Origin: Parcubacteria group bacterium
GTDB lineage: Bacteria; Patescibacteriota; Minisyncoccia; SW-4-49-11
DNA length: 64,000 nucleotides
Direction: 5' to 3'
Assembly: GCA_943354045.1 (NCBI GenBank)
Contig: CALRBF010000001.1
Coordinates: 136,026 to 200,025 of the forward strand
Part shown: one piece after another, positions 1 through 64,000 of the stretch
How positions within the stretch are numbered: the first letter of the stretch is position 1
Layout of the letters: each line of letters opens with the position of its first letter
Notes under the pieces: generated by a model
Databases searched by the model: none
Told to the model about the DNA's origin: nothing
The model's input: the letters and a program-made list of their open reading frames with translations, nothing else
Program-made: the position numbers and the translations under genes

Positions 1-188
1 TTCAACCTCAGCTAATACTTTATTAAGATCAAGTGCATTAATTTGTATTAATTCAGCCTTAGCTATCCCAAGCCCACTTCCATATAATACTCCCGGAACT
101 AATCCCTCTTTTCGTAAAATAGTACTTTGACTACTTCCTTTCTTTTCACGCTTTTCTACCGATAATGATATTACTTCTTTTTTCATAC
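1..188 (-). CDS. rplY: 50S ribosomal protein L25 / Ctc family (N-terminal part; C-terminus lies beyond the window start)
   Basis: Minus-strand translation from the ATG at 188..186 gives MKKEVISLSVEKREKKGSSQSTILRKEGLVPGVLYGSGLGIAKAELIQINALDLNKVLAEVE, matching the L25 N-terminal pattern (R..G.VP.VLYG). The ORF track missed it because it is truncated at the window edge. Confidence 0.55.
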
Positions 189-422
189 AGATTTATCTTG
201 ACATTATTATACCTATAGATGTATTATACACTATATATTACAAAACTTCAATTTATTATGAATATCCCCCCTAAACTCAAACGCTTTGCTAAAAAAACTA
301 TATTTATTATATTTTTTATCATTATACTATTAGGGCTACTTTCTTATCTTATAGCACCATTTTTTGGGGTGAAATAAAAATAATTGATTTATCTTAAACT
401 ATTTGATATAATATAGTCTATA

Positions 423-494
423 TGTCCGATCGTCTAATTGGTAGGACGACAGGTTTTGGTCCTGTTAATCTAGGTTCGAGTCCTGGTCGGACAA
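423..494 (+). tRNA. tRNA-Gln (anticodon UUG)
   Basis: Manual cloverleaf fold: acceptor TGTCCGA/TCGGACA with a U1-A72 pair as in bacterial tRNA-Gln, D stem GTCT/GGAC, anticodon stem ACAGG/CCTGT with loop TTTTGGT (anticodon TTG), T arm CTAGG-TTCGAGT-CCTGG. No CCA is encoded. Confidence 0.75.
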
Positions 495-499
495 CATTA

Positions 500-949
500 T
501 TATAATCGCTCTTTATCAAAGAAAAATGCCCACCAACGCTCTGGATTAGTTTGAGCTGGAAGTCTTTTTTCGGCTTGTGGGTCCCTTAGAATTGATACTA
601 AATCTTGATCATTTAGATTAGCCGTAATTGAGCCTGGAGTTATTAATATCACTTGTTCACCTGGTTTTTTTAGATCAAGTTTTTGTTTGGCTTCTCTTTC
701 TTGATATGCTGAAGAGCTTATATATTCTTTTATTTGCTCTAAAGATAAAGAATCCTGTTTAATACGAGCAACTTGTTTAGCTAAAGCTTGTTTTTCTTGC
801 TCTATTACATATTTACGTTCAAATATAGTAAAAAGATTTTTTATTATAAATCCAATAGCTAATAATAGTGCTAATCCAATGAGCCCATTTCGAATATAAT
901 ACTTTGAGGGAGCTTTTATTGCTGATTTACTGCTCAAACGTTTTTTCAT
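500..949 (-). CDS. Septum formation initiator family protein (FtsB/DivIC-like)
   Basis: N-terminal membrane anchor (LIGLALLLAIGFII), a coiled-coil segment and a C-terminal ...KPGEQVILITPG motif typical of FtsB/DivIC. It sits next to an EnvC-like M23 peptidase gene. Confidence 0.55.
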   Translation of the reverse strand: MKKRLSSKSAIKAPSKYYIRNGLIGLALLLAIGFIIKNLFTIFERKYVIEQEKQALAKQVARIKQDSLSLEQIKEYISSSAYQEREAKQKLDLKKPGEQVILITPGSITANLNDQDLVSILRDPQAEKRLPAQTNPERWWAFFFDKERL

Positions 950-952
950 ATT

Positions 953-2200
953 TTAATATCCACAAGTTGATGGATTAACTGGAGCTCCCTGAGGACTGGA
1001 TCCAACTCTCAAAGAATTAGGGACATAAATCGTAAAGTGAAGGTGTGGACCTGTTGCAAATCCTGTTGAACCTATTGCACCAATTCTCTGCCCTCGGGTA
1101 ACAGATTGTCCATTTGATACATTTTGTACTGACAAATGACCATATAGAGAATAATAGCCATCATTATGTTTAATCACTATCCATTTTCCATATGATCTAT
1201 TATTAAAACCAACACTTACAACGGTTCCTGCGGCAGTAGCATATACTGGAGTACCATTTGGAGCACCAATATCAATACCATTATGACCAGCACCCCCATA
1301 TGCTCCTGATTTAGCATATGATGTCATTCCATATCCCTGTGTAATTCTTCCTCCTTGTACGGGCCAAGCATAGCCTCTTGCAGAACAGACTCTCCCCGCC
1401 CCTCCAAATTGAGAAGATAAAGCTGCTTCCAAATTTGCAAGTTCAACTGCTGTTGCTTTTCTTTGTGTCTCAAGAGTTTGCTCTTGAGCAGATAAACTAT
1501 TAAGACTAGAATTTAGTTGATTTACCGCAATAGCTGAGGCCTTTACTTGACTTTGAACTTGATTTTTATCACTTTCAATTGATTCTTTTCTATCTTCTAG
1601 AGTACCTTGTGTTGAAGCTAATGTAGCTTTTTGATTAGCAAGATTTTGATTAGCGACATCTAATGCTTCTTTTTTTGTAGTAATATCAGATAAAAGAATT
1701 TGTATTTTACCCTGTAGCGTACCAGAATATTCTACCCCATTAAAAACCTCGGACAATGTATCAGCACTTACTGCCGCTACAATTTCATTTTTGACTTGGG
1801 ACTGTTTATATAAACTTTCTACCAAATTACGAATTGTTTCTTTATTCTGTTGTATTTGATTTTCTAAATCTTGAATATTTTGTGTTGTTTCTTGAATATC
1901 CCCCTCAGTTTCATTGAGCTTTTGACCTACTTCTACTAATTGTCCTTGCAAATTTTTAATATCAGAATTTAATTGAGTCACTTGCCCCTTTAAGGCATTA
2001 ACCTCTGCTTCTTTACTATTTTTTTGTTGTGCAGTTTGATTTTTTTTATTCTGAATTGCTTGAATTTGTTGTTCAAGTTTTTGAATTTGAGCATTTTTAG
2101 CATTAATCTCTGATTGCGTTACTGCAAATACAGGGATACTACCCTGAGTGATAATCAAGGCTATTATACTGAAAGCTGTAATTATATGTCTTAATTTCAT
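953..2200 (-). CDS. M23 family metallopeptidase with long N-terminal coiled coil (EnvC-like murein hydrolase activator/peptidase)
   Basis: Signal peptide, about 250 aa of Q/N/E-rich coiled coil, and a C-terminal LytM/M23 domain (HNGIDIGAPNGTPVYATAAGTVV ... GHLS ... GAIGSTGFATGPHLHF). Confidence 0.8.
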   Translation of the reverse strand: MKLRHIITAFSIIALIITQGSIPVFAVTQSEINAKNAQIQKLEQQIQAIQNKKNQTAQQKNSKEAEVNALKGQVTQLNSDIKNLQGQLVEVGQKLNETEGDIQETTQNIQDLENQIQQNKETIRNLVESLYKQSQVKNEIVAAVSADTLSEVFNGVEYSGTLQGKIQILLSDITTKKEALDVANQNLANQKATLASTQGTLEDRKESIESDKNQVQSQVKASAIAVNQLNSSLNSLSAQEQTLETQRKATAVELANLEAALSSQFGGAGRVCSARGYAWPVQGGRITQGYGMTSYAKSGAYGGAGHNGIDIGAPNGTPVYATAAGTVVSVGFNNRSYGKWIVIKHNDGYYSLYGHLSVQNVSNGQSVTRGQRIGAIGSTGFATGPHLHFTIYVPNSLRVGSSPQGAPVNPSTCGY

Positions 2201-2239
2201 ATTGTATTATTGTTTGTTCTAGGACTTATATGTATTCAA

Positions 2240-3673
2240 TCACTTTTTTAGAATATTCTGAGCATATTGAATACGTTTTAATGTTTCTTCTTTACCAATT
2301 ATAGCAATAATCTCAAATGGGGATGGTGATTTTTCGAGTCCTGACAAAGCTACTCTCAGAGGCCATAATATTTCTCCCATTTGTTTATTATCTTTTTGTA
2401 TAGCTTCTTTTATAATAAATTCTATTGTGTCAAATTGACTTTCCTCTATAGTATACACTAGTTGATAAGACCACTCAAGACTTGTAATACTATCTTCTTT
2501 TGTCATAGCTTTAAAAGCTAATATATCAGGATTATATTCTGGCTGCTTCCATAGGAAACTGATTTCCTTACCAATATCAGCAAATTTCTTGATACGATTA
2601 ATTTCTAATTGTATAATAGATTTTAACTGCCTCTCATTCCATTTTTTGATATCAAATCTATTTTGTATTAGATATTGAGTACCGAGTTCAATTTGCTTCT
2701 CAGGGCTTAATTGCTTGATATAATGAGAATTTATTGAATCTAATTTTTGAATATTAAAAATTGCTCCACTTTTCTGTACTCTTTTAAGACTAAACTTCTC
2801 GATAATTTCACCTAAAGTGTAGTATTCTCTATCATTTCCCTCATTCCATCCAAGCAAAGCAAGAAAATTAATAAGGGCTTCAGGCAAATATCCCTGTTCT
2901 CTATATTCTCGAATAGAAGTTGCTCCAAAACGCTTAGACATTTTTGATTTATCAGGAGCAAGAATAAGTGGTAAATGTGCAAAATTCTTACGAGTAAACC
3001 CTAAAGCTTGATTAATTAATATCTGCTTTGGGGTATTGGCAATATGATCATCTCCTCTAATAATGTGAGTTATTTGCATTAATTCATCATCAATTACTAC
3101 TACAAAATTATATAACGGATAATCTAAATTCTTTGCTATGACAAAATCTCCAAGTAAAGAAGTATCAAACTCAATAAATCCTTTAATTTTATCTTCAAAA
3201 CTAATTTTAGTATCAGAGACTTTAAATCTCAAAACAGATTCTTGACTGGGTTTAATTTTTTTATCACGATAGGGGGACCTCAATACAAATTGCTCGCTTT
3301 TATCATCTGCCTGTTGTTTTAAGATATCAATTTCTTGCTCACTTAAATTACACCAAAAGGCATCACCACTTTGTATTAATTGTTCTAAATAGGGTTTATA
3401 TATATGAGCTCTTTGACTTTGGCGATAAGGTCCCAACTCCCCTATTTCTCCTTTTATCGAAACACCCTCATCAGGAATTAACCCCAGCCATTCTAAACCC
3501 TCTATAATATCTTGCTCTGATTCTTGCGTAGAGCGAACGATATCAGTATCTTCAATACGAATAGCAAAAATTCCTTTTTGGTTTTTGGCATATAAATAGT
3601 TAAATAATGCGGTTCTCGCTGTCCCAATATGAAGGTTTCCTGTAGGAGAGGGTGCAATTCTAGTTTTAATCAT
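2240..3673 (-). CDS. gltX: Glutamyl-tRNA synthetase
   Basis: Class I HIGH motif (PSPTGNLHIGTART) and KMSKS motif (KMSKR). The 477-aa length is typical of GluRS. Confidence 0.9.
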   Translation of the reverse strand: MIKTRIAPSPTGNLHIGTARTALFNYLYAKNQKGIFAIRIEDTDIVRSTQESEQDIIEGLEWLGLIPDEGVSIKGEIGELGPYRQSQRAHIYKPYLEQLIQSGDAFWCNLSEQEIDILKQQADDKSEQFVLRSPYRDKKIKPSQESVLRFKVSDTKISFEDKIKGFIEFDTSLLGDFVIAKNLDYPLYNFVVVIDDELMQITHIIRGDDHIANTPKQILINQALGFTRKNFAHLPLILAPDKSKMSKRFGATSIREYREQGYLPEALINFLALLGWNEGNDREYYTLGEIIEKFSLKRVQKSGAIFNIQKLDSINSHYIKQLSPEKQIELGTQYLIQNRFDIKKWNERQLKSIIQLEINRIKKFADIGKEISFLWKQPEYNPDILAFKAMTKEDSITSLEWSYQLVYTIEESQFDTIEFIIKEAIQKDNKQMGEILWPLRVALSGLEKSPSPFEIIAIIGKEETLKRIQYAQNILKK

Positions 3674-3720
3674 AACAATATCTTGTTCTTAATTGCTATC
3701 TATTATACCATATATTAATA

Positions 3721-4572
3721 CTATTTTCTATTAATCAAATCTCTTATAATAAGTCCTCCAAATAATATCCATGAGAATATAGAGAACATTATTCTTTGAT
3801 ACCATTTAGTATAATACCATTTAGTATAATATCGATTAAAGCCTTTTTGCCAATATAATCTTTTTTTGATATTCCATAATTTTTTGGTACTTGCTCCATG
3901 ATAATGATACATATGAGCCTCTGACACATAATAGGTTGTGTGTCCTCTTGATTGTAAATTTTTAGATAAGTCTACATCATTAAAGAATAGCCAATAGGCA
4001 CTATTATCATCAAATCCTCCAATTTCCTTCATAATACTACTACGTATCATTATGGCTGAGGCCATAGGTTGCTCACATTCTTGACTTTGAGTATAGTCAA
4101 AATTATCATCCCATTTCCCCTTTAGAATAGAATTAAATATATGGCTTAAAGTAGGTAATTGACGACAACTTTTTTGTATACTACCATTTGGATATTGTAG
4201 CTGTGGGGCTACCATACTATATTCAGGGTGATTATCTAAATATTGAATGAGATTTTGTATACTATCAGATTGAGCGACGATATCTTGATTGAGCCAAAGA
4301 GTATATTCTCCCTGAATATGCTGGAGAGCCTTATTATTCCCCGCAGCATAACCCAAATTATCTTTATTCGTAATAATGGTTAATAGAGCTTTTTTATCAT
4401 CCCAATTTTGCTGTAAATCTTCTAAATATTTAGAAGTATTATCTATAGAGCCATTATTAACCACAATTAATTGATAATATTCCTGATATGTATTACGAAT
4501 AGACTCAATACAAGCCTGTAAGTCTTTTTGATTATTCCAGGCTAAAATAACAATTGAGAGTTTAGAACTCAT
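3721..4572 (-). CDS. Family 2 glycosyltransferase
   Basis: N-terminal GT-A fold signature (SIVILAWNNQKDLQACIESI ... VVNNGSIDNT, DxD-type region). Confidence 0.7.
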   Translation of the reverse strand: MSSKLSIVILAWNNQKDLQACIESIRNTYQEYYQLIVVNNGSIDNTSKYLEDLQQNWDDKKALLTIITNKDNLGYAAGNNKALQHIQGEYTLWLNQDIVAQSDSIQNLIQYLDNHPEYSMVAPQLQYPNGSIQKSCRQLPTLSHIFNSILKGKWDDNFDYTQSQECEQPMASAIMIRSSIMKEIGGFDDNSAYWLFFNDVDLSKNLQSRGHTTYYVSEAHMYHYHGASTKKLWNIKKRLYWQKGFNRYYTKWYYTKWYQRIMFSIFSWILFGGLIIRDLINRK

Positions 4573-5246
4573 AGCGGAGATTTAATATAATCTCGCCAAA
4601 TCCTAAATAAATCTCCTGTTGCGACTACATCTCTCATACAATATTCAGCAATATCATGATATTTACCATCAATAAACATTTGAGGTACATCTAGTCCCGT
4701 AACTCCAGCACTTTTGGGACTTGTAATCCCAAAGCGTTTACAAAAATAATCTAAATTAAATCGCTTTGTCGTATTATAAAATGTTAATTGATCAAATAAA
4801 TCAATATGCTCTTTATCTGAATAACGATATGGTATCAAATTCTTAGTTGGCTTAATACGATGAATAGCTGATCGCATCAAAATATAAGGGCAATCAAATG
4901 ATCTTCCATTAAAGGTAATGAAAGTTGAGTATTTACGAATAGTAGCCCAAAATTTTTCTAATATTTCAGCCTCAGTACCTACTAAATAATGCACTCCTTC
5001 TTTTTCATATCGCTCTTCTAATTTACCATTAGGAGCTTGTAAATAAACACTTTTAATATCTTTATCAGGATCATATAATCCTATTGCTACAATTTGACCT
5101 GTAAGAGGATATAAGCCTAATGTTGTCTTTACTAGTTCTTGTTGCTCCTCATTCTCAGCATATTTCAATAAGTATTTTTGCGTTTCACCATCCAGTGAAT
5201 CCCAATTATCTCCCACTGTTTCAATATCAAATACTAAATATGACAT
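4569..5246 (-). CDS. DEDD-type 3'-5' exonuclease-like protein (RNase H-like fold; YprB/PolB-exonuclease-like)
   Basis: An Exo I-like FDIET motif at the N-terminus, then FNGRSFDCPYI and later H..D / Y...D acidic motifs. About 225 aa. Confidence 0.5.
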   Translation of the reverse strand: MSYLVFDIETVGDNWDSLDGETQKYLLKYAENEEQQELVKTTLGLYPLTGQIVAIGLYDPDKDIKSVYLQAPNGKLEERYEKEGVHYLVGTEAEILEKFWATIRKYSTFITFNGRSFDCPYILMRSAIHRIKPTKNLIPYRYSDKEHIDLFDQLTFYNTTKRFNLDYFCKRFGITSPKSAGVTGLDVPQMFIDGKYHDIAEYCMRDVVATGDLFRIWRDYIKSPL

Positions 5247-5304
5247 ATGTATATTATTATTTATCTATTTGTATCATACTATATTTTTGTATAAATGCAT
5301 ATAT

Positions 5305-6471
5305 TTAGCCCTTAAATGATCTAATATATTGCATCATTTCTAAATAGAATTGTAAATTATGCCTACTCAAATATTCTAGGGCATATTGTTCTTTGACATT
5401 ATACAAATGTCTTATATAAGCTCTCGTATATGCTTGAGATCCCTCCCACTCAGCATAAGGATCAATAGTATTAATATCTTCACGATATATTAAATTTTGT
5501 ATTTTCAGAATATCAAAAAATTTAATTTCAGGTAAAATTGCTGATTCTTGAACTTGTTGTAAATCTCGTAAATATTGATGTACATCTTGTTCTTTATTGG
5601 CTGATTTCCAAACATATACAGTACCATGACGAGCTTCTCTGGTTGGAATCACACAATCAAACATATCTACCCCGAGTGAGCTTGCATAAGCAATTTCTTC
5701 TGGCTTACCAAGCCCCATCAAATAGCGAGGTTTATCTTCTGGCAAAAGAGGAGTTATCCATTGTATTACTTTTAACACATCAGCTCTGGACTCACCCACT
5801 GAAACACCGCCAATAGCATAGCCATTAAATCCAATTTCTTGTAATTGAGATAAACTCAATTTGCGTAAATCCTCATAAATACCACCTTGTACAATACCAA
5901 ATAATAATGGTCTTTTATTATCTTTTCTTGGTTCACTTTGTAATAATCTTTCTAATTCATCTTTGGAACGCTTTGCCCAACGTGTTGTTAATTCCAATGA
6001 TTTCAAAATATAGGCTCTATCCGAATTCCCAGGAGGGCATTCATCCAAAACCATAATAATATCACTACCTAGATAATACTGTGTGCGAATAGATTCTTCT
6101 GGACTTAATAAATGCTCACTCCCATCCAAATGAGACCGAAAATATACTCCTTCTTCTGTAATTTTATTAATATTAGATAAGCTAAATACCTGATATCCTC
6201 CACTATCTGTCAAAATAGCTTTTGGCCAATTAGTAAATTGATGCAATCCCCCTAACTTATGTACTAATTCATATCCTGGTTTCAAATATAGATGATAGGT
6301 ATTCATCAAAATAATTTCAGTAGAGAATTGAGTAAGTATTTCCTGATTACCAATACCTCTAATACTTCCTTTCGTCGCAACAGGCATAAAAAAAGGAGTA
6401 GATATCTTACTATGTATCGCATCTAATACTCCATGCCTTAGAGCATATATTTTCTCTTGTATCTCAAACAT
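5305..6471 (-). CDS. tgt: Queuine tRNA-ribosyltransferase
   Basis: Conserved LLFGIVQGG and DMFDCVIPTR zinc/active-site region. Length is typical of Tgt. Confidence 0.85.
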   Translation of the reverse strand: MFEIQEKIYALRHGVLDAIHSKISTPFFMPVATKGSIRGIGNQEILTQFSTEIILMNTYHLYLKPGYELVHKLGGLHQFTNWPKAILTDSGGYQVFSLSNINKITEEGVYFRSHLDGSEHLLSPEESIRTQYYLGSDIIMVLDECPPGNSDRAYILKSLELTTRWAKRSKDELERLLQSEPRKDNKRPLLFGIVQGGIYEDLRKLSLSQLQEIGFNGYAIGGVSVGESRADVLKVIQWITPLLPEDKPRYLMGLGKPEEIAYASSLGVDMFDCVIPTREARHGTVYVWKSANKEQDVHQYLRDLQQVQESAILPEIKFFDILKIQNLIYREDINTIDPYAEWEGSQAYTRAYIRHLYNVKEQYALEYLSRHNLQFYLEMMQYIRSFKG

Positions 6472-6478
6472 AAACTCT

Positions 6479-8404
6479 TTACTTCTCTACGGTAAGCTGA
6501 TCTTGTATATCACTAACTTGATTACTACTAGGAGTATCTATGTTACCAGATAAATCAATTCCTGTAAACACATCTTTTCCCGTATAACTTACTTTACTCA
6601 ACAAACTTGGCTCTTGTCCTAATTGATTCGGGGTAGGATTAATTGCAATTTGGAATACCGCCCTATAAAGTGGTCTCAATAATCCCGTATTAGCAGGGAC
6701 ATTACCAATATCCCAAATTATTTCTTTAGTTCTATCATTATAACTTAATTTTCCAAATCCATTATTAGTACTTTGCCCTGTCCAACTAATATTAGCCGGT
6801 AATGTAGCCTTCAAGACAACCCCTGAGACATCATTAGTTAAATTTTGTATTTCCCAATTGACCGTAAATGTCGTAGTCTGAGCTAATTTTAATGGAATAG
6901 GTCCATTATTAATAATAGAACTTGTGGAACTTTTGTAATAGATATTTGATTTTGGAATAAGTCTCGTAGCTAATTTGACTTCACTCGCATTACCTTGAAT
7001 AATTTTATTTACTCCAAGAGTTGTAGGGACTTCATCACTTTCAAAGGTAGCTTGAGTTTTAATGACATAATTAATATCTTGAAAATCATCAATAGGAATA
7101 ATGCGCTTTACTGGTACTGAAAAATTTATTGTCCCCTCTTCATTTGGGGCAAATGTCTTAAGTTGAGGCAAAGCATTTGCTCGCCAAATAATTGTATTGC
7201 TTCCAGAGTCAAAATCAGCTCCTAAAGCTTTTAATTTAGTTATATCCAACAAATTACTATCGAGCTTTACTTTCAATAATCCCTCACCTATTCTCACTTG
7301 GGTATTATTTCGAATAGTAACAGTATAATCCAGAGTTTCTCCTGCGGATACTATTCCTGAGATAGGACTTACTTTTTGTACAATACTCACATAAGGAGAC
7401 CCTAATTTGGTTGAATTTTGACTATTCGCATATAGTGTAAATGCTCCTTGCTTATTTTCTCCAATTTGAGCTTTGAGAATTTTTATTTCTTGATCAAGAC
7501 CTCCAAGATTTCCTATAACCGTAACACTATAGGATCCTTTTGCTTTTAGGATTGGTATAGTAAAGATATTTTTCTCATTGCCCGTAGCGGTAATATTAGA
7601 TGATACAAAAGCAAAAGTATCAGGATATTCTAAACGCAATTCTAAATCTTTTAAATCATTAGATCCCTTATTATTTACCGTCACCACATAATTAACCGTG
7701 TCTCCACTTACACTTTCAAGAGGCGACTGTATATCAACAATGACGGGACTATCTGCTATGGTGGTCGCAAATTCAGTTTTAGTATCAAAACTAGAGTTTA
7801 AAATACTTGGCTTATAATTTAATATTGCTTTAATAGTTTGTATACTTCCCTGCTCTCCTATTAATCGTCCCTTTATGGTGATTTCCCCCTTGGAACGAGG
7901 AGCTAATTCTCCTAGAGAATATTCTCTTATCTCTGATTTTTCTTGTCCTAAAATATTCAAAGAAGAATCTGTTAGAGCTTTTGGTAATTCAACTGTAATC
8001 TTAGCATTTTCCAAAGCAACGAGATTATCATTACGATATGTGAGTGTATAACTCAAATCTTCTCCCGCACTAACTTGAGATGACCCCTTTACCTCTAACA
8101 CCACTCTCTTATCAGAGAATCTCTGCTGATTAAGAGAATATACAAAACCAGCTATTCCTATTGTAACAAAGACTGATAAGGCAATTAGACTCCATAAAGT
8201 AATTTTCTTCTTATATTTTTGAAAGAATGTTTGATCTGCTATCTCAAAAGAAGTTAATGATGGAGCCTTAGCTTCATCTCGCTTAGCATAAACACTGTAG
8301 GGAGTATGTTGAGTACGCTCTTGATCTAATATTTCACGATCTTCTTTTTGATAAATTTGTTTTTCTATATCTTTTAATGCCATATTATTTTTAACAATAT
8401 ACAA
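6479..8404 (-). CDS. Membrane-anchored surface protein with three DUF11/CARDB-like beta-repeat domains
   Basis: About 70-aa cytoplasmic N-terminus, one TM helix (LWSLIALSVFVTIGIAGFVYSL), then repeated segments of the pattern AGE.L.YT.T..N.G.......V.L ... (for example SGDTVNYVVTVNNKGSNDLKDLELRLEYPDTF), typical of the 'conserved repeat domain'. Confidence 0.5.
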   Translation of the reverse strand: MYIVKNNMALKDIEKQIYQKEDREILDQERTQHTPYSVYAKRDEAKAPSLTSFEIADQTFFQKYKKKITLWSLIALSVFVTIGIAGFVYSLNQQRFSDKRVVLEVKGSSQVSAGEDLSYTLTYRNDNLVALENAKITVELPKALTDSSLNILGQEKSEIREYSLGELAPRSKGEITIKGRLIGEQGSIQTIKAILNYKPSILNSSFDTKTEFATTIADSPVIVDIQSPLESVSGDTVNYVVTVNNKGSNDLKDLELRLEYPDTFAFVSSNITATGNEKNIFTIPILKAKGSYSVTVIGNLGGLDQEIKILKAQIGENKQGAFTLYANSQNSTKLGSPYVSIVQKVSPISGIVSAGETLDYTVTIRNNTQVRIGEGLLKVKLDSNLLDITKLKALGADFDSGSNTIIWRANALPQLKTFAPNEEGTINFSVPVKRIIPIDDFQDINYVIKTQATFESDEVPTTLGVNKIIQGNASEVKLATRLIPKSNIYYKSSTSSIINNGPIPLKLAQTTTFTVNWEIQNLTNDVSGVVLKATLPANISWTGQSTNNGFGKLSYNDRTKEIIWDIGNVPANTGLLRPLYRAVFQIAINPTPNQLGQEPSLLSKVSYTGKDVFTGIDLSGNIDTPSSNQVSDIQDQLTVEK

Positions 8405-8408
8405 TTTA

Positions 8409-9128
8409 TTATATCACACTTTTACGAATTATTGCTAAAGAATTACTTTTTAGTTTATACCATTGTAAATGATATTGAACAATACTCCAAGGAAAATCTT
8501 CAATTTCCAACCAAATGCCTTTCTGCCATTGACGTAATGTATAAATTAAATCAGTATTAACAGCAATATAATCATCAATATCTGAAGCTAAATTTGATAT
8601 TACGAGCCCGCCTGACCTCACACTAATACCAAAATCTTTCGCCTTAGTATTTCCTGTAATTACACAGTGAGATAAATTTATGCCATATCCAAGCATATAT
8701 AATAATCGTATTAATAGCCACCCTACTAATAATTGAGGTTTTGCATAATGACATTTAACCAAGTCAATATAGTCTTCTATACATTCGAATACTCCAATAT
8801 CCTTATGATTATCATCGGTTAATTGATCTAATAATTCAAATAAGAGACCCATAAGGGCATGTCCCTCTATATTTTGATATATATCAGTATGTGAATCAAT
8901 ATCTCTAATAGCAATAAGTCTAGATATATTTCTTCCTACAATAAACTCAATATCTGATTTACCCCAATCATATAATCGATACTGCAACTTAGACGTAGAT
9001 TTTTTGATTCCCTTTAATAATAAGGTTTGTTTCCCATACTCTTTGGTATAAAATACCCCTAATCTATCCGTATCAGGTAAATCTATTTGTTTAATGAGAT
9101 AAGCCAGACTATTATGAATGGGACTCAT
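8409..9128 (-). CDS. recO: DNA repair protein RecO
   Basis: About 240 aa. The C-terminal LLVGWLLIRLLYMLGYGINLSHCVITGN block resembles the RecO L.LL..LG.....C..CG region. The N-terminal part is OB-fold-like. Confidence 0.6.
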   Translation of the reverse strand: MSPIHNSLAYLIKQIDLPDTDRLGVFYTKEYGKQTLLLKGIKKSTSKLQYRLYDWGKSDIEFIVGRNISRLIAIRDIDSHTDIYQNIEGHALMGLLFELLDQLTDDNHKDIGVFECIEDYIDLVKCHYAKPQLLVGWLLIRLLYMLGYGINLSHCVITGNTKAKDFGISVRSGGLVISNLASDIDDYIAVNTDLIYTLRQWQKGIWLEIEDFPWSIVQYHLQWYKLKSNSLAIIRKSVI

Positions 9129-9131
9129 GCA

Positions 9132-10907
9132 TTATATTTCAATAATAACCGGTATAATCATTGGCCTTCTATGTGTAGTTCTGAATAAGAATAATCCCAA
9201 ATCTTCACGAATTGATTGTTGTATATATTCAATACTTTGATCCTCTCCATGAGACAATTTTTTCTCAATATGTTCTTGTACTCGAGATTGTATAGATTGT
9301 ATTAATTTGGTAGATGTTTGAATATGAACAAATCCTTTAGAGATAATTTCTGGTTCACGAATACATTTTCCTTGTTTAAAATCAACTAAAGCTACTATGG
9401 TCACAATACCATCTTGAGCCAAGGATTGCCTATCTCGAATTACAATTTCTTTTAAGTCACCTATTCCAAGCCCATCCACCATCATAGTGCTAGCATTGAC
9501 TTTTTCTGTAGTAACACGAGCCTCTCCTTTATATATCTCTATAATTCTTCCATTATCAGTAAGCAAGATATTATCCTTTTTCATACCCGCTTCAATCGCT
9601 AAATCACGATGAGATTTGAGTGAATAAAAATCTCCATAAATTGGTTGTAAATATTTGGGGCGAATTAAATCTAATAATTGTTTTAAATCATCACGTTGAG
9701 CATGTCCAGAAACATGTACTTCCATCATTTTATAATGAATAATATGTGCTCTTTGGCGAGCAATAGCATCTTTCACTTTTTGTACTGACTCCTCATTACC
9801 TGGTACAACCGAAGATGAAAATACAACGGTATCTCCCTTTTCAATATGAAAATTACGATGCTCTCGATTTGCCATACGAGTAAGAGCCGAGCGCTCATCT
9901 CCCTGAGCTCCTGTACAAATAATAGTAAGGTTTTCTGGAGGAATATTACGAGCCTCTTGTGCACTAATAACAGTTTGAGGAGAAAAATGTGCATATCCAA
10001 TTTCATGGAGAATTTGAACATTAGTTTTCATACTAAATCCCTCTATCACAACTTTACGATTATATTTTTCAGACAAATGAATCATTTGCTGTATACGATT
10101 CAGAGTACTAGAAAATGTAGTGACAATAATTTTACCCGTAGCATTTTCAAAAATATGATCAATATTATTTTGAATAGTCATCTCAGAAGTAACCCTACCA
10201 GAACGAGAAGCACTCGTACTATCAGATAATAATACTAATACTCCCTCATCACCAATTTTACGATACATTTCTAAATCAGCCGGCTCCTCTCCAACAGGAG
10301 TAGCATCTATTTTAAAATCACCAGTATGGAGTATAACTCCTTCTGGAGTTTCAATTTTAATCATAGTTGAATCAGGAATACTATGATTAATATGAAGGAA
10401 AGTTACGGTAAAAGCTCCAAATTTAAGCTTTTCATTTAATTTAGCTACTTTTCCATTTAATGGAGGTACGGTGGTAAATTCACTTTGACGTCTTTGCATC
10501 ATAGCAAGAGGCAAAGCAGGTGCATATATAGGAGGATTTCCAATCATAGACATAACCTGCGATACTCCTCCAATATGGTCCATATGACCATGAGTAATAA
10601 GAACAGCTCGAATATTATCCTCTTTTCCTTTAAGATAACTTGGATTAGGAATAATATAATCAACTCCTGGCTGATCTTCTTCTGGGAATTTCATCCCAAT
10701 ATCAATGACGAGAATATCTTTTCCATATTCTATTACCGTCATATTACGACCTCCAATTTCTTCTGATCCACCCAATGGAATGATTTTCAAAAGATTATCT
10801 TTAGTCTTAAATGGTTCTTTTGCATTAAGATACTCATTACTTTTATGACTTAAATCTGTCACAAAAGTTGTTCCTCTCTTAATTTCAGAGTGTTGATACG
10901 ATTTCAT
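9132..10907 (-). CDS. rnj: Ribonuclease J (canonical paralog)
   Basis: Metallo-beta-lactamase motif II is intact (LITHGHMDHIGG). The beta-CASP and C-terminal domain lengths fit RNase J (591 aa). Confidence 0.85.
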   Translation of the reverse strand: MKSYQHSEIKRGTTFVTDLSHKSNEYLNAKEPFKTKDNLLKIIPLGGSEEIGGRNMTVIEYGKDILVIDIGMKFPEEDQPGVDYIIPNPSYLKGKEDNIRAVLITHGHMDHIGGVSQVMSMIGNPPIYAPALPLAMMQRRQSEFTTVPPLNGKVAKLNEKLKFGAFTVTFLHINHSIPDSTMIKIETPEGVILHTGDFKIDATPVGEEPADLEMYRKIGDEGVLVLLSDSTSASRSGRVTSEMTIQNNIDHIFENATGKIIVTTFSSTLNRIQQMIHLSEKYNRKVVIEGFSMKTNVQILHEIGYAHFSPQTVISAQEARNIPPENLTIICTGAQGDERSALTRMANREHRNFHIEKGDTVVFSSSVVPGNEESVQKVKDAIARQRAHIIHYKMMEVHVSGHAQRDDLKQLLDLIRPKYLQPIYGDFYSLKSHRDLAIEAGMKKDNILLTDNGRIIEIYKGEARVTTEKVNASTMMVDGLGIGDLKEIVIRDRQSLAQDGIVTIVALVDFKQGKCIREPEIISKGFVHIQTSTKLIQSIQSRVQEHIEKKLSHGEDQSIEYIQQSIREDLGLFLFRTTHRRPMIIPVIIEI

Positions 10908-10908
10908 A

Positions 10909-12675
10909 TTAAATATTCATTATTATTGGTAAAATCATTGGTCTTCTTTCTGTCTTAGTAAGTAATAAGCGACCAATATTTTCTCTTACTTCATCTTGTA
11001 TATAAGCAATATTTACTTCATCAGATTGTTTCAAAAGAGCCAATACAATTAATCTTGTTTGTTCTTTTACTTCATTAAATAGTTTCTCTGAAGATTCATT
11101 ATCTACAAAGCCCTTAGACACAACTACAATATCTCCCAATATTTCGCGAGAATCAGCATTAAGCAATGTTACAATATGTAATATACCCTCTTCTGACATT
11201 GTTTGTCTATCATGTATAACTACATTAGTTAAATCACCTACGCCTAGACCATCTACTATTACATTGGAAGTTGGAACTTTTTCCGGAGTGATACGCCTTT
11301 GTTTATAATCAAATAGAATGACTTTTCCATTCATACCTATTATTACATTACGATCTGGATACCCTCCTTTAATCGCAATATCTCCCGTAGACCTCAATAA
11401 ATGATGAGAACCACTAATAGGCACATAATATTTAGGGCGAATTGCTTTTAATACAGCCAAACTATCCTCATATCTTGCATATGCAGCAAATCGTGTATCA
11501 AGTGGCTGATAATATTCCACAAAAGCTCCTAATTTTGCAAAATTATCATTTACTCGAGCAGCTGAGCGAGCATTACCTGGAATTAATGCTCCAGGATACA
11601 TCACAATATCTCCCTCTTTAATTGAGAAAACACTATGTTCATTATTAGCTAGTCTCATCAAATGAGGAATATCATCCCCATGAGAACCAGATATTAATAC
11701 TACTAACTGCTCTCTTGGAGTATCCCCAAGTAAACTAGGTCCCACTATAGTACCTGATTTAATTTGAATAAACCCCTTTTTGCGACATGTATTAAACGTA
11801 TTAAGTAAACTTTTTCCTTCAATAAATAAATGCTTATTATGAGCTTCTACTGCATTGACAATTTGTTGCATACGCCCAATCATAGATGGAAATGTAGATA
11901 CAAATACCGTACCCGTAGTACGAGCTATAACCGAGTCAATATGCTCAGCAATGGAAGCCTCCTTAGGAGTAAACCCTTGAGATTCTGTAGCAGAACTTCC
12001 AGATAAAAGAGCAAATGTATCAGCTCCCGCTAATTCCTTTATATAATCGAGAAATTCATTTTTTTCTCCTGATTCACTATCCAATTTATAGCTAGAGAGA
12101 TAAAATACCTTTCCTTGCATAGTATACACACATAATCCTATTGAACCCATCACATTAAATGGAGTTGGAAAAACATTCACTTTAAAGGATCCTACTCGTA
12201 TAGAATTATAAGGTTTGATAATATGTTTTTTGTATTTTACCCCTTGAGAATAAAAATCCTGACGAGATTCCAATATTGCAAATAAAGCCTCTGTTGCATA
12301 AATATGCAGATTAGGAAATAAATGTAAAAGATATGGTACAGCCCCAATATGATCGGGATGTGGGGACGTTAATACTACTCCCTTTATTTTGGAGCTATTA
12401 TCCATCAAATACTGCGTATTGGGGATAATATAATCAATTCCTGGTTGATTAGCACCAGGCATTTGAAGCCCCATATCGACAATCAGAATATCATTTTCTT
12501 GCTCAAATATATACATATTCTTACCAACACCATCAAGCCCCCCCAAAGGAATGATTTTGAGAGCTTGGCGTGAAGTTTCAGGAATAGTTCTTTTTTGAGC
12601 AAAACTTTTTCCTTGAGATCGAGAACGGTTATTCTTATTCTGTGAATTATTATTGTATGGTCGTTTTGATTGCAT
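10909..12675 (-). CDS. Ribonuclease J paralog with degenerate motif II and Asn/Lys-rich N-terminal extension
   Basis: Same architecture as the upstream gene, but motif II reads LTSPHPDHIG (S-P-H-P-D-H, not H-x-H-x-D-H). About 45 aa of basic low-complexity N-terminus (MQSKRPYNNNSQNKNNRSRSQGKS...). Confidence 0.75.
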   Translation of the reverse strand: MQSKRPYNNNSQNKNNRSRSQGKSFAQKRTIPETSRQALKIIPLGGLDGVGKNMYIFEQENDILIVDMGLQMPGANQPGIDYIIPNTQYLMDNSSKIKGVVLTSPHPDHIGAVPYLLHLFPNLHIYATEALFAILESRQDFYSQGVKYKKHIIKPYNSIRVGSFKVNVFPTPFNVMGSIGLCVYTMQGKVFYLSSYKLDSESGEKNEFLDYIKELAGADTFALLSGSSATESQGFTPKEASIAEHIDSVIARTTGTVFVSTFPSMIGRMQQIVNAVEAHNKHLFIEGKSLLNTFNTCRKKGFIQIKSGTIVGPSLLGDTPREQLVVLISGSHGDDIPHLMRLANNEHSVFSIKEGDIVMYPGALIPGNARSAARVNDNFAKLGAFVEYYQPLDTRFAAYARYEDSLAVLKAIRPKYYVPISGSHHLLRSTGDIAIKGGYPDRNVIIGMNGKVILFDYKQRRITPEKVPTSNVIVDGLGVGDLTNVVIHDRQTMSEEGILHIVTLLNADSREILGDIVVVSKGFVDNESSEKLFNEVKEQTRLIVLALLKQSDEVNIAYIQDEVRENIGRLLLTKTERRPMILPIIMNI

Positions 12676-12779
12676 ATAATGCGATTAATATTATTATTTT
12701 CTTTGAGATTATCTATAATTATGCCTGCTTGTAATGTAAAATAATATATGCAAACAGCAATGTAATTTTCTCTAAAAAA

Positions 12780-12829
12780 TGTAGATTTAAGGGAATCGAA
12801 CCCTTTTTACTCCTGATTAGTAAAATCTA
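12780..12829 (-). other. tRNA-like minihelix (acceptor stem + T arm, no D arm) / possible tRNA remnant
   Basis: Minus strand reads TAGATTT-TACTAATCAGGAGTAAA-AAGGG-TTCGATT-CCCTT-AAATCTA-CA. That is a 7-bp acceptor-like stem, a perfect T stem-loop with a TTCGATT loop, and only a 4-bp mini hairpin between them. It lies between rpsP and RNase J. Confidence 0.3.
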
Positions 12830-12838
12830 TATATAAAT

Positions 12839-13120
12839 TTATTTTGACTCGCTAGCTTTGAATCGTGTTACAGGGATTTTGGTAGCTTCAATGATATTCT
12901 GCTTAATTAAAAGGTTATGTACTGTTTGTGAAGGTTGAGCTCCAACTGAAATCCAATATTTAATTCTCTCTGCATTAAGTACTTGATCTTTATTTCCTGG
13001 ATTATATACACCAAGAGATTCAATAAACTTTCCTTTTACAGGACGGTCTTTTTCTGCAACAACCACCTTATAAATAGGAGTGTTTTTCTTCCCTACACGG
13101 GACAATCGAATTCGTAACAT
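12839..13120 (-). CDS. rpsP: 30S ribosomal protein S16
   Basis: MLRIRLSRVGKKNTPIYKVVVAEKDRPVKGKFIESLGVYNP is the classic S16 N-terminus. Confidence 0.9.
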   Translation of the reverse strand: MLRIRLSRVGKKNTPIYKVVVAEKDRPVKGKFIESLGVYNPGNKDQVLNAERIKYWISVGAQPSQTVHNLLIKQNIIEATKIPVTRFKASESK

Positions 13121-13192
13121 AAGATGAAATATGATAATTTATACAATTCTTATAAATATAATAGCATATGAATCAATAATTGTCAATATATC

Positions 13193-14839
13193 CTATTGCG
13201 TAATACTTTGGAGCACTGTATTAGACAATCGTGTTGGCCAATAGGTTATACGTTTTATGCTGCCGTTTATTCGCTCCTGTCCACCAAAATCGTAATGTCC
13301 AACAGTTGCCATATTGACAGTTGGTAGTACTCCACTTGAATCTGTTTCTAATGCTACGCCCACTCTTTTTAGTGCAAAATCATTCGCCGCATAACCAAGT
13401 GCTACCTTGTTACCGCCGGGTGAACCAAAGATTGCTTGGACAGCGGATACCGAGACAACCGCCGTTTGTGCTGCGGCGTTTGAGAATTGAATCCGCTCTC
13501 CTGCGTCTGTGGATGCCCGAACGGTGATTGTTGCCCCGCCTCCAAGGACATTAGCTGTTTCTCCATAGAAAGTACCCCCCAACTGATTATACCAAGAGTT
13601 AAAATTAGTACCTGCTATTATTGTTGCACTATCTGCAAATCTTTGTACAGTAGCAGTCGTTGTAGGTATATAGGATGTAGCAAAAGCCCCTTGTTCTAAT
13701 TGAGCCCCCCATGCATAATAGCTATTCGTTGATGTAGAAGCTCCCCAAGTATCAAACCAAACTGACCCATTAGATTGTGTTAATACCGAATTCAAAGTAG
13801 CAGTTATGCTACAACGATACCAACCATTTCCTACATTTGTTATTGTTGCATTTGCAGCTGTTGCTGTCCCATTAACCGTAACTCCTCCAGATAATTGTCC
13901 CGTTGCAAGATTCAATAGCTGATTGGCTCCATTACCACCGGCAGCATCATCTATTCTTATTAATATTACAGATTGTGTATTAGCCTTCAGATAAACAGAA
14001 AACGTATAAGTCCCTATTGTAGATGTTGTAGCAGTTTTAGCCCAAACTTTAACATTACTAGTACTATTAGAACCAGTAACTATATCAGCATTTATACCTC
14101 CATCTGGAGAAGCAATTGTATTGGCTATTATAGCAACATTATTGAGGCTGGTACTAGCAGCTAAATCAGCTGATTGTAATAATAAATTTGTCCTCTGCTC
14201 CTCCACTAATAGCCCTAAACTCTCCCTGGTCACAGGATTATGATTAAACCTTGGTGCATTTACTGCTGCCGTCTTAATAAGTCCATCTGAGTCTACATAT
14301 GTTGCCGTAGGAGTAGTTTCTAAAACATTTCTTATAAAACTTATTGGATTAGTACCATTGACTGCATTGGTTAATTGTTTATCTCTTGCAAAGTTTAAAT
14401 CTAGGGTTGGTGCTACTGTTGTTCCTCCTGCTGCTGTTGCCAATATATTACTATTATCATATCCAGTACTTACTCCATTTACTGTCTTTGTCACTAAGTA
14501 TTGCCCTCTATCTGGTATGGGTATTCCTGCTATATAGTCACTTAATGCACTACTTAAATCTATTCCATTACTACATCCTGCTACTACACATAATCCTACT
14601 GTACTTCCTACTCCTACTCCTTGTAATGCTGGCGGATATACTCCCCTTTCTATAATATATTGTTGTATTGCCTTTGCTATTGCATTTTGATCTGATTTCC
14701 TCTTTGCTTCCCTTGCTGCTTCTATTTGTTTATTGGGGTTTATTGCAATTAATACTATTGCTGCTAATATACCTATTGCGGCAATCACCAATAATATCTC
14801 TAATAATGTAAATCCTTTCTTTTGTTTTCCTCCCCTCAT
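13193..14839 (-). CDS. Giant type IV pilin-like protein (prepilin N-terminus fused to large C-terminal domain), paralog 1
   Basis: Class III leader and N-terminal hydrophobic helix (MRGGKQKKG|FTLLEILLVIAAIGILAAIVLIAI). 548 aa. Shares conserved blocks with the 570-aa paralog at 18908..20620. Confidence 0.75.
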   Translation of the reverse strand: MRGGKQKKGFTLLEILLVIAAIGILAAIVLIAINPNKQIEAAREAKRKSDQNAIAKAIQQYIIERGVYPPALQGVGVGSTVGLCVVAGCSNGIDLSSALSDYIAGIPIPDRGQYLVTKTVNGVSTGYDNSNILATAAGGTTVAPTLDLNFARDKQLTNAVNGTNPISFIRNVLETTPTATYVDSDGLIKTAAVNAPRFNHNPVTRESLGLLVEEQRTNLLLQSADLAASTSLNNVAIIANTIASPDGGINADIVTGSNSTSNVKVWAKTATTSTIGTYTFSVYLKANTQSVILIRIDDAAGGNGANQLLNLATGQLSGGVTVNGTATAANATITNVGNGWYRCSITATLNSVLTQSNGSVWFDTWGASTSTNSYYAWGAQLEQGAFATSYIPTTTATVQRFADSATIIAGTNFNSWYNQLGGTFYGETANVLGGGATITVRASTDAGERIQFSNAAAQTAVVSVSAVQAIFGSPGGNKVALGYAANDFALKRVGVALETDSSGVLPTVNMATVGHYDFGGQERINGSIKRITYWPTRLSNTVLQSITQ

Positions 14840-14907
14840 AAGAGTTATTTTTATTTTTACATTTTCCTTACTCTCATTATAGTACAGTATGAGTATTTCT
14901 TCAAATA

Positions 14908-16566
14908 TTATTTACTTTTTTGACAGGCTTTTACAAAACCCTTAAAGAGTGGATGTGGGTTAAGAGGATGAGAAATAAGTTCAGGATGGAATTGAGTTCC
15001 TATAAAGAATGGGTGACTGGCAAGTTCAATAATTTCTACTAAGTTATTTTCTGTATTAACTCCTGCAATAATAAGTCCTGCTTTCTCTAATTCTTCCCGA
15101 TATGTATTATTCACTTCATAACGATGACGATGTCTCTCCTGGACTTGAGCAGTATTATATAATTTACGTGTAAGAGTTTTCGGTGCTATATCGCAAAGAT
15201 ATTCTCCTAATCTCATACTTGCTCCCATTGTCTCTTGTTCCAAATTAATATCCTGTCCCTCTATAATATCAATAACTGGATTTGGAGTTTTAGGATCTAT
15301 TTCGGCTGTATGAGCTCCTTTAATTTTAGCGACATTGCGAGCATATTCTACTACGGCAAGTTGCATACCATAACAAAGTCCTAAATAAGGAATTTTATTC
15401 TCACGAGCATATTGTATAGCTTTTAATTTCCCCTCTACTCCTCGCTCCCCAAATCCTCCTGGAATAATAATTCCATCATATTGCTTTAATCCCGCAACTT
15501 TTTTGGAATCATTTTCAAATTCAGAACTATCTATCCAATCAATTACTGGCTTGAGACGCGCAGAAAAACTGGCATGCTTAATTGCCTCAATTACCGATAT
15601 ATAGGCATCACTCAAAACAAAATTACCACTATTAAAGTATTTCCCTACAATTCCAATTTTAATTTCTTTGTTTGCAGTGTCAATTTTTTGGGTAAAGCTC
15701 GTCCATTCTTTCAAATCTCTTTTTCGAGGGCGTAAATCTAATTTTTTTAGTAATTTGGTTGAGAGATTATCATATTCAAAATTAATAGGTACATGATAAA
15801 TACTATCAACATCAGGAGCTGAGATAACATCGTCAGCCGAGACATTACACATAATAGATAATTTTTGTTTCCTGATATCATCAAGAGGATGACTGGAACG
15901 AGCCACAATCATATCCGCCTGTATTCCAGCACTATTGAGTAACCGAGAGGCATGTTGAGTTGGTTTGGTTTTCATCTCACCAATTTTACTCGGAATAGGA
16001 AGATAACTTACTAATACAAATAATATATCTTGAGGATTTTCTAATTTAAGTAGTCTGGCTGATTCTAAAAATAATAAATTCTCATATTCCCCTGCAGTTC
16101 CTCCAATTTCAATAATAGTAATATCTGCATTATGCGTACTCTGAGCCTGTTTAATACGATTTATTACTTCATTCGGGATATGTGGAACAACACTTACACA
16201 TTTACCTCCAAATTTGAGAGCCCGCTCCTGCTCTATGACTGATTGATATACAGAACCTGTCGTCATATAATTAATGCGTGTGAGTTTGGTATCAAGAAAT
16301 CTCTCATAATTACCCATATCTTGATCACATTCCAATCCATCAGCAAGAACAAAAGTCTCCCCATGCTCCAATGGATTCATAGTCCCTGCATCTACATTGA
16401 CATAAGGATCAATTTTGACTGCTGTCACATTGAAGCCACGAGATTGGAGAATTAAAGCCATTGATGAGGTGGTAATTCCCTTACCCACTCCTGACATTAC
16501 ACCCCCAACTACAAAAATATATTTAGGATTTGATTTTTTTGCTTTACTCGTTTTCCGAATTGACAT
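14908..16566 (-). CDS. pyrG: CTP synthase
   Basis: N-terminal KYIFVVGGVMSGVGKG, glutamine amidotransferase domain (GLCYGMQ), 552 aa. Confidence 0.9.
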   Translation of the reverse strand: MSIRKTSKAKKSNPKYIFVVGGVMSGVGKGITTSSMALILQSRGFNVTAVKIDPYVNVDAGTMNPLEHGETFVLADGLECDQDMGNYERFLDTKLTRINYMTTGSVYQSVIEQERALKFGGKCVSVVPHIPNEVINRIKQAQSTHNADITIIEIGGTAGEYENLLFLESARLLKLENPQDILFVLVSYLPIPSKIGEMKTKPTQHASRLLNSAGIQADMIVARSSHPLDDIRKQKLSIMCNVSADDVISAPDVDSIYHVPINFEYDNLSTKLLKKLDLRPRKRDLKEWTSFTQKIDTANKEIKIGIVGKYFNSGNFVLSDAYISVIEAIKHASFSARLKPVIDWIDSSEFENDSKKVAGLKQYDGIIIPGGFGERGVEGKLKAIQYARENKIPYLGLCYGMQLAVVEYARNVAKIKGAHTAEIDPKTPNPVIDIIEGQDINLEQETMGASMRLGEYLCDIAPKTLTRKLYNTAQVQERHRHRYEVNNTYREELEKAGLIIAGVNTENNLVEIIELASHPFFIGTQFHPELISHPLNPHPLFKGFVKACQKSK

Positions 16567-16996
16567 ACAGTTCTATCTTAGTTTTTATAATGGGGGTGAG
16601 ATGAATATCAATAGTATATGTTCCTATTGCTTTAATGGGACTTGCAATATGAATCATTTGCTTTTCTAATAATTCTCCAAATTCAGTATTAAGCCTTGAG
16701 ACAATATCACTTTCTTTAATAGCTCCAAACAAATGTCCTTCTGAGTTAGTCTTGGCAACAACAGTCAATGAATAATTCTCTAGTTTAGCCTTAAGATTAT
16801 TAAGAGCTTCTAAATGAGCTTTTTCATTTGCTTCCGACTGTTTAGCTTGAGATTTTTTTTGAGCAATATCTTGAGCTGTTGGTATTATACCCAATCTTTT
16901 ACGTAAGAGAAAATTTCTTCCATATCCTTCTGATACTGTGATAATATCTCCTTTTTTTCCTATTGATGGAACATCTTGATTTAAAAGTATCTGCAT
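16544..16996 (-). CDS. rplI: 50S ribosomal protein L9
   Basis: MQILLNQDVPSIGKKGDIITVSEGYGRNFL matches the L9 N-domain. The 3' end overlaps the pyrG start by 23 nt. Confidence 0.85.
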   Translation of the reverse strand: MQILLNQDVPSIGKKGDIITVSEGYGRNFLLRKRLGIIPTAQDIAQKKSQAKQSEANEKAHLEALNNLKAKLENYSLTVVAKTNSEGHLFGAIKESDIVSRLNTEFGELLEKQMIHIASPIKAIGTYTIDIHLTPIIKTKIELYVNSENE

Positions 16997-16999
16997 ATT

Positions 17000-17281
17000 T
17001 CAGTGTATTATTCTAAACTCTCGTGAACTGGATACAATATATTCTTTATTATCCCAAAACTCAGCAACATTGTCAACGCGTGAAAGAGTTGAACCTTTAT
17101 GAACTCTTTCAATCAGCTCTTGCAATTGTTGTGACTCCCCCCAGGCTTCAATTTGAACCGTACCATTTGGAAGATTCTCTACTGTTCCTATGATATCTAA
17201 TTTTTCTGCTTCAGATACTACAAAGACTCGAAATCGTACCATCTGCACTCGCCCTGATACAATAAGTTTTACATATTGCAT
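17000..17281 (-). CDS. acyP: Acylphosphatase
   Basis: VSGRVQMVRFR and GTVENLPNGTVQIEAWG signatures, 93 aa. Confidence 0.75.
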   Translation of the reverse strand: MQYVKLIVSGRVQMVRFRVFVVSEAEKLDIIGTVENLPNGTVQIEAWGESQQLQELIERVHKGSTLSRVDNVAEFWDNKEYIVSSSREFRIIH

Positions 17282-17282
17282 A

Positions 17283-17933
17283 TTAACCTAAAATTACATT
17301 AGTGAGCCCAAATATAAGAGGACTAATCAGTCTAAAACCAAATAAAGCAAATATGAGTACAATAAACATTCCTTGTTCTTCTAATACGGCATAGGCTTTA
17401 CTCCTAATAATATTATACGGAAGTAGTGGAGCAATAATTTTGGACCCATCCAGAGGAGGAATCGGTATAGAATTAAATACTGCAAGGACAATATTAATAA
17501 GTACTGCAATAAAAAATAATTGAGCTACTTCTTGAGGGATTGTCATAAATAGTCCCGCTATACGATACAGAGCTCCAAGACCTAAAGCTAATAATAAATT
17601 GGACCCAGGTCCTGCAAGAGCAACGAGAGCGGGAGCCCATTTTTGATCTCTTAATAAATAAGGATTAAATGGAACCGGCTTGGCATAACCAAACATAAAA
17701 GCTCCACTACTACTAATACCAAGTACTAATGGCACTATAATAGAGCCATATATATCAATATGAGGGATGGGGTTAAGAGTTAATCTCCCTGCTAATTTCG
17801 CTGTAGGGTCCCCCAGAGCCAAAGCGATAACTCCATGGGACACCTCATGAATAATCACCGCAAATATCAAGATAATAATTTGAAATATAATTAAAATTGT
17901 AGCAATATCCATAAACAGTTGACTTTTATTCAT
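17283..17933 (-). CDS. Peptidase M50 (site-2 protease-like) family membrane metalloprotease
   Basis: HEVSHG (HExxH) lies within a TM helix. The protein is polytopic, about 216 aa. Confidence 0.65.
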   Translation of the reverse strand: MNKSQLFMDIATILIIFQIIILIFAVIIHEVSHGVIALALGDPTAKLAGRLTLNPIPHIDIYGSIIVPLVLGISSSGAFMFGYAKPVPFNPYLLRDQKWAPALVALAGPGSNLLLALGLGALYRIAGLFMTIPQEVAQLFFIAVLINIVLAVFNSIPIPPLDGSKIIAPLLPYNIIRSKAYAVLEEQGMFIVLIFALFGFRLISPLIFGLTNVILG

Positions 17934-17995
17934 CTAACAGGTATAATAATACCATATTTTGTCATTAATCTCAATAATACCGTTAACTTTATAGT

Positions 17996-18196
17996 ATGTC
18001 TCGACGATGTGAATTACCAATTTGTTCAAAAAAAGCGATGGTTGTAACCAAGCGTAAACTTTTACGTGGTAATTATAATCCTACTAGCAAGCATACTCAA
18101 AAAGTAAATGTACAACCCTATACTCTTCCTGATGGAACCAAAGTAAAAGCTTGTACTACTTGTATTCGAACTATTAATAAAAGCTTAGCTGCTTAA
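17996..18196 (+). CDS. rpmB: 50S ribosomal protein L28
   Basis: MSRRCELPICSKKAMVVTKRKLLRGNYNP... matches the L28 N-terminal MSR.C... pattern, 66 aa. Confidence 0.75.
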   Translation: MSRRCELPICSKKAMVVTKRKLLRGNYNPTSKHTQKVNVQPYTLPDGTKVKACTTCIRTINKSLAA

Positions 18197-18204
18197 ATCT
18201 AAAC

Positions 18205-18240
18205 AAAAAAGAGTATCGTTATAGAGGATACTCTTTTTTG
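18205..18240. terminator. Bidirectional rho-independent terminator between rpmB (+) and the DUF218 gene (-)
   Basis: AAACAAAAAA-GAGTATC-gttatagag-GATACTC-TTTTTTG. A perfect 7-bp stem with an A-run upstream and a T-run downstream. Confidence 0.6.
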
Positions 18241-18241
18241 T

Positions 18242-18877
18242 TTAGATAATTTCTTTTTCTCCAAGGAATTTAGGTTGGCGATTGATAATATGAACATCGG
18301 TCCAAGCCTGGGTACGAGCTAAAATTTCTCGTACCTGTGTGCGAATACTAGATTTGAGAGACACTCCTTCTGCCACAAATCCTTCCGCATCAATACCCAG
18401 GGTTCTGGCAATATATACCGCTCTTTTGATATGAAATTCCTGAGAAATGATAATAATATCATTTTGCCCAAATATATCTCGAGAGCGTACTACCGAATCA
18501 AGAGTACGAAATCCTGCATAGTCGAGAACTATATCATCTTTTGGAATGCCTCGCTCTAATAATGCTGTCTGCATTGCCTTAGGCTCATTATAAGATACCT
18601 CTGCATTATCTCCACTTACTAAAATCTTTTTAATTTTACCTTTTTGATATAATTCTACTGCTGCCTCAATACGATTTACAAAATAGGGATTATCCCCTCC
18701 TCCAATCATACGCTCACTAGTACCTAGCACCAAACCAACCTTATGATCTTTTACATCATCTGCTTTATTTTTAATAAATGGTATAGGATCATGGGAAATT
18801 GAAGCATTGGTATATGCAATAAAAACAATAGATCCGATAATTATAATACCTATACTTCTTCGAATAAATACAATCAT
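18242..18877 (-). CDS. SanA/YdcF/ElyC (DUF218) family protein
   Basis: N-terminal membrane anchor plus a DUF218-like core (VLGTS ... IIIISQEFHIKRA). Confidence 0.5.
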   Translation of the reverse strand: MIVFIRRSIGIIIIGSIVFIAYTNASISHDPIPFIKNKADDVKDHKVGLVLGTSERMIGGGDNPYFVNRIEAAVELYQKGKIKKILVSGDNAEVSYNEPKAMQTALLERGIPKDDIVLDYAGFRTLDSVVRSRDIFGQNDIIIISQEFHIKRAVYIARTLGIDAEGFVAEGVSLKSSIRTQVREILARTQAWTDVHIINRQPKFLGEKEII

Positions 18878-18907
18878 ATAGTATAGTATAGCATATGATT
18901 GGGGATT

Positions 18908-20620
18908 TTATTTAGTGATATTAGTCAGAGTTGTATTGGATAATCGCGTCGGCCAGTAGGTTAATCGGGAGATTATACCATTAAGAGCATATGGTGGAGC
19001 TCCTCCAGTACCACTTCCAATATCTAATCTATCATGTGTAGCCATACCTGTGGCAGCTGTATTAGTTGTTATAGTTCCTATATTTCCATTAATACCTACA
19101 ATTAAATCTGAGCTATTAATTGCATATACAGATTTATATATGTTATTGCCTACTAAATAATTAAATGTCATCCCTGGAAATAATAATATTGGATTAGGAT
19201 TACGTGCAACACCCAAAAAAGATGTCGCATTTATAGCTCCTCTTAAAGCATAATTATTTTGATTTATAGCGGTATTATATACTTGGAATATATGTGGGGT
19301 ATTACTTGGAATTGCAGCAGTAGCAGTATAAATAGGAGAAAATTGACTAAACCAGGTTCCTGCTGCCTGATTATACCAACCTCCTCCTGAAGTTGTGGTA
19401 AAGTTTGTCCCCGTGATGCTCGCCACATCCGCGCTGCGGGTTACGGCGGCGGTGGTGGTAGGAATATATGAAGTTGGGAAAGCTCCTTGTTCTAGTTGAG
19501 CTCCCCAAATATAAACTTGAGAACCATTATAATTAGTACCATCATAATTACCTATACGAAATTGTGGTCTAAATGTAGTTTGTCCTGTAGGGATGGTATA
19601 AGTTGCAGAGACTCTATACCAATTATTACTATATGGTGTTATGGATGAAGCTGTAATATTAGTTCCTGTATTAATTGTACCTGATACTAAATTAATACTC
19701 ATAGAATAATTTAATCCCCAACCCTCTTGTACAATAGTGGCATTTTGCTGATTAATATATTTAACAAAAACTGAATATGTATATACTTGCCCTGTAGAAG
19801 CAGCTATCGTTTTTGCAACATTTGGATATAGCCCCGAAGCAGACATTAAAGTTCCTGTATTTGTACCATCCGGAGCTAAAGATTGGTTGGCAGTAGCAGA
19901 CATTGAGCCAGATTTTTCCCAATATACATTACTAATATCTGTACTATACAGCCATAAATTAGTTCTCTGCTCCTCAATCAATAGTCCTTGACTTGATTTT
20001 GTAATAGGATCATGAGTAAATCTTGGTGCATTTACTGTTGCGGTCTTAATAAGTCTATCTGAGTCTACATATGTTGCCGTAGGTGTACTTTCTACAATAT
20101 TACCTGGATTAGTTACTCTTGCAAAATTTATGGGATTAGTCCCATCAACTGCATTTACTAATTGTTTATCTCGGGCAAAGTTTAAATCTAATTTTGGAGC
20201 TGTAGTCCCAGCTGTTGCCCATATAGTACTACTATCATAGGCTGGTATAATCCCTGTCGCTGTTTTGGTTATAGTATATTGCCCCGTTTGAGGCAGAGGA
20301 ATAGCTGCTATATAAGGCGCTAAGTCAGTAGTCAAATCTATACCCCCTGTACAAGGGCTCGTCACACATAATCCTACCGTCCCTCCTGTTATCACAGATT
20401 GTAAGGCTGGTGGATATTTACCCCGATTATTGACTACATACTGTTCTATTGCCTTTGCAATAGCATCCATATCAGCTTTTCTTTTAACAGCTCTCCCGGC
20501 CTCTAATTGCTTATTAGGGTTAAGTACTACTAAACCTATTGCTGAAAATACACCAATAGCTGTGATTACTAATAATATTTCTATTAGGGTGAATCCTTTT
20601 TTCTTTTTATATATTATCAT
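18908..20620 (-). CDS. Giant type IV pilin-like protein, paralog 2
   Basis: Prepilin leader/helix MIIYKKKKG|FTLIEILLVITAIGVFSAIGLVVL. 570 aa. Conserved blocks shared with 13193..14839: LDLNFARDKQL.NAV.GTNPI.F, TPTATYVDSD.LIKTA.VNAPRF.H.P.T......GLL.EEQRTNL, IWGAQLEQGAF.TSYIPTTTA, R.TYWPTRLSNT.L. The blocks are separated by divergent segments. Confidence 0.75.
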   Translation of the reverse strand: MIIYKKKKGFTLIEILLVITAIGVFSAIGLVVLNPNKQLEAGRAVKRKADMDAIAKAIEQYVVNNRGKYPPALQSVITGGTVGLCVTSPCTGGIDLTTDLAPYIAAIPLPQTGQYTITKTATGIIPAYDSSTIWATAGTTAPKLDLNFARDKQLVNAVDGTNPINFARVTNPGNIVESTPTATYVDSDRLIKTATVNAPRFTHDPITKSSQGLLIEEQRTNLWLYSTDISNVYWEKSGSMSATANQSLAPDGTNTGTLMSASGLYPNVAKTIAASTGQVYTYSVFVKYINQQNATIVQEGWGLNYSMSINLVSGTINTGTNITASSITPYSNNWYRVSATYTIPTGQTTFRPQFRIGNYDGTNYNGSQVYIWGAQLEQGAFPTSYIPTTTAAVTRSADVASITGTNFTTTSGGGWYNQAAGTWFSQFSPIYTATAAIPSNTPHIFQVYNTAINQNNYALRGAINATSFLGVARNPNPILLFPGMTFNYLVGNNIYKSVYAINSSDLIVGINGNIGTITTNTAATGMATHDRLDIGSGTGGAPPYALNGIISRLTYWPTRLSNTTLTNITK

Positions 20621-20647
20621 ATGTATATTATATTGGAACTTATAACT

Positions 20648-20664
20648 ATTCTATCATATAGAAT
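20648..20664. promoter_or_regulatory. 7-3-7 palindrome ATTCTAT-CAT-ATAGAAT (candidate metalloregulator/Fur-family-type operator)
   Basis: A perfect inverted repeat in the divergent intergenic region between the pilin paralog 2 start and znuA. Confidence 0.3.
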
Positions 20665-20679
20665 CTTTAAAGCAATATC

Positions 20680-20708
20680 CACTATTTGCAAATTATTTGC
20701 AAATAGTG
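20680..20708. promoter_or_regulatory. 29-bp perfect palindrome CACTATTTGCAAAT-T-ATTTGCAAATAGTG about 32 bp upstream of znuA
   Basis: A 14-1-14 perfect inverted repeat that also contains an ATTTGCAAAT sub-palindrome twice. The position suits an operator for the znuABC promoter, and possibly the divergent pilin promoter. Confidence 0.45.
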
Positions 20709-20739
20709 TACACTTCTTCTATATCTAATATAATATTAT

Positions 20740-21720
20740 ATGAAATCATCTCGATTTATTTTACTTATTATCCTACTATTATTGGGAGCAGTAGCAATAT
20801 TTGCACTCAATAGACCTAAGGATGTAGCCAAAGATACTGTACAAATTCAATCACAAACACAAAAACCTATTATTGTAGCTACTTTATTTCCCTTCTATGA
20901 TATCACAAAAACATTAGTAGGAGATCAGGCTGATATTTCTCTTCTCCTACCCCCCGGTATAGAGCCACATTCTTTTGAACCGACTCCACAGGATATTATA
21001 CAAATTCAAGAAGCAGATATATTTATCTATACTGGTGATATTATGGAGCCTTGGGTAAAAGATATTATTGCTAATTTACCTAAAACTGTTACTATTATTG
21101 ATGCAAGCAAAGGAATAAATTTAATTGAAAGCTCAGAAGACCATGATCATGGGCATGGTCACGATGATAAGAACAGTAAAGAAAAACTTGCTCTTGATCC
21201 TCATTTTTGGTTAGACTTTAATAATATTATTATAGCAACTAATACGATTTCAGACTCTTTAGCTCAGCTCAATGTACTTGATTCTAACTCATTAACTCAA
21301 AATAAAACCACCTTGATCAAAGATTTAACTCAATTAGATACAGATTATGCCAATACTCTTGGTAATTGTCGCAACAAAACCATAATACAAGCTGGTCATA
21401 GAACATTTGGCTATTTAGCACGTAAATATAATCTTGAATATATTACTACAGAAGAATTAAGTCCTAATAGCGATACTTCAGCTCAAGATATATCAAAGCT
21501 AATTGATGAAATTAAGGAAGAAAAAGCTAAAGCCGTATTTAGCGAAGAATTAATTGAACCTCGTATAGCAAAAACCGTATCGGATGAGACAGGAGTACCC
21601 ATATTATTACTCAATGGGGCTCATAATATCACATCTGACCAATTCAAATCCGGAATATCTTTTATTACTATTATGCGAGAGAATTTAGAGAATATTACTA
21701 TTGGGCTTGATTGTAAATAG
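20740..21720 (+). CDS. znuA: Zinc ABC transporter substrate-binding protein (ZnuA/TroA family)
   Basis: Signal peptide, His-rich loop SEDHDHGHGHDD, and a DPHFWLD motif typical of cluster A-I metal-binding proteins. Confidence 0.8.
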   Translation: MKSSRFILLIILLLLGAVAIFALNRPKDVAKDTVQIQSQTQKPIIVATLFPFYDITKTLVGDQADISLLLPPGIEPHSFEPTPQDIIQIQEADIFIYTGDIMEPWVKDIIANLPKTVTIIDASKGINLIESSEDHDHGHGHDDKNSKEKLALDPHFWLDFNNIIIATNTISDSLAQLNVLDSNSLTQNKTTLIKDLTQLDTDYANTLGNCRNKTIIQAGHRTFGYLARKYNLEYITTEELSPNSDTSAQDISKLIDEIKEEKAKAVFSEELIEPRIAKTVSDETGVPILLLNGAHNITSDQFKSGISFITIMRENLENITIGLDCK

Positions 21721-21737
21721 GTGTTATACTTATTCCT

Positions 21738-22487
21738 ATGAATAATACTCTTATATCCCTTGATAAGGTAGCGGTATCATTTGGGGCAAGTCAAGTTTTA
21801 CAAAATATTAGTCTTGATATCAAACAAGGTGATTTTATAGGTATTACCGGTCCCAATGGAGCGGGGAAATCCACTCTGATTCGAACACTATTAAATCTCA
21901 ATCCCTATACGGGTTCTATTAAACTTTGGGATACTCCCCTCTCTGATTTTCATCATTGGAATTATATCGGATATGTTCCCCAATCTTTAACACAATATTC
22001 TCGTCAATTTCCCGCAACAGTAGAGGAGATTGTGTCTCTAGGACTTATCTCTACTCTATCTTGGCCTCGTATACTTAATCAAGAGAATATAAATCATATC
22101 TATGATACGCTCAAATCTCTTAATATACAGGATTTGGCAAAAACCTCTATTCATGATTTGTCAGGGGGACAAAGACAAAGAGTATGGTTGGCAAAAGCTC
22201 TCGTATCAAAACCAAAAGTATTAATTCTTGATGAACCAACTAATGCTCTTGACCCTGAAATTAGAAATACCTTTTATGAACAAATTAGTAAACTTCATAA
22301 ACAAGGTTTAACTATTCTCCTCATAACCCATGACACCAATGATATTGGAAATTATGCTGAAAAGATTCTGCTTATCGATACCAATATTATATTTTGGGGA
22401 GATTTTAATGAATTTTGTAAATCTGATTCAATGAGTCATTATTTTGGGGAGGGTTCAAAACATATTATTTGCCATCAACATGAATAA
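21738..22487 (+). CDS. znuC: Zinc ABC transporter ATP-binding protein
   Basis: Walker A GPNGAGKST, ABC signature LSGGQRQR, Walker B ILDEP. Confidence 0.8.
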   Translation: MNNTLISLDKVAVSFGASQVLQNISLDIKQGDFIGITGPNGAGKSTLIRTLLNLNPYTGSIKLWDTPLSDFHHWNYIGYVPQSLTQYSRQFPATVEEIVSLGLISTLSWPRILNQENINHIYDTLKSLNIQDLAKTSIHDLSGGQRQRVWLAKALVSKPKVLILDEPTNALDPEIRNTFYEQISKLHKQGLTILLITHDTNDIGNYAEKILLIDTNIIFWGDFNEFCKSDSMSHYFGEGSKHIICHQHE

Positions 22488-23295
22488 TCTTATTACCATA
22501 TTACAATATCAATTCGTAGAAAGAGCCATAATTGCTGGGTTTTTCCTCGGACTTGTATGTGCGGTTCTGGGGGTTTTTCTCGTACTTCGTAAAATGTCTC
22601 TTATTGGGGATGGACTTGCTCATATTAGTTTTGGAGCTATTGCTATTGGGATTGCCTTTGGTATATATCCATTGTTTGTAGCTATACCACTTGTAATTAT
22701 TGCCTCTCTGATTATTTATACCCTTACTCGCAATAATATTATTGAGGGTGACGCCATTATTGGCATACTAGCATCTTTTGGGCTTGCTATTGGAGTTATT
22801 ATATCGAGTATTACTACAGGGTTTAATATTGATATTTTTAGTTATCTTTTTGGGAATATTTTAGCAATTAATCAACAGGAATTGATATTTGCTATTATTG
22901 GGTCAATTACTATTTTATCCATTATCATACTTTTTTATCAAGAATTTGTAGCTATTTCATTTAATGCCGAACAAGCTAAAATTAGTGGATTACCTGTATC
23001 AAGATTAGATATTATATTTTCTATTATTACTGCTCTTACTGTTATTATGAGTATCAAATTAGCTGGAGCATTGTTGGTATCTGCTCTTCTCATTCTTCCT
23101 GCAAGTTCTAGTTTACAAGTTTCAAAAAGTTTTCAGCAAACTATTATTTTTGCCATTATGATTGCTCTTATTAGTATAATATTTGGCATTATTATTTCTT
23201 TTATAGGAAATATTCCAACTGGAGCTACTATTGTAACTATTAATATCATACTATTTTTTACCATTATTCTCTTTAAATATCTTATAAAAAGATAA
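22480..23295 (+). CDS. znuB: Zinc ABC transporter permease
   Basis: Polytopic membrane protein in the ZnuB/TroCD family, downstream of znuAC. I placed the start at the internal ATG (MNNLITILQ), which overlaps the znuC stop in ATGAATAA. The track ORF begins earlier at 22444. Confidence 0.7.
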   Translation: MNNLITILQYQFVERAIIAGFFLGLVCAVLGVFLVLRKMSLIGDGLAHISFGAIAIGIAFGIYPLFVAIPLVIIASLIIYTLTRNNIIEGDAIIGILASFGLAIGVIISSITTGFNIDIFSYLFGNILAINQQELIFAIIGSITILSIIILFYQEFVAISFNAEQAKISGLPVSRLDIIFSIITALTVIMSIKLAGALLVSALLILPASSSLQVSKSFQQTIIFAIMIALISIIFGIIISFIGNIPTGATIVTINIILFFTIILFKYLIKR

Positions 23296-23303
23296 TAATT
23301 CTC

Positions 23304-24449
23304 TTATCCAATTGGTATATGTAAGGTGAATATTGTCCCCTTACCTTCCTCAGATTCAACTCGAATAGTTCCATTATGTAATTCTATAATTGCTTTTGTG
23401 AGAGTTAATCCAAGTCCCCGCCCCCCTGTATGCCGAGATCTTGAGGCATCTACTCGATAAAATTTATCAAAAATACGATGTATGACATTTTCTGGAATTC
23501 CAATACCAGTATCTTGTACATACATAGTAAAAAATTTTTTATGCAATTGAGTATCAATAATAATGGAGGTTTTTTCATTAGAATATTGAATAGCATTTTC
23601 AACAATGTTTTCTACTGCTTGAGTAATCAAAATAGGTACTAAATTAATAGTTGTATCAAGTTTTTTACCTGTTATCGCAATAGTAATATCTTTGAGATTA
23701 GCTTTTGCATGCACATTATGGATAACTGTATCTAAAATTGATTGAATACTTGTTGACTCGAATTGCAAATGTTCTTTTGATAAAGTTAATAGAGATAAGT
23801 CATTAATCAAATCATTTAGATAATGGATTTTAGCCTGTACTTCTTGTAATAGTATTGTGTTATCTTTTTTTAATCCTGTATCAGAAAGAATTAAATCCGT
23901 TTTTGCCATCATAACTGATAAGGGGGTTTTCAGTTCATGAGAAGCAAATTCAATAAATTCCTTTTGTGAACGAAAGCTTTTGCCTAATCGTAAAAGCATT
24001 TCATTAATTGATGAGATAAGCTCTTGTAATTCTTCATCTAAATGAGGATATGTTATTTTTTCAATTGACTCAGCCTGAATTGCTTTAATTTGTTTATTAA
24101 TATCTTTGATAGGACTCAATACTTGAGCTGATATAGCATTACCCCCAGCAAAAGATAACCCTACGAGAATTGCAAATATAAAAAATGAACTGCGACGAAT
24201 AGTAGATAAATCTTGTTCCCGAATTTCTCGAATAACTTCAATAAATTTATCTTGAGGAAAATTCCCATTTTCAATACCAACAAAAAAATTACTATATTGA
24301 GATAGTCCATCTAAACCTAATTCTGTTTGTTGATAATAACGAACAGCCAATATATTCAGAGTGATTAAAACAATAAGACTAAGTAAAACAAATAACCCTG
24401 TATAATACATGGTTAGTCGAAATTGTAATGTATGAATATATTTAAACAT
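23304..24449 (-). CDS. Two-component sensor histidine kinase
   Basis: Two N-terminal TM segments, HisKA H-box (ASHELKTPL), HATPase_c N/G boxes (QYSNEKT, DTGIGIP, GGRGLGL). Confidence 0.8.
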   Translation of the reverse strand: MFKYIHTLQFRLTMYYTGLFVLLSLIVLITLNILAVRYYQQTELGLDGLSQYSNFFVGIENGNFPQDKFIEVIREIREQDLSTIRRSSFFIFAILVGLSFAGGNAISAQVLSPIKDINKQIKAIQAESIEKITYPHLDEELQELISSINEMLLRLGKSFRSQKEFIEFASHELKTPLSVMMAKTDLILSDTGLKKDNTILLQEVQAKIHYLNDLINDLSLLTLSKEHLQFESTSIQSILDTVIHNVHAKANLKDITIAITGKKLDTTINLVPILITQAVENIVENAIQYSNEKTSIIIDTQLHKKFFTMYVQDTGIGIPENVIHRIFDKFYRVDASRSRHTGGRGLGLTLTKAIIELHNGTIRVESEEGKGTIFTLHIPIG

Positions 24450-24463
24450 ATTGTGAATTATAA

Positions 24464-24490
24464 CATAGAAAAGAGAGAAGGTTTAAACTT
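24464..24490. terminator. Hairpin terminator-like element 15-40 nt upstream of the histidine kinase start codon
   Basis: AGAGAAG-gtttaaa-CTTCTCT flanked by an A-run and a T-run (symmetrical). It lies inside the 450-bp RR-HK spacer. Confidence 0.4.
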
Positions 24491-24622
24491 CTCTTTTTTC
24501 TATTTACTAAAAAGGTTGTCTCCACTAAGGAGATAAAATATCTGTTATCAGATAGTAAATTATGATTTAATTGTTATCGTGTAAATAAGGTGCAAAGTCT
24601 TTTACTTGTATTGGTATGAGGA

Positions 24623-24775
24623 TTACCCCCCTCTATACCTGTTTGCCTTTAAATACTCTTTCCGCACCATCTTTTTTGATCATAGTATGTGAACCTATAC
24701 TTGATCTGTGATTAGTGAGCTTAAGACGAGACAGAGATTCGAGCACTCGAACTTTTTGCTGAACAAATTGCTTCT
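24623..24775 (-). CDS. Candidate 50-aa basic small protein (hypothetical)
   Basis: A minus-strand ORF, MRYQKQFVQQKVRVLESLSRLKLTNHRSSIGSHTMIKKDGAERVFKGKQV, with AAGGA 7 nt upstream of the ATG. It is below the 60-aa cutoff of the track, and no family was recognised. Confidence 0.2.
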
Positions 24776-24899
24776 GGTATCTCATATTAGTATCCTTAGT
24801 TAATATTGAATCATCTTGTGATTCTGTTTATACTATATACCTATAGGAGTGAAGTCAATGTGAAGAAAAATATAGTTCTATAACGTTATATATAAAATC

Positions 24900-25559
24900 C
24901 TATAATACTCCATAACCCTTTCCTTTTACTGTCTTGATCAATATTTTATTGGGGTCAATTTTACGTCTTAAGGTTTTGATATGGGTTTTTACCGTATCCG
25001 AGAATATATCTACAGAATCATCCCATACATGCTCTAATAATTCCTCTGCAGATATAATTCTATTCTGATTACGAACTAAATATTCTAATAATCTCATTTC
25101 TTTAGTTGAGAGTTCAATAGTCTTATTATCCCCTATTACTCGATTTTGATGAGGAATAATCTCATATTGAGCAAGAGTTAATTGTGTGTGTTTATTGTCG
25201 GAAAATCTTCTTATAACAGCTTCTATTCGAGCAGATACTTCAGCCAAATGAAAAGGTTTAGTAATATAATCATCAGCTCCATGTTTAAAGCCATCTAATT
25301 TGTCATATATTTGTGACCGAGCTGTAAGCATAATGGTAGGAACCATATTACCAAGCTCTCGAATATTATGAATAATTTCCATACCATCTTTACCTGGTAA
25401 ATTTAAATCAAGAAGACAACAATCATATTGATTGAGCTTAAGGGACGAAAATCCAGCATTTCCATCATAGCATATATCAACAGCATACCCTTGTTTTTCC
25501 AAATAAATTTTAAGAGTATCAGCTATTTCAGATTCATCTTCTATGATGAGTATATGCAT
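24900..25559 (-). CDS. OmpR-family response regulator
   Basis: A receiver domain (D at LLDLNLPGKDG, K in KP) plus a C-terminal winged-helix trans_reg_C domain. Confidence 0.85.
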   Translation of the reverse strand: MHILIIEDESEIADTLKIYLEKQGYAVDICYDGNAGFSSLKLNQYDCCLLDLNLPGKDGMEIIHNIRELGNMVPTIMLTARSQIYDKLDGFKHGADDYITKPFHLAEVSARIEAVIRRFSDNKHTQLTLAQYEIIPHQNRVIGDNKTIELSTKEMRLLEYLVRNQNRIISAEELLEHVWDDSVDIFSDTVKTHIKTLRRKIDPNKILIKTVKGKGYGVL

Positions 25560-25562
25560 ATA

Positions 25563-25967
25563 TTATTCATCAAATTGATCTAATACCTCATCTAATTCTT
25601 CTTGTTCTATTTCACTCAACTCATCTTCTTGTTTTTCTTGTACTTCTCCTGGATTATGTTCTGGGGGAGCATAAATAGTATATAATTTCAAATCCCCTTC
25701 TGAATTATTAATAATATTATGCTGTACTCCTGCTGGAGTAAAAATCAAATCCCCTACTTCAATCTCATCATCATCCTCTCCTGGGACCTCCAGTTTACCT
25801 GTACCATCCACAACTACCGTGATTTGGTCAACTTCACCATATACCTCTTCTCCAATATCTTCTCCCGGAGCTAAGCTCATCAATACTAATTGACTATCCG
25901 CCCCAGTTGCAATAACTTTACGATAATCAGTATTTTCTTGAGTTTGAGTGATAATATCTATTTTCAT
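25563..25967 (-). CDS. Cupin domain protein with acidic C-terminal tail
   Basis: Cupin motifs G(X)5HXH-like (GEDIGEEVYGEVDQ ... PAGVQHNI). The last ~30 aa are very Glu/Asp-rich. Confidence 0.55.
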   Translation of the reverse strand: MKIDIITQTQENTDYRKVIATGADSQLVLMSLAPGEDIGEEVYGEVDQITVVVDGTGKLEVPGEDDDEIEVGDLIFTPAGVQHNIINNSEGDLKLYTIYAPPEHNPGEVQEKQEDELSEIEQEELDEVLDQFDE

Positions 25968-26024
25968 ACATTACTCTATTAATATAATAATAGCATAGCA
26001 TAGTATCACAGAAGACTCAATCTA

Positions 26025-26771
26025 TTATCCCAATAAAATAGGGATTTGCTCCCTATCAAGAGAAGCTCCCCCTATCAAAAAACCAGATACGGAAGGTATA
26101 CTTGATAACTCTTGTATATTATCTTTATTAACACTACCCCCATATACTACGGCTACCGTAGTCTGAGATTCAGGTGTTAGTATATCTAAAATCATACGCT
26201 TGATAAAAATACTCATTGTCTCAATACTTTCCAAACTTGGTATTTTACCCGTACCAATAGCCCAAATTGGCTCATAGGCAACAATAATATGCTTTCCTGA
26301 TAATAATTCTTTATTAGGTGTGATAATATCATATAATTCTCGCTTAATAGAATCCGTATTCACCTCATCAGAATTAGGATTCTCCTCATATCCTACACAA
26401 AGGATAGGAATTAGATTATGCATAAGAGCCTGATTAAGTTTCTGTGATATATCCTGAGATGTATACTGTTGATATTTATGCGTTTCCGAATGTCCAATGA
26501 GTGCATATTGAAGTCCTAAATTATATATCATTTCTGCTGAAAGCTGACCTGTATAAGCTCCTGAGGCCTGGGAGGAAATATCCTGCACTCCAAGAGAAGC
26601 AAATAATTGAGATTGTTGTTCTTGTAAATGAGATATATAAATACTTGGGGGGAGTATAATAAGCTCAGCTCTTCCTACTGAATTGGTGTTCCCTGCAATA
26701 ATATCAATAATTTTATCAACTTCCTCGACAGAGCCTGGATTCATTTTCCAATTACAAATAATTGTTTTCAT
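26025..26771 (-). CDS. tpiA: Triosephosphate isomerase
   Basis: N-terminal CNWKMN and the active-site region AYEPIWAIGTG. Confidence 0.85.
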   Translation of the reverse strand: MKTIICNWKMNPGSVEEVDKIIDIIAGNTNSVGRAELIILPPSIYISHLQEQQSQLFASLGVQDISSQASGAYTGQLSAEMIYNLGLQYALIGHSETHKYQQYTSQDISQKLNQALMHNLIPILCVGYEENPNSDEVNTDSIKRELYDIITPNKELLSGKHIIVAYEPIWAIGTGKIPSLESIETMSIFIKRMILDILTPESQTTVAVVYGGSVNKDNIQELSSIPSVSGFLIGGASLDREQIPILLG

Positions 26772-27670
26772 AATATTGACTTATATACTGCTATTAATAA
26801 TAGTATACCAAGAATAATACGATAGGCAACAAAAATACGAAATGATTGCTTTTGTATAATACTATATAGAATATGAATAGTAATATAGGTAACAATTCCT
26901 GAAGTAATAAAGGCTATTATACTGGCGGTTGAATAACTATATTCTCTTATAAAATCTGGTAATGTAGCAAGGGTTGCAATAAATATGACAGGCGCCCCCA
27001 ATAAAAAAGCAAATGCAGCACTATCTTTACGATTAAGCCCCACAAATAATCCCCCCGTCATAGTAGAACCAGTACGGGAAAATCCTGGAATCAATGATAA
27101 AACTTGTGTACATCCAATAATCAAAACTTTGATTGGGGTAATAGTATGTAATGTTAATTCTCTTTTTCCTATTCTATCAGCGATTTCGAGGAGAATAGCA
27201 CCTACAATTAAGGCGATGGCTATTACCAATGGAGTTCTTGCATAATTCTCAATCCAATCCTTTGATATATATCCAATTGCAAGGGTTGGGAGAGTGGCTA
27301 AAGCTAAAAATACAGCTGTTCGAGCGGATTGTAGTGACTCAGTATAAAAAGATGTGTTAAGTGAATATTGGGTTTCCATTGATTTAAATCTTGGAGTATA
27401 TTGTTTGATTTTAGGTCTGGCTCTGAGCCAAACACTAAGCCGAATTTTGATAAAATTAAGTACTCCCACAATTAAATCAAGCCAAATATCCCCAAAATAA
27501 ATAATAATAGCAATCAAACTCCCAAAATTCATCATCACATCAAATGAAATTCCAATATCATTCAGCCCCAATAATTTTTGTGCTAATATCAAATGAGCGG
27601 TACTTGAGATAGGTAATACTTCAGTAATACCCTGTACTAATCCTAATATAAAACCCTGCAATATTGTCAT
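26768..27670 (-). CDS. uppP: Undecaprenyl-diphosphatase (BacA/UppP)
   Basis: A polytopic membrane protein with the conserved GFSRTGSTMTGGL motif. Confidence 0.8.
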   Translation of the reverse strand: MTILQGFILGLVQGITEVLPISSTAHLILAQKLLGLNDIGISFDVMMNFGSLIAIIIYFGDIWLDLIVGVLNFIKIRLSVWLRARPKIKQYTPRFKSMETQYSLNTSFYTESLQSARTAVFLALATLPTLAIGYISKDWIENYARTPLVIAIALIVGAILLEIADRIGKRELTLHTITPIKVLIIGCTQVLSLIPGFSRTGSTMTGGLFVGLNRKDSAAFAFLLGAPVIFIATLATLPDFIREYSYSTASIIAFITSGIVTYITIHILYSIIQKQSFRIFVAYRIILGILLLIAVYKSIL

Positions 27671-28125
27671 AATGTTTTAAGATAGATTTTCACTTCTTCC
27701 CATGTTTCAAATTTATGAGCATTAATTCCATTAGCTTCAAATAATTCTATAGTTTCTTTGGTATCATCCAGGAATACATCAATTTCCAAATCTTGAGCAA
27801 CTTTTAATTTACGCTCAGAAAATCCATTCTTAAGTCCAACACAATAAAGATGATCATATTCTATTTTAGCAACATTTTTCAACCATTGGGCTGTATAACG
27901 TCTAAATGAGGCCGGTCTAGCAGTAATCACAGAAATAGTATGTTTTCTTGAAATTTTTTGAGCAATTTCTATATTATCCTGCAAAGGCTGACTCAATGTC
28001 CAACGTTTAATTACTTGAGGAAAATAGGTTTGAAAAAAGGCAATAAGTCCCTGCACTCCAAAGCGAGACACATGAGTATAGTCCCGCTTAGTTAATACTC
28101 CATCAATATCATATCCTATATGCAT
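27667..28125 (-). CDS. HAD-superfamily phosphatase-like protein (5'(3')-deoxyribonucleotidase-like)
   Basis: HAD motif I DIDGVLT at the N-terminus. Small, 152 aa. Confidence 0.45.
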   Translation of the reverse strand: MHIGYDIDGVLTKRDYTHVSRFGVQGLIAFFQTYFPQVIKRWTLSQPLQDNIEIAQKISRKHTISVITARPASFRRYTAQWLKNVAKIEYDHLYCVGLKNGFSERKLKVAQDLEIDVFLDDTKETIELFEANGINAHKFETWEEVKIYLKTL

Positions 28126-28128
28126 ATG

Positions 28129-28809
28129 CTATATATTATTCAGTGCATTTTTTGCAGCATCCTGTTCTGCTTTTTGCTTTGAACTCCCCTTTCCTTTTCC
28201 ATATTCAATAGTATCAACATATACTGCTACTTCAAATATTTTATTATGATCTGGTCCCTGCTCTGTAATCACAATATATCGTGGAGTAATACCTTTTTGT
28301 TCTTGAATTTTTTCTTGAAATACACTTTTAGCATCAATAAATGATTTCTCTTCAATAATTTTCTCAATATCTGGAATAATAAAATTATCAATAAAATTCT
28401 GAGCTATTTCATAGCCTCCATCTAATCTCAATGCTGCGATTAAAGCCTCAATAGCATTGGCATTAATATAAGATTTTGCTCCTGGATCATTACGCTCACC
28501 ATTTGATATATTCAAATATCGATCTAATTCGAGGCGCTCTGCTATTTCAGCTAAATGAGCTCCTCTTACCAAAGCGGCTCTTAAATTTGTTAATTCCCCT
28601 TCATTTTTATCAGTATAATGGTGAAATAAATATGAAGTCACTATATCTTCTAGAATAGCATCTCCATAAAATTCTAATCTTTCATTATGACCTAATGTAA
28701 AACCTGGATTTTCATTAAGATAAGAACGATGAGTTAAAGCTTGCTCTAACACATCAATATTCTTAAATTTATACCCAATTTTATTTTGTAATGTATCAAA
28801 TTTACTCAT
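28129..28809 (-). CDS. rnc: Ribonuclease III
   Basis: RNase III signature [12 protein letters not shown], with a C-terminal dsRBD. Confidence 0.9.
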
Positions 28810-29240
28810 ACACTAACAGCTTCTTTAGCCTTATACAATCCTCCCAATATTCCATTTACAAATTTACCTGCAGCAGGCCCACTAAAAGCTTTAGCAAGTT
28901 CAATAGCTTCATTAATAGCAACTTTAGGAGGTATATCTGTATCCTGATAATAATCAATTTCATAAATTGCAAGACGCAAAATATTACGCTCCACGGGTGC
29001 AATTGTTTCCACCACCCAACCGGTAGCATATTTACTAATAGCCTCGTCAATTTGAGTACGATGCTCTAATACTCCTGAAATAACCTCTTTAATATAAGAA
29101 ATATCTTCTATTCCCTCAGCCAAACGATATAAAGACTCTTGAATAATATCCCAAAGTTGTTCATGCTCCCACAAATCAGCAACATCAATCTGATACAGTG
29201 TTTGCATTGCTACTGATCTCATAAAGTGCCTATTTGCCAT
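28806..29240 (-). CDS. nusB: Transcription antitermination factor NusB
   Basis: An all-helical protein of about 144 aa with the NusB-like N-terminus ([16 protein letters not shown]). nusB-rnc adjacency is a common arrangement. Confidence 0.75.
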
Positions 29241-29278
29241 ATTTTTTTGGTATTTAAGGACGATTTATAAACTAAGAG

Positions 29279-29416
29279 TTATCCATTAGTTCGAGTCAAG
29301 AATTTCTTTAGACGATGAGAAACTCCTCGTACTCTTGCTTCTACTTGTTTTAAAGCATGATGAGAACGATTTTTTCCAGTTCTACTATGATTATGTCTCT
29401 TCTTTGGTACTGCCAT
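29279..29416 (-). CDS. rpmF: 50S ribosomal protein L32
   Basis: Manual translation gives MAVPKKRHNHSRTGKNRSHHALKQVEARVRGVSHRLKKFLTRTNG (45 aa). The MAVPKKR.S.SR...RRSH.AL pattern is the L32 hallmark. It is absent from the ORF track because it is shorter than 60 aa. Confidence 0.65.
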   Translation of the reverse strand: MAVPKKRHNHSRTGKNRSHHALKQVEARVRGVSHRLKKFLTRTNG

Positions 29417-29442
29417 ACAAAATAATTACTTTATTAGCTTTA

Positions 29443-30267
29443 TTATACCTTATTATTATACTTTTTGTCAATATTACGATAATAGCGAGATATTAATGCT
29501 ACAAATTGTATAGTTGCTTTATATATACGCCTCATACGACTTGGCTGCTGAATAAGCCTATATAACCATTCCAATCCCAAATTTTGCATCCATTTAGGAG
29601 CTCGCTTTTGACTACCTGCAATAAAATCTAAACTGCCACCTATACAAGCAATAATTCCTTTATGATTATGTTCACCAAAATAGTGTTTTAGCTGATTTCC
29701 AATAATTTCTTGCTTTGGGTAAGACAGAGCTACTAGCACAATATCCGAATGACTGTCGAGTATTTCTTGATATAATACGTTGTCTTGTAATGTAACTTTT
29801 TTGGTATATAAACCACTAATATGTATGCGGGGATAATGTTGATATATATATTTCTGTACTTTTGCTGGTGTTTCCCCTTCACCCCCCAATAAATATACTC
29901 GTAATTTATGTTTATGGGCAATATTCAATATATCATAAATCAGATCCGAGCCACTGATTTTTTCTGGAAAAATAGCATATAATTTACTATCCTGATTCAT
30001 AATAGCATATAAAGAACTCCATATATTTTTCCATTTATGCGCTAAATAAGATCCCGCCCATAATATTCCAATTCCATCGGGTAACCTCAATTCGCTAGCA
30101 TTAACTGCATCCCTAAACTCAGTATTATACTCAGCCTCCACTACAAATTCTGAGTATGGGGTTACTATTTGCAATATATCTTTTTTTTCAATTGCATTTT
30201 CAATTCGAGACAAAACTTCTTTTTTCGTAAAGGTATCAATATGAAGTTTTCCTATTTTAGCTGACAT
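29443..30267 (-). CDS. WecB/TagA/CpsF family glycosyltransferase
   Basis: About 270 aa with the LPDGIGILWAG motif region typical of TagA/WecG-type transferases. Confidence 0.55.
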   Translation of the reverse strand: MSAKIGKLHIDTFTKKEVLSRIENAIEKKDILQIVTPYSEFVVEAEYNTEFRDAVNASELRLPDGIGILWAGSYLAHKWKNIWSSLYAIMNQDSKLYAIFPEKISGSDLIYDILNIAHKHKLRVYLLGGEGETPAKVQKYIYQHYPRIHISGLYTKKVTLQDNVLYQEILDSHSDIVLVALSYPKQEIIGNQLKHYFGEHNHKGIIACIGGSLDFIAGSQKRAPKWMQNLGLEWLYRLIQQPSRMRRIYKATIQFVALISRYYRNIDKKYNNKV

Positions 30268-30270
30268 ATA

Positions 30271-31140
30271 CTAATCTTGTTCAAATAAAGACTTAACGGA
30301 AATATTTTTAATCGGTTGTTTTACCAGTGGCTTTACTCTATTTTGAATATTTTCTTGCAAAGATGGCTTCTCAGTATCCTGAAATAATATTCCTATTGGG
30401 AATTTTTTACCCCCTTCAATTTCGGTAGATTTTTTCATTGCTCGAAATCTATCATTGGGTTTATACGGAGTAGTAGTAACATCATATACTCGCTTAGAAT
30501 AAAATTCATAGGTATTAATATAATTATATGTCACACAAGGTTGATACGCATCAACCAAAGCAAATCCTGGATGTAGAATAGCTGACTTAATCGTTTGAGT
30601 CAAATGAGTTACATTACCAGCAAAACTTGCTGATACAAAAGTTGCTTGCGCTGTGAGAGCTAAAAGAGATGGATTTAATGGAGTTTCATAAGATCCATCA
30701 GGAGTAGTTGAGCTCTTATATCCAGGATCAGAAGTTGGTGAGGTCTGACCAGTAGTAAGCCCATATACCTGATTATTATGCAATATAACCGCTATATTGA
30801 CATTACGTCTACAAGCATGAAGAAAATGCTGTAACCCCTCACCTAATAACCCCCCATCACCACCCACAACAATAACGATAAGATCAGAATTTGCCATTTT
30901 TATTCCCTCAGCAATAGGAATAGACCTACCATGTAATCCAGCAAATCCATTATAATCTGTCCAATAAGACAATTTACCTGAACATCCTACATCTCCAACC
31001 AATACTACTTTATGGGCTGGAATTTTTAATTCTTGTAAAGCATTCTTGAGAGCAACCCAAATCCCATAATTACCACATCCTGGGCACCAGTTTGGAGTTG
31101 ATTGTGTATAATGTGATGATAAATCTTTTTTTGGTTTCAT
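30271..31140 (-). CDS. 2-oxoacid:ferredoxin oxidoreductase, beta (TPP-binding) subunit
   Basis: CPGCGN N-terminal cysteine motif and the GDGG TPP-binding loop. Confidence 0.8.
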   Translation of the reverse strand: MKPKKDLSSHYTQSTPNWCPGCGNYGIWVALKNALQELKIPAHKVVLVGDVGCSGKLSYWTDYNGFAGLHGRSIPIAEGIKMANSDLIVIVVGGDGGLLGEGLQHFLHACRRNVNIAVILHNNQVYGLTTGQTSPTSDPGYKSSTTPDGSYETPLNPSLLALTAQATFVSASFAGNVTHLTQTIKSAILHPGFALVDAYQPCVTYNYINTYEFYSKRVYDVTTTPYKPNDRFRAMKKSTEIEGGKKFPIGILFQDTEKPSLQENIQNRVKPLVKQPIKNISVKSLFEQD

Positions 31141-31143
31141 ATC

Positions 31144-32898
31144 TTAAAACATTTCTTTACGAATAATATTACTAATTTCATCTGGATAAAAAGGATGCCC
31201 ATCATATTTTAATAATGCATGCTCGGGTTCAAAATTAAAATACTGTTTCAAAAGCCCCGCAAATTGACCCGTAGCATTATTCTCTACTACTATAGCTCGA
31301 TTAATACGACTTAATAAAGGTTGAGTTTTTCGAATATTAAAGGGATATATATAGGTAAAATGTATAACATTGGCTGTGATGTCATATTTTGCAAGTAATT
31401 CCATTGCCTCAATACAAGCCCATTTGGTTGAACCCCAGCTAATCAATGTAATTTCTGCATGAGTATTACCATATACTTCTGGCTTTGGAATAGATGGCAA
31501 AAGACTATGCTCTTTTTTCATTCGCTTATCCATCATCTTCACCCTATTCTGAGCGTCTTCACAAATTTCTCCATATTCATTATGTTCATCAGATCCTGAG
31601 TGAAATGTAATACCTTGAGAACCAGGAAGAGCTCTTGGAGACACTCCATCCTTAGTAAAGAGATATCGAGCATATTTGTCACTCCCAATATCACTTTTAT
31701 TATGAATTAATATTCCCCTATCAATAGTAATCGCATTCAAATCAATATCTTGAGGGAATATCATTTGTGAAGTTGCCAAATATTTATCGGTTAATATAAG
31801 TACTGGTAATTGATATAAATCAGCTAAATTAAAAGCTTCTTGTATAAGAGTATATAATTCCACACTATCCCCAGGGGCTATAACTACGCGAGGGAATTCC
31901 CCTTGAGAGGCATGCAATACAAATCGTAAATCCGATTGCTCAGTTTTCGTTGGGAGACCCGTACTTGGTCCACCACGCATCGCATTGATTACGACAAGTG
32001 GAGTTTCTGTAATACCAGCTAGTCCCAAAGCCTCTACCATCAAAGAAAATCCTCCTCCCGATGACATAGTAAGAGCCCGAGCCCCAGCATAAGAAGCTCC
32101 CACCGTCATACAAATTGCTGAGATTTCATCTTCAGCTTGCTTGGCAATAATTCCATATTCATCCGCATTTTGGGCCAATGAGTCAAATATAGGCGTAGCC
32201 GGAGTCATCGGATAGGCTGCCGTAAATTTGACCCCCGCCTTAATAGCTCCAAAGGCTAAAGCCTGACTTCCATTAATAGAATAATACGGTTCCGCCTCTC
32301 CATGATTCAGTTCTTGACTAAAAATATGATCATAATGCTCCTCAACATAAGCATAAGCTTGTTTTAAAGCTAATATATTATCATCTACAATTTTTTGACT
32401 TTTCTTCTTGAATTTCTTTTCAATAATATGCGTATAATTATCCAAAGACCAATTTAGTACAAAATGCAATGCAGCTATTGCAGCAGTATTGGCGTATCGG
32501 GATGATTTATTAATACCTCTTGAAATTGCATTAAATGGAACCCCAACTCCAAAGAATTGTTGTTTTTTCGTTGTTTTACGGCTAATTTTTTGTTTTACAA
32601 TATCATTATCATAAATCAGAACCCCTTTATTAATAATTTCATCAAAATGTATTTCTATACTCTCAGCATCAAGAGCAATAAGATAGGTAATATATTCAAC
32701 TGGAGCATGTATAGGTCGGTCAGAAATACGAATAAAAACTATATTATGCCCACCCTTAATAAGACTGGGATAATCCACCCAAATAAAACTATATAGTCCT
32801 AAATTTTGGGCGATATGCTGCATAAAGTCCCCCATACTAAGCACTCCCTGACCTGCCTTACCCGCAATTGCAATAACAAATTCATTACTCAGTTTCAT
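31144..32898 (-). CDS. 2-oxoacid:ferredoxin oxidoreductase, alpha subunit (fused gamma/alpha type)
   Basis: 584 aa, pyruvate/2-oxoglutarate:ferredoxin oxidoreductase domain order, immediately upstream of the beta subunit. Confidence 0.8.
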   Translation of the reverse strand: MKLSNEFVIAIAGKAGQGVLSMGDFMQHIAQNLGLYSFIWVDYPSLIKGGHNIVFIRISDRPIHAPVEYITYLIALDAESIEIHFDEIINKGVLIYDNDIVKQKISRKTTKKQQFFGVGVPFNAISRGINKSSRYANTAAIAALHFVLNWSLDNYTHIIEKKFKKKSQKIVDDNILALKQAYAYVEEHYDHIFSQELNHGEAEPYYSINGSQALAFGAIKAGVKFTAAYPMTPATPIFDSLAQNADEYGIIAKQAEDEISAICMTVGASYAGARALTMSSGGGFSLMVEALGLAGITETPLVVINAMRGGPSTGLPTKTEQSDLRFVLHASQGEFPRVVIAPGDSVELYTLIQEAFNLADLYQLPVLILTDKYLATSQMIFPQDIDLNAITIDRGILIHNKSDIGSDKYARYLFTKDGVSPRALPGSQGITFHSGSDEHNEYGEICEDAQNRVKMMDKRMKKEHSLLPSIPKPEVYGNTHAEITLISWGSTKWACIEAMELLAKYDITANVIHFTYIYPFNIRKTQPLLSRINRAIVVENNATGQFAGLLKQYFNFEPEHALLKYDGHPFYPDEISNIIRKEMF

Positions 32899-33025
32899 AT
32901 ACTCTATTTGTATGTTTTTATAGATGTAATTAGTATAGCATATTATTATATATTTTCAAAAATAAATCCCCTATCCTATCTATATTGCTTTTTTACTAAA
33001 AATAAGTATAATAATAGAGATGTTC

Positions 33026-33098
33026 GGGCGCATAGCTCAGTTGGTAGAGCAGAAGACTCTTAATCTTTTGGTCGGAGGTTCGAGCCCTCCTGCGCCCA
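33026..33098 (+). tRNA. tRNA-Lys (anticodon CUU)
   Basis: GGGCGCA-TA-GCTC-AGTTGGTA-GAGC-A-GAAGA-CTCTTAA-TCTTT-TGGTC-GGAGG-TTCGAGC-CCTCC-TGCGCCC-A. No CCA is encoded. The track ORF at 32806..33063 is spurious. Confidence 0.85.
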
Positions 33099-33131
33099 CC
33101 CGTACTTATATGAATAAAAACTTTATAGAAT

Positions 33132-34568
33132 ATGGTATTTAGCTCAATATTTTTTATCCTATTTTTCCTACCCGTTCTTATTATTGGATATTATCTTATC
33201 CATCCTAAATATCGTAATTTACTCCTTCTTATAGCAAGCTTATTATTTTATGTTGCAGGGGAAGCTAAATACAGTATAGTTTTATTAATTAGTATTTTTG
33301 CCAATTATATATTTGGTGCACTAATTGCACTATTTCAAAATAAAAATAATTCTCAAGGTGCAAAACTTATATTACTAGTATCCATAATCTTTAATATTGG
33401 TACATTAATTGTATTTAAATATGCCAATCTAATTGTAGATACTATTAATCCATTCTTACAATGGATTTTTTCTAATCAAATTAGTTTATCGCCTATTCAT
33501 CTACCTATTGGTATATCATTTTTCACTTTTCAAGCACTTTCATATGTAATTGATGTGTATAGGAGAGAAACTCGTTCTCAATTTAGTTTAATTAATTTTG
33601 CTATGTATATAGCATTATTTCCACAACTTATTGCTGGACCGATTGTAAGATATTTAGATATAGAAGATCAAATTCAAAACAGAAAACATTCCGTAAATCA
33701 TTTTACTGAAGGAATTACAATATTTATTATTGGACTTGCAAAAAAAGTATTAATTGCTAATAATGTTGCCCTTATTGCTGATCATATATTCTCATTACCC
33801 AGTCAAGAAATTGGATTTTCCTATGCTTGGATTGGAATCATAGCGTATAGTCTTCAAATATATTTTGATTTTTCTGGGTATTCTGATATGGCTGTGGGGC
33901 TTGGTAAAATGTTTGGATTTGATTTTGTTAAAAATTTCAATTATCCTTATATTTCTCAGTCCATACAAGATTTTTGGCGAAGATGGCATATTTCATTATC
34001 TACTTGGTTTCGAGATTATTTATATATTCCTTTGGGGGGTAATAGAAAAGGAGAAAAAAGAACATATATTAATTTGATTATTGTATTTGGTTTATGTGGA
34101 TTATGGCATGGAGCTAGTTGGGTGTTTTTATTATGGGGATTATGGCATGGAGCCTTTTTAATTATTGAAAGACTTCCCTATACAAAAAACCTAATTAACA
34201 AGTCACCTTTACTCATCAAATACCTTTATACTTTTTTAGTAGTAACTATTGGTTGGGTGTTTTTTAGAGCCGAGAATGTAACATTCGCAATACAATATTT
34301 AGAATCAATGTTTGGATTAAATGGGAATGCCTCACTCTCGACTTTACCAATAAATATTTATAATAATAAAACAATAGTATTTCTTATATTAGGAATTGCT
34401 GGAAGTATTCCGTTACTTCCCTATATTAAATCGAGAATATCCTCTATAAAATTATTAAAGAATATTCAATATCCTCTTTATTACACTTATACCATTATAA
34501 TATTATGTTTTTCTATATTAGCATTATCAAATAATGCATATAATCCATTCATATATTTTAGATTTTAA
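33132..34568 (+). CDS. MBOAT family membrane O-acyltransferase (DltB/AlgI/PatA-like)
   Basis: Polytopic, with the conserved-His region WHISLSTWFRDYLYIPLGGNR characteristic of MBOAT enzymes. Confidence 0.8.
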   Translation: MVFSSIFFILFFLPVLIIGYYLIHPKYRNLLLLIASLLFYVAGEAKYSIVLLISIFANYIFGALIALFQNKNNSQGAKLILLVSIIFNIGTLIVFKYANLIVDTINPFLQWIFSNQISLSPIHLPIGISFFTFQALSYVIDVYRRETRSQFSLINFAMYIALFPQLIAGPIVRYLDIEDQIQNRKHSVNHFTEGITIFIIGLAKKVLIANNVALIADHIFSLPSQEIGFSYAWIGIIAYSLQIYFDFSGYSDMAVGLGKMFGFDFVKNFNYPYISQSIQDFWRRWHISLSTWFRDYLYIPLGGNRKGEKRTYINLIIVFGLCGLWHGASWVFLLWGLWHGAFLIIERLPYTKNLINKSPLLIKYLYTFLVVTIGWVFFRAENVTFAIQYLESMFGLNGNASLSTLPINIYNNKTIVFLILGIAGSIPLLPYIKSRISSIKLLKNIQYPLYYTYTIIILCFSILALSNNAYNPFIYFRF

Positions 34569-34569
34569 T

Positions 34570-35691
34570 ATGAAAATATCTTTTAATTATATATATATTA
34601 CAAACATTATATTCATAGGAGTTTTTTTTCTCATTATTATAACTCCACTTATTTTAACTCTACTCAATCCTAATTCATCAACAAATATTGAAAATAAGAC
34701 ATTAGCTCAAAAACCTCCAGTTCAACTTATTCGAGAAGGTAAATTTGGTGAATATGTTAAAAATGGTGCTAAATATTTTGAAGATTCATATCAACTTAAA
34801 AGTAATCTCATAAATATTAACTCACTGATTGACTATTATGGTTTTAATATATCTCCTAAAGACTCCGTAACACTAGGAAAGGATCAATGGTTGTTTTATA
34901 CCGCTGAAGATGGAGTTAATATTCAAGATTATTATGGAAAAAAACTATTCCAAGAAAAAGATTTAGAAAATATATCAAAAGAAATAACTAATATAAAAAC
35001 AAAATTAGATAAAAGAAATATTCAGTTTATTATTATGATGACCCCTAATAAACATACTATTTATGAGGAATATTTACCTTCTCGTATTCGTAATCAAAAA
35101 GGAAGTCTTACTAGAGCCGATCAATATACTCCTATATTATCATCCCTCAATGTAAATTATATTGATCTTAGGAAAACACTATTAGATCAAAAATCTCAAT
35201 ACGCTTATCCATTATATTATTCCCTTGATAGCCATTGGAATGATAGGGCTGGACTCATTGCATATAATAAACTCCTTACAAAAATCAATCCACGTCCTTC
35301 AACAAAAATACCTGATATTACTATAGGTACTAAAAATCGCACTGGAGATTTAGGTAATATTATTGGACTTAGCCACAGACTCAAAGACACTTCTATTTCA
35401 GCAAATATACCTTCTCCCCCACTATACTCAACCAATATTACTAACACAAAAGAGATTAATCAAATTATCACTAAAAATCCCAATGGAGACCCAAGAAAAA
35501 TACTTATGTTTAAAGATTCATTTTCCGGAGCTTTATTACCATTTATGTCCTCCCAATTCTCAGAAGTACTTTATGATGCTAATCCTAAAGTAGATTTTAA
35601 CCTTATAGATGAATATAAACCCGATATTGTCATATTACAATTTGTAGAGAGATATTCTAATATTTTATTACAGAATGGAAATAAGTTTTAA
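34570..35691 (+). CDS. AlgX/AlgJ/PatB-like extracytoplasmic O-acetyltransferase partner (N-terminal anchor, SGNH-like fold)
   Basis: N-terminal TM anchor and a DSHW motif (SLDSHWNDRAGL), as in AlgJ/AlgX/PatB. It is immediately downstream of the MBOAT gene, and the start was placed at the internal ATG adjacent to the MBOAT stop. Confidence 0.5.
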   Translation: MKISFNYIYITNIIFIGVFFLIIITPLILTLLNPNSSTNIENKTLAQKPPVQLIREGKFGEYVKNGAKYFEDSYQLKSNLININSLIDYYGFNISPKDSVTLGKDQWLFYTAEDGVNIQDYYGKKLFQEKDLENISKEITNIKTKLDKRNIQFIIMMTPNKHTIYEEYLPSRIRNQKGSLTRADQYTPILSSLNVNYIDLRKTLLDQKSQYAYPLYYSLDSHWNDRAGLIAYNKLLTKINPRPSTKIPDITIGTKNRTGDLGNIIGLSHRLKDTSISANIPSPPLYSTNITNTKEINQIITKNPNGDPRKILMFKDSFSGALLPFMSSQFSEVLYDANPKVDFNLIDEYKPDIVILQFVERYSNILLQNGNKF

Positions 35692-35814
35692 TTACAACCC
35701 TTGCCATTCAGCCTATTTTATGCTACAATAGGATCTGATTATTGTGCCTTCATTTTGTTATTATGAAATGTATCATAATTATCGTATTATCAATTAACTT
35801 GAGCCCTCGCAATT

Positions 35815-36888
35815 ATGTCTAAAACTATTACTACAATGGAGTCACTCCTACAAAACTACCCTATTAATTTACCGGTAGCTGGAGAAGATATTAAAGGAAC
35901 TGTTCTCGATATTGGGACCAATGCAATGTATGTTGATCTTGGACCAATTGGTACCGGAGTTATTCTTGGAGAAGAACTTCATGATGGATTTGGAACTATC
36001 AAAACCTTAAAAAAAGGTGATAATGTAACTGCAACCGTTGTTACCACCAATACCGTTGATGGATATATTGAATTATCTCTTAAACAAGCATCTGAAGATA
36101 AAGTTTGGGATGATTTACTTGCAAAACAATCTGCTGAAGCACCCGTTGAAGTCAAAATTATTGATGCGAATAAAGGAGGTCTCCTCATTAGTATTAATGG
36201 AATTAATGGATTCTTACCAGTATCTCAACTTGCCTATGATCATTATCCTCGCGTTGATGGTGGAGATAAGACCAAAATTCTTGGACGTCTAAAAGAATAT
36301 ACTGGAGATATTTTCCGAGTAACTATTATCAATGTTGATAGAGAAGAGAATAAATTGATTGTATCTGAAAAAGCTGCTCGAAAAAGTGAAGAATTAAATC
36401 TTGTTAATAGCTATCAAAAAGGTGATACCGTAGAAGGAGAAGTAACTGGAGTTGTAGACTTTGGAGTATTTATGAAATTTGGTAAAGATGGTCATAAACT
36501 TGAAGGATTGGTACATATTTCAGAACTTTCTTGGCAATTAGTAGAAAATCCTCGAGACCTTTATAAAGAAGGAGATAAAGTGAAAGCTCAAGTAATTGAA
36601 ATCGTAAATGGAAAAGTATCTCTTTCTATCAAGGCATTATCTGAAGATCCTTGGAAAAAAATTACTGAGAAATTCACTGTAGATCAAATTGTAGAAGGAC
36701 AAGTAGCTCGAATGAATCATTTTGGAATATTCATTCAACTTGATAATGAAGTTCGTGGACTTATACATAATTCAGAAATTGAAAAAGATCGTAACAAGTA
36801 TATTGCTCTTAAAGAAGGAACTCCAGCTCAATTCAAAATTTTATCTGTAGATGCCCAGGAGCATCGTATCAGTCTTGCCCTTGCCTAA
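35815..36888 (+). CDS. rpsA: 30S ribosomal protein S1 (short, four S1 domains)
   Basis: Repeated S1 OB-fold units (G..V.G.V..I...G.FV.L), 357 aa. Confidence 0.75.
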   Translation: MSKTITTMESLLQNYPINLPVAGEDIKGTVLDIGTNAMYVDLGPIGTGVILGEELHDGFGTIKTLKKGDNVTATVVTTNTVDGYIELSLKQASEDKVWDDLLAKQSAEAPVEVKIIDANKGGLLISINGINGFLPVSQLAYDHYPRVDGGDKTKILGRLKEYTGDIFRVTIINVDREENKLIVSEKAARKSEELNLVNSYQKGDTVEGEVTGVVDFGVFMKFGKDGHKLEGLVHISELSWQLVENPRDLYKEGDKVKAQVIEIVNGKVSLSIKALSEDPWKKITEKFTVDQIVEGQVARMNHFGIFIQLDNEVRGLIHNSEIEKDRNKYIALKEGTPAQFKILSVDAQEHRISLALA

Positions 36889-36909
36889 TATAGATTAACA
36901 TAATACTGT

Positions 36910-38760
36910 ATGAAAAAATTCACCAAAAACATTCTCTCGGGACTGTTGTCAATTTTGGCTATTATTGTCATATTTGGATATTTGGTGACACAGAATAATG
37001 GCAATATTAGCAAAGTACCTTTTTCTGATATTGTAAAAGAGATCCAGAATAACAATATAAATTCTGTAACAGTATCCAATAATACCGTAAAAGCTACGCT
37101 CAAAGATGATAAGGTTAAGCAGGCCGAAAAAGAACCTTCAGGAACATTTATTGAATCCCTGAAAGCCTATGGAGTTTCGGAAGACAAAATTAATGATCTC
37201 AAAATAGAAGTTCAGAATAATGAAGGAAGTAGTATAGCATTTTCTATATTCCTTAATATTTTTGTACCTATTCTCTTGATTGGAGGTTTAATTTGGTTTT
37301 CTCTAAGACAAGCTCAAAAAGGAAATTCTCAAGCTATGATGTTTGGCCGCTCAATGGCAAAAGTCATTATGCCAGAAAAAGATAAAAAGAAAATGGTTAC
37401 CTTTGCTGATGTAGCGGGACTCAAAGAAGCGAAAGAAGAATTGGAAGAAATTGTAGAATTCCTCAAAAACCCTCAAAAATATACCGATATTGGAGCAAAA
37501 ATTCCAAAAGGAGTATTATTAGTAGGACCTCCAGGAACAGGAAAAACTCTGCTTGCAAGAGCTGTAGCTAGTGAAGCTGAAGTACCATTTTTCTTTACCT
37601 CCGGATCAGAATTTGTAGAAATGTTTGTAGGAGTTGGAGCGAGCCGTATTCGAGATTTATTCAAAACTGCAGAAAAGAACTCCCCTGCCCTCATATTCAT
37701 CGATGAGCTTGATGCCGTTGGTCGTTCTCGAGGAACAGGAATTGGTGGTGGTAATGATGAGCGAGAACAAACCTTGAATCAAATTTTGGTAGAAATGGAT
37801 GGTTTTGAAGCTAATAAAGGGCTCATTGTACTCGCCGCAACCAATCGCCCTGATGTACTTGATTCTGCCCTTATGCGACCAGGACGATTTGATAGAAGAG
37901 TTACCCTTGATTTACCAGATATCAAAGAACGTGAGCAAATTCTCAAAGTTCATGCACAAGGAAAACCTCTTGAGAAAAAAGTAAGCCTCAGAATTATTGC
38001 TGAGCGAACTCCTGGATTCTCTGGAGCTGATTTATCTAATCTTCTTAATGAAGCTGCAATTTTGAGTGCTAGACATAATAAGAAAAGCATTAATCAAAAT
38101 GACATCTTAATGTCAATTGATAAAGTCTTAATGGGACCAGAAAGAAAAAGCCGAGTTATTAGTGAAAAGGAAAAAACTATAGTCGCCTATCATGAAGCTG
38201 GGCACGCTGTAACCGGACATTTCCTGGAGCATTCTGACCCTATTCAAAAGGTAACTATTATTCCTCGTGGAAGAGCCGGAGGATATACCCTCAAAATGCC
38301 TACTGAGGATAGAAGACTTATTTCAAAATCTCATTTTCAAGCTGATATGGCGGTAGCTCTCGGAGGATATGTAGCAGAAGAAATTACTTTTGGAGAAGTT
38401 ACAACTGGAGCTTCCAATGATATACAGCAATTAACCCAAATTGCTGAGCAATATGTACGCTATTATGGTATGAGTGATTTAGGACCAATACATTATTCCG
38501 ATTATCGCAATAATCGTACAGGAGAAATCCCTAATCATAGTGAGAAAACCTTACAAGAAATTGATGAGGCCGTCAAAACTATTATTGACACTGCTTATGC
38601 AACTTGTAAAAAAACTCTTACTGATAATAAAGATAAGTTAGAGCAATTAGCTCAAGCCCTTATCAAAGATGAGACCATAGAAAGACCAGAATTTGAAGCT
38701 TTAATGGGTAATACTCCAAAAGAGGAATCTCCTGAGGAATCTCCCAAAGAAGTGTCATAA
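36910..38760 (+). CDS. ftsH: ATP-dependent zinc metalloprotease FtsH
   Basis: N-terminal TM segments, AAA Walker A GPPGTGKT, the SRH region, and zinc-binding HEAGHA. Confidence 0.9.
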
Positions 38761-38816
38761 AAAATTCATTATTATACTAGTATTACTCATATTTTTTATG
38801 ATATACTAGTATATAC

Positions 38817-38890
38817 GGATGTGTAGCTCAGCTGGTTAGAGCAGTCGTCTTATAAGCGACAGGTCGGTGGTTCAAGTCCACCCATATCCA
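38817..38890 (+). tRNA. tRNA-Ile with genomically encoded anticodon UAU (reads AUA)
   Basis: GGATGTG-TA-GCTC-AGCTGGTTA-GAGC-A-GTCGT-CTTATAA-GCGAC-AGGTC-GGTGG-TTCAAGT-CCACC-CATATCC-A. The D arm and T arm are near-identical to bacterial tRNA-Ile (AGCTGGTTAGAGC; AGGTCGGTGGTTCAAGTCCAC). The anticodon loop is CTTATAA. Confidence 0.75.
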
Positions 38891-38909
38891 CATCAATAGA
38901 TAACCCATT

Positions 38910-39248
38910 ATGGATTTAAACGATTACAAAAAACAAGCTCTTAGAACCGATTATGCAGATTATAGTGATTTTCATACGGGAGACGCCTCCCCTCGATTAG
39001 ATTATGCCAGCACTGGGCTTGTCACTGAATCAGTAAAAGTATTAGATTTGATTAAAAAATCCAAAAAAGCCCTTTCCCCTTTAGACACCGAAAAGGTAAA
39101 AGAAGAACTGGGAGATTTGTTATGGTATTTTAATTTAACCCTAGATGAGCTGAATATTAGCTTTGATGAAATTATGGCCAATAGTATCGCTAAAATCAAT
39201 CGTAAACATCCAGAAGGAGACCCCACTATACGGGGTGATAAGGAGTAA
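38910..39248 (+). CDS. MazG-like nucleoside triphosphate pyrophosphohydrolase domain protein
   Basis: 112 aa with the EELGDLLWY (E..GD..) metal-binding helix typical of the all-alpha NTP-PPase fold. Confidence 0.65.
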   Translation: MDLNDYKKQALRTDYADYSDFHTGDASPRLDYASTGLVTESVKVLDLIKKSKKALSPLDTEKVKEELGDLLWYFNLTLDELNISFDEIMANSIAKINRKHPEGDPTIRGDKE

Positions 39249-39254
39249 GTATTC

Positions 39255-40199
39255 TTACCTCTTTGTCGTTTGTTGAGTTACAATTTCATAGGCCATAATA
39301 GCGGTGGCGGTGGCTACATTCAGAGATTGAATCTTACCATACATTGGGATATATCCGAGCATATCACAACTAGAGGCAATACTTGGTCTGAGTCCCTTAC
39401 CTTCGCTTCCCATTACGAGTACAGTTGGTAAGTCATTGAAGTCATATTGATAAAATGGTGGAGTTTCTGGGTTACAATCACTACCCAATATCCAAAAGCC
39501 TAATTGCTTCAAGGTATTAAGTGCGGTATTCATATTGCCTACTTGTACCAGAGGCACATATTTGTCTGCCCCAGAGGCAACTTTTGACCCTATAGGGGAT
39601 ATAATCCCCCCTCTATGCTTAGGTAGTAATACGCCAAGAGCTCCCATAGTCTCAGCCACGCGGATAATTGCTCCAATATTATGTTGATCGGTAATTTCAT
39701 CCAGAGCAATAACTAAACCTTTAGAAGTATCCCCTACTTTCTCTTTGATACTAGCAGCCCATTCTTCTAAACTGAGTAAAGGCTCAGCTGTTACCACGGC
39801 AATAATACCTTGATGAATATAATCCCCTTCTTCAGCAATTTCTTTCTCTAATAATCCGGTTATTTTTTGAATAGGAACATATTGAATGAGGGCAAGAGAC
39901 TCTTTAGCAAGTTCCAAAATTTGCTCCAAACGCTTATCTCGAACCTGATTCTCTCGAGTAATATAAATTTTCTGAACTCGCTTAGGATCTTGTTTTAATA
40001 TCTCCAGCACGGAATTCTTTCCATATACATATTGACTCCCATCTTTATCTTTTAGCTTACCCTTAGGAGCTTTACTCAATTGATTGGCGGGATTACGACG
40101 ATGTTTGGTAGTAGGCAAAGCAGACTTTGGGACATCTTCACGCTTTTCGCGCTTATTACGGCGAATAGCTTTTGACTTCTTTTTGGTAGGATATGGCAT
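39255..40199 (-). CDS. rlmB: SpoU/TrmH-family 23S rRNA 2'-O-methyltransferase (RlmB-like) with Lys/Arg-rich N-terminal extension
   Basis: A C-terminal SPOUT methylase core (GNVGAIIR-like HNIGAIIRVAETMG; LVMGSEGKGL). About 60 aa of basic low-complexity N-terminus. Confidence 0.7.
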   Translation of the reverse strand: MPYPTKKKSKAIRRNKREKREDVPKSALPTTKHRRNPANQLSKAPKGKLKDKDGSQYVYGKNSVLEILKQDPKRVQKIYITRENQVRDKRLEQILELAKESLALIQYVPIQKITGLLEKEIAEEGDYIHQGIIAVVTAEPLLSLEEWAASIKEKVGDTSKGLVIALDEITDQHNIGAIIRVAETMGALGVLLPKHRGGIISPIGSKVASGADKYVPLVQVGNMNTALNTLKQLGFWILGSDCNPETPPFYQYDFNDLPTVLVMGSEGKGLRPSIASSCDMLGYIPMYGKIQSLNVATATAIMAYEIVTQQTTKR

Positions 40200-40261
40200 A
40201 AATAAAATATAAATAATTAAGGCTATACTAGCATAAAATATAGGTATTGTATAGGTGTTGA

Positions 40262-40545
40262 GAGTATCTTAGTCGCTTGTATTTTGTCCTCCTTAGGAGG
40301 AGCTTTAAGTCCCTCCCATACTTTAGTTTGCGAGTGGCCGGAGGTGGATAATTCGTAAACTATGTTATAAAATAGAAATGAGATTTGATCGCTATCCACC
40401 CCCGTCTTGTAGACTTCCCCCTCCCTGCCTACCGAAGGCAGGCGAAGGGAGGACAAGAGTAAAGATTTTTTTGTTACGACAACACAGGCGACTGAAAGGT
40501 CGCCCCTACGAAGTAAAAGTAGGTTTTATGTAGTAGGGAATAAAT
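40262..40545. repeat. GC-rich hairpin-dense repeat element, copy A (candidate structured ncRNA / MITE-like)
   Basis: About 50% GC against a roughly 33% background. It shares an exact 19-mer CTTTAAGTCCCTCCCATAC and a ~30-nt block CACAGGCGACTGAAAGGTCGCCCCTACG with 44950..45245, where the second block is inverted. It also has multiple GGAGG/CCTCC stems, for example CCTCC-tta-GGAGG and CCCTCCCTGCC-taccgaa-GGCAGGcgaaGGGAGG. Confidence 0.5.
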
Positions 40546-42318
40546 CTAGGTATATATAACTCTAGGATTATACTGTTCCAAACCATTTTCTTTGTCTAAG
40601 ACAGTAGCAATTTCTTCACTCAATTCTCTTAATCGTGCCTGTTTAGTATCAAAATCATCGGGTTTTTGATATTGCTCTATATATTCTTTTAATTTATTAA
40701 TTGCTTTAATAATAGAATCCTTATCTGTAAGTTCTGTTTGCTCTAGTTTACCTCTTATATATTCACTTTGACTATATCTTTTATTTAATTCAACTACTCT
40801 AGATGTGTTAATAGAAAATTTAGAATTTATTGTATGATATTGACTAATATATTGGTCTCGCTCAGTAATCCTTAATTTTATATTTTCTAAAATTGGGCTT
40901 AATCTAGATATAGCATCTTGATCTCTAGAGGGATTCCATCTTGATTTAGATTTATTCTGTTCTAGATAATCCTCTATTTCTCTCAGTTCCCCTACTTTCA
41001 TTTTTTTGCTTTCTGGTATTCTAAAATTACGAAGTGCTCTAATATTACTTATAGCTGATCCTAATCTATCTAATTCAGTATTTAGAGATGTACTACTATC
41101 TTCAACTTTATTTGATAATTCCTCTAAGGTTTTTTGATAATCTTCTTGTAATTCAAAACCTTTACCTGTTAATCTAACTTCACAAGTGACTTTTTCTAAT
41201 TCTTCTGATAATAAATTTAGATTTATATTATCAGAAGACCTATCTCTTTCTAAATGAGAAGCTTCTTGATATGATGGATCTCCTTTAATACCCCCTACTT
41301 CTTGTTCTAAAGTATTTTTACTATCTCTAAGTAAATTTAATTCCCTCTCTTTAGCGCCCCTAGCAAAATATTGAATAGATTGTTCAGTAGATTCTGAGCC
41401 GTTATACACCTTTGAATCTACTTTTAGCTTTTTAATTTGCTCCATTCCATCAACATACCCGTATAATTCAAAAATTTCTTCCAAATCTCTATCTGATATA
41501 TAGAATTCTGTTTCACCCCTTACTTCTCGTGTGACCTTAGTTTCAGATAATCTTTTTTCTAATTCTCCTTTAGCTCGCTCTAATAAAATAGGTTTATCAT
41601 TCTCTTCTGCTCCAGTTTCTGCATAACTTGCCTGAGATTCTGTTAATTGCGTATTCAATTCTTCTAGCCTAGTTTGTATAGCTGTCTGTACTTGATTTTC
41701 AGTTTCTTGATCAAAAGTTTGTAAATTTTGTGCTACCTGTAATAAGGAATCTTCATTAGCCTTAATTGCTGCACCAAATTGTGGTTTACTTCGTGCTTTC
41801 TCAGTAAATTCTTCGATTGACTCTGTACTTTTAGGATTAGTTGCTTTTAACTTATTATAAGCTTCCTTAATCATCTGTAAAAGTTGTAGTTGTATTCCTG
41901 ACAATTTTGTTTTTGTATTTTCCAAACTAATTCTAGACTCTTGTCTAGATTGTAAAATTTCATTTTGTATTGCGTCAAACGCTTCTCCCTGCCTACTTTC
42001 TAATTGCTGAATTTGAGATTTAATGTCCTGTATTTCTAAGCCTTGTTCTGATAATCCATCTTCATTTACTTCAAATGATGGTTTTGATTCTTTTATTCCT
42101 TGATCGACTAATTCATCCAAATCAAAATTTAAGGAATCTGGATCAAGTTCTGGCTCTCCCTCAATAGCAGGAGACTCTTTATCTTCTATAGTTTCTAGAC
42201 CTGCTTGTAATTTAGCTAATTCTTCAGGGGATAATTCTGTAGATGCAGCATTACCAGAAGAACCTGCACCACCCTCTTGTTCTGGAGCATATACTATTGA
42301 ATTCTCAAATAATCTCAT
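40546..42318 (-). CDS. Large acidic coiled-coil protein (hypothetical), encoded directly downstream of ftsA
   Basis: 590 aa, E/Q/L-rich with heptad character throughout. No TM segment, no tubulin (GGGTGSG) motif and no P-loop. It lies 9 bp downstream of ftsA on the same strand. Confidence 0.55.
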   Translation of the reverse strand: MRLFENSIVYAPEQEGGAGSSGNAASTELSPEELAKLQAGLETIEDKESPAIEGEPELDPDSLNFDLDELVDQGIKESKPSFEVNEDGLSEQGLEIQDIKSQIQQLESRQGEAFDAIQNEILQSRQESRISLENTKTKLSGIQLQLLQMIKEAYNKLKATNPKSTESIEEFTEKARSKPQFGAAIKANEDSLLQVAQNLQTFDQETENQVQTAIQTRLEELNTQLTESQASYAETGAEENDKPILLERAKGELEKRLSETKVTREVRGETEFYISDRDLEEIFELYGYVDGMEQIKKLKVDSKVYNGSESTEQSIQYFARGAKERELNLLRDSKNTLEQEVGGIKGDPSYQEASHLERDRSSDNINLNLLSEELEKVTCEVRLTGKGFELQEDYQKTLEELSNKVEDSSTSLNTELDRLGSAISNIRALRNFRIPESKKMKVGELREIEDYLEQNKSKSRWNPSRDQDAISRLSPILENIKLRITERDQYISQYHTINSKFSINTSRVVELNKRYSQSEYIRGKLEQTELTDKDSIIKAINKLKEYIEQYQKPDDFDTKQARLRELSEEIATVLDKENGLEQYNPRVIYT

Positions 42319-42327
42319 ATATATTTT

Positions 42328-43590
42328 TTAATCTGGTAAAAAGGTCTTAATAAGTTTGTTGAGTGGACCCCATAATTTGAATGGGGTTTTCTTGGCTGAG
42401 CGACCTCCATCATAATCGAATCCCCCATCTTCTTCGGTATTACCAAATCCTTCTAAAATAAGTCCTACCAAATTAGCATATATAGCATTATCCACATCAG
42501 CAATACTTCCTTCTACTCCTTGAGGAATTCCAATTTTTACCGGAAGTTTTAATTCTTGTTTAGCCAAATCAGCTATAGAATTGAGATTTGCTCCCCCTCC
42601 TACTAGTACTGCTCCTGCTGGTAATAGTCCTTCTCTTTCTATTTCTTGTAATTCTTTTATAATAAGACCAAAAATTTCCTTTAATCGAGCTTCTATAATG
42701 CTCGCTATATAAGATATAGGAAATACCCCCACTTCCTCTGAATTCATTTTTGCTAAATCAATTTTGAGTTTGGAGTCTGCCCCGAGACCATCCTCAAGTG
42801 CTGAGCCATATTTCAACTTTACCTTTTCTGCAACTTCAATAGAAGTTCTAAGCCCAATAGCAATATCATTCGTAATATGTGCAGCTCCAATCGGGATAAT
42901 CGCAACATGAATAAGCCGCCCCTCTTCATATACCGCAAGAGAAGTTGTCCCAGCTCCCAAATCAATCACAGCAACTCCCAAATCTTTTTGTTTTTTGGTA
43001 AGTACTGCTTGAGCTGAGGCGAGTATACCAACTTCCTGATGTTCTATCCCGAGACCCAAAGTTTGTATACATTTTTCTAAATTCCTAATAGGAGATGCAT
43101 TCCCTTCCAGAATTAAAGCCTCTAATTCTAGACGAATTCCATTCATTCCAACAGGATTTTTTATCCCTGACTCTTCATCAAGAATATAGGTTTTGGGAAT
43201 AATAGTAATAATTTCTTTATTTTGACTACTTGGACCTGGATTAGCATTAGATAATACTCTTGCAATATCCTCCTCGGTAACCTCCCCATCAGCACGAGAA
43301 ACCGCCACTTTACCCGATGTCTCAAAACTTTTGATATGAGAACCATTCAATGATATAATCACCTGTTTTATATCCTCTTCTATCATTTTAGAAGCTGAAT
43401 CAAGAGCCAAATGAATACTACGAGTAGCATCTTGTATATCTACCACCACTCCTCGCCTCAAACCCTCACTAGGAGCCACGCCTAAAGCAATAATAGAAGG
43501 GTCTTTATCTTCTCTGAGACGCCTTCCTACCGCTATCTTTGTAAGTGATGTTCCTACGTCTAATCCAACTATTATTTCATTTTTGGACAT
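42328..43590 (-). CDS. ftsA: Cell division protein FtsA
   Basis: IVGLDVGTSLTKIAVG N-terminus, IPKTYILDEESGIKNPVGMNGIRLE (compare E. coli IPQEYAIDYQEGIKNPVGLSGVRM), IDLGAGTTSLAVY, GGGANLNSIADLA, and a C-terminal amphipathic helix KLWGPLNKLIKTFL. Confidence 0.85.
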   Translation of the reverse strand: MSKNEIIVGLDVGTSLTKIAVGRRLREDKDPSIIALGVAPSEGLRRGVVVDIQDATRSIHLALDSASKMIEEDIKQVIISLNGSHIKSFETSGKVAVSRADGEVTEEDIARVLSNANPGPSSQNKEIITIIPKTYILDEESGIKNPVGMNGIRLELEALILEGNASPIRNLEKCIQTLGLGIEHQEVGILASAQAVLTKKQKDLGVAVIDLGAGTTSLAVYEEGRLIHVAIIPIGAAHITNDIAIGLRTSIEVAEKVKLKYGSALEDGLGADSKLKIDLAKMNSEEVGVFPISYIASIIEARLKEIFGLIIKELQEIEREGLLPAGAVLVGGGANLNSIADLAKQELKLPVKIGIPQGVEGSIADVDNAIYANLVGLILEGFGNTEEDGGFDYDGGRSAKKTPFKLWGPLNKLIKTFLPD

Positions 43591-43636
43591 AATTTATCTG
43601 TATTGTTTTTATCTCTTTTTATCATATCACACTTAT

Positions 43637-44095
43637 TTAGGAAAAGGAATAGTGTTTTTTTACTATCGCCAATAATTCCTGCTCCACTTGACTCATTTTC
43701 TGATATTCATCATCCATTTGATGATCATATCCTATAAGATGACATAATCCATGTATACAAAGTACCGCAATTTCATACTCTATACTATGCCCTAAATCTT
43801 GAGCTTGTATCAAAGCCTTATTATAACATATCATAATTTCCCCCAAAATCTGCTCCGGCAAACTCTGAATACTCGCCTCATCCCATAGCGGGAATGACAA
43901 CACATCCGTCACCTTATCCTGAGACCTATATTGAGCATTGAGATGCCGAATTGTCTCCTCTGACACAATAGCAATACTGACCGTAGTCTCCCTGAGATTA
44001 CGGTCAATATAATTGCTAAAACTATCAATACATAAAGCTATAAGATTATTATAGTCTGGAATATTGGGAACTTGTGTTTCAAATTCCAATATCAT
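43637..44095 (-). CDS. ybeY: Endoribonuclease YbeY (rRNA maturation factor)
   Basis: H..H.....H zinc motif HGLCHLIGYDH, 152 aa. Confidence 0.85.
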   Translation of the reverse strand: MILEFETQVPNIPDYNNLIALCIDSFSNYIDRNLRETTVSIAIVSEETIRHLNAQYRSQDKVTDVLSFPLWDEASIQSLPEQILGEIMICYNKALIQAQDLGHSIEYEIAVLCIHGLCHLIGYDHQMDDEYQKMSQVEQELLAIVKKHYSFS

Positions 44096-44098
44096 ATA

Positions 44099-44539
44099 TT
44101 ATCCTAATTTAGCCTGAACTAACGTTTTAATCTGATTACCATCAGCCTTACCTTGTGCTTTGGTAACCACTGATTTCATCACAGAACCAAAATTGGCAGC
44201 ACCCCCCAATTCAGCAATACTCGCATCTACCAATTGAGCTAATTCTTCATCTGAAAGCTTTGCTGGCAAATAAGATTGAATAATATCAAGTTCAGCCTGC
44301 TCTGAATCAACCAAATCTTCTCTTCCCGCATCGCGATAAGCTTGAATAGAATCTTTACGTTGTTTTTCGAGACGAGCTAATACCTTCATCACATCAATAT
44401 CCTCCAAAGGCGCTCCTTTATCAATTTCAGCATTTTTAAATTCTGAACTAAAAGTTCTAAGCACAGTCTTTTTGAGATCATTATGATCTTTCATAGCCTG
44501 TATCATATCTTTTTTAATTTGTAGCGCAATTTCAGACAT
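44099..44539 (-). CDS. GatB/YqeY domain protein
   Basis: About 146 aa, all-helical. It matches the YqeY family usually found between rpsU and ybeY/phoH in Firmicutes-like operons. Confidence 0.75.
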   Translation of the reverse strand: MSEIALQIKKDMIQAMKDHNDLKKTVLRTFSSEFKNAEIDKGAPLEDIDVMKVLARLEKQRKDSIQAYRDAGREDLVDSEQAELDIIQSYLPAKLSDEELAQLVDASIAELGGAANFGSVMKSVVTKAQGKADGNQIKTLVQAKLG

Positions 44540-44550
44540 AGTGAAAGGTA

Positions 44551-44820
44551 TTATTTGATACTTGCTTTAATTTTCAACTTATACTTATTAGGAAGTCTTT
44601 CTGTTGAACTAACTTTTCCCATTTTAACTAATTTATCTTTTTCAGTTAAAAATTGAACTTTTTTAATAGCAGCTTGTCTTTGCTTGGTCTTTGACTTATT
44701 TTTAGTCAAAAATCGTGAGGCTCGGGCTTCAGACAATACTTCGCTTTTCTGAATACGTCGAGTGAAGCGTCGAATCATAGATTCTACACTTTCTCTTTCT
44801 CTCTTTCTTACTTCTACCAT
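44551..44820 (-). CDS. rpsU: 30S ribosomal protein S21
   Basis: MVEVRKRERESVESMIRRFTRRIQKSEVLSEARASRFLTKNKSKTKQRQ matches S21. I chose the start at the internal ATG, preceded by AAGGAGG at -9. The track ORF starts 10 codons earlier. Confidence 0.8.
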   Translation of the reverse strand: MVEVRKRERESVESMIRRFTRRIQKSEVLSEARASRFLTKNKSKTKQRQAAIKKVQFLTEKDKLVKMGKVSSTERLPNKYKLKIKASIK

Positions 44821-44949
44821 ATAATATAACCTCCTTTCATGATTTTTCATTCGCTAAAAATAAGTCCTTAGCAAGACTTTGTTACAATTCTATCACAAAA
44901 TCAAAAGATTAGCAATAGTATGTATAAGATGAGGAAATCAATAGATAAA

Positions 44950-45245
44950 TTATGCTTTCGTAGCGGAGGCTTTAAGTCCCTCCCATACATTGTTTGGGAG
45001 GGGGTTTATCCCTCCACTATTGTTCTTATGTAGGGGAGACCTATCAGTCGCCTGTGATATATTTGAGCTTGAGCTTTTATCTCCCTCCAAAGGGAGGACA
45101 GAAATACAAGTTGCAGAATACTTCCACCCCACCATCTAAAAGACGGTACCCCTCAATTTATCTCCCGTAGGGAGAGAGGGGTAATTTAGAGTAACTAGAA
45201 AGAAGCCACCTGTTAGGGTGACTTAAGAGGTTTTTCCATCAAGTA
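44950..45245. repeat. GC-rich hairpin-dense repeat element, copy B (rearranged relative to copy A)
   Basis: Contains the same 19-mer CTTTAAGTCCCTCCCATAC (44970..44988) and the inverted copy of the GGCGAC-hairpin block (45025..45056). Serial CCCTCC/GGGAGG hairpins: GGGAGGGggtttatCCCTCC, TCCCTCCaaaGGGAGGA, TACCCCTC..TCTCCCgtaGGGAGA..GAGGGGTA. It lies immediately upstream of rpsU. Confidence 0.5.
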
Positions 45246-45569
45246 CTAAATGGGTCTTTGGGATTGTGGATTTAATATGTCTGACACTAGATTCCATAGC
45301 GAATCTGTTAGCTCAATGGTATGAATTGTATTATCAAATCTATATTGTCCTAAATCCTCCTCATGTTTAATGTTGAACCCAAACTCAATTTTTGTTCTTA
45401 ATATTTCAATATCTGTACTATGGTCTGCGGTGAGAAAATCTATTAAGCCTTCCCTAAATCCTACTATAGTTTTTATTTGGGATAGAATACTATCATAACA
45501 TCTAATCCAGTTCTTTCCCGATAATTGCCTTGCTTGTCCTGTCGTGTTTGACATTGGCTTATAAACCAC
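45246..45569 (-). CDS. Hypothetical 107-aa protein (orphan)
   Basis: An ORF only. No recognisable motifs. It sits between repeat copy B and the HisRS-like gene. Confidence 0.3.
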   Translation of the reverse strand: MVYKPMSNTTGQARQLSGKNWIRCYDSILSQIKTIVGFREGLIDFLTADHSTDIEILRTKIEFGFNIKHEEDLGQYRFDNTIHTIELTDSLWNLVSDILNPQSQRPI

Positions 45570-45691
45570 TTAATGTGGTGTGATAGTGCAATTTATATAT
45601 ACCATAAAAATGACATTTTGTCTATCTTAGATAGGAAATTGGAGTATAGTTTATAATTAATTATTATTTGTCTTTGTATTGATTTACCAAT

Positions 45692-46972
45692 TTATTCTTT
45701 TCCTAATTTATGAGAAATTATTGATAATAATTTGTCGATAGGTATTATTTCTTGATTCTCACTTTCTTTATCTCTGAGTATTACTGTTCCATCTACTGCT
45801 TCTTTGCGTCCTACTATGAGGGTGATTTCTGCATCTGATTTTTTTGCTTTTAATAATTGTTGTTTGAGACTTTTGATTCCAAAGCTTTCTTTTACTCCAA
45901 GTCCATGTTTTTGAATAAGGGATAAAATTTTTAAAGCACTTTTTTGTCCTTCAGGTCCAATAGAGGCTACAAAGATATCTGGCTTTTTTTTCTCAATCAC
46001 AGCATCTGTTTGTATTTGCTTTACAATATGTACCAGGGCATCTACATAAATCTCCACCCCCACTGCTCCTGTTTTTTTATCTCCTCCCAAGAGAGTGAAT
46101 AATTCATTGTGACGCCCTCCCCGCACTAATACAATATCTGGATTGTCCTGACTTCTAATTTCAAAATACACTCCTTCATTGAATCCAATTGAACCCGAAA
46201 GTTGAGAGTCTAATTCATAGGGAATATCTAATGTCTCTAAAAATTCTAACACTGCTTTAAAGTATTGTGTTTCTGTAGTACTGAGATAATCTACAATTTG
46301 TGGTAATCGCAAATTAATATCCATATCTTCTAAAGATAATTCATTATATAATCGTATTGGATTATATTGTAATGCCTTCACTAATTCTGCAAAACGAGGT
46401 TGTGATTTTGATACTAATTCCTCATAATATTTTCGTCGTGATTCTTGGCTCCCAAGTTCATTGATGGTAACTATTAAATTAGGTATAGATAATTCTTCAA
46501 GCATTCGATAAGTGGTGAGAATTAATTCGGAGTCCCTTACAGGCATATCATCCCCAATACATTCGGCCTTGAATACATGAAATTGCTGTGGTTCTGTTCC
46601 TATATTATCATCTTCATCTACTAATGATATTCCATAATCAAATAATTTTAATGGTTCCTCTTTATAATCAAGATTATGCTCAATAACTGATTTGAATATG
46701 CTAATAGGTCCTGGAACACTCATTACAATGGCATCTTTGCTATTACTCTTTAGAGTTAGGAGAGATTTTTTATCATTAAGATTGAGCTCAGAAATAATTT
46801 CCGGAGTAAATAAAGAAAGTTTTTGACTAAAAGCAAACACATTATGCTGATAGCCTGTACTTTGTAAAGTTAATCGTATATCTGCAACAATATGTTCCCA
46901 GATGGCAGCTGTTTCGCTTGTAATTTTATTTGCTGACAGTGAGGGAAATGGATGTAATATATTCTTACTCAT
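45692..46972 (-). CDS. Histidyl-tRNA synthetase-like protein lacking canonical catalytic motifs (HisZ-like / pseudo-synthetase)
   Basis: HisRS fold blocks are recognisable (ETAAIWEHI..., QQFHVFKAECIG vs RQFHQLGCEVFG; VRGGRHNEL vs GGRYDGL; C-terminal anticodon-binding-like domain IFVASIGPEG). But LRPEGT is replaced by MSVPGP, and the motif 2 FRHERPQKGR is replaced by SLVDEDDNIGTE. Confidence 0.55.
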   Translation of the reverse strand: MSKNILHPFPSLSANKITSETAAIWEHIVADIRLTLQSTGYQHNVFAFSQKLSLFTPEIISELNLNDKKSLLTLKSNSKDAIVMSVPGPISIFKSVIEHNLDYKEEPLKLFDYGISLVDEDDNIGTEPQQFHVFKAECIGDDMPVRDSELILTTYRMLEELSIPNLIVTINELGSQESRRKYYEELVSKSQPRFAELVKALQYNPIRLYNELSLEDMDINLRLPQIVDYLSTTETQYFKAVLEFLETLDIPYELDSQLSGSIGFNEGVYFEIRSQDNPDIVLVRGGRHNELFTLLGGDKKTGAVGVEIYVDALVHIVKQIQTDAVIEKKKPDIFVASIGPEGQKSALKILSLIQKHGLGVKESFGIKSLKQQLLKAKKSDAEITLIVGRKEAVDGTVILRDKESENQEIIPIDKLLSIISHKLGKE

Positions 46973-46980
46973 ACTCTATG

Positions 46981-47622
46981 TTAATTACTTTCTATAAATC
47001 TCTCCTTGGAAAATACGGTTATCGCATTAAAGGGAAATAGTCTCACTGCGGGCTTTCCTACTATATAGGACTTATCTAAAAGACCCCAAGAGCGAGAATC
47101 CGAGCTATTACCTCTATTATCTCCTAATACAAAATATTTATTTGGTTCTACGATTATATCTATTGGTTCGGGGGAAATAGTTTTGATTCCATCTGTAATA
47201 TATGCCTCATCTAATTCAGTTGGAATCGCTCCGTTGTTTTCATATAGAATTACTGTTCCATCTTTTATTACTACTCTATCTCCTGGAAGACCAATAACTC
47301 TTTTAATATAATATTCTCTCTGAGCTCCTCCTGGAATAAATTCTGTATGAAAAACAATTACCTCAAATCGATGTGGTTCACGAAAACGATAAGATAATTC
47401 ATCTACGATTAAGTAATCTCCATCTGAAAAGGTTTGCTCCATAGAGCGACCTTTTACTAAAAATGGCTGAGCAATATATGTCTTAATAATAAAGTAAATA
47501 ACAGCAAAAATAAGTACTGTTTTGATGAAGTCCCACATTTCAGCCCGCCAAGTATTTGCTTTTTGTTTTACTTCTAGTATTTGTTGACTATCTTCCATAA
47601 AGATTCTGATTAGATAGAGCAA
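46981..47622 (-). CDS. lepB: Signal peptidase I
   Basis: TM anchor, catalytic Ser region GRSMEQTF, Lys region YIKRVIGLPGD, and GDNRGNSSDSR. Confidence 0.85.
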   Translation of the reverse strand: MLYLIRIFMEDSQQILEVKQKANTWRAEMWDFIKTVLIFAVIYFIIKTYIAQPFLVKGRSMEQTFSDGDYLIVDELSYRFREPHRFEVIVFHTEFIPGGAQREYYIKRVIGLPGDRVVIKDGTVILYENNGAIPTELDEAYITDGIKTISPEPIDIIVEPNKYFVLGDNRGNSSDSRSWGLLDKSYIVGKPAVRLFPFNAITVFSKERFIESN

Positions 47623-47712
47623 TTATACACTATTTTCCTTAATTAGTAAAGTGCCAAATATAGCATATTTAAGCTATTTATATAATCTGTTAATTCATAA
47701 CATATTAATTTA

Positions 47713-48372
47713 CTATTCGATACTCTTATAACCAGATTTACTCACGATAATATGATCAAGAATTGGTATTGACATCAATTTTCCAATATCTTTTAATTGT
47801 TGTGTAAGTGTAATATCTGCTTTGCTTGGGGTAATATCCCCTGAGGGATGATTATGCACAATAATAATACCTGCTGCATGGTATTTTAAGGCTGGTGCAA
47901 AAATATCTCGAGGATGGGCTATACTCTGATCAATGGTTCCAATTGAAATAATTTCATCATGAATAATGTGATTTTTTATATTAAGATAAAGTCCCCGTAA
48001 ATATTCTTTTTTGAGATTATACATATCCGATACCAATTCCCAAACATCTTGTGGGGAGCGAATAGTAGTGATTTCAGCGGTATTGTCTGCAAATATCCTT
48101 TTCCCTATTTCAAAACAAGATAAAACCTGACAGGCTTTAACTCTTGGAAGCCCAAAATCATTCATAATATCTTCTACTTGATGATATCCCGTAATAGCTT
48201 TTGGGCCATAATCTTGGAATATTCTTTTTGATAATTCCAAAACATTTTCTCCTTTATATCCTGTTCCTAGAATAATAGATAATAATTCTTCTAGGCTTAA
48301 AGCCTCAGCTCCAAGCTCAATCAATCGCTCTCGAGGCTGCTGATTGGAAGGAAGATCTTTAATCTTATACAT
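47713..48372 (-). CDS. radC: RadC-like JAB/MPN domain protein
   Basis: JAMM motif HNHPSGD and a helix-hairpin-helix N-domain. The start was set at the second ATG (MYKIKDLP), which abuts the upstream gene's stop. The track ORF extends to 48417. Confidence 0.75.
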   Translation of the reverse strand: MYKIKDLPSNQQPRERLIELGAEALSLEELLSIILGTGYKGENVLELSKRIFQDYGPKAITGYHQVEDIMNDFGLPRVKACQVLSCFEIGKRIFADNTAEITTIRSPQDVWELVSDMYNLKKEYLRGLYLNIKNHIIHDEIISIGTIDQSIAHPRDIFAPALKYHAAGIIIVHNHPSGDITPSKADITLTQQLKDIGKLMSIPILDHIIVSKSGYKSIE

Positions 48373-48374
48373 AT

Positions 48375-49373
48375 TTATCTTAACAGCTCGGCTGCAAATT
48401 CGGGAGATAGAGTACAAATATCCGTATCGGTACCTATTTCATACCCTCCAATAAAATCAAGGCGTGGGGTGAGGCGAATAAACCATCGAAACCCCTTATA
48501 AACATTTCCATCTACCGGAGCTGTGATTATTACCATATTATAATCAATATCTCCTAGAACTTTATAATAAGCTTTTAATACTGTTTTATATATTTTAGCT
48601 AAATTATATATTGTACCCGCATTGCTGTAAGCAAAATGTGCTTGAGCTTGTTTGGGGAATATTTCTACTTCATAGGCTATCTTGGAGGCATAGGGAGTAA
48701 AAGCAATAAAATCATTATTTTCTGCAATAAGGCGCATTTTGTTTTCTTGTTCAAAATCAATGATAACCTGAGCTAAATCTCTTTTATGTGAGTGATAATA
48801 GAGATTTGCTCCTTCAATAATTCTCTCAATGCCGTCTGGTACTATGGGGGAGGCTATAATTTGAGAATGAGGATGCGCTATAGTAGCTCCAGACTTTAAA
48901 CCATTATTATGAATAATGGCAATATATCGAATATGTTTTTGTTTCATTAAATCAAAACTTCTTTTCTGAAAGGCTTCGAATACTAAAGCTAATTTTTTAA
49001 TAGAAAAATTACGTATAGGAGTATCTAGGTCTCGATAGATGACAAGCTCATGAATTCCCTCGCCTTCTACAGAATGATAAGGTCCTTCATTATGATAATG
49101 AGGGTTTTTAATAGGAGCAAATAATGGATATTTATTATTTACTACAAATACCTGTGGCTCATTTTCATCATCCACTAAAGTTAATAGTATTTTTTCTTTT
49201 GATTTACCTTTTACAATATCGTCAAAGGGATCAAGGATTTTTGATATATCACTAGATTGCAATGGAGGAGAAACCAAAGTATGGGGTCTATTATTTCTAT
49301 TCGTCACAACTAATACCCATTCAGAAGTAAATGGATCTTGGCGAAATTCTTGAGTTGTTTTTATTTTTTTCAT
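48375..49373 (-). CDS. Galactose-1-phosphate uridylyltransferase-like (GalT/HIT family) nucleotidyltransferase
   Basis: HPHSQI (H-x-H-x-Q) active-site motif in the C-terminal half, about 330 aa. Confidence 0.65.
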   Translation of the reverse strand: MKKIKTTQEFRQDPFTSEWVLVVTNRNNRPHTLVSPPLQSSDISKILDPFDDIVKGKSKEKILLTLVDDENEPQVFVVNNKYPLFAPIKNPHYHNEGPYHSVEGEGIHELVIYRDLDTPIRNFSIKKLALVFEAFQKRSFDLMKQKHIRYIAIIHNNGLKSGATIAHPHSQIIASPIVPDGIERIIEGANLYYHSHKRDLAQVIIDFEQENKMRLIAENNDFIAFTPYASKIAYEVEIFPKQAQAHFAYSNAGTIYNLAKIYKTVLKAYYKVLGDIDYNMVIITAPVDGNVYKGFRWFIRLTPRLDFIGGYEIGTDTDICTLSPEFAAELLR

Positions 49374-49381
49374 AAATAATA

Positions 49382-50116
49382 TTATTGATAATACCCTTTT
49401 ATCATTCGGTATTTAATAATAAAAGTATCTCGGAGTACTACGATATAATCTTTTAAGGTTACATGTGAACTATTATCATTATACCATATAACTGGCATCT
49501 CTTTTATCGTATATCCAAAATATCGAGCGAGAGCTAATACTTCAATATCAAATGACCACCCCTGCATACTTACTTTTTCAAATATACGCCGAGCAGCATC
49601 TCCAGAAAAGACTTTGAACCCACATTGTGTATCCTGTATTCCTCCTACTAAGACTATTTGTATCCACCAATTCCCTAAATCTCCTAATAATTCTTTATAA
49701 CGAGCTTGATGAATTGCTACTTTACTCCCTTTTATATCCCTTGAACCAATAACAACCTGTATACCCTCTTTTAATACTGGTAACATCGCGTCTAATTCCT
49801 GTATATGAGTGGAATTATCTGCATCCATAAATAATACATAATCCCCTACTGACTCTAATATTCCCTGTCTTACAACAGCTCCCTTACCACGATTAACAGT
49901 ATTATGAATAATTCGAATTGCCTTATATTGCTTCGCTAGTCCAGTTACAATGTCTAATGTGTTATCCTTCGATCCATCTAATACAATAAGAACTTCATAT
50001 TCTTTAGGAGCTATAATATCTAAATATTTGACAATATCTTTAATAGTCGGAGTAATTCTTTTAGCTTCATTATAAGCAGGTATTATAACACTCATTTTCA
50101 TATTATTGTTTCTCAA
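49382..50116 (-). CDS. Family 2 glycosyltransferase (polyprenyl-phosphate sugar synthase-like)
   Basis: MSVIIPAYNEAKRI and DGSKDNT (DxD) motifs, 244 aa, soluble GT-A type. Confidence 0.75.
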   Translation of the reverse strand: MRNNNMKMSVIIPAYNEAKRITPTIKDIVKYLDIIAPKEYEVLIVLDGSKDNTLDIVTGLAKQYKAIRIIHNTVNRGKGAVVRQGILESVGDYVLFMDADNSTHIQELDAMLPVLKEGIQVVIGSRDIKGSKVAIHQARYKELLGDLGNWWIQIVLVGGIQDTQCGFKVFSGDAARRIFEKVSMQGWSFDIEVLALARYFGYTIKEMPVIWYNDNSSHVTLKDYIVVLRDTFIIKYRMIKGYYQ

Positions 50117-50480
50117 ACCATTCTTCTAATAAAATACGAGCAGATTCTACATCTATACTCTGACCTCTTGGAATATATCGTTTCGCAAGAGCGCTCGTAA
50201 GCCTTTCATCTGATTCCTCAATACTCCCTGAAAATTGTTGACTGAGTTCTGTGATAAAAGCTCTTACTTTCGTAGTCTGCTGTGTATCCTCGGATTGAAA
50301 ATTTAGAGGAATACCTACCAAAATATGATTTATTTCATATTGAGATATAATACTATTTAATTCCTCCCAAACAGTATCAGTATTTTTTACTACTTTTAGA
50401 GGAAGTGCAATATTATGCTCCGTAGAACCATGTGCAAGTCCAATACGGACATCTCCATAATCAATACTCAAAATATTCAT
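50103..50480 (-). CDS. ruvX: Holliday junction resolvase-like RuvX/YqgF
   Basis: MNILSIDYGDVRIGLAHG N-terminus, 125 aa. Confidence 0.85.
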   Translation of the reverse strand: MNILSIDYGDVRIGLAHGSTEHNIALPLKVVKNTDTVWEELNSIISQYEINHILVGIPLNFQSEDTQQTTKVRAFITELSQQFSGSIEESDERLTSALAKRYIPRGQSIDVESARILLEEWFEKQ

Positions 50481-50492
50481 AAGGAAAATATA

Positions 50493-51365
50493 TTATGAAA
50501 GTTTTTTATATAAATTCTCAATTTCTGATTCTTCAAAGAAATTCAAGGTCACAATATAGCGTTTCCCTTTACGTCTTACTTCTACTTTATTATGAATGGT
50601 CTCGGATAATTGAGAAACCCATTGTTTTACTTCGGGACTTACTTGATTATGTTCACTATTAGGATCTTTTTTTACTATTTTCTCTGTTTGCCGAACATTG
50701 AGAGCATTAGTGACAATATTAGCAAGTACCTGCTCTTGTAATTCTACAGTTTCAAGCCCCGCTATAATTTTTGCATGTCCCTCTGTAATGGCTCCTGTGG
50801 ATAGGGCATATTGTACACTTTCTGGTAATCGTAAATATCGGAGGGTATTGGCAACAGCTGAGCGACTAATATCTAATTGTTTGGCAATATCCTCTTGAGT
50901 AATATGGAATTTTTGTTGTAATTCAGCAAATCCTTTAGCTCTTTCAATAGGATTCAAATTTTGTCTTTGAATATTCTCAATTAAAGCAAGTTCCGCCTTA
51001 TCCTGATCACTGACATTAGCTCGAACAACTACAGTAACGGTTTTAAGACCAGCTAATTTAGCTGCTCTGAGGCGTCGTTCTCCTGCAATTAATTGATAGG
51101 AACCCTCTTTTAGTTCTGTTACAACCAAAGGCTGTAATATTCCTTTTTCTTGTATAGAGCGAGATAAATTCTCAATTTCTTCAACTACAAATTCTGTTCT
51201 CGGTTGATAGGGATTAGCCTCAATAGTATCAATAAAAACTTCTAATAGTCTCTCCCCCTGTGAAGGCTCTATTTTTGGTTCTTGTGACGGTAAGACGGCT
51301 ATTGTCTCTACTGGTTTATTGGGGATTAATGATGATAATCCTCTTCCAAGTGGACTTTTACTCAT
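50493..51365 (-). CDS. parB: Chromosome partitioning protein ParB
   Basis: ParB box GERRLRAAKLAGL and an HTH region. It is downstream of parA. Confidence 0.85.
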   Translation of the reverse strand: MSKSPLGRGLSSLIPNKPVETIAVLPSQEPKIEPSQGERLLEVFIDTIEANPYQPRTEFVVEEIENLSRSIQEKGILQPLVVTELKEGSYQLIAGERRLRAAKLAGLKTVTVVVRANVSDQDKAELALIENIQRQNLNPIERAKGFAELQQKFHITQEDIAKQLDISRSAVANTLRYLRLPESVQYALSTGAITEGHAKIIAGLETVELQEQVLANIVTNALNVRQTEKIVKKDPNSEHNQVSPEVKQWVSQLSETIHNKVEVRRKGKRYIVTLNFFEESEIENLYKKLS

Positions 51366-51423
51366 ATATTCATCTTTATACTGTATTTAGTATATCATAA
51401 AGTTATATGATTGATAATAAATA

Positions 51424-52188
51424 TTATCCTTTTGAGGTTATATTAATAAGCTCTTGAGCTAATTTACGATAGGCAAATGCTCCTTTAGACAATGGGGCAT
51501 AATCATGAATTGCTTTACCAAAACTGGGGGCCTCTGAAAGACTCACATTACGGGGAATAATACTATCAAATACATAACCTGGAAAAAATTTACTTACTTC
51601 TTTTGCTACCATAGCTGACAATCTATTGCGTCTATCATACATAGTAAGCACAGCTCCTAATACGGATAAATCTGGTTTCAAATTATCTGCAATTAATTGA
51701 ATAGTCTCTAATAATTGTCCTAGCCCCTCTAATGCATAATATTCACATTGTACAGGAATAACAATTTTATCCGCTGCAACTAAACCATTAATAGTTAATA
51801 GTCCTAAACTTGGCGGAGAATCAATAATAATATAATCATATAAATGATTAAGACTTTGTAATTGATCCCCCAACACATATTCTCGTCTTGGCATATTCAC
51901 AAGCTCGACTCCAATACCAGCAACATCAGGTGTTCCTGCAATAATATCTAATTTGGAAGAACGAGTTGTATGAATGCTATGACTTAAAGGAATATTCTCG
52001 TCCATCATTAATTCATATAATCCGGCTTTATCCCCCAGTTCAAAGCCAAGACCACTTGTAGCATTACTTTGGGGATCTAAGTCTACTAATAGTACTTTTT
52101 TTCCTAATTTTGCTAAGTATGAGGCTAGATTAATACTTGTAGTTGTTTTTCCTGTACCCCCCTTCTGATTCGTGACAGTTATAATCAT
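51424..52188 (-). CDS. parA: Chromosome partitioning ATPase ParA/Soj
   Basis: Deviant Walker A NQKGGTGKTTT. Confidence 0.9.
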   Translation of the reverse strand: MIITVTNQKGGTGKTTTSINLASYLAKLGKKVLLVDLDPQSNATSGLGFELGDKAGLYELMMDENIPLSHSIHTTRSSKLDIIAGTPDVAGIGVELVNMPRREYVLGDQLQSLNHLYDYIIIDSPPSLGLLTINGLVAADKIVIPVQCEYYALEGLGQLLETIQLIADNLKPDLSVLGAVLTMYDRRNRLSAMVAKEVSKFFPGYVFDSIIPRNVSLSEAPSFGKAIHDYAPLSKGAFAYRKLAQELINITSKG

Positions 52189-53168
52189 ATCGAATAGTTA
52201 TCTTGTACCCATTTTATCAGACTTTTGGTATCTTGAAAACGATATCCCCCTATTCCTGATTGCAAAACAATAATACCAAGAATTCTGTTTTGAATAGATA
52301 CTACTGAAGCTAATGTCTCTCCTGCCTCATCAGTAAGACCTGTTTTGGCAGCTAGCATTTCTGGCATTACCCCTAATAATTCATTAGTATTACCCAATCG
52401 AATGGATTGCCCAGACTCTGATTTAATAAAGGTTTCTTTTTGAGCTAATACAGCTATTAACTCTGGATGTTTATCGTATATATATTGGGTTAATTTAATT
52501 AAATCAGCAGCAGTAGCATAATTACTGACTGGCTCTTCATCAAGTCCATGAGCATTAAAAAACTTACTTTGATCCATTTTTAAATCTTGCGCTTTTTTAT
52601 TCATTTTAGCCACAAAATTATCAACGCCACCAAAACTTTCTGCTAATAATTCTGCTGAGTCATTACTTGAAACCATTAATGAGGCTCGGATAATATCCTC
52701 TGTAGTAAATTTCTCTCCAACCTGAAGAGAATTACCTCCATATATATCAAAAGATGTTTGCGACATAGTAAGATAAGTATTAGAGTCCCATTTATACTCA
52801 TCTTCTACTACAGTTGCTGTCAATAATTTTGTAATACTGGCTGGTTGATGACGATCTAATGGATTTTTTTGAAATAATATATCTCCTGTTGCAAAATCAA
52901 CTACTATTGCTGATTGCGCAGTCAAATTAGGCTCAGGTAAATTGTCTGATAATTTACGAAATCGTGAGATGGGGGCTGACTCCAATACTTTTGTTATAGG
53001 TTGTACCTGAGTTTCCGGCATTCCCTGTATTGCAATATGATGCAATACGCCAATTTGACTTAAATCATTCTGCTTTTGCGTAGATTGAGCATAACCAAAA
53101 AAAACACCACCTATACTGATTATAATCAGACAAATTCCTAATATCCAATAACTACTTTTTAACTTCAT
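52185..53168 (-). CDS. D-alanyl-D-alanine carboxypeptidase (PBP5/S11 family)
   Basis: SxxK (ASITKLLTA), SxN (VSSNDSA) and KTG motifs. The start was set at the internal ATG (MKLKSSYWILG, signal anchor), because the longer track ORF to 53231 would overlap the tRNA-Arg gene. Confidence 0.75.
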   Translation of the reverse strand: MKLKSSYWILGICLIIISIGGVFFGYAQSTQKQNDLSQIGVLHHIAIQGMPETQVQPITKVLESAPISRFRKLSDNLPEPNLTAQSAIVVDFATGDILFQKNPLDRHQPASITKLLTATVVEDEYKWDSNTYLTMSQTSFDIYGGNSLQVGEKFTTEDIIRASLMVSSNDSAELLAESFGGVDNFVAKMNKKAQDLKMDQSKFFNAHGLDEEPVSNYATAADLIKLTQYIYDKHPELIAVLAQKETFIKSESGQSIRLGNTNELLGVMPEMLAAKTGLTDEAGETLASVVSIQNRILGIIVLQSGIGGYRFQDTKSLIKWVQDNYSI

Positions 53169-53219
53169 ATGTCTTTCATCTGTGTATTGATATAGTATAT
53201 CATATAAGACTTTGCTATG

Positions 53220-53292
53220 TGCTCTCACCAAGACTCGAACTTGGATTAGAGGCTTAGGAGTCCCCGGTTCTATCCCGTTGAACTATGAGAGC
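53220..53292 (-). tRNA. tRNA-Arg (anticodon CCU)
   Basis: Minus strand: GCTCTCA-TA-GTTC-AACGGGATA-GAAC-C-GGGGA-CTCCTAA-GCCTC-TAAT-CTAGG... The T arm is CCAAG-TTCGAGT-CTTGG and the acceptor is GCTCTCA/TGAGAGC. The CTCCTAA loop is the same as E. coli tRNA-Arg(CCU). Confidence 0.7.
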
Positions 53293-53382
53293 AATGGCTT
53301 TATTATACTCAAAAAATAGGTTTTTGTATAGCAAAGAAAAAGATATACTTACTTATCTATATATCTTTTTCTTGATTATAAA

Positions 53383-56288
<2,906 letters not shown>

Positions 56289-56305
<17 letters not shown>

Positions 56306-56960
56306 CTGCTTTCACCGTATTATGGCCTAAATGTAAAGCATCATATATAAAAACATAAAATCGAAATAATAATACTACGAGTCCAAAACTAAATACTATT
56401 AATGATAGTGGAGGGAATACTATTTCTGAATTAATATAATTCTGCCATACGGGTAGTTTTGCTAAATATATATGAATAGTTCCGAGTATAAATGCGGTAT
56501 AACTCAAGTATCGCATAAGTCGTCTCCAATTCTTCGGACCTAATTTTTGTATTACGACAATTTCTGAAATGGCATAACATATAAATAATATATATAATCC
56601 ACTCACTCCTAAAGCAATAGCCCAATAATTTGTCCATAATATAGCGGGATTTGGTAATATATAAATAATGGTCCCAATAAAACCATGTATCAAAATATAG
56701 ATAAATCCAACAATACCTAATTGCTTGCGATAATGGAGAAATTTATCAAAAAAATTCCAGAATTTTGCTAGAGAGCCAAGTAATAATGAAAAGCCTATTA
56801 GCAAATAACCAGTATTGGTAAATCCTTTTAATACCATTTCTATTGGGGGTACTGATTTATATACTGTCCCCACATAATAAACTGAAAATAAAGGAATAGT
56901 TGTTAAACTAAAAAGGATAATATCTTTCCAAGGATTAGGTTTTGATTTTAGTGATGTCAT
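56289..56960 (-). CDS. Ferric-reductase-like transmembrane domain protein (YedZ/MsrQ-like), orphan
   Basis: Six predicted TM helices with paired His in helices (HGFIGTIIY; HIYLAKL), about 220 aa. No molybdoenzyme partner is adjacent. Confidence 0.4.
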
Positions 56961-56961
56961 A

Positions 56962-58050
56962 TTACTCTAAAATAATATCTTTTGTTTTATTAATTGTGTC
57001 TGTAAAATTGAATTGCTTTGTATATTCTTTTCTTTTTGTAATTATCTCTTCTTGAGGCTCTAAATCTAATATTTCTCTTAGTGAATTTACCCAAGCGGAT
57101 ATATTATCAACTTCTACATATTGTATCATATCTCCCCCAACTTCCCGAGAACTCGGTATATCAGAAGCAAGAACAGGAATACCTTGTTCTAAAGCTTCTA
57201 GAATTGGGAAGCCAAAACCTTCATAATAAGAGGGATAAGCAAATACTTTAGCATTCTGATATAATGCAGTTTTTTCCTTATCAGTAATATGATTCAATTC
57301 AATAATATCCTGTTTAAAGGGAGATTTTTGAATTCGAGAGGCAATATCCTTATATCCATATCCTGGATTTCCTGCTAATACTAATTTTAATTCTAGCTTG
57401 TCTTTTTTGGTTAATTCAAAGGCTTCAATAAGAGTAATGAGATTTTTACGCAATTCTTTTCTTCCAATGGTAAAAATATATTCTGATTGTTGTAATGCCT
57501 TAATTTCTGGTCGAATACTATCCTTCTCTTTTTGCTGAGATGCTGGTATACCTGAGGGAATAACCATAATTTTTTCCTCTTTAATCTCATATTCACTGGA
57601 TAAATCTTCTTTGGTTGAGGTGGTAGGGGTAATGATTTTATAAGCCCAGCGAGCAGATAATTTAGTAAAAATAGCCAAATGCCAAAATCGGAATAAAGAA
57701 TATGCTTGGGGAAAAGCCTCATATTCCAGCCCATGTATCACAATAATACTTCGCTTGGGATGAATAGGTGGGATAATACTTGCGGGAGTATAAAATCTAT
57801 CTGGTTTATCTTTGAGCAGAGCAAGAGACAATCCCCATAATGTCCAGAGAAAAGTATTGTTAATAATATGATTTTGAGTATTAGGATGAATTGTTAAGAT
57901 CTCCTGGGGTAAAGCTTTATGCGAATACAAAATAATACTATGTTCGGTTGACAGAGATTGCAATAATCCCCGAATTAATGTCTCTGCATAATATTCAGTA
58001 CCGGTTTTATCTTGTATTTCTAATTTTGAAGCATCAATAGCAATGACCAT
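56962..58050 (-). CDS. Family 4 (GT-B) glycosyltransferase
   Basis: C-terminal EX7E-type motif region EGFGFPILEALEQGIPVLASD. Confidence 0.75.
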   Translation of the reverse strand: MVIAIDASKLEIQDKTGTEYYAETLIRGLLQSLSTEHSIILYSHKALPQEILTIHPNTQNHIINNTFLWTLWGLSLALLKDKPDRFYTPASIIPPIHPKRSIIVIHGLEYEAFPQAYSLFRFWHLAIFTKLSARWAYKIITPTTSTKEDLSSEYEIKEEKIMVIPSGIPASQQKEKDSIRPEIKALQQSEYIFTIGRKELRKNLITLIEAFELTKKDKLELKLVLAGNPGYGYKDIASRIQKSPFKQDIIELNHITDKEKTALYQNAKVFAYPSYYEGFGFPILEALEQGIPVLASDIPSSREVGGDMIQYVEVDNISAWVNSLREILDLEPQEEIITKRKEYTKQFNFTDTINKTKDIILE

Positions 58051-58064
58051 ATTGGATATTATTT

Positions 58065-59066
58065 TTATCTTTGTTGTCCAAGTACTCTTTTATATTTATC
58101 GAGGCTATCAAGCATAATTCCTGTTCCCTTAGCGACACAGTACAGTGGATCTTCTGCAATAGTACAAGGCACTCCTGTTGATTTCGAAATAAGTTCAGCA
58201 ATATTTTTAAGTAGGGCTCCACCTCCTGTAATCACAATCCCCTTTTCAATAATATCACTAGCGAGTTCCGGTGGGGTTTCTTGTAATACATTTTTTACTG
58301 TTTGTACAATTTCTCGAAGCTCAGCCTGCATCGCAATTGTCACTTCTTCTGAAGTAATTGTTACATTTTTTGGTAATCCAGTCAATACATCGCGCCCCCT
58401 AATATCCATGGTATCGGTTTCAATAGGAAGAGCTGAGCCTAGATGTTTTTTGATATCTTCTGCTGTTTGCTCTCCAATAGCTAAACTATATTTTTTCTTG
58501 ATATGAGTTACTATGGCTTCGGTTAATTTGTCTCCCGCTACTCGAGCTGAGGCGAAGGCCACAATACCTCCCAGAGAAATAACTCCCACTTCAGTGGTAC
58601 CTCCCCCAATATCAATAACCATACTTCCAGATGGAACATCAATCGGAATACCTGCTCCAAGAGCTGCTAAAATTGGTTCTTTTACCACATACGCATTACG
58701 AGCACCAACATTAAGCGCAACTTCTATTACCGCTCTTTTTTCAGTAGAAGTAATCGATGCGGGTACAGATATAATACAATCAGGTCTAAAAATACGAATA
58801 CGACTACTCACCTTTTGAATCAAATATCCAATCAAAGCCTCTGTCATTCGATAATCAGCAATAACTCCATCTCGTATTGGTCGTACTGCTTTTATTCCAT
58901 CAGGAGTTCTTCCAATCATTTCTTTGGCCTGATTTCCTACTGCTAAAATAGTATTATCATATAAATCCACCGCTACTACCGAGGGTTCATTAATTACAAT
59001 ACCTTTATTGGGTAAAAATACCAGTACATTCGCAGTTCCCAAATCTATTCCTATTCTTTTTGCCAT
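58065..59066 (-). CDS. mreB: Rod shape-determining protein MreB
   Basis: IGIDLGTANVLV N-terminus, an actin fold of about 333 aa, VIDIGGGTTEV. Confidence 0.9.
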   Translation of the reverse strand: MAKRIGIDLGTANVLVFLPNKGIVINEPSVVAVDLYDNTILAVGNQAKEMIGRTPDGIKAVRPIRDGVIADYRMTEALIGYLIQKVSSRIRIFRPDCIISVPASITSTEKRAVIEVALNVGARNAYVVKEPILAALGAGIPIDVPSGSMVIDIGGGTTEVGVISLGGIVAFASARVAGDKLTEAIVTHIKKKYSLAIGEQTAEDIKKHLGSALPIETDTMDIRGRDVLTGLPKNVTITSEEVTIAMQAELREIVQTVKNVLQETPPELASDIIEKGIVITGGGALLKNIAELISKSTGVPCTIAEDPLYCVAKGTGIMLDSLDKYKRVLGQQR

Positions 59067-59098
59067 ATCATTCCTTAACTACTCATTGTATTATTATA

Positions 59099-60601
59099 TC
59101 ATCTTTCTCCTAATTTTACTCCTTGTTTGCGTAAATTATTGCGTATGGTACGAGCTGCTGATGGGGTTTTTACCATATTGAGCCAATCCCGATGAGGCTT
59201 TTGTTTTTTATCAGTAATAATTTCTACCAAATCTCCATTTTTTAAATTTTCTGATAATTTGACTGGGCTTCCATTTACCTTAGCTAAACTTGCATGTTTT
59301 CCAATATCCTGATGTATTCTAAATGCAAAATCAAGAGCAGTAGCCCCTTCAAGCAATCGAATAGCATCTCCCTTTGGGGTCATAACAAAAATTTGATCTT
59401 GAAATAAATCTAATTTCACATATTGCAAATATTCTTGCTCAGATAATGGTTCTTTACCTAAATTAACTAAGTCCTGTATCCACTTAAATCTATCGGTATC
59501 AATAAAAGAATGGGTTTCTATATCCGATTTCTGTTTATAAGACCAGTGTGAGGCAACTCCATATTCACAATATTCATGCATTTCCTCGGTACGAATTTGT
59601 ACTTCGAATACGGTATTGGTTTCTATATCTCTGACTGTTGTATGAATACTTTGATATCCATTATCTTTTGGATTAGCAATATAATCCTTTACTCTGTTTT
59701 CTAAAGGTTCAAAATGAGATTGTATTAGTGAAAATACCTGATAACAAGTAGCAAGATCCGGAGTTATAATTCTAAGAGCAATTAAATCATATACTTCATC
59801 TACTGTTTTTCCGGCACCTAATTTTTTATATAAAGAATAATATTTTTTTGCTCTTCCATAAATGATAATATTCTTAATATCTTCTTCCTCAAATATGTGC
59901 TCAATATTTTTTTGAATATGTTCTAATACATTTTGACGAATATCATATTCTTGAGCTACCTCCTCTACCAAGGCTTTATATTCTTGAGCATAGGCATAGG
60001 GGAAACTTAAATTTTCAAGTTTATCTTGAAATTTCCCCATACCTAATCTCTCCGCAATAGGAGCATATATTTCTAAACTCTCAAGAGCAATACGTCGTGC
60101 CTTTTCTGGAGGGAGAGCATCAAGAGTTTCAAGATTATGTAATCTATCAGCTAATTTAATAAAGATAACCCGAATATCACGACTCATTGCAACAAACATA
60201 CGCCGCAAATTCTCAGCATATCTATCTTCTCCTTGATATCTTATACTCGATAATTTTGTCACTCCCGATATGAGGAAAATTACTTCACGACTAAATATTT
60301 TTTCTAATTGTCTTAAGCTAACCTCAGTATCCTCAGGTACATCATGAAGCAAAACTGCTATTAATGTATCTCGGTCTAATTTCATATCAGCCAAAGTGAT
60401 ACAAGCTGATACCGGATGAATAATATAATATTCACCACTTTTACGACGCTGCTCCTGATGAGCATCCACCATTTGCATAAAAGCAATTTCCACTTGCTCT
60501 AAATCAGCTGAATTAAGATATAATAAGTACGGCTTCAAAAAATCCCAAAGTTGTTTACTGGCAATTTCCAAATTATCTCTACTAATATTATGCATATACA
60601 T
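59099..60601 (-). CDS. rel: Short RelA/SpoT-family (p)ppGpp synthetase/hydrolase (HD + synthetase + TGS, no ACT domain)
   Basis: HD motif LLHDVPEDT, a synthetase region (YQSIHTTV), and a TGS domain near the C-terminus. 500 aa. Confidence 0.8.
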   Translation of the reverse strand: MYMHNISRDNLEIASKQLWDFLKPYLLYLNSADLEQVEIAFMQMVDAHQEQRRKSGEYYIIHPVSACITLADMKLDRDTLIAVLLHDVPEDTEVSLRQLEKIFSREVIFLISGVTKLSSIRYQGEDRYAENLRRMFVAMSRDIRVIFIKLADRLHNLETLDALPPEKARRIALESLEIYAPIAERLGMGKFQDKLENLSFPYAYAQEYKALVEEVAQEYDIRQNVLEHIQKNIEHIFEEEDIKNIIIYGRAKKYYSLYKKLGAGKTVDEVYDLIALRIITPDLATCYQVFSLIQSHFEPLENRVKDYIANPKDNGYQSIHTTVRDIETNTVFEVQIRTEEMHEYCEYGVASHWSYKQKSDIETHSFIDTDRFKWIQDLVNLGKEPLSEQEYLQYVKLDLFQDQIFVMTPKGDAIRLLEGATALDFAFRIHQDIGKHASLAKVNGSPVKLSENLKNGDLVEIITDKKQKPHRDWLNMVKTPSAARTIRNNLRKQGVKLGER

Positions 60602-60635
60602 ATGGCTATCTCATCAAAAAATTATAGATACCGTA

Positions 60636-61904
60636 TTAATTTTCTCGTATAATATCAAAACCTATATGACTAAGACGCTCTTCTATTTTTTCATATCCCC
60701 TATCAATATGATAAATATTATGAATTTCACTATCTCTCTCCGCAATTAAAGCTGCCAATAAAAATGTCATCCCTGCTCTCACATCGGGGCTTTCTATTTT
60801 ACGTCCATATAATTGGGTTGGTCCATTTACCACTACTCGATAGGGGTCACACATAATAATATTAGCCCCCATTTGATTTAATGTATCCGTATAAAATAAT
60901 CTCCCATCAAATATCGTTTCTTGTACCACTGATGTACCAGTAGCTTGAGTTAATAAAAGAGTAAATGGAGCTTGTAAATCAGTGACAAAACCAGGATATT
61001 CATGAGTTTTGAGCTGTAAAGCTTTATAGGAATGAGTATGAGGAATAATATGTACAAAATCAGCTCCCAATTCATATTGTATACCAACTAAATCAAGGAA
61101 TTTCCAAAATACTCTCAAATGATTTGGCTGTATATCAGTGACTACAATATCACTGCGGGTAAGAGCCGCTAAAATTGCAAATGTACCTGCCTCTAATCTA
61201 TCAGGTATATTAGTATATTCCACTGAAGATAATTCTGATACTCCTTCAATTTCAATTTGTGAGGTACCATCTCCTTTTATTTGAGCTCCCGCTCCTCTCA
61301 GCATATCACATAAAGCCGTAATCTCAGGCTCAAGAGCAGCATTATAAATAATTGTTTTACCTTCTGCCTTTACTGCTGCCATAATCAAATTCTCAGTAGA
61401 TGTATGAGAAATCCATTTGAATATATATTCTATGCCTATAAGTCTTTTATTAGGTAATCGGAATATATATTTTTGATTATCTTCAATAACTTCAGCCCCC
61501 ATTAATCTAAGACTTTCTAATGTCATATCAATTGGCCTACGACCAATTGCATCTCCTCCAGGATGAGGAAATTCAACTTCTCCAAAACGAATTAATAATG
61601 GAGCAATAAACAAAAATGATGCACGCATTTTGATTGCAAGTTCAATAGGAATATTATTATTATCAATAGTAGTGGTATCAATAGTATAAGAATGTTGGGC
61701 GATTTTTTTTACCCTAGCCCCAAGCTCAATCAATATCGCAATCATATCCCGAATATCATCAATATCAGGAATATTATGTAAAGTCACAACTCCATTGATC
61801 AGTAGAGTAGCTGGCAATAATTTTATTGCTGAATTCTTGGCTCCATATACGGGAATAGAACCCTTTTTACCGAATTGATTCCCTTTAATTTTAAACTTTT
61901 GCAT
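60636..61904 (-). CDS. murA: UDP-N-acetylglucosamine 1-carboxyvinyltransferase
   Basis: MQKFKIKGNQFGKKGSIPVYGAKNSAIKLLPATLL N-terminus, EPT fold, 422 aa. Confidence 0.9.
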   Translation of the reverse strand: MQKFKIKGNQFGKKGSIPVYGAKNSAIKLLPATLLINGVVTLHNIPDIDDIRDMIAILIELGARVKKIAQHSYTIDTTTIDNNNIPIELAIKMRASFLFIAPLLIRFGEVEFPHPGGDAIGRRPIDMTLESLRLMGAEVIEDNQKYIFRLPNKRLIGIEYIFKWISHTSTENLIMAAVKAEGKTIIYNAALEPEITALCDMLRGAGAQIKGDGTSQIEIEGVSELSSVEYTNIPDRLEAGTFAILAALTRSDIVVTDIQPNHLRVFWKFLDLVGIQYELGADFVHIIPHTHSYKALQLKTHEYPGFVTDLQAPFTLLLTQATGTSVVQETIFDGRLFYTDTLNQMGANIIMCDPYRVVVNGPTQLYGRKIESPDVRAGMTFLLAALIAERDSEIHNIYHIDRGYEKIEERLSHIGFDIIREN

Positions 61905-61908
61905 AATG

Positions 61909-63210
61909 TTATTTTTCTAATAATTTCAGTATTTCCTCCGTATCATTCCAATTTTCTTTTTCTCCCTTGGCTCTCATAATACTAGTTTCACTCCCCTTCC
62001 CTGTTACAATAATCACATCTTCTCTCTCAGCTAAAGCAAGTGCTTTTATAATAGCATCTCGGCGAGATAATACTTTCCAGGCATTCGTATTCTCAATTTT
62101 TCCTGACTCAAGTACCCCTGAGAATACCTCATCAATAATAGCTTGGGGATTCTCATCATAAGGATCCTCATCAGTTACAATAACATAATCATTCATCTGA
62201 CCTGCGATTTTACCCATTGGGGATCGCTTCCATGTATCTCTTCCTCCGCCACAAGAACCTAATATTGCAATAGTTTTTCCCTTCCCTTTAAAACTCATAT
62301 TTATAGTTTGATATACTTTTTCCAAAGCCTCTGGAATATGAGCATAATCAACAAAAATTGTTGGGTTTGTAGCAATTTTATTCATACGACCCGGAATATC
62401 ATTCAAGATAGACAACATTTTATTAATAGTTTCATATTCAAAACCCAACCAATGAGCAATACCGATTACAAACAATAGATTATATCCCATAAATTCTCCG
62501 AGAACCGGAGTATTAACTTGATATGATGTATTAAGGACTTTATCAGTATACGTGAATACTAATCCATTTTCATCTGACTGAATCGATTGCATTTGTATAC
62601 TGGATTTATCTGATTTACCAATTGAATATACTGGATTTTGCGTCAAATTACGATAATATTCTTGATGCTCATCATCTTGATTTACCCATGCAATAGGTTT
62701 AATAGATTTATTTTGAATAGTTTTAGTTTGAGCCTTATTAAAGACTTGAAATAATACTCCTTTAGCTTTTTTGTAATTCTCAAAGCCACCATGAGCTTCC
62801 AAATGTTCTGGATATAAGTTCGTAATTACAACAGAGTCAAAATGAATACCAAGATGACGATTTTGAGCAAGCCCCTCACTAGTAACCTCAACAATAAAAA
62901 CAGTTGCTCCATTGTTTTGAGACTCTCTCATTAATTGATGAATTTTACCCCTGCCTGGCATAGAATTACGAATAGGATTTTTGGTTAATTCTTTACCATT
63001 ACTGGTATAGACAGAAGAAGATAATCCTACCTTAAGACCTAATTTAACAAGCACTTGATACAAAGCATAAACCGTACTCGTCTTACCCTTGGTTCCTGTA
63101 ATTCCTATTACAATTATTGATTCACTTGGCCTACCTGTAAGGAAATGTGTCCCATAGGTAATTCCAATATGATAATATGATTTTAATTTTGATATAAGTG
63201 ACTGTGCCAT
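61909..63210 (-). CDS. Mur ligase family protein (MurE/MurF-type core with short N-terminus)
   Basis: P-loop GITGTKGKTST, and VDYAHIPEALE and GSCGGGRDTWKR motifs typical of MurE-type ligases. Only about 35 aa precede the P-loop. Confidence 0.6.
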   Translation of the reverse strand: MAQSLISKLKSYYHIGITYGTHFLTGRPSESIIVIGITGTKGKTSTVYALYQVLVKLGLKVGLSSSVYTSNGKELTKNPIRNSMPGRGKIHQLMRESQNNGATVFIVEVTSEGLAQNRHLGIHFDSVVITNLYPEHLEAHGGFENYKKAKGVLFQVFNKAQTKTIQNKSIKPIAWVNQDDEHQEYYRNLTQNPVYSIGKSDKSSIQMQSIQSDENGLVFTYTDKVLNTSYQVNTPVLGEFMGYNLLFVIGIAHWLGFEYETINKMLSILNDIPGRMNKIATNPTIFVDYAHIPEALEKVYQTINMSFKGKGKTIAILGSCGGGRDTWKRSPMGKIAGQMNDYVIVTDEDPYDENPQAIIDEVFSGVLESGKIENTNAWKVLSRRDAIIKALALAEREDVIIVTGKGSETSIMRAKGEKENWNDTEEILKLLEK

Positions 63211-63221
63211 AATTGAATTAA

Positions 63222-63884
63222 TTATGCCTTTAGTATATTGATTAATTCCTGATAACTTTGAGTTGGATTATCTGTCTTAAATATAGCACTTCCAATAGCA
63301 ATACGATTAACACCTAAATTTTGGATATTAGTAAGATTTTCTTTAGTCACTCCCCCATCCCAAGCTATATCTCCTTCATACATGGTATAACGCTCTTTAA
63401 ATTCAGTAACCTTATTATACACCTTATCTTGTAATACAGCTCCATAAAAACCAGGATTTACTCCCATAAATTGTACTCCATCGATTTTCTTTACCACTTT
63501 ACCAATATCCCGTATATCTGTATCTGGGTTAATTGCAATGGCAATTTCTTTATTAATTCCCTTTACTTGATTCACTAATTGTCGTAATTGTTCAAGATTT
63601 TCACAACTTTCTTGATGTACAATAATACGACTAACTGGAGCAAATGATTTTAAACTTTCAATAATATCCTGAGTATTTTTGAAAGTCGCCATGATATGAA
63701 TTTCTAACTTTAAATTTCCAAAATCTTCATAGAAAAACTCCCTCGGGAATAAAGATTTACTCTCTACAAATTCCCCATCCATAATATCTATTTGAATATA
63801 CTCAGCTACCGATTTAATAGCTGATAAATACTCTCTAAACTCTTGCTTGGAACTAGCCAAAATAGCTGGAATAACAATACTCAT
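63222..63884 (-). CDS. rpe: Ribulose-phosphate 3-epimerase
   Basis: MSIVIPAILASS ... IQIDIMDGEFV N-terminal pattern of Rpe (TIM barrel), 220 aa. Confidence 0.8.
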   Translation of the reverse strand: MSIVIPAILASSKQEFREYLSAIKSVAEYIQIDIMDGEFVESKSLFPREFFYEDFGNLKLEIHIMATFKNTQDIIESLKSFAPVSRIIVHQESCENLEQLRQLVNQVKGINKEIAIAINPDTDIRDIGKVVKKIDGVQFMGVNPGFYGAVLQDKVYNKVTEFKERYTMYEGDIAWDGGVTKENLTNIQNLGVNRIAIGSAIFKTDNPTQSYQELINILKA

Positions 63885-64000
63885 AAATTATAGTTTAAAT
63901 TTAATGTTATCATAGCATATTTTGGGAAATATTTGAATTATAAATTATGAATAATATCATTCCTTCATAGCTGAGGGGGGAACTTAGCTCAGTCCTCCTC

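What the first reader, a model, noticed from the sequence alone, without database searches (positions are those of the whole stretch)
13193..14839. Type IV pilin N-terminus fused to a ~500-aa C-terminal domain with tail-fibre-like conserved blocks
A textbook prepilin leader and helix (KKG|FTLLEILLVIAAIGILAAIV) is followed by a protein ten times the size of an ordinary pilin rather than a small pilin globule. From memory, the conserved blocks resemble N- and C-terminal blocks I associate with some prophage tail-fibre or host-specificity proteins; I could not verify this. The blocks are LDLNFARDKQL, ATYVDSDGLIKTAAVNAPRFNHNPVT..GLLVEEQRTNL and the C-terminal R.TYWPTRLSN..L. If a receptor-binding module is presented on a pilus stalk, it would be an adhesin strategy suited to an epibiotic, host-dependent cell. 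No pilB, pilC or pilT genes are in the window.
Basis: partly seen in the sequence, partly recalled or inferred. Interest (0 to 1): 0.7.

Follow-up and report, generated by a model that had tools for sequence, protein, structure and literature searches.

The report
Pilin fused to phage receptor-binding module
A tiny, probably host-dependent (CPR/Patescibacteria) bacterium encodes a pilus subunit whose tip end is a sugar-binding, cell-recognition module of the kind phages and gene transfer agents use to grab bacterial capsules, so it is probably a pilus-borne adhesin and a candidate determinant of which host cell the bacterium attaches to.

Summary
The ORF at 13193-14839 (minus strand, 548 aa) is real. 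It has a canonical prepilin leader (MRGGKQKKG|FTLLE), which scores above the Pfam and NCBIfam cut-offs, and a complete PilA-like pilin module (residues 1-~131). After a short flexible junction comes a ~405-aa module homologous to the RcGTA head-spike fibre Rcc01080 (PDB profile E=3e-49; NF048003 E=6e-37) and to phage "tail protein" PHROG 5939 (E=1e-70).

The module folds as two concanavalin-A/CBM-like beta-sandwiches. Viral relatives (>560 in IMG/VR) carry only a ~29-aa N-terminal anchor peptide where this protein has a pilin; none of 79 examined has a prepilin motif. Among 80 reference-genome loci, only five, all from Patescibacteria, have the fusion.

The source genome holds at least 4 dispersed copies in housekeeping contexts, including a second at 18908-20620. 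The family shows cassette mosaicism: identical stalks carry unrelated heads. In a syntenic relative the gene is 36% identical while its neighbours are 60-86% identical. The 3' third of this gene has anomalously high GC, and its closest relatives are phage proteins from the same sampling project.

This is a modular type IV pilin, a known kind, with a phage/GTA-type lectin head not previously described. Pilus display and glycan binding are inferred, not shown.

The parts
14813..14839 (-). Class III (prepilin) leader peptide, residues 1-9 MRGGKQKKG. Predicted cleavage is after Gly9, leaving Phe as residue +1.
   Evidence: Sequence. Pfam N_methyl 25.8 bits (cut-off 21.2). TIGR02532 28.4 bits (cut-off 16.3).
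14645..14812 (-). Mature pilin alpha1 helix, residues 10-65 (FTLLEILLVIAAIGILAAIV..., with Glu at +5). This is the polymerisation stalk.
   Evidence: AF2 helix 12-65 at pLDDT about 80-90. PDB profile hits to geopilin, PilA and GspG. Column conservation 0.72-0.88.
14447..14644 (-). Small pilin globular domain, residues 66-131, a 4-stranded sheet containing the Cys84/Cys88 pair.
   Evidence: AF2 strands 80-84, 92-94, 113-119 and 122-128. Stand-alone Patescibacteria PilA-type pilins align over 70-96% of residues 1-140. The T2SSG Pfam family hits the equivalent region of the L009 homologue.
14411..14446 (-). Low-complexity Ala/Gly/Thr junction, residues 132-143 (..ILATAAGGTTVAP). This is the fusion point between pilin and module.
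   Evidence: pLDDT below 50. All 79 viral matches and the non-pilin genomic matches begin at query residue about 131-146. Mosaic breakpoints map here.
14180..14410 (-). Conserved neck, residues 144-220 (LDLNFARDKQL ... PRFNHNPVT..SLGLLVEEQRTNLL). It is shared by the phage, GTA and pilin forms.
   Evidence: Invariant and near-invariant columns. Conservation 0.59-0.87. Aligned to Rcc01080 residues 42 onward. pLDDT is low in both models, which is unexplained.
13640..14179 (-). Beta-sandwich 1, residues 221-400. The body is hypervariable (221-376) and the closing seam is conserved (WGAQLEQGAFATSYIPT).
13196..13639 (-). Beta-sandwich 2 and C-terminal tail, residues 401-548. The body is variable (421-520) and the tail is conserved (NGSIKRITYWPTRLSNTVLQSITQ). 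GC is anomalous from about codon 376.
   Evidence: pLDDT 80-95 in the module-only model. Whole-module Foldseek matches to viral 'Concanavalin A-like lectin/glucanase' proteins. The closest relatives, at 68-73% identity, are non-pilin virus-type proteins. GC is 0.48-0.50, above all 1307 background windows.
18908..20620 (-). Second paralogue with the same architecture (570 aa; leader MIIYKKKKG|FTLIE), lying between ZnuA and DUF218.
   Evidence: tblastn 43.5% identity over residues 5-548. Pfam N_methyl 24.8 bits. Its module's nearest relatives are pilin-fused proteins at 60-95% identity.

Best explanation
The gene encodes a modular type IV pilin of a Patescibacteria (CPR) bacterium.

Shown by sequence and structure analysis: a complete PilA-like prepilin (leader, alpha1 helix with Phe+1 and Glu+5, small alpha-beta head) is joined by a short flexible Ala/Gly/Thr junction to a complete copy of a module that is widespread in phages and GTAs. 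The module consists of a conserved neck and two concanavalin-A/CBM-like beta-sandwiches. In viruses it sits behind a ~29-aa virion-anchor peptide. Its characterised member, the RcGTA head-spike fibre Rcc01080, binds capsular polysaccharide.

Inferred mechanism: the prepilin peptidase removes the 9-residue leader. The alpha1 helix is then inserted by the T4P machinery into a pilus, either at the tip or interspersed along the shaft. The Glu5 and the PilA-like head fit either position. The pilus presents the lectin head at a distance from the cell, where it binds surface glycans (capsule, wall polysaccharide or S-layer glycans) of a host or partner cell. Retraction or simple tethering then brings the cells together.

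The family behaves as a repertoire of specificity cassettes. The source genome holds at least 4 dispersed copies. Stalk, neck, seam and tail are conserved, and the two sandwich bodies are hypervariable. Whole heads are exchanged by recombination at the conserved neck. In this particular gene, the head segments appear to have been acquired fairly recently from phage-type genes.
For: Architecture:
- Searches give the prepilin domain plus NF048003, phrog_5939 and Rcc01080 homology.
- In the family alignment, 58 of 58 members hit GTA_spike_fiber and 44 hit the prepilin domain.

Fold:
- The pilin module has pLDDT 80-90 and sandwich 1 about 90. The module-only model has mean pLDDT 80.6.
- 123 viral predicted structures match, headed by 'Concanavalin A-like lectin/glucanase' entries.

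Anchor swap:
- The 79 viral relatives have a median length of 438 aa with a ~29-aa N-peptide, and none has a prepilin motif.
- In 80 reference-genome loci, only the five Patescibacteria loci have the pilin N-terminus.

Functional precedents:
- The RcGTA head fibre is one subunit per spike and binds capsule (PMC7296036).
- With its N-terminal anchor replaced by mNeonGreen, it still bound about 100% to capsulated cells and about 4% to capsule-less cells (PMC10218006).
- Modular pilins carrying adhesin modules are established: S. sanguinis PilB and PilC (PMC8179133), and the lectin-like PilX1/PilX2 of Saccharibacteria, with rhamnose-inhibitable host binding (PMC11623550).
- A Minisyncoccia homologue stacks a GLEYA/PA14 lectin domain behind the module.

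Specificity-determinant behaviour:
- In syntenic locus L166, 14 neighbouring genes are 60-86% identical and the fusion is 36% identical.
- Mosaicism: P0002 against P0006 has the pilin 100%, neck 96% and bodies 12% and 22% identical. P0004 against P0042 has the heads 100% and the pilin globule 28% identical.

The gene is not in a prophage. Its neighbours are rpsP, pyrG, rplI and RNase J, and the same housekeeping pattern holds for homologues.
Against: - No T4P assembly genes (pilB, C, D, M, T) are in the window or in the ~60 kb of additional flanks seen. That the genome has a pilus rests only on the literature statement that T4P genes are near-universal in CPR.
- No expression, processing, localisation or binding data exist for this family.
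- The ligand is unknown. A CBM-like fold does not prove glycan binding.
- The most conserved segment, the neck at 144-220, is poorly modelled, so part of the mechanism may be missing.
- The genes are solo and not in pilus operons, unlike TM7x pilX1 and pilX2.
- A class III signal peptide can also direct non-pilus surface assemblies.
Confidence: 0.62

Rival explanations
1. Bindosome-like or surface-anchored binding protein. Here the class III signal peptide and pilin module serve only for export and anchoring at the cell surface, as with the Sulfolobus sugar-binding proteins that carry prepilin-type signals. The lectin head would capture soluble or particulate polysaccharide, or hold the cell in a matrix, rather than act from an extended pilus as a host-recognition adhesin.
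For: The genes are solo and scattered among housekeeping genes, not in pilus operons. The structural neighbours are CBMs of glycan-degrading enzymes. No T4P machinery was seen nearby. The Sulfolobus bindosome precedent is from my own knowledge and was not checked here.
Against: The pilin part is a complete PilA-like module with Glu5 and a globular head, 42-56% identical to ordinary Patescibacteria pilins. That is more than an export signal would need. The hypervariable, mosaic, fast-evolving heads fit recognition of variable cell surfaces better than nutrient capture. No linked ABC sugar transporter is evident; the neighbouring ABC system is ZnuABC-type.
Confidence: 0.15
2. Pilus-borne glycan-degrading enzyme. 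Here the concanavalin-A-like sandwiches act as a glucanase or depolymerase that opens the host capsule or wall, rather than as a lectin.
For: The ConA-like lectin/glucanase superfamily includes GH16-type hydrolases. Viral look-alikes are annotated 'lectin/glucanases'. Two Glu residues are invariant, E213 and E382.
Confidence: 0.08
3. Degenerate prophage or GTA remnant. On this view it is a phage fibre gene whose hydrophobic N-terminus only mimics a prepilin signal, and it has no pilus role.
For: The module family is overwhelmingly viral: more than 560 IMG/VR relatives, with 22,544 representatives at E<=1e-10, most of them not pilin-fused. The 3' third of the gene has foreign-looking GC.
Against: There are no phage genes in the window. 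The pilin module is full length, confidently folded, and homologous to stand-alone pilins beyond the helix. At least 44 distinct intact homologues keep the same architecture. The locus is conserved in synteny. None of the 79 viral copies has a prepilin motif.
Confidence: 0.03
4. Competence or DNA-uptake pilus subunit, or a twitching-only structural minor pilin. On this view the large head has a structural or priming role comparable to PilY1 or GspK, not ligand recognition.
For: There are weak NCBIfam similarities to ComGC, ComGD, ComGE and GspG/GspH, limited to the N-terminal helix. CPR competence depends on T4P-related genes, according to the abstract of PMC10187176.
Against: All those hits are far below the family cut-offs and cover only the helix. 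A priming or cap role would predict a conserved head, one copy per system and operon linkage. The observed pattern is hypervariable heads, at least 4 copies and dispersed loci. Glu5 is present, whereas cap pilins such as GspK typically lack it (my own knowledge).
Confidence: 0.07

Closest known systems
RcGTA head-spike fibre Rcc01080 (NCBIfam NF048003 GTA_spike_fiber; PDB 6TB9/6TBA/6TSU/6TUI)
   Same: The two are homologous over neck and sandwich 1: profile E=3.3e-49, query 160-396 against chain 42-278, and NF048003 at 127.9 bits against a cut-off of 36. Both are beta-rich, lectin-like heads attached to a carrier only through the N-terminus. Rcc01080 is one subunit per spike and binds capsular polysaccharide. 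It keeps binding when its N-terminal anchor is replaced by another protein.
   Different: The 10-residue (I/L)-G-L anchor that plugs into the pentameric spike base is replaced here by a 131-residue pilin. No spike-base or capsid genes are nearby. Rcc01080 is 325 aa, and only residues 42-278 of it aligned. The window protein has a second sandwich plus the YWPTRLSN tail at 401-548, outside the aligned region. No binding data exist for the window protein.
Viral ~438-aa head-fibre/'tail protein' family (PHROG 5939; IMG/VR relatives such as L085; cyanomyovirus S-WAM2/S-CAM4 'tail protein')
   Same: The whole module 144-548 is shared at 35-46% identity. It has the same neck, seam and C-terminal tail motifs and the same two-sandwich fold.
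   Different: The viral proteins have a ~29-aa N-peptide and no prepilin motif in any of 79 examined. They sit in virion structural modules: between the major head protein and the head-tail adaptor in L085, and between head-completion and tail-tube genes in the lambda-like L170.
Modular type IV pilins: Streptococcus sanguinis PilB (vWA) and PilC (concanavalin-A-like lectin) (PMC8179133, PMC9934059)
   Same: The design is the same: a small pilin module, a short linker and a bulky adhesin module. The PilC module belongs to the same ConA-like lectin/glucanase superfamily. Such pilins are proposed to be tip-exposed, and the architecture class is described as widespread, including in CPR phyla.
   Different: No sequence relationship to PilB or PilC was detected. 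The module here is of phage/GTA type and was not among the architectures listed, because it had no InterPro or Pfam signature; Pfam still has none. Here the genes are multi-copy, dispersed and mosaic, not single genes in a pil operon.
Nanosynbacter lyticus TM7x minor pilins PilX1 (beta-jelly-roll) and PilX2 (beta-propeller) (PMC11623550)
   Same: These are CPR pilins with large C-terminal lectin-like domains implicated in host binding. The PilX1 domain is a jelly roll resembling CBMs, lectins and capsid proteins.
   Different: [quoted passage not shown] The window protein has a canonical one and lies outside any pil locus.
Pseudomonas phage E217 gp45 / Pa193 gp46 (baseplate 'triplex'/wedge subunit; PDB 8ENV, 9B45)
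   Different: In those phages the domain is part of a baseplate wedge protein that anchors the tail fibre. No receptor-binding role is described for it.
PilY1/PilC tip adhesins and CofB/TcpB-type large minor pilins
   Same: The functional logic is the same: a carrier for pilus-tip presentation joined to a variable effector or adhesin domain (discussion in PMC8179133).
   Different: PilY1 is not a pilin; it docks through a beta-propeller onto a minor-pilin complex. CofB is reported to form a trimer at the pilus tip. Neither has any sequence or fold relationship to the module here.

Membership tests
Type IV pilin / class III signal peptide protein | Short basic leader ending in Gly, then Phe(+1), Glu(+5) and about 20 hydrophobic residues (N_methyl / TIGR02532 motif) | tested here: met
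   The sequence is MRGGKQKKG|FTLLEILLVIAAIGILAAIV. PF07963 scores 25.8 bits against a gathering score of 21.2. TIGR02532 scores 28.4 against 16.3.
Type IV pilin / class III signal peptide protein | Alpha-beta pilin fold: a long alpha1 helix packed on an antiparallel sheet | tested here: met
   AF2 predicts helix 12-65 plus four strands up to residue 128 at pLDDT 80-90. Residues 1-140 align over 70-96% of their length to 140-200-aa PilA-type pilins at 42-56% identity.
Type IV pilin / class III signal peptide protein | Cleavage and N-methylation by a prepilin peptidase, and assembly by a T4P machinery encoded in the same genome | not testable with these tools
   No pilB, C, D, M or T is in the 64-kb window or in the flanks seen. 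The literature states that T4P genes are near-universal in CPR.
Modular pilin sensu Raynaud et al. 2021 | N-terminal pilin module plus an additional domain that is not specific to T4P biology, joined by a short linker | tested here: met
   The pilin occupies 1-131, an Ala/Gly/Thr junction 132-143, and the phage/GTA module 144-548. The definition is from PMC8179133.
NF048003 GTA_spike_fiber domain family | HMM score above NCBI's curated cut-off | tested here: met
   127.9 bits against a cut-off of 36, residues 211-400 covering profile positions 1-180 of 182. All 58 aligned family members hit the model.
GTA/phage head-spike fibre (functional family of Rcc01080) | Short N-terminal anchor peptide that binds a pentameric spike-base protein on the capsid, with an adjacent spike-base or capsid gene | tested here: not met
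   The N-terminus is a prepilin, not an (I/L)-G-L repeat (compare). The neighbours are pyrG and rpsP, and there are no virion genes in the window.
GTA/phage head-spike fibre (functional family of Rcc01080) | Binding to capsular or cell-surface polysaccharide | not testable with these tools
Classical phage tail fibre / tailspike | Homotrimeric fibrous shaft (coiled coil, beta-helix or triple beta-spiral) with an N-terminal baseplate or tail adaptor domain, often with a chaperone | tested here: not met
   The model shows two globular beta-sandwiches and no fibrous repeat or coiled coil. The characterised homologues occur as single copies per complex. The closest viral relative is encoded in the head block. 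Oligomeric state itself could not be predicted here.
DGR (diversity-generating retroelement) target protein | C-type-lectin-fold variable region with a nearby template repeat and reverse transcriptase | tested here: not met
   There is no second DNA copy of any head segment in the window other than the paralogue at about 70% identity, and no RT-like motif ORF. The fold is ConA/CBM-like, not CLec. Only the 64-kb window was examined.

The most novel reading that the evidence does not exclude
CPR epibionts may build their pilus adhesin repertoire by capturing ready-made receptor-binding cassettes from phages in their community, possibly phages that infect the epibiont's own host. They would graft these cassettes onto a pilin stalk at a conserved neck that acts as a recombination handle. 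If so, the pilin heads would report host range, and the host of an uncultivated CPR bacterium could be predicted from the host of the phage carrying the closest head cassette.

The evidence does not exclude this:
- In this gene, body 1 is closest to non-pilin proteins (53-56% identity) and body 2 to virus-type proteins (68-73%), while the pilin-fused paralogues are only 10-28% identical there.
- The 3' third has GC 0.48-0.50, above all 1307 background windows. The same domain in paralogue 2 has ordinary GC of 0.30-0.35.
- One body-2 relative sits in a lambda-like phage contig of 60.7% GC from the same sampling project, with 68% nucleotide identity over 338 nt.

The direction of transfer, the identity of the phage's host, and whether this is common are all open. 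Paralogue 2 looks vertically inherited.
Probability: 0.22. Interest if true: 0.85.

Novelty: new variant of a known kind. Interest (0 to 1): 0.58.

Why it matters
How ultrasmall CPR/Patescibacteria cells recognise and attach to their hosts is largely unknown outside a few cultivated Saccharibacteria, and for most lineages the host itself is unknown.

This family supplies a concrete, sequence-recognisable candidate for the specificity determinant. It is a pilin stalk carrying a phage/GTA-type lectin head. It is present in several copies per sub-megabase genome, it evolves far faster than its neighbours, and it is shuffled as cassettes.

It links two fields. Phage receptor-binding-protein evolution works by mosaic, anchor-swappable modules. 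Type IV pilus biology has modular pilins. Here one module family appears to serve on capsids, on baseplates and, by inference, on pili.

Practically, it suggests experiments. The module can be expressed alone, as was done for Rcc01080 fused to a fluorescent protein, to stain environmental cells and identify partners. If the phage-capture reading holds, it also gives a bioinformatic route to predicting CPR hosts.

If the heads turn out to be ordinary CBMs used for matrix attachment, the finding is a tidy but unsurprising addition to the catalogue of modular pilins.

Tried and rejected
- **Prophage or GTA locus.** Rejected: every neighbour is a housekeeping gene, and no viral copy has a pilin N-terminus.
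- **Gene conversion or silent-cassette (pilE/pilS-like) system, or a DGR, in the window.** The two paralogues share only about 70% DNA identity over the 5' 660 nt. There are no other copies and no RT-like ORF. Not supported within 64 kb.
- **Own promoter or terminator signals.** A 10/12 promoter-like site lies just upstream (14904-14876), but the number of sites in the region equals the shuffled expectation (38 against 38.7). This is not evidence.
- **T4P genes near homologues.** Seven neighbourhoods were inspected and none had them. L165 has TrwB/TraG-type T4SS genes only.
- **Exact-sequence look-up of P0042** found nothing.
- **The AFDB50 fold library** was unavailable.
- **Homology to TM7x PilX1** could not be tested because no sequence was available. 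Nor could the identity of the 'tail fibre-like protein' said to co-localise with the CPR Pam pilus operon.
- **Generality of the 'heads come from phages' pattern.** This was tested on paralogue 2 and not confirmed. Its nearest relatives are other pilin fusions at 60-63% identity.
- **Taxon of the window.** No reference genome holds this exact gene; the best match is 43%, in Candidatus Paceibacterota. The assignment to Patescibacteria (Paceibacteria/Minisyncoccia-like) is by nearest relatives only.
Full report
**Observation.** The window contains a 548-aa ORF at 13193..14839 on the minus strand. The prepilin motif is significant: Pfam N_methyl scores 25.8 bits against a gathering score of 21.2, and NCBIfam TIGR02532 scores 28.4 bits against a cut-off of 16.3. 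The quoted blocks coincide with the invariant and near-invariant columns of a 58-member family alignment. The protein is about 3.5-4 times the size of an ordinary pilin, not ten times. The non-pilin part is about 405 aa.

**Surroundings.** The window has 33.7% GC and is a run of core genes: gltX-like, TGT, recO, two RNase J genes, rpsP, pyrG, rplI, an M50 protease, znuABC, a two-component system, tpiA, uppP, a 2-oxoacid:ferredoxin oxidoreductase, ftsH, ftsA, hisS, lepB, parAB, gyrB, mreB, relA/spoT, murA and a Mur ligase. It holds four tRNAs. The finding's gene sits between pyrG and rpsP on the same strand, with about 70-nt gaps. Promoter and terminator pattern scans are at chance level and say nothing.

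**What the protein is made of.**
- *Residues 1-131* form a complete pilin. AF2 predicts the alpha1 helix (12-65) and a four-stranded sheet at pLDDT 80-90. Residues 1-140 alone retrieve stand-alone 140-200-aa PilA-type pilins from Minisyncoccia, Parcubacteria, Portnoybacteria and other Patescibacteria. These align over 70-96% of the query at 42-56% identity.
- *Residues 132-143* are an Ala/Gly/Thr junction.
- *Residues 144-548* match PHROG 5939 'tail protein' (E=1e-70, profile positions 351-762 of 801) and NCBIfam NF048003 'GTA_spike_fiber' (E=6e-37).
- A family profile hits the Rhodobacter capsulatus GTA head-spike fibre Rcc01080 at E=3.3e-49. It also hits Pseudomonas phage E217 gp45 and Pa193 gp46 (E about 4e-22) and a tail fibre gp17.
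- Pfam has no model for this module.
- Against predicted viral structures there are 123 matches at E<=1e-3. The best cover about 380-420 columns and are annotated 'Concanavalin A-like lectin/glucanases superfamily' or 'tail fiber protein'.

The fold is a lectin-type globular head rather than a fibrous shaft.

**An anchor swap.** The module family is very large. An exhaustive search finds 22,544 representatives at E<=1e-10, and only about 22 of the best 150 cover the pilin N-terminus. IMG/VR holds more than 560 relatives. In all of the best 79, the match starts at query residue about 131-146. Their ORFs have a median length of 438 aa with only a ~29-aa peptide before the LDLNFA block, and none has a prepilin motif.

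In the closest viral relative (L085, 46% identity) the gene order is: terminase, portal, scaffold, major head protein, two small ORFs, the fibre, head morphogenesis, head-tail adaptor, major tail, tape measure. This is a head-block position, matching the Rcc01080 homology. In annotated phages the full module occurs in T4-like cyanophages. Its first sandwich occurs in RcapMu and in Rhizobium and Klebsiella phage tail proteins.

In one genome per species of GTDB, 152 relatives were found. Of the best 80, only five have the prepilin N-terminus, and all five are Patescibacteria: two in a Candidatus Paceibacterota MAG, one Saccharibacteria, one Minisyncoccia and one 'uncultured bacterium'. In the family alignment, 58 of 58 members hit GTA_spike_fiber and 44 hit the prepilin domain. 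The architecture is therefore a complete Patescibacteria pilin in place of the short virion anchor of a complete phage/GTA module.

**Why the fusion should work.** In RcGTA each head spike carries a single fibre subunit. It is held only by its N-terminal residues 2-10, and the flexible remainder binds the capsule (PMC7296036). When residues 1-10 were replaced by mNeonGreen, the protein bound about 100% to capsulated cells and about 4% to a capsule-less mutant (PMC10218006). So the characterised homologue works as a single subunit and tolerates replacement of its N-terminal carrier. By inference, the module here could be presented in the same way by a pilin.

Modular pilins, in which a small pilin is joined by a linker to a bulky adhesin module, are established. 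Examples are S. sanguinis PilB (vWA) and PilC (ConA-like lectin), with over 1,200 examples in InterPro, many from CPR phyla (PMC8179133). In Saccharibacteria, lectin-like minor pilins and host wall polysaccharides are implicated in host binding (PMC11623550). A Minisyncoccia member of the present family (L009, 717 aa) adds a GLEYA/PA14 lectin domain behind the module (E=8.5e-21 and 9e-18), which again points to glycan adhesion.

**Behaviour as a specificity repertoire.**
- *Copy number and context.* The source contig (425 kb) carries at least four copies: the two in the window, P0045 between G6PD and ruvC, and P0057. A further close relative (P0002) lies at a RuvB/aaRS locus in the same project. 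Homologues elsewhere are likewise solo genes inside ribosomal or housekeeping neighbourhoods.
- *Conservation pattern.* Column conservation among 45 pilin-fused members is high in the stalk (0.72-0.88), neck (0.59-0.87), seam (0.65-0.74) and C-terminal tail (0.62-0.69). It is low in the two sandwich bodies (0.27-0.44).
- *Rate of change.* In the syntenic locus L166, 14 flanking orthologues are 60-86% identical to the window's, but the gene between pyrG and rpsP is 36% identical. The second window paralogue is absent there.
- *Mosaicism.* P0002 and P0006 have 100% identical pilin modules and 96% identical necks, but their bodies are 12% and 22% identical. P0004 and P0042 have 100% identical heads on pilin globules that are 28% identical.
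- *Assembly.* Two members assemble as about 1.74-kb contigs that hold only the gene.
- *Mechanism of variation.* No silent cassettes, template repeats or reverse-transcriptase-like ORFs are in the window.

**A possible recent phage contribution to this gene.**
- *Closest relatives by segment.* The pilin part of the finding's gene is closest to other pilin fusions (90-92%). Body 1 is closest to non-pilin proteins (53-56%), and body 2 to a different set of virus-type proteins (68-73%). Pilin-fused paralogues are only 10-28% identical in both bodies.
- *Composition.* Codons 376-548 have GC 0.48-0.50. This is higher than every one of 1,307 background 300-nt windows from the other genes of the window (maximum 0.483). 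GC3 there is 0.33-0.36, in the top 1%.
- *Co-occurring phages.* One body-2 relative (P0032) is encoded in a lambda-like siphovirus contig of 60.7% GC from the same sampling project (GROS21-1). It shares 68% nucleotide identity over 338 nt with the window gene. A body-1 relative (P0025) is on a 34.5% GC phage-like contig from the same project.
- *Control.* The module of paralogue 2 is closest to other pilin fusions (60-63%), and its 3' end has ordinary GC of 0.30-0.35. So the anomaly is not a property of the domain family, and the pattern is not general.
- *Reading.* This suggests occasional capture of head segments from phage-type genes. The direction of transfer and its frequency are not established.

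**Most likely mechanism, marked by status.**
- *Shown:* the architecture, its homology, its fold class, its restriction to Patescibacteria, its copy number, and its mosaic and fast evolution.
- *Inferred from established pilin biology:* leader removal by a prepilin peptidase and incorporation into a type IV pilus through alpha1. Tip or shaft position is undetermined, since Glu5 and a PilA-like head are compatible with either.
- *Inferred from the homologue and the fold:* binding of cell-surface polysaccharide on a partner cell.
- *Not testable here:* whether the genome has the pilus machinery. None is in the ~125 kb seen, and the literature says T4P genes are near-universal in CPR.
- *Confidence:* about 0.62 in the pilus-borne glycan adhesin model. 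Rivals are a bindosome-like surface binding protein (0.15), a pilus-borne glycanase (0.08), a structural or competence minor pilin (0.07) and a phage remnant (0.03).

**Comparison with known systems and novelty.** The protein meets the definition of a modular type IV pilin and carries a bona fide NF048003 domain. It does not qualify as a GTA/phage head-spike fibre, because it lacks the anchor peptide, a spike base and a virion context. It does not qualify as a classical trimeric tail fibre, because no fibrous shaft is predicted. Full-text searches found no paper describing a pilin fused to this phage/GTA module. The nearest concepts are the lectin-bearing modular pilins of S. sanguinis and TM7x. 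I rate it a new variant of a known kind. The open and more novel possibility is that CPR cells borrow phage receptor-binding cassettes for host recognition. I give that about 0.22 probability.

**Unexplained.** The neck (144-220) is the most conserved part of the family in every context, yet it is modelled with pLDDT below 50 in both predictions.

Noticed in passing
L033, L039, L042, L046, L047, L055, L056, L074 (genome-contig loci; e.g. L047 5635-7212): The same module follows a Sec-type signal peptide and a ~100-aa 'IPFTVNMSEAV..TPRIAVDVGG..RYATY' domain with no Pfam hit, instead of a pilin or a phage anchor. The hosts are Micavibrio, Pseudobdellovibrionaceae and related Alphaproteobacteria MAGs. 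There are several copies per genome (5 or more loci in one Micavibrio MAG). This may be an independent cellular co-option by predatory or epibiotic bacteria.
   Followed up: partly
L020 and L035 (Oligoflexia MAG); P0121, P0123, P0168: Giant proteins of 2,600-6,800 aa carry one to nine copies of the module. In Oligoflexia it sits behind long Ig-like repeat regions.
   Followed up: no
L009 1329-3482 (Minisyncoccia MAG): A 717-aa pilin fusion carries an extra C-terminal GLEYA/PA14 lectin domain (Pfam E=8.5e-21 and 9e-18). Its pilin head also hits the T2SSG family.
   Followed up: yes
window 40546-42318 (-): A 590-aa ORF lies immediately downstream of ftsA (42328-43590), where ftsZ is usually found. 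It has no Pfam hit at E<=0.01.
   Followed up: no
window 6479-8404 (-): A 641-aa DUF11/CLIPPER-repeat protein, likely a cell-surface protein, is conserved in position in the syntenic relative L166 at 69% identity.
   Followed up: no
window 33132-35691 (+): An adjacent MBOAT (AlgI-like) and AlgX-type SGNH acetyltransferase pair suggests O-acylation of a surface polysaccharide.
   Followed up: no
L168 (P0006) and L169 (P0057), contigs of 1737 and 1746 bp: Two family members assemble as contigs that hold only the gene. The assembly apparently breaks at the conserved gene ends, which fits multi-copy or strain-variable loci.
   Followed up: partly
L171 4663-6993 (ENA GROS21-1 contig, GC 0.345): A low-GC phage-like contig from the same project as the window encodes a 776-aa two-module relative whose first body is the closest type to the window gene's body 1. 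It may be a phage of a low-GC, CPR-like host.
   Followed up: no
window 13196-14410 (residues 144-220 especially): The neck segment is invariant across phage, GTA and pilin forms but gets pLDDT below 50 in both AF2 models. Its role is unknown; it might contact a partner, wrap the sandwiches, or serve as a recombination handle.
   Followed up: partly
window 9132-12675 (-): There are two tandem RNase J paralogues (591 and 588 aa), conserved as a pair in the syntenic relative L166.
   Followed up: no
window 38817-38891 (+): ARAGORN calls a tRNA-Ile with anticodon TAT.
   Followed up: no
literature: bioRxiv 10.64898/2026.03.03.709456: A preprint on the CPR 'Pam' donor-strand pilus reports a 'tail fibre-like protein' consistently co-localised with the pam operon across CPR lineages. 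Whether it belongs to the module family described here is unknown.
   Followed up: no

Follow-up and report, generated by a model that had tools for sequence, protein, structure and literature searches.

Two probable modular type IV pilins with phage-fibre-type modules in a Parcubacteria group bacterium and their diversification by domain exchange

Described systems and the two paralogs

Type IV pili are the main suspects for partner recognition in ultra-small bacteria. To our knowledge, this recognition is largely obscure in ultra-small host-dependent bacteria, and its specificity determinants have been identified in one Saccharibacteria model only.

Modular lectin pilins bind glycans and have been modelled at the pilus tip (PMC9934059, PMC8179133). 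Streptococcus sanguinis PilC (PDB 7oa7/7oa8), with a lectin module, and PilB, with a vWA module, are modular type IV pilins (Raynaud 2021, PMC8179133; Shahin 2023, PMC9934059). Lectin-like minor pilins have been reported in TM7x; by the published description, the genes of PilX1 and PilX2 lie in pilus loci, and phage-fibre homology and cassette exchange are not described there (PMC11623550). The head fibre of RcGTA is a single flexible subunit with an N-terminal anchor, and it binds capsular polysaccharide (PMC7296036, PMC10218006). Nothing specific was found in the literature on a fusion of pilin and phage fibre in Patescibacteria.

The whole stretch of DNA analysed here (the window) is 64 kb long. 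The earlier note had described two giant pilin paralogs in it, and both open reading frames were present as described. Gene A (18908-20620, minus strand) encodes a protein of 570 aa with matches to PF07963/TIGR02532, NF048003 and phrog_5939. Gene B (13193-14839, minus strand) encodes a 548-aa paralog of the same architecture, as supported by profile matches and an AF2 model. The two are indeed very large pilins; that the remaining 75% of each protein is of phage head-fibre or tail-fibre type was absent from the note. The best overall reading, which is probable in our judgement, is that A and B are modular type IV pilins which display phage-type glycan-binding modules and have been diversified by recombination.

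The comparison with PilC revealed that the graft in A and B is a two-domain module homologous to phage head and tail fibres (E 1e-56 to 1e-71) and not a generic lectin domain. A and B are orphans among housekeeping genes, exchange cassettes and are gained or lost at fixed sites, features not reported for PilC; their binding is predicted from homologs. The homology with Rcc01080 (GhsB; PDB 6tb9) extends from the adaptor through the jelly-roll to the WGAQLE...IPT...R.AD linker, and for the phrog_5939/NF048003 proteins of many phages it continues via a second domain to the C-terminus. The N-terminal anchoring of Rcc01080, which leaves the remainder free to bind capsule, is the topology given by an N-terminal pilin anchor. 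Unlike Rcc01080 and the phage fibres, A and B have a pilin as their anchor, where the fibres have a peptide that binds capsid or baseplate, and they lie on the chromosome away from phage and GTA clusters; Rcc01080 is also devoid of the second large C-terminal domain present in A and B.

Conserved junction motifs, interchangeable domains, step changes and varied combinations across genomes are likewise features of phage tail-fibre and receptor-binding proteins, whereas the present case concerns a cellular pilin gene at fixed chromosomal loci. The pilE/pilS system of Neisseria likewise has conserved and variable pilin segments with non-reciprocal gene conversion between copies. A and B differ from it in having no silent cassettes (64-kb window) and no short-term variability (assembled consensus), and their variable units are whole domains outside the pilin fold.

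Pilin anchor and grafted module

The pilin module of A (aa 1-135; 20216-20620, minus strand) was delimited from the sequence, the N_methyl and IV_pilin_GFxxxE matches, DSSP of the model and the end of P0129, an ORF of 153 aa that encodes a pilin alone, occupies this locus in one relative and stops at this boundary. The corresponding module of B spans aa 1-134 (14438-14839, minus strand). The leader of A is MIIYKKKKG followed by FTLIEILLVITAIGVFSAIGLVVL, with cleavage predicted before F10 and the glutamate of position +5 at E14; that of B is MRGGKQKKG followed by FTLLEILLVIAAIGILAAIVLIAI. Both N-termini represent class III signal peptides with G-1, F+1 and E+5 (KKG followed by FTL(I/L)E), and the complete type IV pilin signal, which is a basic leader ending in Gly, Phe or Met at +1, Glu at +5 and about 20 hydrophobic residues, was found in each. 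The scores for PF07963 were 24.8 bits for A and 25.8 bits for B (cut-off 21.2), and those for TIGR02532 were 26.1 and 28.4 bits, respectively (cut-off 16.3). The lollipop fold was predicted in both AF2 models, with a helix at 12-64 and strands at 81-129 in A and a helix at 12-65 and strands at 80-128 in B. In A, the alpha1 helix and the small beta-sheet are accompanied by a C-x4-C motif (C85, C90). The models (A, pLDDT 83.6 and pTM 0.78; B, pLDDT 80.3) have the same predicted architecture and the same secondary-structure layout.

No gene of the pilus machinery (PilB/C/D/M/T) was found within the 64-kb window, so the assembly of A and B into a pilus is predicted from the signal peptide alone. 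The fused pilin of one relative (L004) is an orphan gene too, with no pilus machinery nearby. Raynaud et al. (2021, PMC8179133) describe a modular pilin as a pilin module joined to a recognised non-pilus module; in A and B the latter is recognised by NF048003 and phrog_5939 at aa ~136-570. The same fusion of pilin and adaptor was detected in about 33 clusters by exhaustive HMMER search. The protein of gene B is identical to P0012, and among the best 120 homologs B alone shares the contig of A (425 kb). Among named relatives, the nearest is a Ca. Paceibacterota MAG with 37% identity and without synteny.

The grafted module begins with an adaptor, or conserved block 1, of near-invariant columns in the family consensus (LDLNFARDKQL...PRF.HDP...GLLIEEQRTNL; A aa 136-222, 19955-20215; B aa 135-219, 14183-14437; these and all following parts of A and B on the minus strand). 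The homology to phage proteins starts at this motif, and the phage homologs begin with it. The next part is the middle cassette (A aa 223-365, 19526-19954; B aa 220-370, 13730-14182), a variable jelly-roll that forms the core of the GTA/phage head-spike-fibre domain by NF048003 and PDB 6tb9. Conserved block 2 is the junction of the two cassettes (YIWGAQLEQGAFPTSYIPTTTAAVTRSAD...WYNQ in A, aa 366-415, 19376-19525; B aa 371-415, 13595-13729), and its GC3 in A is raised (0.40). The C-terminal cassette is a second, ConA/LamG-like beta-sandwich (A aa 416-545, 18986-19375; B aa 416-523, 13271-13594). In B this cassette is atypical in composition (GC 0.49; GC3 0.35 vs about 0.2 in the background) and shares 70% aa and 72% nt identity with one non-pilin phage-like protein. 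Conserved block 3 (NGIISRLTYWPTRLSNTTLTNITK in A, aa 546-570, 18911-18985; B aa 524-548, 13196-13270) supplies the last strand and the terminal helix and is the third junction.

Profile comparisons were in agreement over this module. The phrog_5939 family ('tail protein') matched A over aa 136-569 (E 5e-71) and B from about residue 136 to the end (E 1e-70). NF048003 scored 160.1 bits for A and 127.9 bits for B (cut-off 36) over model positions 1-182 and 1-180 of 182, on A at aa 214-397, and the head-spike-fibre domain is thus present over its whole model above the curated cut-off in both proteins. The profile match to Rcc01080, the RcGTA head spike fibre (PDB 6tb9), had an E of 1.4e-56, and phage baseplate and tail-fibre chains were also matched. 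Tail proteins of Synechococcus myophages covered 99% of the module (tblastn), 118 loci in IMG/VR encode relatives of it, and homologs sit in the head modules of one T7-like and one lambda-like phage contig. These phage homologs carry N-termini different from those of A and B, whose own N-terminus is a pilin and whose neighbours are housekeeping genes, with no capsid or tail anchor and no structural cluster. The non-pilin part is a domain homolog of the head spike fibre and not a virion fibre. The fold of the module matches lectin/CBM folds, and we infer that the module binds a cell-surface glycan.

Uneven identity, domain exchange and gene conversion

A and B are 44% identical over their full length (BLASTP, E 6e-126), and the identity is distributed very unevenly. 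In the aa numbering of A, it is 59% over 1-135, 67% over 136-222, 24% over 223-365, 62% over 366-415, 12% over 416-545 and 68% over 546-570, a heterogeneity with a chi-square p of 3e-24 for six regions whose limits were set post hoc. The mosaic of conserved and variable parts proposed in the earlier note is borne out by this range of 12-68%, which is not one of uniform divergence. Identity above 70%, as claimed there for the blocks, was reached in the best 30-residue windows (73-80%), while the whole blocks are only about 60-70% identical. The variable segments had been called unrelated, which did not hold; both middle segments match NF048003 (A, E 8e-47; B, E 6e-37), and the two C-terminal segments align with the last part of phrog_5939. 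A low-complexity origin of the shared blocks was ruled out, as they coincide with the best-conserved motifs of a large protein family and are framework motifs common to thousands of phage proteins.

Synonymous sites in the framework blocks are saturated between A and B (omega 0.1-0.25), so the blocks are kept by purifying selection. Near-identity at the DNA level around IWGAQLEQGAF was true of the 29-nt pattern quoted in the note, which occurs exactly twice (13683-13711 and 19479-19507; 0 expected by chance) with agreement at 26 of 29 positions; beyond it the nt identity is ~0.6 and pS is 0.81 (saturated). The DNA similarity at WGAQLEQGAF was consequently rejected as a footprint of recent exchange, since only the 29-mer is alike, synonymous sites are saturated and the motif is family-wide.

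Syntenic loci were compared in relatives that are about 87-95% identical; the flanks of the loci are 87-94% identical. All of these loci are metagenome assemblies, and some of the mosaic alleles could be assembly chimeras; against this, the samples and assemblers were independent, several alleles were found on multiple contigs, and no long exact words are common to different alleles in the junction blocks. The comparison revealed that the middle and C domains are replaced independently. Relative to the P0002 gene, the nt identity of A is 83-98% over most of aa 1-160, 35-55% over aa 221-380 and 95-100% over aa 421-540. For the P0003 gene the values over these three stretches are 75-87%, 82-100% and about 30%, and for P0009 (locus B) they are 60-70%, 30-40% and mostly 67-90%. 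The middle cassette of A is 90% identical to that of P0003, 27% to that of P0002 and 24% to that of B. Homology of A with the L008 alleles stops at window positions 19970-19999, with a breakpoint at 19505, and with L009 the breakpoint is at 19455 and homology resumes at 18940; the breakpoints lie inside conserved blocks. The 27 fused proteins fall into 21 middle types and 21 C-domain types in reassorted combinations. Locus A holds 0 to 2 copies and locus B 0 to 1, with tandem, truncated and empty forms, and gene B with its upstream spacer (13197-14908) is cleanly missing from L009.

The above pattern goes beyond a plain ancient duplication under uneven constraint, in which the framework is kept and the surface loops drift without recombination. 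Such a history would agree with the saturation of synonymous sites in every conserved block save one tract, with the coincidence of these blocks with family-wide conserved columns, and with the purifying selection on orthologous cassettes and their invariance in close strains. It does not agree with the reassorted domains and sharp identity steps among orthologs at one locus, and the data already point to domain histories that are at odds with those of the pilin module and the flanks. Between the C domains of A and B the identity is 12%, vs 53% and 70% to different non-pilin proteins, and the middle domains are 24% identical to each other vs 41-43% to non-pilin proteins. In L012, the pilin at locus B is of B type but bears the C-domain type of A, and the one unsaturated tract is a conversion. 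Ancient duplication by itself is considered unlikely.

That tract lies in the adaptor of A (gene nt ~510-600, aa ~171-200, …VESTPTATYVDSDRLIKTATVNAPRF; 20021-20111, minus strand) and was recognised from informative sites, dS and an exact match. Within its ~90 nt, one 60-nt stretch has 92% identity to B and 27 nt match B exactly, with a dS of 0.17 vs 1.0 or more elsewhere. At gene nt 539-597 the A copy of the window equals B at 13 of 16 informative sites, compared with 11 of 57 upstream (Fisher test for nt 490-620 vs upstream, p 7e-5). Other alleles of the A cluster carry NSIGTYVGSDG at the converted position in 5 of 5 cases. These sites indicate that the tract was recently converted from B into A, apparently the only recent exchange within this genome, and it is placed in a conserved block, outside the variable segments.

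Conserved blocks around variable segments in pilin genes, together with one non-reciprocal conversion between paralogs, resemble programmed antigenic or phase variation of the Neisseria pilE/pilS type, in which silent cassettes rewrite expressed pilins. The further copies or silent cassettes suggested in the earlier note were sought in the 64-kb window with both genes as queries (tblastn and blastn), and A and B only were recovered, with no partial copies or repeats. A and B are both complete ORFs, and the conversion falls in a conserved block. Three near-identical strains showed no difference in about 1.1 kb of the A cassettes or in the part of B that was compared; the window and L001 agree at every position of the 3' 1.1 kb of A, and the L002 B protein is identical to that of the window, all in assembled consensus sequences, in which no high-frequency variation was seen between the window and L001 or L002. 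These strains differ in the pilin and adaptor part, not in the cassettes. Programmed variation is considered very unlikely, and the invariance of the cassettes in near-identical strains also implies that exchange is infrequent over short times.

Recombination-driven variation, as proposed in the note, stands for the independent replacement of middle and C domains in syntenic loci, for the breakpoints inside conserved blocks and for the single conversion tract, and the pattern would reflect variation of a probable ligand-binding, surface-exposed region. It does not extend to the conserved blocks of A and B as footprints of recent exchange or to cassette variation among near-identical strains. 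Selection-driven diversification was not supported; the pairwise omega of orthologous cassettes was 0.18-0.25, which indicates purifying selection and gave no signal of positive selection in the cassettes. To judge from the alleles compared, the diversification is whole-domain replacement on longer time scales and not ongoing hypervariation.

Genomic context, proposed mechanism and meaning

The neighbours of A and B are housekeeping genes that are syntenic in five relatives, by which a prophage context of the two genes was ruled out. No phage genes besides A and B, and no prophage, DGR or silent cassettes, were found in the 64-kb window. A perfect palindrome of 13+13 bp lies at 20680-20708 (no strand assigned) in the divergent intergenic region between znuA and gene A. 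It is possibly a shared operator, and its link to the pilin system is uncertain. A promoter and terminator scan showed no enrichment over shuffles, and the Rfam scan of the window returned 4 tRNAs only.

As three quarters of each protein is phage-fibre-like, A and B might be a remnant or cargo of a prophage or GTA-like element with a chance hydrophobic N-terminus and not functional pilins. This is highly improbable in view of the housekeeping synteny without other phage genes in the window, an N-terminus that passes curated pilin models and has G-1, F+1 and E+5, the ~33 clusters with the same pilin-plus-adaptor fusion, the presence of a pilin-only ORF at this site in one relative, and the other N-termini of the phage homologs. 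DGR hypermutation of lectin-like domains, for which lectin-fold receptor-binding targets are frequent and DGRs are common in small-genome bacteria (PMC11661182), can be dismissed as having hardly any likelihood, since the 64-kb window has no template-like repeat of A or B and no reverse transcriptase among its annotated ORFs, and allele differences are whole-domain replacements instead of adenine-focused substitutions.

For A and B as modular, recombination-diversified pilins, the following mechanism is proposed. The small pilin module (class III signal peptide, alpha1 and beta-sheet) would serve as the carrier and is fused at about residue 136 to a module of 410-435 residues. This graft consists of the adaptor, the variable jelly-roll, the linker WGAQLE.GAFPTSYIPT and the variable lectin/LamG-like beta-sandwich with its closing strand and helix. 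After processing by prepilin peptidase, the pilin module would allow the proteins to enter type IV pili, probably as low-abundance tip subunits. The two predicted glycan-binding domains would then set the attachment target of the pilus, most likely the surface of a partner organism, as the cell is small and probably host-dependent. The swapping of the two domains in related genomes suggests that the bacterium alters the binding target of its pili much as phages shift their host range. The three framework blocks act as homology anchors at which the middle and C domains are replaced independently between paralogs, strains and loci, and over longer times the exchange would reach the phage gene pool. 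Gene gain, tandem duplication, truncation and loss take place at the two fixed chromosomal sites.

A wider and more tentative reading, which we regard as possible only, is that a small, probably epibiotic lineage has domesticated a phage receptor-binding fibre on a pilin and re-samples its domains from the phage pool, possibly from the phages of its own host. The sharing of a pool would follow from the need of the epibiont and of its host's phages to recognise the same cell-surface glycans. The greater closeness of the A and B domains to non-pilin phage-type proteins (on contigs of about 50% GC) than to the paralog fits this re-sampling, as do the raised GC3 of the B C-terminal cassette and the breakpoints in motifs shared with phages.

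A and B offer a concrete candidate for a specificity determinant, in which a pilin exposes a phage-type receptor-binding module whose two domains are exchangeable. The naturally occurring alleles, in which one pilin carries varied cassettes and loci are empty, single, tandem or truncated, are a ready-made means of linking cassettes to partner or glycan specificity, and the modules may be usable as fluorescent probes for the hosts of uncultured lineages. If the re-sampling reading is true, tip specificity and partner range would evolve by the cassette-swapping logic of phage host range. A and B would also be a clear example of a viral host-recognition module taken over by a cell for its own attachment, with the host ranges of phage and epibiont tied together via a shared pool of domains.

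Pilins carrying a phage-fibre-like module

The two large pilin genes, A (18908-20620, minus strand, 570-aa ORF) and B (13193-14839, minus strand, 548-aa ORF), lie among densely packed housekeeping genes in a window of about 34% GC. Their products are paralogs (BLASTP, 44% identity, E 6e-126), each joining a pilin module to a module homologous to phage fibres. The identity to B varies along A, being 59% for aa 1-135 (pilin), 67% for aa 136-222 (adaptor and block 1), 24% for aa 223-365 (middle cassette), 62% for aa 366-415 (block 2), 12% for aa 416-545 (C cassette) and 68% for aa 546-570 (block 3); the chi-square test across these six regions, defined post hoc, gave p 3e-24. The 29-nt pattern reported in the earlier note is present at exactly two places, 13683-13711 and 19479-19507, the copies agreeing at 26 of 29 positions. 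This pattern and the uneven regional identity indicated that the mosaic described there is real and not low-complexity sequence. The further copies envisaged there were searched for within the 64-kb window, and neither copies nor fragments were found.

Both proteins begin with a class III signal peptide (basic leader, G|F-T-L-(I/L)-E, about 20 hydrophobic residues) and are recognised as pilins by the curated models PF07963 and TIGR02532, in accordance with the pilin pair of the earlier note, which had not recognised the other three quarters as phage-fibre-like. Residues ~136 to the end of A and B matched PHROG 5939 'tail protein' (E 5e-71 and 1e-70, profile positions ~350-762 of 801), and residues ~212-400 matched NCBIfam NF048003 'phage head spike fiber domain' with 160 and 128 bits (cut-off 36 bits). 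The family profile matched the solved RcGTA head spike fibre Rcc01080 (6tb9) with E 1.4e-56 and also phage baseplate-wedge and tail-fibre chains. By tblastn, 'tail proteins' of Synechococcus myophages aligned to 99% of the module, and tail fibres of RcapMu, Rhizobium, Nonlabens and Klebsiella phages to its first half. Relatives are encoded on 118 IMG/VR viral contigs, the best spanning nearly the whole module. Two non-pilin homologs on phage contigs (L011:10001-11377 and L015:8171-9541) were checked in context; both lie in head-morphogenesis modules and not among tail genes, one between scaffold and capsid genes of a T7-like contig, the other on a lambda-like contig with a cement protein upstream and head-tail joining genes downstream. 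Many family members annotated 'tail protein' may therefore be fibres of the head, like that of RcGTA.

When aa 1-225 were run exhaustively by HMMER against 1.84 billion representatives, ~33 clusters with the pilin-plus-adaptor fusion emerged, together with many related pilin modules bearing other large C-terminal regions. A fused pilin with 37% identity was found in a Ca. Paceibacterota MAG; this, the low GC, the compact set of housekeeping genes and the orphan pilins make the bacterium presumably a Patescibacterium. Many pilins among the homologs P0153-P0259 (320-650 aa) have an N-terminal module related to that of A (40-50% identity over aa 5-120) and unrelated C-terminal regions, which points to a wider repertoire of modular pilins on one common carrier.

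Conserved framework and reassorted cassettes

The family alignment of 64 members (27 pilin-fused, 37 non-pilin) revealed a consensus consisting of exactly the blocks common to A and B: LDLNFA..K.L...TFTRAS.GTYV.SDGLIKTA..N.PRF.H.P.TG.S.GLLVEEQRTNL (block 1), YIWGAQLE.GAFPTSYIPTT.A.VTR.AD....G.NFSSWYNQ (block 2) and NG.I.RLTYWPTRL.N..L..IT (block 3). Recent exchange between A and B does not account for these blocks, as synonymous sites are saturated (dS 1.8 in the pilin module, dS 1.0 in block 1, pS 0.81 in block 2). This saturation, together with omega of 0.1-0.2 in the same three regions, shows that the blocks are maintained by purifying selection on a structural framework.

The sole exception is gene nt ~510-600 of A (20021-20111), a recent, short B-to-A gene conversion. 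The tract has a 27-nt exact match to B, a 60-nt stretch 92% identical to B and dS of 0.17. Within gene nt 539-597 the B state is present at 13 of the 16 sites separating the window allele from its closest relatives, compared with 11 of 57 upstream (Fisher test, nt 490-620 vs upstream, p 7e-5). The other five members of A's 90% cluster all have NSIGTYVGSDG, the family-consensus form, and are shorter by 10 residues; within this cluster the 570-aa allele was found only in the window's genome.

The cassettes reassort, with breakpoints in the framework blocks. Codon-binned nucleotide identity to A followed step functions for the genes of three pilin-fused alleles. The P0002 gene showed 83-98% in pilin/adaptor (most of aa 1-160), 35-55% in the middle (aa 221-380) and 95-100% in the C cassette (aa 421-540); the P0003 gene showed 75-87%, 82-100% and about 30%, and the P0009 gene (locus B, B-type pilin) 60-70%, 30-40% and mostly 67-90%, respectively. 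The breakpoints, at 19970-19999 (GLLIEEQRTNL), 19455-19505 (WGAQLEQGAFPTSYIPT) and 18940 (TYWPTRLSN), coincide with the three blocks. The 27 fused proteins clustered into 7 pilin, 21 middle-domain and 21 C-domain types, with the reassorted combinations mid2+C1, mid2+C4, mid3+C4 and mid5+C1, and C1 on two different pilin types.

For every domain of A and B, the nearer relatives are non-pilin proteins and not the paralog. Between A and B the middle domains share 24% identity, against 41-43% with non-pilin proteins; the C domains share 12%, against 70% between B and P0084 and 53% between A and P0025. The B C cassette is raised in GC3 (0.35, with ~0.2 elsewhere in the genome; p 2e-4) and has 72% nucleotide identity to the P0084 gene, itself on a 51% GC contig. 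Local GC3 anomalies within the two pilin genes, at 13271-13594 (0.35) and 19376-19525 (0.40; background ~0.2), may mark imported DNA yet to drift to genome composition.

Variation among strains and at two fixed sites

Near-identical strains showed zero differences in the 3'-terminal 1.1 kb of A and in that part of B which was compared. The first 600 nt of A (5' end; pilin and adaptor) form a patch of 7-16% divergence, one among several recombination patches along the region. Orthologous cassettes have omega of 0.18-0.25 vs 0.04-0.07 for adjoining housekeeping genes. Owing to the invariant cassettes and this omega, the diversification is occasional whole-domain replacement and not rapid programmed variation. 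No template repeat, reverse transcriptase, phage gene or pilus machinery was present in the window. Divergence from the closest strain, L001, was clustered in 5-16% patches (20024-20620, 21621-21920, 18621-18920 and 16822-17420) with the remainder nearly identical, suggesting frequent homologous recombination within the population.

Pilin genes are gained, lost and truncated at fixed sites. In five syntenic loci from independent metagenomes (flanks 87-99% nucleotide identity) the flanking order is constant (znuCBA, A, DUF218-M50-acylphosphatase-L9-CTP synthase, B, S16-RNase J x2) and the pilin genes vary. All relatives are metagenome assemblies and chimeras are possible, yet alleles recur across samples and assemblers. 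The window, L001 and L002 have one fused gene at each locus. L008 has two tandem fused genes at locus A (L008:8320-11695; 558 and 564 aa, similar pilin modules, different cassettes) and a third, of 530 aa, at locus B. L009 has one at locus A and a cleanly empty locus B (window 13197-14908 missing); L012 has an empty locus A and one at locus B. In L013 and likewise GCA_041447075.1, locus B is empty and locus A holds a 153-aa pilin-only ORF (L013:6001-6462) stopping at the fusion joint, 83% identical to the A pilin module. This ORF is what a deletion left behind or else the ancestral state before fusion.

Other features of the region were also recorded. A perfect 13+13-bp palindrome, CACTATTTGCAAATAATTTGCAAATAGTG (20680-20708), lies within the 119 bp that separate the divergent genes znuA (20740->) and A (<-20620), and may be an operator (Zur-like?) common to the zinc-uptake operon and A. 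Two tandem full-length RNase J paralogs (9132-12675; 591 and 588 aa) are kept in all syntenic relatives; a 641-aa DUF11/CLIPPER-repeat protein (6479-8404), probably another surface protein, is kept in relatives. A 590-aa ORF without Pfam match (40546-42318) is immediately upstream of an FtsA-like gene.

Relation to known systems and proposed function

Pilins bearing lectin modules are an established kind of modular pilin; candidate-phyla examples are among those in the published census (PMC8179133), and by its definition A and B would belong to them. Three features, of which no description was found in the literature, appear to be new: the grafted unit as a whole receptor-binding module of the phage head/tail-fibre type, the two domains of that module as independently exchangeable cassettes, resembling phage tail fibres, and pilin genes gained, lost and duplicated in tandem at two fixed sites in housekeeping surroundings that are otherwise frozen. 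The RcGTA fibre is a single flexible subunit anchored N-terminally (PMC7296036, PMC10218006), which explains why such a fibre, unlike trimeric tail fibres, could work on a monomeric pilin.

The function proposed for A and B draws wholly on what is established for type IV and modular pilins (PMC8179133, PMC9934059), the RcGTA head fibre (PMC7296036, PMC10218006) and Saccharibacteria pili (PMC11623550); in TM7x, minor pilins of lectin-like type have been linked to host binding (PMC11623550). A prepilin peptidase would cleave both proteins, and alpha1 would insert them into the pilus, their 45-kDa appendage making the tip the most likely position. The two beta-sandwich domains would bind glycan, and A and B would help to attach the bacterium to a surface or a partner cell.

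Follow-up and report, generated by a model that had tools for sequence, protein, structure and literature searches.

A Mosaic of Palindromic Repeats Between Two Genes

The GC-enriched island at positions 40262–40545 (island A) of the 64,000-nt stretch analyzed here (the window) and a second one at 44.9–45.2 kb (island B) are probably BIME-like mosaics of short GC-rich palindromic DNA repeats, with a unit termed M2 representing a GTAG-tagged REP and the presumed substrate of a RAYT-type HUH/tyrosine transposase of Paceibacteria. TCCACC-headed units, arranged as an inverted doublet, make up the rest of island A, and one of them bears a nested module built around a 19-mer. Both islands are lineage-specific members of an already known kind of element.

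Genes are tightly packed in these genomes and intergenic gaps are short. Island A lies in a gap of 346 nt (40200–40545), where the DNA that separates the gene end on one side from the promoter on the other would be permissive for the mosaic. It is intergenic, dense in hairpins and enriched in GC. The enrichment reported in the first-pass annotation is thus real, whereas the figure given there (about 50% versus about 33%) is too high for the island as a whole, which has 44.4% GC over 40262–40545, with 46% in the core and 55% in a 120-nt peak against a window mean of 33.7%. Two mechanically predicted ORFs overlap the island, with 77 aa on the minus and 51 aa on the plus strand. As alignment with relatives reveals non-triplet indels and module swaps, these are not credible genes, in agreement with the earlier statement that the island holds no credible ORF. 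The following features were assigned to the gap and its borders.

39255–40199, minus strand: SpoU-type methyltransferase gene, its start bordering the gap
40200–40262, minus strand: promoter-proximal segment preceding the SpoU-type methyltransferase gene, conserved and not a repeat
40284–40348, minus strand: TCCACC-headed two-hairpin unit d1 (regular-expression match), the first hairpin of which harbors a nested 19-mer module
40298–40337, plus strand: 19-mer module, GGAGG-CTTTAAGTC-CCTCC-CATAC-TTTAGTTT-(degenerate 3' arm), with the exact 19-mer at 40303–40321
40349–40394: AT-rich spacer separating the inverted units d1 and d2, the heads of which face inward as a doublet
40395–40456, plus strand: TCCACC-headed two-hairpin unit d2, TCCACCCCC-GTCT/GACT-CCCCCTCC-[CTGCC-taccgaa-GGCAG]-GGGAGGACAA
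40487–40509, minus strand: REP unit M2, GTAG-G-GGCGAC-CTTTCA-GTCGCC (GTAG tag, 1 nt, 6-bp stem, 6-nt loop)
40505–40523: small hairpin CCTAC-gaagtaaaag-GTAGG, as read from the sequence, overlapping the GTAG tag of M2
40546–42318, minus strand: 590-aa ORF, its stop bordering the gap

M2 starts 37 nt past the stop codon that ends the 590-aa ORF, and the small hairpin beside it is conserved in the related locus L010 and partly in L012. All hairpins listed in the first-pass annotation are present in the sequence and find a place within the larger units, the CCTCC-tta-GGAGG hairpin in d1 and the extended hairpin together with GGGAGGAC in d2. In the minimum-free-energy fold, the arms of the doublet formed by d1 and d2 pair with each other. 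At the orthologous place in L010, d1 occurs in un-interrupted form (TATCCACCTCTGGCACTTCGTGCCACCTCCCCCAAGGGAGGACA), and the 3' arm of the 19-mer module in island A is decayed (GCGAGTGG).

Islands A and B as Different Arrangements of Common Modules

The exact 19-mer CTTTAAGTCCCTCCCATAC, expected by chance only 0.06 times, was correctly described as common to both islands; it starts at 40303 and 44970, on the plus strand in each case. A GGCGAC block is likewise shared with the island 4.6 kb away (40483–40522 versus 45017–45056, 80% identity over 40 nt), but in island B it is inverted relative to the 19-mer. Therefore, the islands are not copies of one element, as the designation 'copy A' had implied, but different mosaics of common modules. 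Also found in both are AAGGGAGGACA, with positions 40445 in island A and 45090 in island B, and TCCACCCC, with positions 40395 and 45123, respectively. Island B and its borders comprise the following features.

44915–44887, minus strand: rpsU promoter TTGCTA-17-TGtgaTAGAAT, from a promoter scan
44918–44959, minus strand: repeated AT-rich segment of about 40 nt preceding the rpsU promoter, abutting the -35 element of S1/tRNA promoters in L010, L067 and L064
44960–45015, plus strand: second-type GTAG-tagged REP (GTAG-CGGAGGG-TTTAT-CCCTCC), interrupted by a 32-nt 19-mer module at 44970–45001
45030–45052, plus strand: M2 REP variant GTAGGGGAGACCTATCAGTCGCC with two mismatches, one of which breaks the stem, in the orientation opposite to the island A copy
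45081–45103, plus strand: CTCCCTCC-aaa-GGGAGGACA hairpin, the 3' half of a TCCACC-type unit, which carries the AAGGGAGGACA piece
45123–45186, plus strand: TCCACCCC-headed unit of the ...CCCCTC-loop-GAGGGGAATTT type with a nested CTCCC-gta-GGGAG hairpin
45224–45203, minus strand: terminator-like hairpin with T-rich tail downstream of a 107-aa ORF, bounding island B outside the repeats

The second-type REP occurs un-interrupted, as GTAG[CT]GGAGGGTTTATCCCTCC, seven times in related loci, and in the alignment the 32-nt insertion is present in the window only. Units of the ...CCCCTC-loop-GAGGGGAATTT type adjoin many M2 copies; the one at 45123–45186 has a 32-nt exact match in L012 in opposite orientation relative to the flanking genes, and island B is missing in L012. 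The 107-aa ORF adjoining island B gave no significant Pfam match. For rpsU, exact-protein look-up of a 99-aa reading retrieved no record because the gene is called as 89 aa.

Repeat Families and the Structured-RNA Reading

A small hairpin module that recurs as a repeat has the 19-mer as its core. The related loci, 519 kb in total, contain 17 copies of this module at up to three mismatches, which occur in either orientation, are frequently nested inside other repeats and give the canonical form GGAGG-CTTTAAGTC-CCTCC-yATAy-tttagttt-GGGAGG. The TCCACC-headed units are more abundant than M2: a regular expression retrieved 22 of them in about 519 kb of related loci, and the head TCCACCYC occurs 137 times in 522 kb versus about 8 by chance, the latter being a back-of-envelope estimate from composition. 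Their canonical form measures 42–43 nt and shows covariation of CCTCC..GGAGG with CCCCC..GGGGG, and nine head-inward doublets with AT-rich spacers were counted in the related loci. The assignment of island A to a repeated family is borne out.

The same island had previously been proposed to encode a structured RNA, such as a reduced RNase P, tmRNA, SRP, 6S-like or novel RNA, with the 19-mer forming part of a P4-like long-range helix. In line with such a gene, GC is enriched in an AT-rich genome, an intergenic gap of like length persists in relatives, and the predicted fold is more stable than those of shuffled sequences (z = -5.5 on the plus and -3.8 on the minus strand). However, these z-scores do not discriminate, since palindromic repeats fold well by construction. 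Moreover, scanning the whole window against Rfam 15 at gathering scores yielded four tRNAs and nothing else, and even at E ≤ 10 neither island matched RNase P, tmRNA, SRP or 6S, the only matches being chance-level ones to atoC, snoRNAs and miRNAs; ARAGORN did not find a tmRNA either. The likeness to the CR-I region of bacterial RNase P RNA is loose (AAGUCC...CUCC(C)AUA), and the motif lacks a covariance-model match and a CR-V partner, is embedded in an element of the wrong size and occurs twice within 4.6 kb and 17 times in the related loci. Also the reading as a single conserved RNA fails, as modules vary in order and orientation from island to island and among orthologous gaps, and the only long conserved block of the gap in L009, L010, L011 and L012 is the promoter-proximal segment (40200–40262, about 60–75 nt). 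The 19-mer and the GGCGAC block recur separately, in either orientation and in numerous contexts that are unrelated to each other, which also speaks against the 19-mer as an RNA motif, and M2 shows no transcribed-strand bias. Hence, a structured-RNA gene in island A is largely refuted and appears extremely unlikely, which removes the false lead of an RNase P-like RNA.

M2 as a GTAG-Tagged REP

A census of M2 in species-representative genomes was based on the 23-mer GGCGACTGAWAGGTCKCCCCTAC, which has two degenerate positions and includes CTAC. It returned 61 exact matches in 56 stretches from more than 10 MAGs, identical including the loop except for the two degenerate positions, with 14, 13, 11, 6 and 5 matches in the richest MAGs. 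The hosts are MAGs titled Paceibacteria, Parcubacteria or Minisyncoccia plus related untitled or Saccharibacteria-titled ones. The exceptions are three lone matches, one each in a Proteobacteria-, a Chloroflexota- and a third Saccharibacteria-titled MAG. Neither M2 nor the 19-mer was found in the viral contigs searched. Since conservation is confined to about 27 nt, with unrelated flanks around each copy, M2 is an independent unit. Allowing up to three mismatches, 81 of 87 copies (93%) lie outside ORFs of at least 110 aa, in sequence of which about 82% is ORF, and transcribed strands are represented nearly evenly (23 versus 20).

REPs are defined by a GTAG or GTGG tag 0–2 nt 5' of a hairpin (PMC6006769; PMC3733652). 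M2 conforms to this as a short imperfect palindrome (GGCGAC-CTTTCA-GTCGCC in a unit of about 27 nt, within the range of 20–40 nt) that is multi-copy and almost wholly extragenic, although its 6-bp stem and 6-nt loop fall outside the canonical 7–20 bp and 2–5 nt (PMC6006769), the stem being shorter and the loop looser. The arrangement GTAG plus 1 nt plus stem is found in all 61 exact copies, partly by construction because the query held CTAC, and the tag is also present in those M2 copies which were located independently via the transposase protein described below. In addition, two further module types begin with TTCGTAG. Close pairs of M2 in related genomes are inverted throughout (11 of 11) with tags pointing outward, four of them at a start-to-start spacing of 45–46 nt, resembling REPINs. 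In the window, M2 occurs as two singletons per 64 kb, 4.5 kb apart and one of them degenerate, and the doublet of island A belongs to the TCCACC family.

A REP-Flanked Transposase in Related Genomes

When probing the related loci with an E. coli RayT sequence, a single weak match (E = 0.0045) was obtained, which was then confirmed by Pfam as a Y1_Tnp gene in L057 (PF01797, E = 5e-7, above cut-off). This L057 copy is pseudogenized. The source MAG of L057 is the one with 14 M2 copies. A corresponding probe with IS608 TnpA did not match the related loci. Seven intact homologues (P0023–P0029) have their best NCBIfam match in the REP-associated tyrosine transposase family NF047646 at 72–78 bits, just under the equivalog cut-off of 80 bits, compared to 28–31 bits for IS200, and their best PDB match is 4ER8, the E. 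coli TnpA_REP. All of them share unchanged HUH (PNHIH) and YIxxNP tyrosine motifs, and IWQKSFYDRIIR of the RAYT-like proteins aligns with the W-Q...R residues through which E. coli TnpA_REP contacts GTAG. M2 is present on both sides of the RAYT gene in all five loci (L057, L070, L071, L152 and L153), even at 55% protein identity, which corresponds to a REPtron. These flanking copies are direct, not inverted, and a third REP lies inverted and in frame inside the RAYT ORF. Among the matches listed in a metagenome scan with the RAYT alignment, there were only distant relatives of at most 41% identity.

Each contig showed a single copy of the gene, which sits between LigA and MurG in L057, L070 and L071, three of the five loci. 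The association of RAYT and M2 is drawn from these relatives; as the LigA-MurG junction is absent from the 64 kb of the window, the corresponding site lies outside it. Two ORFs of 641 and 388 aa at 5.3–8.4 kb had been considered as LigA and MurG and were rejected, as they encode a DUF11 protein and Tgt, respectively.

From these findings, we infer that RAYT mobilizes M2. If it acts like E. coli TnpA_REP and members of the IS200/IS605 family, the enzyme would recognize the hairpin and GTAG on single-stranded DNA and would cut and rejoin there, thereby possibly spreading REPs mainly as inverted doublets. The putative single-stranded substrate of RAYT (e.g., P0023) is GTAGGGGCGACCTTTCAGTCGCC / TTCGTAGGGGCGACCTTTCAGTCGCCTGT. 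The TCCACC units and the 19-mer module might spread in the same or a comparable way.

Turnover of Modules and Retention of the M2 Hairpin

Among relatives, modules have come and gone, changed order and orientation, and become nested. The gap orthologous to that of island A keeps its size (266–368 nt) with modules swapped or inverted. L010, which is about 93–96% identical to the window, carries a cluster of about 570 nt where the window has 17 nt and a second one at a place where the window has two genes. Repeat clusters are also places of gene-content difference between genomes about 95% identical.

This varying presence and absence among close relatives, together with the inverted doublet of about 170 nt (40284–40456) with its AT-rich center, could also be expected from a MITE or a MITE nest that descends from an insertion sequence of the DDE type and has terminal inverted repeats as well as target-site duplications. 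However, the repeated units comprise only 23–45 nt and recur independently of each other, and a DDE transposase with matching ends was not seen in the loci, the sole transposase with matching flanks being the HUH/Y1 enzyme. Likewise, no target-site duplication was recognized at the filled and empty sites compared; inspection of the tRNA-Ile/MazG site, which is empty in the window and filled in L010, and of the 32-nt nested insertion revealed nothing convincing apart from a possible GGAGG overlap. A DDE-derived origin is therefore considered very unlikely. The MITE listed earlier among several candidates for the island applies loosely, in the sense of small non-autonomous mobile DNA, but not in the strict sense of the DDE type, for which neither a target-site duplication at the sites compared nor a matching IS was seen.

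Three relatives have kept a hairpin at the position orthologous to that behind the 590-aa ORF, namely L010, L011, where the GTAG tag is lost and the loop changed but the stem kept, and L012, where it is degraded. Instead of pure selfish DNA, this could reflect selection for a function in RNA or as a terminator. Hairpins kept as factor-independent terminators, 3'-exonuclease barriers or operon insulators would turn repetition into a matter of convergent or exapted use instead of ongoing mobility. The position of M2 shortly past the stop codon is in line with this, as is a distance of at most 50 nt from the upstream stop in 14 of 43 co-directional contexts, and such roles have been proposed for REPs (PMC3733652). 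On the other hand, a GC-rich hairpin with an immediate U-tract, as typical for intrinsic terminators, is not found in island A, nor is any terminator-like site in 40100–40650. The even strand distribution of M2 argues against such a role as well, and so does the existence of a dedicated M2-flanked transposase; moreover, 61 exact matches of 23 nt over more than 10 MAGs are unexpected under convergence. Island B, for its part, is probably little transcribed, as it is located between a terminator-like hairpin and a promoter. As the primary explanation of the islands, a role in transcription or RNA stability is thus unlikely, but it is compatible with the REP explanation as a secondary, exapted one, and the M2 hairpin 37 nt past the stop may additionally serve as a 3'-end, stabilizer or terminator structure for the upstream mRNA.

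Relation to Known Repeat Systems

The closest known systems are the GTAG REPs and REPINs with RAYT/TnpA_REP of E. coli, Pseudomonas and Stenotrophomonas (Nunvar, 2010; Bertels and Rainey, 2011; Ton-Hoang, 2012; Di Nocera, 2013). M2 shares with them the short GC-rich imperfect palindrome and the unpaired 5' GTAG tag, the multi-copy and nearly always extragenic occurrence in both orientations, the invariably inverted close pairs and a RAYT-like gene with HUH and tyrosine motifs flanked by the same REP. It differs by its host, a CPR (Paceibacteria) lineage, by a copy number of tens instead of hundreds, by the direct REP flanks and the in-frame inverted REP of the RAYT gene, and by a RAYT scoring just below the equivalog cut-off of the NCBIfam family. 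Similar to enterobacterial BIMEs, the islands are intergenic clusters that combine REP units of alternating orientation and further short conserved motifs, here mixing M2, the GGAGGG-type REP, TCCACC units and the 19-mer module in varied order and orientation. However, the latter three are unrelated in sequence to the BIME motifs, and elements are nested.

GC-rich palindromic mini-elements in AT-rich reduced genomes are also known as yeast mitochondrial GC clusters and Rickettsia palindromic elements (RPE), which insert intergenically and sometimes in frame in genes, as the REP within the RAYT ORF does here. To our knowledge, these have no sequence relation to M2 and their mobilizing enzyme is a different or unknown one. 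Discussion of REP/REPIN-RAYT systems usually centers on large-genome Proteobacteria, and our literature searches did not retrieve a report of REPs or RAYTs in CPR bacteria. A REP-flanked RAYT-like gene at the same position in three relatives within a CPR lineage would widen the host range of REP/RAYT, and a CPR REP-RAYT pair would make a compact study system.

A more far-reaching reading is offered only tentatively, being rather improbable in its entirety. The ultra-small, host-dependent CPR genomes would harbor a live REP-RAYT system with direct REP flanks, in which the conserved in-frame REP hairpin of the RAYT gene may be autoregulatory, beside an undescribed TCCACC family with covarying CCUCC/GGAGG arms (anti-SD-like/SD-like) and a possible RNA-level role. 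If this were true, the TCCACC units might, for example, provide structured mRNA 3' ends in a lineage poor in U-tract terminators, or act as translation-related decoys.

For annotation of Paceibacteria MAGs, GC-rich hairpin clusters of the kind described can be masked, which avoids spurious ORF and RNA calls. The M2 repeat also accounts for assembly breaks of these genomes at this spot, where the Logan contigs L003 and L006–L008 terminate 3–4 nt from M2 and the scaffold gap of L009 falls inside it.

Repetitive DNA between a SpoU-type gene and a 590-aa ORF

The GC-rich hairpin island at 40262-40545 (island A), suspected to be a novel RNA, is ordinary repetitive DNA. It lies in a gene-dense chromosome of 33.7% GC with the housekeeping genes for S1, FtsH, MazG, a SpoU-type methyltransferase, FtsA, YbeY, YqeY and S21 in the window, inside a 346-nt gap bounded by the stop codon of a 590-aa ORF and the start codon of the SpoU-type gene. 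GC content is 44.4% for 40262-40545, 46% for the core and 55% at the 120-nt maximum. The features concerned are as follows.

39255-40199, minus strand: SpoU-type gene
40284-40348, minus strand: TCCACC-headed unit of island A
40395-40456, plus strand: TCCACC-headed unit of island A
40546-42318, minus strand: 590-aa ORF without Pfam domain
44915-44887, minus strand: rpsU promoter with extended -10, one bound of the second island (island B, about 44.9-45.2 kb)
45224-45203, minus strand: terminator-like hairpin behind a 107-aa ORF, other bound of island B

The hairpins listed in the first-pass annotation are present in island A, which folds more stably than its dinucleotide shuffles on both strands (z = -5.5 for plus, -3.8 for minus). 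The RNase P-, tmRNA- or SRP-like RNA proposed there found no Rfam match. At gathering score, Rfam 15 gives four tRNAs and nothing else in the whole window, and the covariance-model scan with permissive filters (E <= 10) revealed no RNase P, tmRNA, SRP or 6S RNA in either island, the listed matches being chance-level; tmRNA was also not found by ARAGORN. The 19-mer that had been likened to the RNase P P4 strand occurs exactly at 40303 and 44970 (chance expectation 0.06), the GGCGAC-hairpin block (M2) is found again at 45017-45056, inverted relative to island A, and further short pieces common to both islands stand in a different order again. Hence, islands A and B combine common modules in different ways and are not duplicates of a single element.

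The 590-aa ORF is directly downstream of ftsA, and one homologue bears the JGI name 'chromosome segregation ATPase'. In the related contig L009, its product shows just 92% identity, despite 100% identity of the neighbouring intergenic island; the protein is either fast-evolving or recombined. ARAGORN also predicts a tRNA-Ile with UAU anticodon (38817-38891), an uncommon type, as AUA is decoded in most bacteria by a CAU tRNA with lysidine modification.

A lineage-wide GTAG-tagged repeat and its companion modules

Scanning one genome per species (GTDB set) with the pattern GGCGACTGAWAGGTCKCCCCTAC resulted in 61 exact matches in 56 stretches, which bears out the earlier claim of a repeated family, as do 17 copies (at most three mismatches, both orientations) of the module containing the 19-mer. 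All but three lone matches are from MAGs titled Candidatus Paceibacteria, Parcubacteria, Paceibacterota or Minisyncoccia, or from related untitled or Saccharibacteria-titled ones; the richest hold 14, 13, 11, 6 and 5 copies, and another five MAGs one each. Mis-binning or chance may explain the three lone matches, whose MAGs are titled Proteobacteria, Chloroflexota and Saccharibacteria. The viral contig collection is free of both M2 and the 19-mer.

The conserved M2 unit comprises only about 27 nt (aCA-GGCGAC-TGAAAG-GTCGCC-CCTAC-g/a), with flanks unlike in each copy. Non-redundant loci totalling 519 kb contain 61 exact copies, or 87 if up to three mismatches are allowed. M2 is extragenic, 81 of the 87 lying outside ORFs of at least 110 aa, which make up about 82% of the sequence, and orientation-neutral, with 23 copies on the transcribed and 20 on the opposite strand between co-directional genes. 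It also forms inverted doublets: all 11 pairs less than 400 nt apart are inverted with tags outward, four of them at 45-46 nt start-to-start. Read on the other strand, M2 is GTAG-G-GGCGAC-CTTTCA-GTCGCC, its GTAG tag 1 nt 5' of the hairpin; a GTAG tag 5' of the hairpin defines the GTAG super-family of REPs in PMC3733652 and PMC6006769. From GTAG-type REPs, M2 differs by its short stem. Two neighbouring module types likewise begin with TTCGTAG and continue with a hairpin, namely GTAG-CGGAGGG-TTTAT-CCCTCC (7 copies) and GTAG-A-GTCGGCG-CCC-TCGCCGAC (6 copies).

A second family, commoner than M2, consists of a 42-43-nt unit, TCCACC(Y)CC-(small hairpin)-CC(Y)CC(Y)CC-loop-GG(R)GGACAA, found 22 times in the related loci by strict regex and showing covariation between CCTCC...GGAGG and CCCCC...GGGGG versions. 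For its head, TCCACCYC, 137 occurrences were counted over 522 kb, against about 8 expected by chance from our own composition estimate. The two units of island A point heads inward across a 46-nt AT-rich spacer, and this inverted doublet accounts for the long stem in the predicted fold; nine head-inward doublets are present in related loci. Compared with known REP systems, a co-resident two-hairpin family is unusual. A third module, GGAGG-CTTTAAGTC-CCTCC-yATAy-tttagttt-GGGAGG, has the 19-mer as its core. In island A, this module is nested within the first hairpin of the minus-strand TCCACC unit, the same unit being un-interrupted at the orthologous place in contig L010. The copy in island B is inserted, with a length of 32 nt, into a GTAG-CGGAGGG REP, and four homologous composites lack it.

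Turnover between close relatives

Syntenic contigs from freshwater and other metagenomes were found via the SpoU-type protein and the 590-aa ORF. The gap between both genes keeps its size (342, 323, 266 and 368 nt in L009, L010, L011 and L012, respectively), and its alignment is conserved only in the last 60-75 nt ahead of the SpoU start codon, a promoter-like block, the GC-rich hairpins being swapped, deleted, inverted or replaced. The clusters turn over rapidly between close relatives and coincide with places of gene-content change. L010 matches the window at about 93-96% identity across long stretches; its tRNA-Ile/MazG spacer holds a cluster of about 570 nt versus 17 nt in the window, and its cluster between S1 and tRNA-Lys (region 17024-17728) corresponds to an ALGX-like and MBOAT gene pair in the window (region 33132-35691). 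Conversely, an RDD-family gene in L010 (region 6542-7498) stands against REP cluster B in the window (region 44851-45245). Island B is absent in L012 and a JGI contig, where rpsU follows the HisRS-like gene after about 120 nt, and L011 has a 570-nt cluster behind an MmeI-type gene. At the GGCGAC block, assemblies break in the way typical of repeats: four short-read contigs stop 3-4 nt away from it, and L009 shows a run of N within it. Comparison of filled and empty sites among relatives gave no target-site signature.

A RAYT-type gene between M2 copies

A search with an E. coli RayT probe led to a single ORF in L057, a contig of CALMJI01, the MAG that has 14 exact M2 copies; Pfam assigns this ORF to Y1_Tnp (E = 5e-7, above cut-off). 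This ORF (3368-3871, minus strand) has a CAA-to-TAA nonsense change just ahead of the catalytic YIDENP tyrosine motif, due to either recent pseudogene formation or a sequencing error. An insertion of 24 nt interrupts the REP that flanks it downstream. Intact homologues, with identities from 95% down to 55%, have 'REP-associated tyrosine transposase' (RAYT) as top NCBIfam match (72-78 bits, under the cut-off of 80; IS200 model 28-31 bits) and E. coli TnpA_REP (4ER8) as top solved-structure match, the HUH motif (PNHIH) and YIxxNP being invariant.

In five of five RAYT loci (L057, L070, L071, L152, L153), all from relatives, the gene is embedded between two M2 copies about 10-45 nt away and in its own orientation, the arrangement described as REPtron in section 16 of PMC3733652. 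Three of the five lie between LigA and MurG, a junction outside the 64-kb window; this placement fits the vertical inheritance at a single position that has been described for RAYTs (bioRxiv 10.1101/2021.07.10.451892). Compared with known REP-RAYT systems, the direct REP flanks and an in-frame REP within the ORF are unusual.

The latter, an inverted M2-like REP encoding ...NTGDIRSPLRE..., is present in every RAYT ORF of the clade (L070:2311-2337, L071:4866-4892, L152, L153, L057); P0030 and P0032, which are more distant homologues, lack this inserted segment. Its two stem arms have changed in concert in L153 (GGCGAG/CTCGCC), same as in a nearby extragenic copy. The in-frame REP may be a self-regulatory hairpin.

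By analogy with E. coli TnpA_REP and IS200/IS605, the RAYT would recognise hairpin and tag on single-stranded DNA and copy REPs or REP doublets into new sites, and clusters would build up in harmless gaps; the remaining module families probably took this route or one like it. Lying 37 nt behind the 590-aa ORF stop, the M2 hairpin may protect or end that mRNA; at this spot it persists in L010, without the tag and with an altered loop in L011, and in a degraded state in L012. Full-text literature searches found no paper linking RAYT or REPIN to Patescibacteria, and the terms 'repetitive extragenic palindromic' and 'candidate phyla radiation' occur together in a single paper, in parts of the text that are unconnected. 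As such, REPs, REPINs, BIMEs and RAYTs belong to the well-known elements; the set described here is a lineage-specific representative, unusual in the short stem, the direct RAYT flanks, the in-frame REP and the two-hairpin family.

Island B, promoters and neighbouring genes

Located between a terminator-like hairpin and the rpsU promoter, island B is probably little transcribed. At 44918-44959, at L010:17143-17185 and in L064, L067 and also L015, the REP composite closes with an AT-rich segment of about 40 nt (CGAAAGCATAATTTATCTACGATCTCCTCATCTCATACAA). In three or more independent loci, this segment adjoins the -35 box of strong-looking promoters (rpsU, S1, a tRNA), and a similar one stands ahead of the SpoU promoter (40240-40275). 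It may serve as an upstream promoter element or belong to a mobile unit. The adjoining 107-aa ORF (45246-45569, minus strand; 102 aa in databases) is without family match, belongs to the variable stretch that separates the HisRS-like gene from rpsU, and is absent in L012 and a JGI relative. Elsewhere, two paralogous minus-strand ORFs of about 550-570 aa (13193-14839 and 18908-20620), 5.78 kb apart, share blocks of 71-82% nucleotide identity, each with an internal stretch of 57-58% GC, the highest GC peaks of the window.
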